From positions 1 through 15,508 of the forward strand of contig JBBCJC010000007.1 of assembly GCA_037189525.1 (NCBI GenBank): 15,508 nucleotides of DNA. Reading direction: 5' to 3'. Position 1 is the first letter of the stretch. Every line of letters starts with the position of its first letter. The stretch comes from Gemmatimonadales bacterium (GTDB lineage Bacteria; Gemmatimonadota; Gemmatimonadetes; Gemmatimonadales; GWC2-71-9). A model generated the notes under the pieces. That model was not told the DNA's origin. It made no database searches and saw only the letters and a list, made by a program, of their open reading frames with translations. Positions 1 through 15,508 of the stretch are shown here, piece by piece. Both the position numbers and the translations under genes were made by a program.

Positions 1-228
1 GGCGATCTGCCCTTGAACGTGATCGCGGGACTCTTTTCTGAGCTAGGCCACTGCCGGGCTGCAGTCGCAGCGATGCTTAGCGACGGCCAAGTGCAGATAT
101 TTGGACCAGACGGAACTCCGATTCCCACTTGGAGGTACCGAGAGTTCGAACGCGAGACGCACTATTGGGAAAGCGGTACACCTTACCGGATGTCGATCAC
201 GGATCGCGGGGCAAAGCGTATCAGCTAG
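1..228 (+). CDS. Hypothetical cassette protein, 5'-truncated by window edge
   Basis: Frame open from base 1 (GDLPLNVIAGLFSELG...) to TAG at 226-228, upstream of attC1 and co-oriented with the other cassette genes. Confidence 0.65.
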   Translation, partial: GDLPLNVIAGLFSELGHCRAAVAAMLSDGQVQIFGPDGTPIPTWRYREFERETHYWESGTPYRMSITDRGAKRIS

Positions 229-353
229 GCGTATCTCTTCGTGGGCCTTAATCTGCCCTTGAACCGCTTTGCCCCTGGGCTGTTGGCTTGCCCGAGTGTC
301 CGGGCCGAATCTGGATTCGGAACAGAATCGGCAGTCATTGCTCCCCAGTTGCC

Positions 354-491
354 GTCTAACAGGGTGTTGCAGCGGGCAGGCGCGCGAGGTGCCGGTTTGC
401 GGCGTCGCGGCCGCGCCCCCATGTTGGTTAGAGGACGGCGCGGCCGCTCGGCTCCGTGGGCGCCTGCCGCTGAACACCAAAGTCGTTAGCC
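354..491 (+). repeat. attC site 1 (family A)
   Basis: GTCTAAC...GGTGTT-G-CAGCGG-G-CAGGCGC / GCGCCTG-CCGCTG-AACACC...GTTAGCC. Confidence 0.93.
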
Positions 492-508
492 GGCGTACCG
501 AGATTCCA

Positions 509-1036
509 ATGTCCCAAGATCTCCCGAGCAAAGCGAAGCGAGTGCGGTGGCGGCCTGGTCTTGTTGTCACCATCCCATTGAAGGACGGTAGCTGGGGAAT
601 CGGCCAAACTGGCGATCTCATGATGCCCAATGTCGGATACGTGGCCCTTTTCAACGAGCGACTTAACTCGCTCGCCTCAGTGGTCCCGATACTCACGCGT
701 AGAGCCCTGATTAGTTTGCTTGCCGTCACGCGCCACAGCGTTTCCACTGGGCGATGGCATGTGATCGACGAGGGTCACCCGCTCGTTCCGAAAACGGAGT
801 TTCCGAACGAGCAATTCGCCGCCACGGGGTACGTGGGCGCCAAGCTGTACGACTCCGAGCTAGTCGAGGACTTTCTCGACGCCTACTATGGATTGGCACC
901 TTGGAACGGCGACTTCCTCGAAGAGGACTATCTCGACCGGTTCCTTCTCCCGGGTCGGCCGCGCCCCCAAACCGCTATCCTACTTTCACCGGTAGAGCGA
1001 GCGGAGTACCGACATCGCCGCGGTTTGCCGCAATGA
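509..1036 (+). CDS. Putative immunity protein, Imm26-like (175 aa)
   Basis: First ATG after attC1; the longer ORF from 269 runs through the attC. N-terminal WRPGLVVTIPLKDGSWGIGQ resembles the Imm26 pattern G-x-V-x-x-IPL-x-DG-x3-G-Q. Confidence 0.6.
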   Translation: MSQDLPSKAKRVRWRPGLVVTIPLKDGSWGIGQTGDLMMPNVGYVALFNERLNSLASVVPILTRRALISLLAVTRHSVSTGRWHVIDEGHPLVPKTEFPNEQFAATGYVGAKLYDSELVEDFLDAYYGLAPWNGDFLEEDYLDRFLLPGRPRPQTAILLSPVERAEYRHRRGLPQ

Positions 1037-1055
1037 AGATCGCGTCTTGTACGCC

Positions 1056-1193
1056 GGCTAACAAGGTGTTGCAGCGGGCAGGCGCGCGAGGTGCCGGTTT
1101 GCGGAGTCGCGGCCGCGCCCCCATGTTGGTTAGAGGACGGCGCGGCCGCTCGGCTCCGTGAGCGCCTGCCGCTGAACACCCAAGTCGTTAGCC
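1056..1193 (+). repeat. attC site 2 (family A)
   Basis: GGCTAAC...GTTAGCC; same hairpin as attC1. Confidence 0.93.
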
Positions 1194-1206
1194 AGACTGA
1201 AATCCA

Positions 1207-1719
1207 ATGTTCTCATTCCGATGTTCTTGCTGCGGTGAGCTGCACGAAGGCGTCCCTTCCTTCGGATGGGACTACCCGATTCCGTACCTGGATGTGCCCG
1301 AGGCGGACAGGATCACGCGTTGCCACCTCACCTCCGACATTTGTGTGATCGACGGGCAGTTCTTCTTCGTTCGCGGATGCCTTGAGGTACCGGTGCTTGG
1401 GCAGAACGACCCGCTGTCCTGGGGAGTTTGGGCGTCTCTGAGTGAGCGGAACTTCGCGCATTTTCAGGAACTGTACGATGAACCGAAGCGCGCTCACCAT
1501 GGTCCGTTCTTCGGCTGGTTGAGTGCTCACATTTGGATCTATCCCGATACCGTGAACCTGAAAACAAAGGTTCACCTCCGTGACGATGGGATCCGGCCCT
1601 ACGTGGAGCTTGAACCCACTGATCACCCGCTCGCTGTCGAGCAGCATCAGGGCATCACTCCGGAACGAGTCGCGGAGATCTACGAGATGATAGTTCATGG
1701 TTCCAGCGCAGCTGGCTAA
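1207..1719 (+). CDS. DUF2199 domain-containing protein (170 aa)
   Basis: CSCCGELH N-terminus, FFVRGCLEVPV, WGVWASLSE, FFGWL and LEPTDHPL motifs typical of DUF2199. The stop TAA lies inside the attC3 TAAC core. Confidence 0.85.
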   Translation: MFSFRCSCCGELHEGVPSFGWDYPIPYLDVPEADRITRCHLTSDICVIDGQFFFVRGCLEVPVLGQNDPLSWGVWASLSERNFAHFQELYDEPKRAHHGPFFGWLSAHIWIYPDTVNLKTKVHLRDDGIRPYVELEPTDHPLAVEQHQGITPERVAEIYEMIVHGSSAAG

Positions 1720-1853
1720 CAAGGTGTTGCAGCGGGCAGGCGCGCGGAGTCCCGGTTTGCGGAGTCGCGGCCACGCCCCCATGTTGGTTGGAGGATGGCG
1801 CGGCCGCTCGGCTCCGTGAGCGCGCCTGCCGCTGAACACCAAGGTCGTTAGGC
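1714..1853 (+). repeat. attC site 3 (family A)
   Basis: GGCTAAC...GTTAGGC. Confidence 0.93.
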
Positions 1854-1884
1854 GTATCCCTGCCGACGTTGCCATGAGGATGCT

Positions 1885-2406
1885 ATGAGCAATGATTCGC
1901 CCCCTCCCGCGGCTGCTCCTTTAGAAGATCGGGTGGCCCTTTCGCTGGGGCGTATGGTCCTCCGGTTCTCCGTACTGGAATCTGTCACTCGCTATGCCTT
2001 GCTGCATGTATTAGATGTTGCCGACGACGATGAAACCCGCATTGAGGCGCTGCTTGCTACTCTTCCATTTAGACGCCTACGGGACGCACTCGCCGCGACC
2101 GTGCACGATATCTATGGAGACGGCGCAGAATGGTTGTCACTGCGCGAGCTTCTGGCGCGGATAGACGAGGTCGAGGCTCGTCGTAATGCCCTAGTGCATT
2201 CGGCCTGGATTCACAGTGATTTGCCGGCGAGAATTACAAGGGAGAAACTGGGGTTTAGCGGTGGTGGAAAGCGACGTACTGATCGCGAAACGTTCGATGA
2301 TGTCGTCACGCTCGATAAGTTTGTTGCCGATGTCAACGATTTGGGCGAAGCGATGATCAAATGGTACACAAGGAAGCTTCTTGAAGTGGCCCCGACATCC
2401 AAATAG
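1885..2406 (+). CDS. Hypothetical helical protein, possibly HEPN-like (173 aa)
   Basis: GAGGA RBS before ATG; fills the cassette; contains FSVLE and RNALVH (R-x4-H) motifs. Confidence 0.7.
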   Translation: MSNDSPPPAAAPLEDRVALSLGRMVLRFSVLESVTRYALLHVLDVADDDETRIEALLATLPFRRLRDALAATVHDIYGDGAEWLSLRELLARIDEVEARRNALVHSAWIHSDLPARITREKLGFSGGGKRRTDRETFDDVVTLDKFVADVNDLGEAMIKWYTRKLLEVAPTSK

Positions 2407-2437
2407 CTGTGAGGTCATCCTGTTTCCTCGCGCGAAC

Positions 2438-2577
2438 GCCTAACAAGGTGTTGCAGCGGGCAGGCGCGCGGGGTACCGGTTTGCGGAGTCGCGGCCGCGC
2501 CCCCATGTTGGTTGAAGGACAGCGCGACCGCTCGGCTCCGTGAGTGCGCCTGCCGCTGAACACCAAAGTCGTTAGGT
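2438..2577 (+). repeat. attC site 4 (family A)
   Basis: GCCTAAC...GTTAGGT. Confidence 0.93.
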
Positions 2578-2600
2578 AGCTGCAAGCATCGGAGGATCAG

Positions 2601-3173
2601 TTGCTTCCCTGGCGCACGGTTGGCCTCATCCTTCTAGCTTTTCCGGTGCTGGGCTGTGTCCGTAAAACACATACGGCCGGGGAGCCAACTTGTTCCCTAT
2701 CCTGGCAACCTCAATGGAGTCTCGACTCCTCCTTAGCCGTGTGTGTGCCGCCGGGGTTCGTATCGGATCGGGCGGCGAGACCAGACGAGATTACCATCAA
2801 ACGGTACCATCCGTCGAACAGCGCCTTGACATCCGATCTCCTCACCATCGCACTGATCCCATGGTCTGCGGATTCCGCATCCATCGACTGGCCACCGACG
2901 CTCGTGTCTGGCCCGACTTGCTTGCTCCACTGTATGACGGTGGACTCGCTTATAAGCCATCAGGATACGGTTGGCGGGATTGTCGTTTCTACGGAAGTTG
3001 GCCTTATGAGTGGCGGAATGATGGGCTGGCAACGCAAGCCTGGTATAAAGGCGGGGTGGATACTGTCGGCCTATCGCCGCGGTTGGGGGCAGGGATTCGC
3101 GGAGAACAGCAGTACGCTCGATACCCTTCGCCATGTCATCGGGAGTAGTGTAGTCGCTTCGGTCATCCCGTGA
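2601..3173 (+). CDS. Putative lipoprotein of unknown function (190 aa)
   Basis: GGAGG RBS before TTG; hydrophobic N-terminus ending VLGC (lipobox-like); ends just before attC5. Confidence 0.7.
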   Translation: MLPWRTVGLILLAFPVLGCVRKTHTAGEPTCSLSWQPQWSLDSSLAVCVPPGFVSDRAARPDEITIKRYHPSNSALTSDLLTIALIPWSADSASIDWPPTLVSGPTCLLHCMTVDSLISHQDTVGGIVVSTEVGLMSGGMMGWQRKPGIKAGWILSAYRRGWGQGFAENSSTLDTLRHVIGSSVVASVIP

Positions 3174-3179
3174 CCAGCT

Positions 3180-3315
3180 ACCTAACAAGGGTTTGCAGCG
3201 GGCGGCCGGGCGGGGTTTCTCTTCCGAAGTCGCGGCCACGCCCCCATGTTAGTTGGAGGATGGCGTGGCCGCTCAGCTCCGTGCCGGCCGCCGCTGAAAC
3301 CCAAAGTCGTTAGGC
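3180..3315 (+). repeat. attC site 5 (family B)
   Basis: ACCTAAC...GGGTTT-G-CAGCGG / CCGCTG-AAACCC...GTTAGGC. Confidence 0.93.
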
Positions 3316-3646
3316 GGCTTGGCTGAGAAATTTTTTGGTGGTGGTTGTGTGCGTGGCGCTCCGGTGCGCGTGTTCGACCGGGATCGCTGCTTCCCGGGGC
3401 GGCGCGCATCGGCCGTCGCCCTGCCTCGCGGGGCCGCTTGCGGTACGGATGGGCTACACAGCGGACGACGCGCGCCGGCGCGCCGTGTCGGGTTGCGTTC
3501 CGTGCGCGCGCTCGCCGCTGCGGCCCCGTCCAGGCGGGGGTCAAGGTCCGCGGCCCCGCCGCAGACGTCGGGGTCGCCGCGCCACCTCGGCGGGATTTCC
3601 AGTGCCGCTGGCGCACCAGGGCGGTGGTGTGCGCAGCGGGCACGCC
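3316..3646 (+). ncRNA. Gene-less cassette body, copy 1; candidate structured non-coding RNA or regulatory element
   Basis: Homologous to 4608-4941, 5798-6129 and 9762-10094. No clear RBS or conserved frame; invariant motifs and hairpins. The RNA role is inferred. Confidence 0.45.
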
Positions 3647-3791
3647 CCCTAACAGGCGGTTGGAGACTGACGGCCGCGTGTGGGTCGCGAGGCCCATGCC
3701 TCGCGCGCCGCCCAAGGCGGCGGTACTTTCACCGCCAGGTGGGGCGGCGCGCCTCCACTGCGGCCGCAGCTCAACCGCTAAGTCGTTAGGC
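3647..3791 (+). repeat. attC site 6 (family C)
   Basis: CCCTAAC..GCGGTTG-G-AG-A-CTG-A-CGGCCGC / GCGGCCG-CAG-CT-CAACCGC..GTTAGGC. Confidence 0.9.
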
Positions 3792-3819
3792 TGCACTCAG
3801 AACCATGGTGAATGCGTAA

Positions 3820-4455
3820 ATGATCTCGCTTCTGCTCCTTGCCGTTGGTCTCCAGAGTGCCCCGCAGGATACGACGCAGTCCGTCTTCACGCGGCTCGTG
3901 TTCAGGCGATTTGAGCAGTTGGCGCAAGACTCGGCGGTTCGCCGCGCTACAGGTGCCATCAATGGGCTCACTCTGGCCCAAAAGGTCCTCACCTCTGCCC
4001 CGCGCACCTATAGTGACCCGGCAAATGCTCGCTTGATCCAAGCTCTAGCAGCAACGGTGTCCAACGCCTCGGAACCCGTATGCAGCAGGATGCTACACAC
4101 GCCACTGGATGCTGCCCAGTTTACCGCACTTGCGGCGCCGCTCGATTCCACCGGCGTCGTACCGTGGGTGGAGGTGTTTGCTGACATGGTCTGGGCTATA
4201 GTCAGGCCAGCCCCCACGGGCCGCATCGCCACGTTAGCCGAGTGGCGAGCAAGCCTTGTGCGGATGGAGGCCGAGGCGACTCCTCGTGTAAGGGCCGCGT
4301 TGAGTCGCGTACGGCGTGGTGGCGAAGCGGCACGGGATCGGTGCACCGTCGTTCGGGCTGGACTTCTATGGCTCGCGAATATGCCTGCACAAGAGAGCGG
4401 GCCGTTCATGAGGCTGCTCTTCGACTCCGATGTTCCGTTTAACCCGGCGGCTTGA
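3820..4455 (+). CDS. Hypothetical secreted protein (211 aa)
   Basis: Fills the cassette between attC6 and attC7; N-terminal hydrophobic signal-like segment MISLLLLAVGLQSA. Confidence 0.7.
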   Translation: MISLLLLAVGLQSAPQDTTQSVFTRLVFRRFEQLAQDSAVRRATGAINGLTLAQKVLTSAPRTYSDPANARLIQALAATVSNASEPVCSRMLHTPLDAAQFTALAAPLDSTGVVPWVEVFADMVWAIVRPAPTGRIATLAEWRASLVRMEAEATPRVRAALSRVRRGGEAARDRCTVVRAGLLWLANMPAQESGPFMRLLFDSDVPFNPAA

Positions 4456-4467
4456 GAGCGCTGTGCA

Positions 4468-4607
4468 GCCTAACAGGGTGTTGCAGCGGGCAGGCGCACG
4501 GAGTACCGGTTTGCGCAGTCGCGGCCGCGCCCCCATGTTGATTGGAGGATGGCGCGGCCGCTCGGCTCCGTGCGCGCGCCTGCCGCTGAACACCAAAGTC
4601 GTTAGGT
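4468..4607 (+). repeat. attC site 7 (family A)
   Basis: GCCTAAC...GTTAGGT. Confidence 0.93.
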
Positions 4608-4941
4608 GCTTAGGCCGAAAACACTTTGTAGTGGTTGTGGTGGTGTTGGGGTTTTCGGTGCATCGTTCGGCCGTTCCTGCTGCGTCTTCGAACGGGCGCG
4701 CAGCGACAGGTGTCCAGGTGAGCGGGGCCGCCGCGACGGGGGGCGGGCTACACAGCGGTCGAGCCGCCCGTTGCTCTGTGGTCCTGTTCGGTTCCGCACG
4801 GCGGCTCGCCGCTGCGGCCCCGCGGACTGCCACGGTCGGGTGCGGCAGCCCCGCCGCTGGGGCCCGGGCTTGGCGCGCCCGTCCGGCGGGGTGTCCGGTG
4901 CCGCTGGCGCACCAGAGATGAGTTTTGCGCAGCAAGCACGC
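4608..4941 (+). ncRNA. Gene-less cassette body, copy 2 (most diverged); candidate structured non-coding RNA or regulatory element
   Basis: Retains GGGCTACACAGC (4745), CTGCGGCCCCG (4812) and GCCGCTGGCGCACCAG (4900) at offsets matching the other copies. Confidence 0.45.
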
Positions 4942-5083
4942 ACCTAACAAGCAATTGGAGACTGACGGCCGCGGGTCCGGAGCCAGCTTCTTGCCTCGCG
5001 CGCCGGTAAGATCAGCGGTACCTTCGGAGGTCCGCGTGGGCGCGCCTCCACCGCGGCCGCAGCTCAATCGCAAGGCGTTAGGC
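4942..5083 (+). repeat. attC site 8 (family C, diverged)
   Basis: ACCTAAC..GCAATTGGAGACTGACGGCCGCG / CGCGGCCGCAGCTCAATCGC..GTTAGGC. Confidence 0.88.
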
Positions 5084-5099
5084 GGAAGCGAGCATCACG

Positions 5100-5642
5100 A
5101 TGCATCTGCGATTGATCGCAAGGATCTTCGGCAGTGGTGTACTCGTAGGCATGTGTACGGCATGTGCCGGGCAAACACTCGTGATCTCGATTCCACCGCC
5201 AAAGTGCGAGCAAATTGAAACCGTCGTTCACTGTAACCCTTCGACCCAACTTCGTTGGCGGCGGAACAACACCATGCCGTCGTACAACCAAGTCCTGCAA
5301 CAGGCCGACATCTGGGGTCGAGCAACGGTCCATGTTCAGGTTCGCCCCGCCGGCGTTGTTGACAGCGTTGCCGTCTGGCATGCGTCGCATGTCGCTCTTG
5401 TTGCACCAATTGCGGCGGCGGTTCAGACTTGGCTGTTCGAGCCGTTTTCCGCCGACAGTAGTGAAGCATCGCTACAGAGAGGTCTTACCGTTGAGTTCGT
5501 ATATCGTGTTTACGGCTGCCGCACCCATGAATCCAAGGTTGTCGTACGAGCTCGACCGGCTTCCCTCCTTATTGAGGAGGATCTCTGTAGTACGGTAAGG
5601 GTGATTCGAGACCCGGCCCCTGTTGTGCGTGAGCAACCTTGA
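5100..5642 (+). CDS. Exported protein with TonB C-terminal-like domain (180 aa)
   Basis: N-terminal hydrophobic segment with CTAC. PSYNQVLQQADIWGRATVHVQVRPAGVVDSV...AAAVQTWLFEP resembles the TonB_C pattern P-x-Y...G-x-V-x-V-x-V...W-x-F-x-P. Confidence 0.65.
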   Translation: MHLRLIARIFGSGVLVGMCTACAGQTLVISIPPPKCEQIETVVHCNPSTQLRWRRNNTMPSYNQVLQQADIWGRATVHVQVRPAGVVDSVAVWHASHVALVAPIAAAVQTWLFEPFSADSSEASLQRGLTVEFVYRVYGCRTHESKVVVRARPASLLIEEDLCSTVRVIRDPAPVVREQP

Positions 5643-5662
5643 GCTGCGAGTGGTTCAGTTCC

Positions 5663-5797
5663 GCCTAACAGGGGTTTGCAGCGGGCGGCCGGGCGGGTTC
5701 CTCTTCCGGAGTCGCGGCCGCGCCCCCATGTTGGTGGGAGGATGGCGCGGCCGCTCGGCTCCGTGCCGGCCGCCGCTGAAACCCAGAGTCGTTAGGC
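5663..5797 (+). repeat. attC site 9 (family B)
   Basis: GCCTAAC...GTTAGGC. Confidence 0.93.
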
Positions 5798-6129
5798 GGC
5801 TTGGTTGAGAGAATTTTATGGTGGTGTGGTGGGTGGTGGGGCGCCGGTCCGCGTGTTCGGCCGCGATCCCTGCTCCCCGGTGTGGCGCGCATCGGCCGTC
5901 GTCGGGGTTCGCGGGGCCGCTTGCGGTAAGGCCGGGCTACACAGCGGACGACGCGCTCCGGTCCTCCTCGTGCGGCGGGGCCCCGCTGGCGCGCTCGCCG
6001 CTGCGGCCCCGTCCAAGCGGAGGTCCAGGTCCGCGGCCCCGCCGCGGCGTTCCGGGTCGCCGCGCCACCCCGGCAGGCGCCGGTGTGCCGCTGGCGCACC
6101 AGAACGGTGGTGTGCGCAGCGGGGACGCC
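5798..6129 (+). ncRNA. Gene-less cassette body, copy 3; candidate structured non-coding RNA or regulatory element
   Basis: Closely similar to copy 1; invariant motifs at 5934, 6001 and 6087. Confidence 0.45.
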
Positions 6130-6274
6130 CCCTAACAGGCGGTTGGAGACTGACGGCCGCGTGTGGGTCGCGAGGCCCATGCCTCGCGCGCCGCCAAAGG
6201 CGGCGGTACCTTCACCGCGTAGTGGGGCGGCGCGCCTCCACTGCGGCCGCAGCTCAACCGCTAAGTCGTTAGGT
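6130..6274 (+). repeat. attC site 10 (family C)
   Basis: CCCTAAC...GTTAGGT; near-identical to attC6 and attC15. Confidence 0.9.
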
Positions 6275-6293
6275 GGCCAGGAGAGTCTGTCGA

Positions 6294-7230
6294 TTGACCA
6301 AAATCACCGAAGGTGTAAGCCGATTTATTGAGCAGTTCGGACTCGGAGCGACCCTTTCGTTCGGGGATCAGTTCGCTGGCCTCGAAGACCTCATGATCAT
6401 TACGAACGGCGGGCTGCCCATTGCGATCCCCTTCAATTCGGATCCCGATGATGTGGCCAACGCTCAGGCCGTCGCTGTGGCCAGGCAGTTGGGGCTCCGG
6501 TCCGTCGACTATGCACGGCGCGCCTACATCGATCGTAGTCCGAGGGAGCAAACCCAACTAACAGGAGCCTATGCGTATCTAGTTGAGGCGTCATCCCGAG
6601 CAAAGACTCTCGTAAAAGATAAAGCAAGGAGCTACTACTCGATTCGAGACAAGCCAGACCATGCTGGTGTCTTTGCTGCCGGGTGCGCCCTATTACGTCT
6701 TGTAATGACCTTTCGAACAGCTGTGTACTCGCTCAGACAGGGAATGCACTTTGAGTTCGGCCTTCTCGGGCGCCTAATTCTGGAACAAGTGGCATGGGCG
6801 TACGCTGTACACTCGCTGGAGGACGATACAATTCTCCAACTTCAGCCTCAAAAGCAGATTGGTGCCCTGAAAGAGATCTTTCCAGACATCGGTGCGTTCT
6901 ACGGCTCGCTGAGCAAGCAAGCGCATATCGCTCCACAGGCCGCGCTCAGATACCTTGATTTTACAGCACCCTCAGACCCCCGCGGTCCGCTTCACTATGT
7001 ACGAGTATGGCGGTATAGACTTAGTGTCGCTTACTCGACTTGTCGATATCTATTGCGTTGCTGTTGACATCGTCGCAGCTTCATACAAGCGCCAATGGGC
7101 CTCAGTGCGAAAACAAAAAGATGCCGGATATCGCGTGCTTAAAGGCCGCCCATCTGCGCTATTTGCAGCGCGCATACGCAAAGGAGTCCAAAGGTTCACC
7201 GGACCCGCAGATCGTGGCGGGGCCACCTAA
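6294..7230 (+). pseudogene. Frameshifted gene (or sequencing error), DUF5677/HEPN-like hypothetical protein, about 311 aa if repaired
   Basis: AGGAG before TTG at 6294. ORFs 6273-7067 and 6955-7230 fuse if one C is removed from the C5 run at 6977-6981, and the fused ORF stops in the attC11 TAAC. Motifs RLILEQ and YGSLSKQAH. Confidence 0.65.
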
Positions 7231-7364
7231 CAAGGTGTTGCAGCGGGCAGGCGCGCGGGGCGCCGGTTTGCGGAGTCGCGGCCGCGCCCCCATGTTGGTT
7301 GGAGGATGGCGCGGCCGCTCGGCTCCGTGAGTGCGCCTGCCGCTGAACACCAAAGTCGTTAGGC
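7225..7364 (+). repeat. attC site 11 (family A)
   Basis: ACCTAAC...GTTAGGC. Confidence 0.93.
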
Positions 7365-7398
7365 GTCACCGCCACCATCGGGATCTGGGGAGGTTACT

Positions 7399-8358
7399 CT
7401 GCCGCGAACATCGGTTCTCGTAATTCTCCTCACGTTTGGTATCGCTTCCATGACGGACGCGCAGCGCCGCACGACGTGGGTTGCCCGGCTCGACAACGAC
7501 TACTTTGCGGTGTGGCAACCCGTCAACGCACGTCCCGATCACAACTATACCCAAGGACTCAACCTCGCCGTCTTCTGGCCCTCCAGTTCTCCGTTGGGGA
7601 ACCTCCTTGCAAACTGTAGTGCCTGTCAGCTGTTGGGTACGATCGCGTTCGGTCAAGAGATCTACACGCCGGAGATCGATGCGCAGGCTCCGCAACCCGG
7701 TCAACGGCCATACGCTGGGTGGCTCGCCGCGGCGATCGGCCTCGCTCGGGTCGGGCCAGGGCACATTACAGCCGCACGAGTGGTCCTTGGCGTAACCGGT
7801 CCGCCGTCGCTGGCTGAGGCTGCCCAGGTCGGCGCCCATCGCTTGCTCGGATATCGCGAACCGCTCGGATGGGCTTATCAGCTGCCAGCCGAATTGGGGA
7901 GCTACGCCGAATACGAGTTCGCCAAACAAGTAGCCCAAGCGTCGATCGGATCACTCGGACTGCAGTTGGCTGGTGGGGGAGCGGCGCGTGTAGGTACGGT
8001 CCATGTCGATGGCCGCGCGACTGCCCGGGTCGCCGTGGGGGTCCATCCAACGACGGATGGCCGGACCGTTCTTGGCCCAGCCTCCGGCAGCGGCAGCCTC
8101 TTTGTCTGGGTGGCGGGTCACGTCGACGGGGTTCTTCGAAACGAGTTCCTACAGGGCACGACGTTTCGTTCCTCGGCAGGGGTTTCGATTCGCCATCTGG
8201 TGCCGGAGGTCGAGCTGGGGGTCTCGGCCCGCCTGGGTGAGGTGCGTGTCTCGGGTGCCTATCTTCGCCGTGGACGGGAGTATCCGGCGCAGATGGCTCC
8301 CCATGGATATGTGCGTCTCACGGCCGCCCTCCTGGGGATCGGCCGAGGTGGCGCCTAA
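7399..8358 (+). CDS. Lipid A deacylase LpxR-family (DUF2219) outer-membrane protein; probable CTG start at 7399 (first ATG at 7450)
   Basis: Motifs LDNDYF, DHNYTQG, GQEIYTP, RPYAGWL and GVTGPPS characteristic of LpxR/DUF2219. The in-frame extension to CTG 7399 behind GGGGAGGT supplies a signal peptide. Stop lies in the attC12 TAAC. Confidence 0.85.
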   Translation: MPRTSVLVILLTFGIASMTDAQRRTTWVARLDNDYFAVWQPVNARPDHNYTQGLNLAVFWPSSSPLGNLLANCSACQLLGTIAFGQEIYTPEIDAQAPQPGQRPYAGWLAAAIGLARVGPGHITAARVVLGVTGPPSLAEAAQVGAHRLLGYREPLGWAYQLPAELGSYAEYEFAKQVAQASIGSLGLQLAGGGAARVGTVHVDGRATARVAVGVHPTTDGRTVLGPASGSGSLFVWVAGHVDGVLRNEFLQGTTFRSSAGVSIRHLVPEVELGVSARLGEVRVSGAYLRRGREYPAQMAPHGYVRLTAALLGIGRGGA

Positions 8359-8492
8359 CAAGGTGTTGCAGCGGGCAGGCGCGCGGGGCTCCGGTTTGCG
8401 GAGTCGCGGCCGCGCCCCCATGTTGGTTGGAGGATGGCGCGGCCGCTCGGCTGCGTGCGCGCGCCTGCCGCTGAACACCAAAGTCGTTAGAC
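8353..8492 (+). repeat. attC site 12 (family A)
   Basis: GCCTAAC...GTTAGAC. Confidence 0.93.
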
Positions 8493-8509
8493 AGCAACAA
8501 GAAGGTCCG

Positions 8510-8932
8510 ATGCACTATCGCCTTCTCAGCATCGTTCTTCTCCTGCTAGCGTGCGGATCAAGTCCGGATGCAAAGCAAGCCCGTGCCATCAGAATTCTCG
8601 TCGAGCGGATCGCACCGGCCCAACACGCGTACCACGCTGCACAAGGGACGTTTGCGCCCGATGCCCGATCCCTGTTGGGCAGCGACGAGATCGACGGGCT
8701 TCGGCTCCTGGTCGATGGCGACACGGCGGGCTGGAATGCCTCGGTCTTTGATCCGGCGCTGGGGCCAGCCACCTGCGTGATGTCGGTGGGTCGTCCAGCC
8801 CTGCGGCGCAAGCTGCCCGGCGGTTTAACGGTACAGGTACCGGGCACGATCGTGTGCATAGACTACGCGGAATGGGTTCGGCAGGGTCGTATTGCGGAGG
8901 CCCGGTATGATTCCCTGGGCATCCGGATCTAG
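8510..8932 (+). CDS. Putative lipoprotein of unknown function (140 aa)
   Basis: GAAGG before ATG 8510; MHYRLLSIVLLLLAC lipobox-like signal. The listed ORF 8003-8932 is an extension through the attC. Confidence 0.75.
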   Translation: MHYRLLSIVLLLLACGSSPDAKQARAIRILVERIAPAQHAYHAAQGTFAPDARSLLGSDEIDGLRLLVDGDTAGWNASVFDPALGPATCVMSVGRPALRRKLPGGLTVQVPGTIVCIDYAEWVRQGRIAEARYDSLGIRI

Positions 8933-8963
8933 CGTGCCGGTCGGTCTGCGTTCCGTCGCTGCT

Positions 8964-9100
8964 GTCTAACAGGGGTTTGCAGCGGGCAGCCGGGGCGGGT
9001 CTCCTCTTCCGGAGTCGCGGCCGCGCCCTCATGTTAGCTGAGGATAGCGCGGCCGCTCAGCTCCGTGCCCGGCTGCCGCTGAAACCCAAAGTCGTTAGGC
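8964..9100 (+). repeat. attC site 13 (family B)
   Basis: GTCTAAC...GTTAGGC. Confidence 0.93.
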
Positions 9101-9198
9101 CGACCAAGGATCCGAGTGAGCACCGTATACATCCATCTGCAGCCGCGTGACCCGTATCACAGCGTTCTGGCGAGTCGCGAACTAGCTTATGTCTTGCG

Positions 9199-9591
9199 AT
9201 GACGATTCCCTGGCAGAATTGGAGAGCCCTTGGCCTTCTTGCCCCGCTTCTAGGGGCGTGTGCCACCGATACCGTTTGCATCCTCGAGCCAGATCCGACG
9301 ATCCGGGTTACCGTGTTGGACGCGGAAACCGGCCGCGCAATCACGGACAGCGCGTCCGGCTTCGTGACGCTTGGCGCACGACGTTCGGATCTCATTCGAT
9401 TCGAGTACCGCGTGGGCGGCGGAGCGACTCTCATTCTGGCGAGCTTTGAGCAGACCCCGGGTTCCTACCAAGTCGTTGTGACTCGGCCCGGCTACGATCA
9501 GTTCGCCATGAGCGGGATCCAGATCGAGAAAGGTCACTGCTTTTCGAGAGGGCCCGCCCTCACAGTACCCCTGAACCGCCGCTCTTCGTAG
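9199..9591 (+). CDS. Putative lipoprotein with carboxypeptidase-regulatory-like beta-sandwich domain (130 aa)
   Basis: LLGAC lipobox; VTVLDAETGRAI...PGSYQVVVTRPGY pattern typical of CarboxypepD_reg-like domains. Confidence 0.7.
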   Translation: MTIPWQNWRALGLLAPLLGACATDTVCILEPDPTIRVTVLDAETGRAITDSASGFVTLGARRSDLIRFEYRVGGGATLILASFEQTPGSYQVVVTRPGYDQFAMSGIQIEKGHCFSRGPALTVPLNRRSS

Positions 9592-9622
9592 CAACAGCGC
9601 GACCCGTGATGCCCAGCCGGCG

Positions 9623-9761
9623 GCCTAACAAGGTGTTGCAGCGGGCAGGCGCGCGGGGTGCCGATTTGCGGAGTCGCGGCCGCGCCCCCATGTTGGTTGG
9701 GAGGATGGCGCGGCCGCTCGGCTCCGTGAGCGCCTGCCGCTGAACACCAGAGTCGTTAGGC
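9623..9761 (+). repeat. attC site 14 (family A)
   Basis: GCCTAAC...GTTAGGC. Confidence 0.93.
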
Positions 9762-10094
9762 GGCTTGGTTGAGGGAATTTTATGGTGGTGTCGTGGGTGG
9801 TGGGCATCGGTCCGCGTGTTCGCCCGGGATCGCCGCTCCCCGGGGTGGCGCGCGTCGGTTGCGCCCCAGCGTTGCGGAGCCGCCCGGGGAACTGTCGGGC
9901 TACACAGCTGTCGAGGCGCGCCGGCGATCACGGCCAGTGGGTCTCCGGTGTGCGCGCCTCGCACCTGCGGCCCCGTCCGGGCCGTGGTCGGGCTCGGCGG
10001 CTCCGCCTCGGTGATCCGTTGCCGGCGCGCCACCCCGGCGAGGTTCCCGGCGCCGCTGGCGCACCAGGGCGGTGGTGTGCGGAGCGGGGACGCC
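9762..10094 (+). ncRNA. Gene-less cassette body, copy 4; candidate structured non-coding RNA or regulatory element
   Basis: Invariant motifs at 9897, 9965 and 10052; ends resemble copy 3 while the centre is diverged. Confidence 0.45.
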
Positions 10095-10239
10095 CCCTAA
10101 CAGGCGGTTGGAGACTGACGGCCGCGTGTGGGTCGCGAGGCACATGCCTCGCGCGCCGCCAAAGGCGGCGGTACCTTCACCGCGTAGTGGGGCGGCGCGC
10201 CTCCACCGCGGCCGCAGCTCAACCGCTAAGTCGTTAGGC
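10095..10239 (+). repeat. attC site 15 (family C)
   Basis: CCCTAAC...GTTAGGC. Confidence 0.9.
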
Positions 10240-10269
10240 CGCATACTAGCATATGTGCTCTATAAGCCT

Positions 10270-10824
10270 ATGAAACTCGCAACCAAACGCCAACTTGCGG
10301 TCGGCTTGGTCGTTACAATCGGGGGCGGCCTTGCCGTCGAATTCCTGAAGGGGTTCCCGGTTCTAGGCTGGATCGGAAATGCTCTAGGACGGCTAGCCAA
10401 TTGGCTAGGCTCACCAGTTACCATACAACGGTGGGTGCTCATCAGCTTCTGGATAATGCTGATACTGTTTGTCGGTGCGATAGTTCGAAGGTTCCGCCGC
10501 CCTGCTGGGCCAACGTGGTTAGCCTATCAGACCGATCATTTTCTTGATGTCACCTGGCGATGGCAATACTTCGGCAACTCTGTCGCTGAAGGAACAGTAG
10601 TGCCATACTGTCCCAAGTGCCTATGCCAGATGGTCTTTGTTAATGCAAGCACCTACACCGCCGTACCGCGAACTGCAGTCACCTGCGACGAGTGCGGCTA
10701 CAGTCGCCAATTTGAGGGCTATCCCAACGACATCCGAAATAGAATCGGCCGCCTCGTTGAGCGTTCCATAAATACCGGTACCTGGCTGAAAGCTCATGCA
10801 CAGATCGATGGCGATGCGGCCTAA
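10270..10824 (+). CDS. Membrane protein with two N-terminal TM segments and a C-terminal CxxC...CxxC zinc-ribbon-like domain (184 aa)
   Basis: First ATG after attC15; hydrophobic segments LAVGLVVTIGGGLAV and WVLISFWIMLILFVGAIV; CPKC and CDEC motifs; stop in the attC16 TAAC. Confidence 0.75.
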   Translation: MKLATKRQLAVGLVVTIGGGLAVEFLKGFPVLGWIGNALGRLANWLGSPVTIQRWVLISFWIMLILFVGAIVRRFRRPAGPTWLAYQTDHFLDVTWRWQYFGNSVAEGTVVPYCPKCLCQMVFVNASTYTAVPRTAVTCDECGYSRQFEGYPNDIRNRIGRLVERSINTGTWLKAHAQIDGDAA

Positions 10825-10956
10825 CAAGGGTTTGCAGCGGGCAGCCGGGCGGGGCTCCGCTTCCGGAGACGCGGCCGCGCCCCAATGTTGATTGGGAGGA
10901 CGGCGCGGCCGCTCGGCTCCTTGCCCGGCTGCCGCTGAAACCCAGAGTCGTTAGAC
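10819..10956 (+). repeat. attC site 16 (family B)
   Basis: GCCTAAC...GTTAGAC. Confidence 0.93.
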
Positions 10957-10991
10957 GGCACATTCGACCATAGCCTCACCTTTGAGGACGT

Positions 10992-11729
10992 ATGACTGAT
11001 CCGATATCCGTCAAGACACCTCCTGCACGACTATACTCGATCTTCGATCCATTGGTGTCTAACGCGGAGCACGAGGGCAAGGTGACGGGACATGTACTTG
11101 CTCTTGCCATGGGTCGCGAGAACGGTGAGGTCCAGGGAGTGTGGTATGCTGCCCATGTCGAGGTCATGGGTCTTCTCGATGGCGCTGAGTCGTATGTCCG
11201 TGATAGGACACTGGACTACGACAATTCGCCCCATAGACGCACGTTCGCAACCCTTCGGCAATACTTCTCTGAGCTGCATCTCAATAATTCGTGGCAAAAC
11301 TATCGTCGCAATTTTGAACCTCTGATCACCATCGCGTTACCATTCTCTATCCATGCGGCCGAGCTTGATGCCCAAGCGGTGTCGATCGACCCCGCCAGCG
11401 TGGAGACTGTCAAAAGCAAACTTGATGGGTTGATTCAGGCCGTCAAAGATTCGGACTATCCGGCTGAGTTCCGCACTGAACTCCTATCGGCTCTCGTTCA
11501 GTTGAAGGATAAGATCACGAGATTTGAAGTATTCGGCCCCGAGGGTATTAAGGCTGTAACCGCAGCCGTCGTTGGCACTATGGTCGTCAACGAGGCCGTT
11601 GTGAAAACCAATAGGGAGATTGCGATTGAGGCCGCAGACCTCATAAACACGATCGCCGATGTATTCCTGAAATCATATGCCGTCGCGCACCTTATCGGCC
11701 AAACAGTGCTTGGTCTTCTACGCAGCTAG
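10992..11729 (+). CDS. Hypothetical helical protein (245 aa)
   Basis: GAGGA RBS; fills the cassette; visibly lower GC than the attC sites. Confidence 0.8.
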   Translation: MTDPISVKTPPARLYSIFDPLVSNAEHEGKVTGHVLALAMGRENGEVQGVWYAAHVEVMGLLDGAESYVRDRTLDYDNSPHRRTFATLRQYFSELHLNNSWQNYRRNFEPLITIALPFSIHAAELDAQAVSIDPASVETVKSKLDGLIQAVKDSDYPAEFRTELLSALVQLKDKITRFEVFGPEGIKAVTAAVVGTMVVNEAVVKTNREIAIEAADLINTIADVFLKSYAVAHLIGQTVLGLLRS

Positions 11730-11740
11730 TTAACTGTGCC

Positions 11741-11877
11741 GTCTAACAGGGGTTTGCAGCGGACGGCCGGGCGGGGTTCCGCTTCCGAAATCGCGGCCGC
11801 GCCCCCATGTTGGTTGAAGGATGGCGCGGCCGCTCAGTTCCTAGAGCGGCCGCCGCTGAAACCCAAAGTCGTTAGAC
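11741..11877 (+). repeat. attC site 17 (family B)
   Basis: GTCTAAC...GTTAGAC. Confidence 0.93.
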
Positions 11878-11940
11878 CGCGTCGATGTATCATAGAGATC
11901 GTAGCCCACGTTCCTGTCGTTTCTACTTAGGAGCTAGTCT

Positions 11941-12540
11941 ATGATCAGGATCAAGTCGCCCGTTGGTGCTATTCGTCCTCGTCAATTGACCTCTGGCCAG
12001 CGCTGGCTCCGAGGATGGGGGCGTCTCGCACTGATTGCCTTGCCCATCGCAATCTTGTACTTCTGGGTAACGCTAGGATCCGATGCCAATAGAAATAGCT
12101 TGAAACTCTTGTATCCATCTTTTTCTCCGACCTGGGAGTCACCAGGGTACGAATCCCCAAATCGCTGGATGAGGATTGCCGCCGGCACAGACTTCCGGCA
12201 GCTCGATGAACCCACTCAGCGTCAGCACGCAGCAGATTTCTTCGATACCGAGCTTGCTGGGCTTATGCAGGCCCTCTATCTGAATGCGGACGCCTTCCGC
12301 AGTACTTTCGTTCGTGCATCTGTTGAAGGCCCAATTCGTAGGGATGCGCTTGGCGAACCATACCGAGACATTCTTGCCTTCGGTCATCCTGCTCGGGCTC
12401 ACGGCAGTCTACTACTGAATGCAGCCGGTCTCGGGGCTCTTGCAACAGCATGGCTCTGGATCCCTGTCTTTTTGCTAGCAAGTGGGATCCGATGGGTCAT
12501 AGGTGGTTTCCGAGGGCGGTCTGATGCTCGACCAGGGTGA
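11941..12540 (+). CDS. Hypothetical membrane protein with N- and C-terminal TM segments (199 aa)
   Basis: AGGAG RBS; hydrophobic stretches LALIALPIAILYFWV and ALATAWLWIPVFLLASGI. Confidence 0.75.
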   Translation: MIRIKSPVGAIRPRQLTSGQRWLRGWGRLALIALPIAILYFWVTLGSDANRNSLKLLYPSFSPTWESPGYESPNRWMRIAAGTDFRQLDEPTQRQHAADFFDTELAGLMQALYLNADAFRSTFVRASVEGPIRRDALGEPYRDILAFGHPARAHGSLLLNAAGLGALATAWLWIPVFLLASGIRWVIGGFRGRSDARPG

Positions 12541-12545
12541 CCGCG

Positions 12546-12686
12546 GTCTAACAAGGTGTTGCAGCGGGCAGGCGCGGCGGGGTGCCGGTTTGCGGAGTCG
12601 CGGCCGCGCCCCCATGTTGATTGGAAGATGGCGCGGCCGCTCGGCTCCGTGAGTGCGCCTGCCGCTGAACACCAGAGTCGTTAGCC
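12546..12686 (+). repeat. attC site 18 (family A)
   Basis: GTCTAAC...GTTAGCC. Confidence 0.93.
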
Positions 12687-12714
12687 CGCAGCTCTGAACC
12701 TTTCTAGTTGAGCA

Positions 12715-13488
12715 TTGTCAACGATGTGGATCTCGCCCGCAATCTTCGACTGGGAGCCCATGGTCACGGGCTGGTCTGTAGCGGAGGCAGACGGTTGGCG
12801 ACGCCCCTATGAGCATTGGAATCACGCAGAGGGTCTCCTTTCTAAGGCAACTACTGAGTTTGTGCGGATTGACATCGTCACTACTCTGAAGCGAGCGTTT
12901 GATCGACGGCTTCAGCACCTAGAAGCGATGTACTCGTTCAAGGCCCTTCCCCTCACGGGGCAGCCGCGCCGACGGCTAGAGCGCTTAGCTTTCATCGGAT
13001 TGTTACGACCGCTCCTCATCGACAAGCTAGTCGATATTCGGAACAGAATCGAACACGAGGATCGAGGAACCCCGTCGACTGAGTACTGCGCCGAACTGCT
13101 CGACGTAGTATGGTATTTCCTGCGCTCAACCGATTCCCTCGTGAGGCAACGAACTATTGACATCGAGTTCGATCCTACTCATCGACCTGGAGGGCCGTAT
13201 CGATTTTCGCTTAGCGTAGACTACAGCTCACAGTGGAGTGTGAAGCTAAAGGGTTGGATACCGTATACAATGACATCTACTGTGGAAGTAGTCGGATGGC
13301 TACACGTTGCTGTTGATGAGTTGAAGCATGCAGCTGACTATCGGCAAATCTCGAAAGAGGATGCGAAGCACGAGTGGGAGATTGCTCAGGCAGCCCGAGA
13401 TCCGCGAGATGTTCATCTCCAGGCAAGGCTCTTGGGACCAGAACAACAATGCCTTATGGTCTATCAGCATTTCCTCGGCCTTCGCTAG
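12715..13488 (+). CDS. Hypothetical protein with N-terminal HEPN-like motif (about 257 aa; start TTG 12715 or ATG 12724)
   Basis: Fills the cassette; helical N-half with IRNRIEH (R-x4-H). Confidence 0.7.
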   Translation: MSTMWISPAIFDWEPMVTGWSVAEADGWRRPYEHWNHAEGLLSKATTEFVRIDIVTTLKRAFDRRLQHLEAMYSFKALPLTGQPRRRLERLAFIGLLRPLLIDKLVDIRNRIEHEDRGTPSTEYCAELLDVVWYFLRSTDSLVRQRTIDIEFDPTHRPGGPYRFSLSVDYSSQWSVKLKGWIPYTMTSTVEVVGWLHVAVDELKHAADYRQISKEDAKHEWEIAQAARDPRDVHLQARLLGPEQQCLMVYQHFLGLR

Positions 13489-13512
13489 AAACGAAGTCCC
13501 TGGCACACTGCG

Positions 13513-13649
13513 GGCTAACAAGGGTTTGCAGCGGGCAGCCGGGTGGGTCTCCTCTTCCGAAGTCGCGGCCGCGCCCCCATGTTGTTTGGAGGATGGCGCG
13601 GCCGCTCAGCTCCTAGAGCGGCTGCCGCTGAAACCCAAAGTCGTTATAC
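13513..13649 (+). repeat. attC site 19 (family B)
   Basis: GGCTAAC...GTTATAC (non-consensus R'). Confidence 0.92.
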
Positions 13650-13762
13650 GGCCTTGGTCGGCCACACTTTCCGCAGCCTACTACTCCGAGCCGTGCCTTT
13701 GGCGAGGCTAAGGGGTGCCTTACCGTGATACACCTATTTGCCCCTGAGGCGGAGTCCTTGCC

Positions 13763-14296
13763 ATGCGCCGAGTTCGTCCAACCTTCTTCAGTTTGGTGCT
13801 CGTCTTTGGTGCGGCCTGTGCTCCAGTCTCGATTGGCGCGCAGGCGGTCGCTGGTAGCGCCGATGGTTTGACGTCCGGGCCGCTCTTCGATGCACTGGCA
13901 CGGATGGACAGCGTTCTGTTCGACGCATCCTTTACCTCCTGTGATGCGACCAAAGCCAACGCGATCTTCACTGACGATGTCGAGTTCTATCACGATCAGA
14001 CCGGCTTCGCGGCCGGAGAACAGGTGCGCGAGAACACGCGCCGCCTGACCGCATCGTGTCCCCGGAACCACGGCGTGACGCGTACGGTGATTCCCGGTAG
14101 CTTGCGCATCTATCCAATCCAGGGCTATGGGGCCGTTCAGATGGGCGTGCATCGCTTCGATGAGCGTGGCGCCAGCTCCAGCACCCTGACGCGGTTTGTG
14201 CATCTGTGGCGTCTCGAGAATGGGACCTGGCGTCTCGCACGCGTGCTCAGTCTGGATCACCATCCCGTGCCACCGATCCGCCCCGACGTACGCTGA
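13763..14296 (+). CDS. Nuclear transport factor 2 (NTF2)/DUF4440 family secreted protein (177 aa)
   Basis: GGAG RBS; signal peptide; DSVLFDASFTSCD, DVEFYHDQTG, GAVQMGVHRF and FVHLWRLENGTWRLARVLSLDH motifs. Confidence 0.85.
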   Translation: MRRVRPTFFSLVLVFGAACAPVSIGAQAVAGSADGLTSGPLFDALARMDSVLFDASFTSCDATKANAIFTDDVEFYHDQTGFAAGEQVRENTRRLTASCPRNHGVTRTVIPGSLRIYPIQGYGAVQMGVHRFDERGASSSTLTRFVHLWRLENGTWRLARVLSLDHHPVPPIRPDVR

Positions 14297-14430
14297 CGAG
14301 CGACCGGAGTGCATCTACGCCGATCGCGGTACGGACACTCGGCTGTCTCTCGGCCTGTTCATTGGGTTAGGTCTAGCGGACCGGTGTAGGCCGATCTCCC
14401 GCAGCTCCCCGCGCCGATCACGACGGGGCC

Positions 14431-14571
14431 GTATAACAAGGTGTTGCAGCGGGCAGGCGCGCGGGGCCCCGATTTGCAGAGTCGCGGCCGCGCCCCCCAT
14501 GTTTGTGGGAGGTTGGCGCGGCCGCTCGGCTCCGTGAGCGCGCCTGCCGCTGAACACCAAAGTCGTTAGGC
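14431..14571 (+). repeat. attC site 20 (family A)
   Basis: GTATAAC...GTTAGGC. Confidence 0.92.
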
Positions 14572-14593
14572 GGACAGGACGAAGGACGAGACA

Positions 14594-14965
14594 ATGGCTC
14601 GACTCGAGGACACTCGACTCATTCTCGCGGTGCGGAATCTTCGCACTGCCACCGACTTTTTTATGAATACCCTGGGCTTCCAGCGAGACTTCGGCGATGA
14701 GTCGGACGGCTGGAGCTGGCTATCTCGGGAGAATTTCCGCGTCGGCCTGGGCGAATGCCCGGATGTGGTGCCGGCCAGCGAGCTGGGCGATCATTCGTAC
14801 GTAGCGTATATCAACGTGGATGACATCGACAGTCTCTACGCCGAACTCGTCTCACGGGGAGCGTCGATTGGGGCGTCCCCCGAAGCGAAGCCGTGGGGAA
14901 TGCGGGAGTTCGCGCTGCGAACGCCCGACGGTCATCGCATGACGTTCGGCAGTGTTGTGCGATGA
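14594..14965 (+). CDS. VOC family protein (glyoxalase/bleomycin resistance-like, 123 aa)
   Basis: LAVRNLRTATDFFMNTLGF, YINVDDIDSLYAEL and PWGMREFALRTPDGHRMTF motifs. Confidence 0.9.
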   Translation: MARLEDTRLILAVRNLRTATDFFMNTLGFQRDFGDESDGWSWLSRENFRVGLGECPDVVPASELGDHSYVAYINVDDIDSLYAELVSRGASIGASPEAKPWGMREFALRTPDGHRMTFGSVVR

Positions 14966-15114
14966 GATTGCGATGATCGGGATGGCCGGCGGTGTCTGGG
15001 GATGGCGCGCGGACGTGCCTCCCAACGGAGAATGGCACAACACAGTTGCCTTGAGGGACTCTCCTTGGAATGTCGATAGCTTCCTAACTCGGCTATGGCC
15101 CGGATCGCTGTGCC

Positions 15115-15253
15115 GCCTAACAGGGTGTTGCAGCGGGCAGGCGCGCGGGGGCGCCGGTTTGCAGAGTCGCGGCCGCGCCCCCATGTTGGTGGGAGGCTGG
15201 CGCGGCCGCTCGGCTCCGTGGGCGCCTGCCGCTGAACACCAAAGTCGTTAGGC
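15115..15253 (+). repeat. attC site 21 (family A)
   Basis: GCCTAAC...GTTAGGC. Confidence 0.93.
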
Positions 15254-15290
15254 AACACGCCCTGCGTTCCGGTACTTGAGGAGACCTCCA

Positions 15291-15508
15291 ATGGGTCTGG
15301 ATTCGGTCGAGCTGGTAGTGGCCTTCGAAGAGGCGTTCGAACTTCCTATTCCGGATGAGGTCGCGGTCTCTCTTGTCACCCCACGACTGGTGATCGACTA
15401 CCTACACTCGCAGTTGCCCGGGGCGGCAGTGGGCGCATGTCTGTCCCAGCGCGCTTTCTATCGTATCCGGAGGGCGCTCCTACCGCTATCGGCGCGGTCA
15501 CGGGCAGA
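15291..15508 (+). CDS. Acyl-carrier-protein-like domain protein, 3'-truncated by window edge (not in ORF track)
   Basis: GAGGAG RBS. My translation MGLDSVELVVAFEEAFELPIPDEVAVSLVTPRLVIDYL... contains the GLDS phosphopantetheine-site motif, followed by CLSQRAFYRIRRAL. Confidence 0.75.
   Translation, partial: MGLDSVELVVAFEEAFELPIPDEVAVSLVTPRLVIDYLHSQLPGAAVGACLSQRAFYRIRRALLPLSARSRA

Follow-up and report, generated by a model that had tools for sequence, protein, structure and literature searches.

Gene-less integron cassettes of a Gemmatimonadales bacterium share a rod-like hairpin and a private attC

Cassettes without genes make up 6-49% of Vibrio integron arrays (PMC1382264). Among them are paralogous non-coding cassettes, which carry their own attC, occur in several copies within an array and are closely matched only in related species. 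According to the available sections of Boucher et al. (2006, PMC1382264), these cassettes are conserved over their whole length with no codon-like pattern, and were proposed to be selfish elements or to serve an integron function. Promoters have been found in other gene-less cassettes, both in Vibrionaceae, where the extracts of one study state that they are not predictable in silico (bioRxiv 10.1101/2023.11.21.568050), and in Treponema (PMC6557892). A cassette may also yield an RNA, as does the one behind sRNA-Xcc1, an integron-encoded sRNA of Xanthomonas (Chen et al. 2011, as cited in PMC8876359). What gene-less cassettes do has been an open question since 2006; promoters account for only some of them.

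The DNA analysed here, referred to as the window, is a 15,508-nt stretch of a Gemmatimonadales genome. It contains four copies, belonging to two subfamilies, of a mobile non-protein-coding integron cassette (c1-c4, Table 1). The cargo is a folded nucleic-acid element made up of a linker low in GC, a GC-rich hairpin rod some 200 nt long, a second, short hairpin that holds a 15-mer, and a private attC.

Copies in the array and in other genomes

All four copies belong to an array of about 22 cassettes, and each runs from a TTAGG to the G that precedes the following TTAGG. The preliminary description had recognized the four as homologous and 476, 476, 477 and 478 nt long, and G/TTAGG crossovers do bound all four. 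Its figure of four cassettes out of 20 holds for the four; about 22 are counted in the window, two of them cut by the window ends. It had also called c2 strongly diverged, and the c2 body is indeed only 59-63% identical to those of c1, c3 and c4, which are mutually 75-81% identical. The proposed fixed length is borne out among close subfamilies: bodies of subfamilies A and B are 37-41% diverged, yet length stays at 474-478 nt, with relatives elsewhere of 476 and 474 nt. It does not extend to a distant subfamily, at 513 nt.

Three conserved strings were found where they had been reported. The 12-mer GGGCTACACAGC lies 142-144 nt past the crossover G and pairs with the 11-mer CTGCGGCCCCG; the third, GCCGCTGGCGCACCAG, begins at 3604, 4900, 6087 and 10052. 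A motif search over all 4.65 Mb of the genome placed the 12-mer and 16-mer at these four sites alone, and the 11-mer at 12 sites, four of them in these cassettes. The 12-mer is invariant in all six full copies, and the last G of the 11-mer is replaced by A in the relative m1. A MITE or genome-wide palindromic repeat, the former raised at the outset as an identity that would remove the novelty, was rejected, as BLAST, motif search and nhmmer gave only the four array copies in this genome.

Table 1. Coordinates of the cassettes, their parts and conserved motifs
Feature	Position	Strand	Remarks
c1 whole cassette	3310..3785	+	476 nt; subfamily A; bounded by G/TTAGG; aligned with other copies
c2 whole cassette	4602..5077	+	476 nt; subfamily B; closest relative m2 (79% body identity)
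c3 whole cassette	5792..6268	+	477 nt; subfamily A
c4 whole cassette	9756..10233	+	478 nt; subfamily A; ends c3-like, rod partly m1-like
c1 5' linker	3316..3393	+	AT-rich patch, then G/T-rich tract (bottom strand C/A-rich); from alignment
c2, c3, c4 5' linkers	4608-4687, 5798-5876, 9762-9839	+	equivalent stretches; from alignment
c1 rod	3394..3590	.	imperfect hairpin of ~200 nt; consensus fold and pair counts; covariance model R1 140.6 bits
c2 rod	4688..4886	.	R1 151.4 bits; z -2.3 (+), -4.4 (-)
c3 rod	5877..6073	.	R1 144.8 bits; z -0.7 (+), -0.3 (-); least stable copy
c4 rod	9840..10038	.	R1 154.8 bits; z -3.7 (+), -4.6 (-)
Motif 1, GGGCTACACAGC (12-mer)	3451..3462; also 4745, 5934, 9897	+	core helix, 5' side; ACA unpaired
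Motif 2, CTGCGGCCCCG (11-mer)	3518..3528; also 4812, 6001, 9965	+	core helix, 3' side
c1 short hairpin	3601..3645	+	holds invariant 15-mer CCGCTGGCGCACCAG (3605-3619); stops 3 nt short of attC
15-mer CCGCTGGCGCACCAG in c2, c3, c4	4901-4915, 6088-6102, 10053-10067	+	
c1 private attC	3648..3790	-	R'' CCTAAC to R' GTTAGG; bottom-strand attC fold; DNA fold z -6.4
c2 private attC	4943..5082	-	DNA fold z -4.7
c3 private attC	6131..6273	-	96-99% identical to c1 and c4 attCs
c4 private attC	10096..10238	-	same attC type

The homologue search suggested earlier found relatives in four additional genomes within the same family and on one metagenome contig (L036): m1 in G344/G201, m2 and m3 on L036, which carries two adjacent copies, and d1-d3 in three further genomes. 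Body alignments of subfamily D with A and B scored above shuffles (z 3.7-16.9 in nine of ten, 1.3 in one), and the family spans at least two genera. Mobility is seen in the four array positions here and in the other genomes. Two of the other genomes carry the element in first place at attI; m1 stands behind an attI junction identical at 32 of 34 positions to that of the present genome, and d2 begins about 60 nt past an intI stop codon. In the present genome, an intI-like gene (G000:C2:2394-3322) has attI and cassettes downstream, on a contig to which that of the window is not joined. This gene matches TIGR02249 in two pieces in different frames (225 and 131 bits, each below the 265-bit cut-off). 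Array and intI share an orientation, so copies in first place sit just downstream of intI. The host is described as a soil-type bacterium, and its array is of the Gemmatimonas type.

The rod and its neighbours

The rod comprises 53 pairs, with 92% of cells paired. Counted over six full sequences only, 14 of the 53 pairs had changes in both partners; shuffles gave 8.8±1.7 (none of 500 reached 14) and slid controls 1-4. In folds with swapped arms, the cognate arm ranked first or second of six in all six rows, and the core hairpin was found again in the distant copy d3, compensatory changes included (E 0.003-0.014). As this comparison of copies shows, base pairing of the rod is under purifying selection. 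The covariation called for in the preliminary description is thus present, above both controls, and the same evidence fits single-stranded DNA. Motifs of single-stranded DNA and of RNA are hard to separate computationally, and one 'RNA' motif is an attC, according to the parts of Weinberg et al. (2017, PMC5737381) drawn on here. Of the functional RNA of about 330 nt envisaged earlier, a conserved, covarying secondary structure is borne out, its core being the roughly 200-nt rod and the motifs beside it.

Within the rod, an asymmetric internal loop (UACA opposite C) is invariant, as is one U.G pair on the + strand in six of six copies. The tips vary, and subfamily D carries an inserted branch. 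The c1 and c3 rods barely outfold shuffled sequence (z -0.3 to -2.5). In five of six copies the z-score of the bottom strand is no weaker than that of the top strand. Variable pairs contain 12 G.U cells and 10 A.C cells, a tally that favours neither strand. The rod was also considered as an attC site and rejected: R and L boxes are absent from it, and an HMM of 17 host attCs matches only the element's own attC, with the body at E 1.2-4.7. The R1 model gives weak matches on host attCs (E 0.05-0.9).

The AT-rich patch and GGT-rich tract noted earlier at the 5' end are found in all four copies. This patch is the sole AT-rich stretch; its sequence differs between subfamilies and is not conserved, the linker being T-rich in A and B and CAA-rich in D. 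A G.U-rich helix, possible on the + strand only, is weakly supported there by a covariation score that 2 of 500 shuffles reach and that slid controls overlap. In the short hairpin, the 15 columns of CCGCTGGCGCACCAG are invariant in seven of seven sequences, and its pairing (helix 10) shows no compensatory change. The c1 attC has the R-box stem, unpaired spacer, single bulged bases and branched tip of host attCs; three element attCs (DNA fold z -4.7 to -7.5) share this architecture with two host attCs. The attC type nevertheless differs from that of the host array and is tied to this body, at four of four sites in the genome and as the sole true matches among six loci (two collection scans, three each).

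Protein, DNA or RNA

The preliminary description thought protein coding unlikely, reading the 12-mer as GYTA, ATQ, GYTA and GLHS in ORFs that end at the attC TAA. These readings are correct, the TAA being that of the R'' box; the 12-mer falls in three different frames, and a conserved reading frame was sought with no phase pattern found. In the bodies, GC lies at 71-76% whichever codon phase is taken; most of 11 control ORFs, by contrast, have lower GC at codon position 2. Substitutions are even across phases in nine of nine comparisons (p 0.29-0.97), and 1- and 2-nt indels are scattered over at least 12 alignment columns. Every pair of copies is separated by frameshifting indels apart from c1 and c3, whose only such difference lies at column 20, before the start of the ORF they share. 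Among 5.8 billion proteins there were only two matches, one from this very contig and one from another contig of nearly equal length, and neither of two cassette ORFs tested matched Pfam. A small protein gene or pseudogene family, on either strand, could draw on the open + strand ORFs of 105-156 aa and on the single frame that c1 and c3 keep throughout. However, nearly all six frames are open at 75% GC, which makes the absence of ORFs >150 bp, used by Boucher et al. (2006) and not observed here, uninformative. Their other marks of non-coding cassettes, no protein matches and whole-length conservation of homologues without a synonymous-site pattern, are seen. Taken together, these patterns indicate that the cassettes do not code for protein, and a coding origin is very improbable.

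The body might instead be neutral filler of high GC content, or what is left of a decayed element such as an old attC or a MITE, its pairing a by-product of composition: any sequence of 75-80% GC folds well, and the weak folds of c1 and c3 and the faint R1 matches on host attCs point the same way. This reading, already disfavoured, is quite improbable given a length kept despite the A/B divergence, compensatory changes above both controls, invariant motifs, the subfamily D alignments, a host attC HMM that misses the body and the lack of copies beyond the array. Somewhat less improbable, though still unlikely, is a promoter or other double-stranded regulatory cassette, in which the AT-rich patch would start transcription of the cassettes that follow. 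The patch lies at the 5' end, and most gene-less Vibrio cassettes tested show sense-strand promoter activity in the extracts of bioRxiv 10.1101/2023.11.21.568050. Against this, a consensus scan of both strands found no sigma-70-like -35/-10 pairs in 3200-6400 and 9650-10350 (prediction of this kind being unreliable according to the same extracts), the patch is not conserved across subfamilies, and 200 nt of compensated pairing would be left unexplained.

A credible reading is that the sense (+) strand gives a structured non-coding RNA, processed from read-through of the array, or of intI when the cassette is first. It might act as a cis processing or stability element, as an insulator of polycistronic cassette RNA, or as a trans small RNA, with an antisense RNA as a minor variant; sRNA-Xcc1 offers a precedent for a cassette-encoded sRNA (PMC8876359). 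Rod covariation, the invariant internal loop and 15-mer, the variable tips, the subfamily D branch, the invariant U.G pair and the + strand 5' helix all speak for RNA, as does the placement of first copies directly behind a co-oriented intI. First place at attI is also that of highest expression, so position does not separate DNA from RNA. Other observations weigh against RNA. Rfam 15, whose families cover tRNA, tmRNA, RNase P, SRP, 6S, group II introns and known sRNAs, gave no match at E<=1 over the whole window on both strands, in agreement with the preliminary description, which had recognized no known class. The consensus scans found no promoter, nor any intrinsic terminator in or beside the copies on either strand, and the linker, T-rich or CAA-rich by subfamily, holds no conserved promoter sequence. 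G.U cells are about as frequent as A.C cells, the bottom strand folds at least as well in five of six copies, and four diverged copies within one array would be unusual for an RNA gene.

The context of the element (multicopy, with a private attC and attI-first elsewhere) fits structured DNA at least as well as RNA. Of the earlier proposal of a functional RNA or structured DNA element, the structured element stands, with RNA as one candidate identity. We tentatively prefer, slightly over a sense-strand RNA, a selfish, self-amplifying cassette whose rod works in cis as single-stranded DNA. At replication the bottom strand would be exposed, and the rod would fold along with the flanking attC hairpins. 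The folded rod would keep the 340-nt body compact, leaving little room for single-strand binding protein, and would draw the two sites of recombination close to each other. The integron integrase would then excise and re-insert the cassette more often, and the rod would be maintained by selection on cassette mobility. The link from rod structure to excision is purely conjectural. With rather less assurance, the rod could be read by the integron machinery (integrase, single-strand binding protein, replication fork) and so raise the excision and insertion of its own cassette, which would be an integron parasite with cargo serving only mobility. Four copies among about 22 cassettes, the adjacent copies on L036, the attI-first copies and the private attC count for a selfish element acting at the DNA level, as do the missing promoter and terminator consensus, the G.U and A.C tally and the bottom-strand z-scores. 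The invariant unpaired UACA and 15-mer, unlike R or L boxes, count against it and would need a sequence-specific reader. So do the invariant loops, variable tips and subfamily D branch, which are features typical of a functional RNA, the invariant U.G pair on the + strand, and the weak c1 and c3 rods. We know of no published case of cassette cargo boosting its own recombination, in literature searched with other aims.

Comparison with known cassettes and attC sites

The present element resembles the Vibrio paralogous non-coding cassettes in being gene-less and multicopy, with its own attC, homologues in related species and no codon pattern. Unlike them, it belongs to a Gemmatimonas-type array, has 71-76% GC and long chance ORFs, and its attC is private, differing from those of the host array. 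It also has a rod with compensatory changes, whereas the available sections on the Vibrio cassettes report no structure (PMC1382264). Like the ORF-less promoter cassettes of Vibrionaceae and Treponema, it is gene-less and may alter expression of neighbouring cassettes, and the extracts on those cassettes likewise discuss first array position as relevant. Unlike their AT-rich promoter region, the cargo here is a GC-rich covarying hairpin with no promoter consensus. Like the cassette of sRNA-Xcc1, which yields a regulatory RNA, the present cassette is mobile, and it is a candidate source of an RNA. That sRNA is presumably included in Rfam; the window, in contrast, matches no Rfam family at E<=1.

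An attC is an imperfect hairpin with conserved unpaired bases and covarying stems that acts as the bottom strand. The rod is likewise an imperfect hairpin with conserved unpaired bases and a covarying stem, but it lacks R and L boxes, lies inside the cassette beside a normal attC, and is missed by the host attC HMM. The family offers a defined, covariation-supported structure for testing what gene-less cassettes do, and deciding between DNA and RNA would tell whether integrons harbour parasites of their own or serve to spread structured RNAs. The kind of element is known, that of the paralogous non-coding cassettes; what is new here is a rod of about 200 nt supported by compensatory changes.

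The family and its array

The four gene-less cassettes of the window (c1 to c4) belong to a family of mobile, non-coding cassettes in which selection acts on the base pairing of the cargo. They lie in an integron cassette array of about 22 cassettes on the + strand, which fills contig C7 (15.5 kb) of genome G000 (4.65 Mb, 65.5% GC). The cassettes are separated by attC sites of two host subtypes; both extend over about 140 nt, from an R'' box (CCTAAC) at one end to G|TTAGG at the other. The subtypes, …AAGGTGTTGCAGCGGGCAGGCGCG… and …GGGTTTGCAGCGGGCGGCCGGG…, are intermixed among 17 host sites. A host attC of the second subtype precedes c1 and another precedes c3, and these two upstream sites are 91% identical. 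Neighbouring cassettes encode unrelated proteins, including DUF2199, a TonB_C domain, LpxR, DUF4440 and glyoxalase (Pfam). When contigs of run X1 were aligned to the window, they broke at attC repeats, with the joints inside the repeats. The intI-like gene of this genome lies outside the window on contig C2 and is co-oriented with attI and the cassettes downstream, the 'inverted' integron layout. TIGR02249 matches this gene as two pieces in different frames, which could be due to a frameshift, a pseudogene or a sequencing error.

The preliminary description had delimited the four units and placed three shared motifs in them, and its positions, sizes and motif coordinates were all borne out. 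The 12-mer (motif 1) and the 16-mer have no other site in genome G000 by motif search, and BLAST and nhmmer over the whole genome returned no further copy. Copies c1, c3 and c4 form subfamily A, with bodies (cassettes minus attC) 75-81% identical to one another, and c2 represents subfamily B, its body 59-63% identical to theirs. The attC parts are far more similar than the bodies, reaching 95-99% identity within subfamily A. Mosaic exchange among copies is suggested by c4, which combines c3-like ends with rod segments nearer to those of a copy in another genome. The fixed length proposed earlier is a property of A and B (474-478 nt) and does not extend to the whole family, because the distant subfamily D differs.

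Coordinates of the cassette family and associated features
Feature	Location	Length	Remarks
c1 (A)	window 3310-3785	476 nt	
c2 (B)	window 4602-5077	476 nt	
c3 (A)	window 5792-6268	477 nt	
c4 (A)	window 9756-10233	478 nt	
m1	L033, a 3.4-kb contig	476 nt	labelled an uncultured Gemmatimonas MAG; same genome as G201/G344
m3 (A-type)	metagenome contig L036		partial; directly followed by m2
m2 (B-type)	metagenome contig L036	474 nt	full
d1 (D)	G398	513 nt	
d2 (D)	G368		truncated by contig end
d3 (D)	G266		
Head of d1	L074:745-767 (G398:C37)		core site, 12 nt later inverse core site (GTTAGGAGGCGTGGCTTCCTAAC); tiny R'/R'' pair
Host attC sites	window 352-15253		
Host attC L' arm (example)	window 4583-4597		GCCGCTG..CACC
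Invariant 15/16-mer	window 3604-3619		equivalents in other copies
Cassette	window 8487-9094		longest ORF as in next line
ORF	window 8589-9032	147 aa	- strand, against the array; without Pfam match
intI-like gene (locus L075)	G000:C2:2394-3322		TIGR02249 pieces overlap at 2909-2915
HNH_2-domain protein	L033:557-1666	369 aa	cassette downstream of m1
WapI-like immunity protein	L036:755-1186	143 aa	cassette downstream of m2

That the body is a protein gene is extremely improbable. Coding had already been judged unlikely from the sequence, and composition, substitutions, indels, frames, and protein and Pfam searches support that judgement. The body has 71-76% GC at each of its three phases, and most of 11 control ORFs in the window are lower at codon position 2. 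Substitutions between copies are uniform across the three phases in 9/9 comparisons. Indels of one base occur all along the body; one frame throughout is common to c1 and c3 only, and the invariant 12-mer is indeed read in three different frames in the ORFs ending in attC. Open-frame length is uninformative at so high a GC, which leaves almost every one of the six frames open. A search with a 156-aa ORF against 5.8 billion predicted proteins gave only two matches, one of them from the window's own contig and the other from a contig nearly equal to it in length, and neither of the two ORFs tested matched Pfam.

Anatomy and base pairing of the body

An A or B cassette opens with TTAGGC and continues with a low-GC patch and G/T-rich tract (about 80 nt), the rod, which is an imperfect hairpin of about 200 nt, and a spacer of about 10 nt. 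Next comes a short hairpin (about 45 nt) carrying the 15-mer CCGCTGGCGCACCAG, unchanged in 7/7 sequences; attC begins three bases further on. RNAalifold predicts an identical nested rod on either strand. In the rod, motif 1 and the 11-mer motif 2 form a helix interrupted by an asymmetric internal loop, ACA facing C, that never varies; GCGGGGCCGC is the partner of GCGGCCCCGC, and GGCGCGC that of GCGCGCC.

Over the six full copies, the 53 pairs of the rod are formed in 92% of cells. Changes on both sides affect 14 pairs, against 8.8±1.7 in shuffles (0/500 reach 14) and 1-4 in slid registers; these counts describe six full sequences from three sources, and related sequences may outscore shuffles on certain measures, and the two rated robust gave 0/500 and 1/500. 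An arm swap, which does not depend on the alignment, ranked the cognate 3' arm best or second-best for its 5' arm in 6/6 rows. By columns the ranks were 1, 6, 1, 1, 2 and 1, c3 being the exception. Applied to subfamily D, whose alignment is confident in parts only, the rod covariance model R1 recovered the core hairpin of d3 (E 0.014 and 0.003), which carries compensatory differences, and did not recover d1 or d2. When d1 and d2 are folded to minimum energy the same core appears, with an extra branch in d1.

Support for the remaining features is weaker. The short hairpin has no compensatory changes among its pairs, and the 5' G.U-rich helix is weakly supported. Fold z-scores of the rod are uneven, from -0.3 (c3) to -6.1 (m1), and weak for c1 and c3; those of the whole body are modest (-1.5 to -4.5). 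Rfam, which the preliminary description had proposed to search, gave no match at E<=1 over the whole window.

Descent of the body from a decayed host attC was ruled out by HMM search. An inverted-repeat scan for self-masking of attC by the body gave only pairings through GGCGCGCC-type palindromes. The palindrome GGCGCGCC or GGCGCGC has 3-4 sites per cassette, located in each rod arm, in attC and, in some copies, at the rod tip, and GCGGCCGC occurs twice in each attC of the element (window 3310-3790 and other copies). By eye, a likeness is apparent between the invariant 15/16-mer (GCCGCTGGCGCACC) and the L' arm of host attCs (GCCGCTGAACACC), and between the stretch right after this 15/16-mer and the host attC 5' arm (TGCGCAGCGGGCA vs TTGCAGCGGGCA). 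With these two in succession, the short hairpin has the appearance of an attC stem turned inside out and lacking R boxes.

Relatives, mobility and placement at attI

An invariant 19-mer from the element attC had one true match among 185,579 species genomes, m1, and one in the metagenome collection, L036. Further matches (L032, L034, L037 and L038) are chance, covering 19-35 nt with no integron context. Scanning species genome contigs for motif 1 together with motif 2 gave no match, since the last base of motif 2 is A in m1. With c1 as query, only G000 was found among 200 family genomes and 400 phylum genomes. With c1-to-c2 as query, a sample of 400 family genomes held the body in G000 and G344 only; in the same sample, host-type attCs occur in 16/16 genomes of the genus. 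Subfamily D, from another genus, escaped the body search and was reached through a weak attC match. Its bodies align with those of A and B better than shuffled controls in 9/10 cases (z 3.7-16.9; the remaining one 1.3), and they have GTGGCGCGCATCG and GCGGGGCCGC in common at equal spacing, along with the same attC type. The collection scans required exact words and the genome searches scored the top 2-3 candidates per genome, so weak relatives can escape and the family is probably more widespread than these matches show.

The attC type is private to the body, at 4/4 sites in G000 and in all true collection matches, and in subfamily D it accompanies the body into a genus with different attCs of its own. 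The element makes up 4 of the roughly 22 cassettes in the window, and adjacent copies are possible, as L036 illustrates. No recurrent partner gene adjoins it in the cassettes just downstream of m1 and m2.

The first position in an array is the most recent insertion and also the best-expressed position. The m1 copy starts directly after a junction 32/34 identical to the G000 attI (…CAGGTCCATACACTAG|TTAG), and so is the first cassette there. The d2 copy starts about 60 nt past the stop codon of an integrase gene. The junction of d3 resembles attI over about 14 bases and no integrase is in view nearby, making its attI placement tentative. We thus saw the element first at attI in two, perhaps three, cases.

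DNA or RNA, and comparison with known cassettes

Our preferred reading, which we hold tentatively, is that the rod acts in cis as single-stranded DNA. In attC recombination it is the bottom strand that folds, and the rod would fold together with the attCs on this exposed strand. Rod and attCs so folded would promote the excision and insertion of their own cassette, which would make it a selfish one. We know of no published precedent for such a mechanism. The variable pairs contain 12 G.U and 10 A.C cells, a tally that favours neither strand, and bottom-strand rod z-scores are at least as strong in 5/6 copies; this near-parity and these predicted folds appear neutral or lean towards DNA.

A structured RNA, mostly of the sense strand, comes a close second to the DNA reading. 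One U.G pair is invariant on the + strand, the 5' G.U-rich helix is possible on that strand alone, and invariant loops, variable tips and an inserted branch are the usual pattern of an RNA family. However, no promoter or terminator consensus was found in or beside the copies, and no promoter-like sequence is kept between subfamilies, both of which speak against a dedicated RNA gene. According to Weinberg et al. 2017 (PMC5737381), ssDNA and RNA structures of integron-context motifs are hard to separate computationally. A promoter-type regulatory cassette is unlikely here; promoter activity in many Vibrio gene-less cassettes is described in a preprint (bioRxiv 10.1101/2023.11.21.568050). Set beside the covarying rod, a neutral relic is less likely still.

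In the literature outside subscription journals, we found neither a gene-less cassette with a described covarying structure nor any account of Gemmatimonadetes integrons. An sRNA is encoded by one Xanthomonas cassette, as cited in PMC8876359. A 2006 report on paralogous non-coding cassettes of Vibrio (PMC1382264) offers two candidate explanations, selfish or useful, and the same two apply to the element described here. What is new is the host lineage, the private attC, the covariation-supported rod common to two genera, and the placement at attI.
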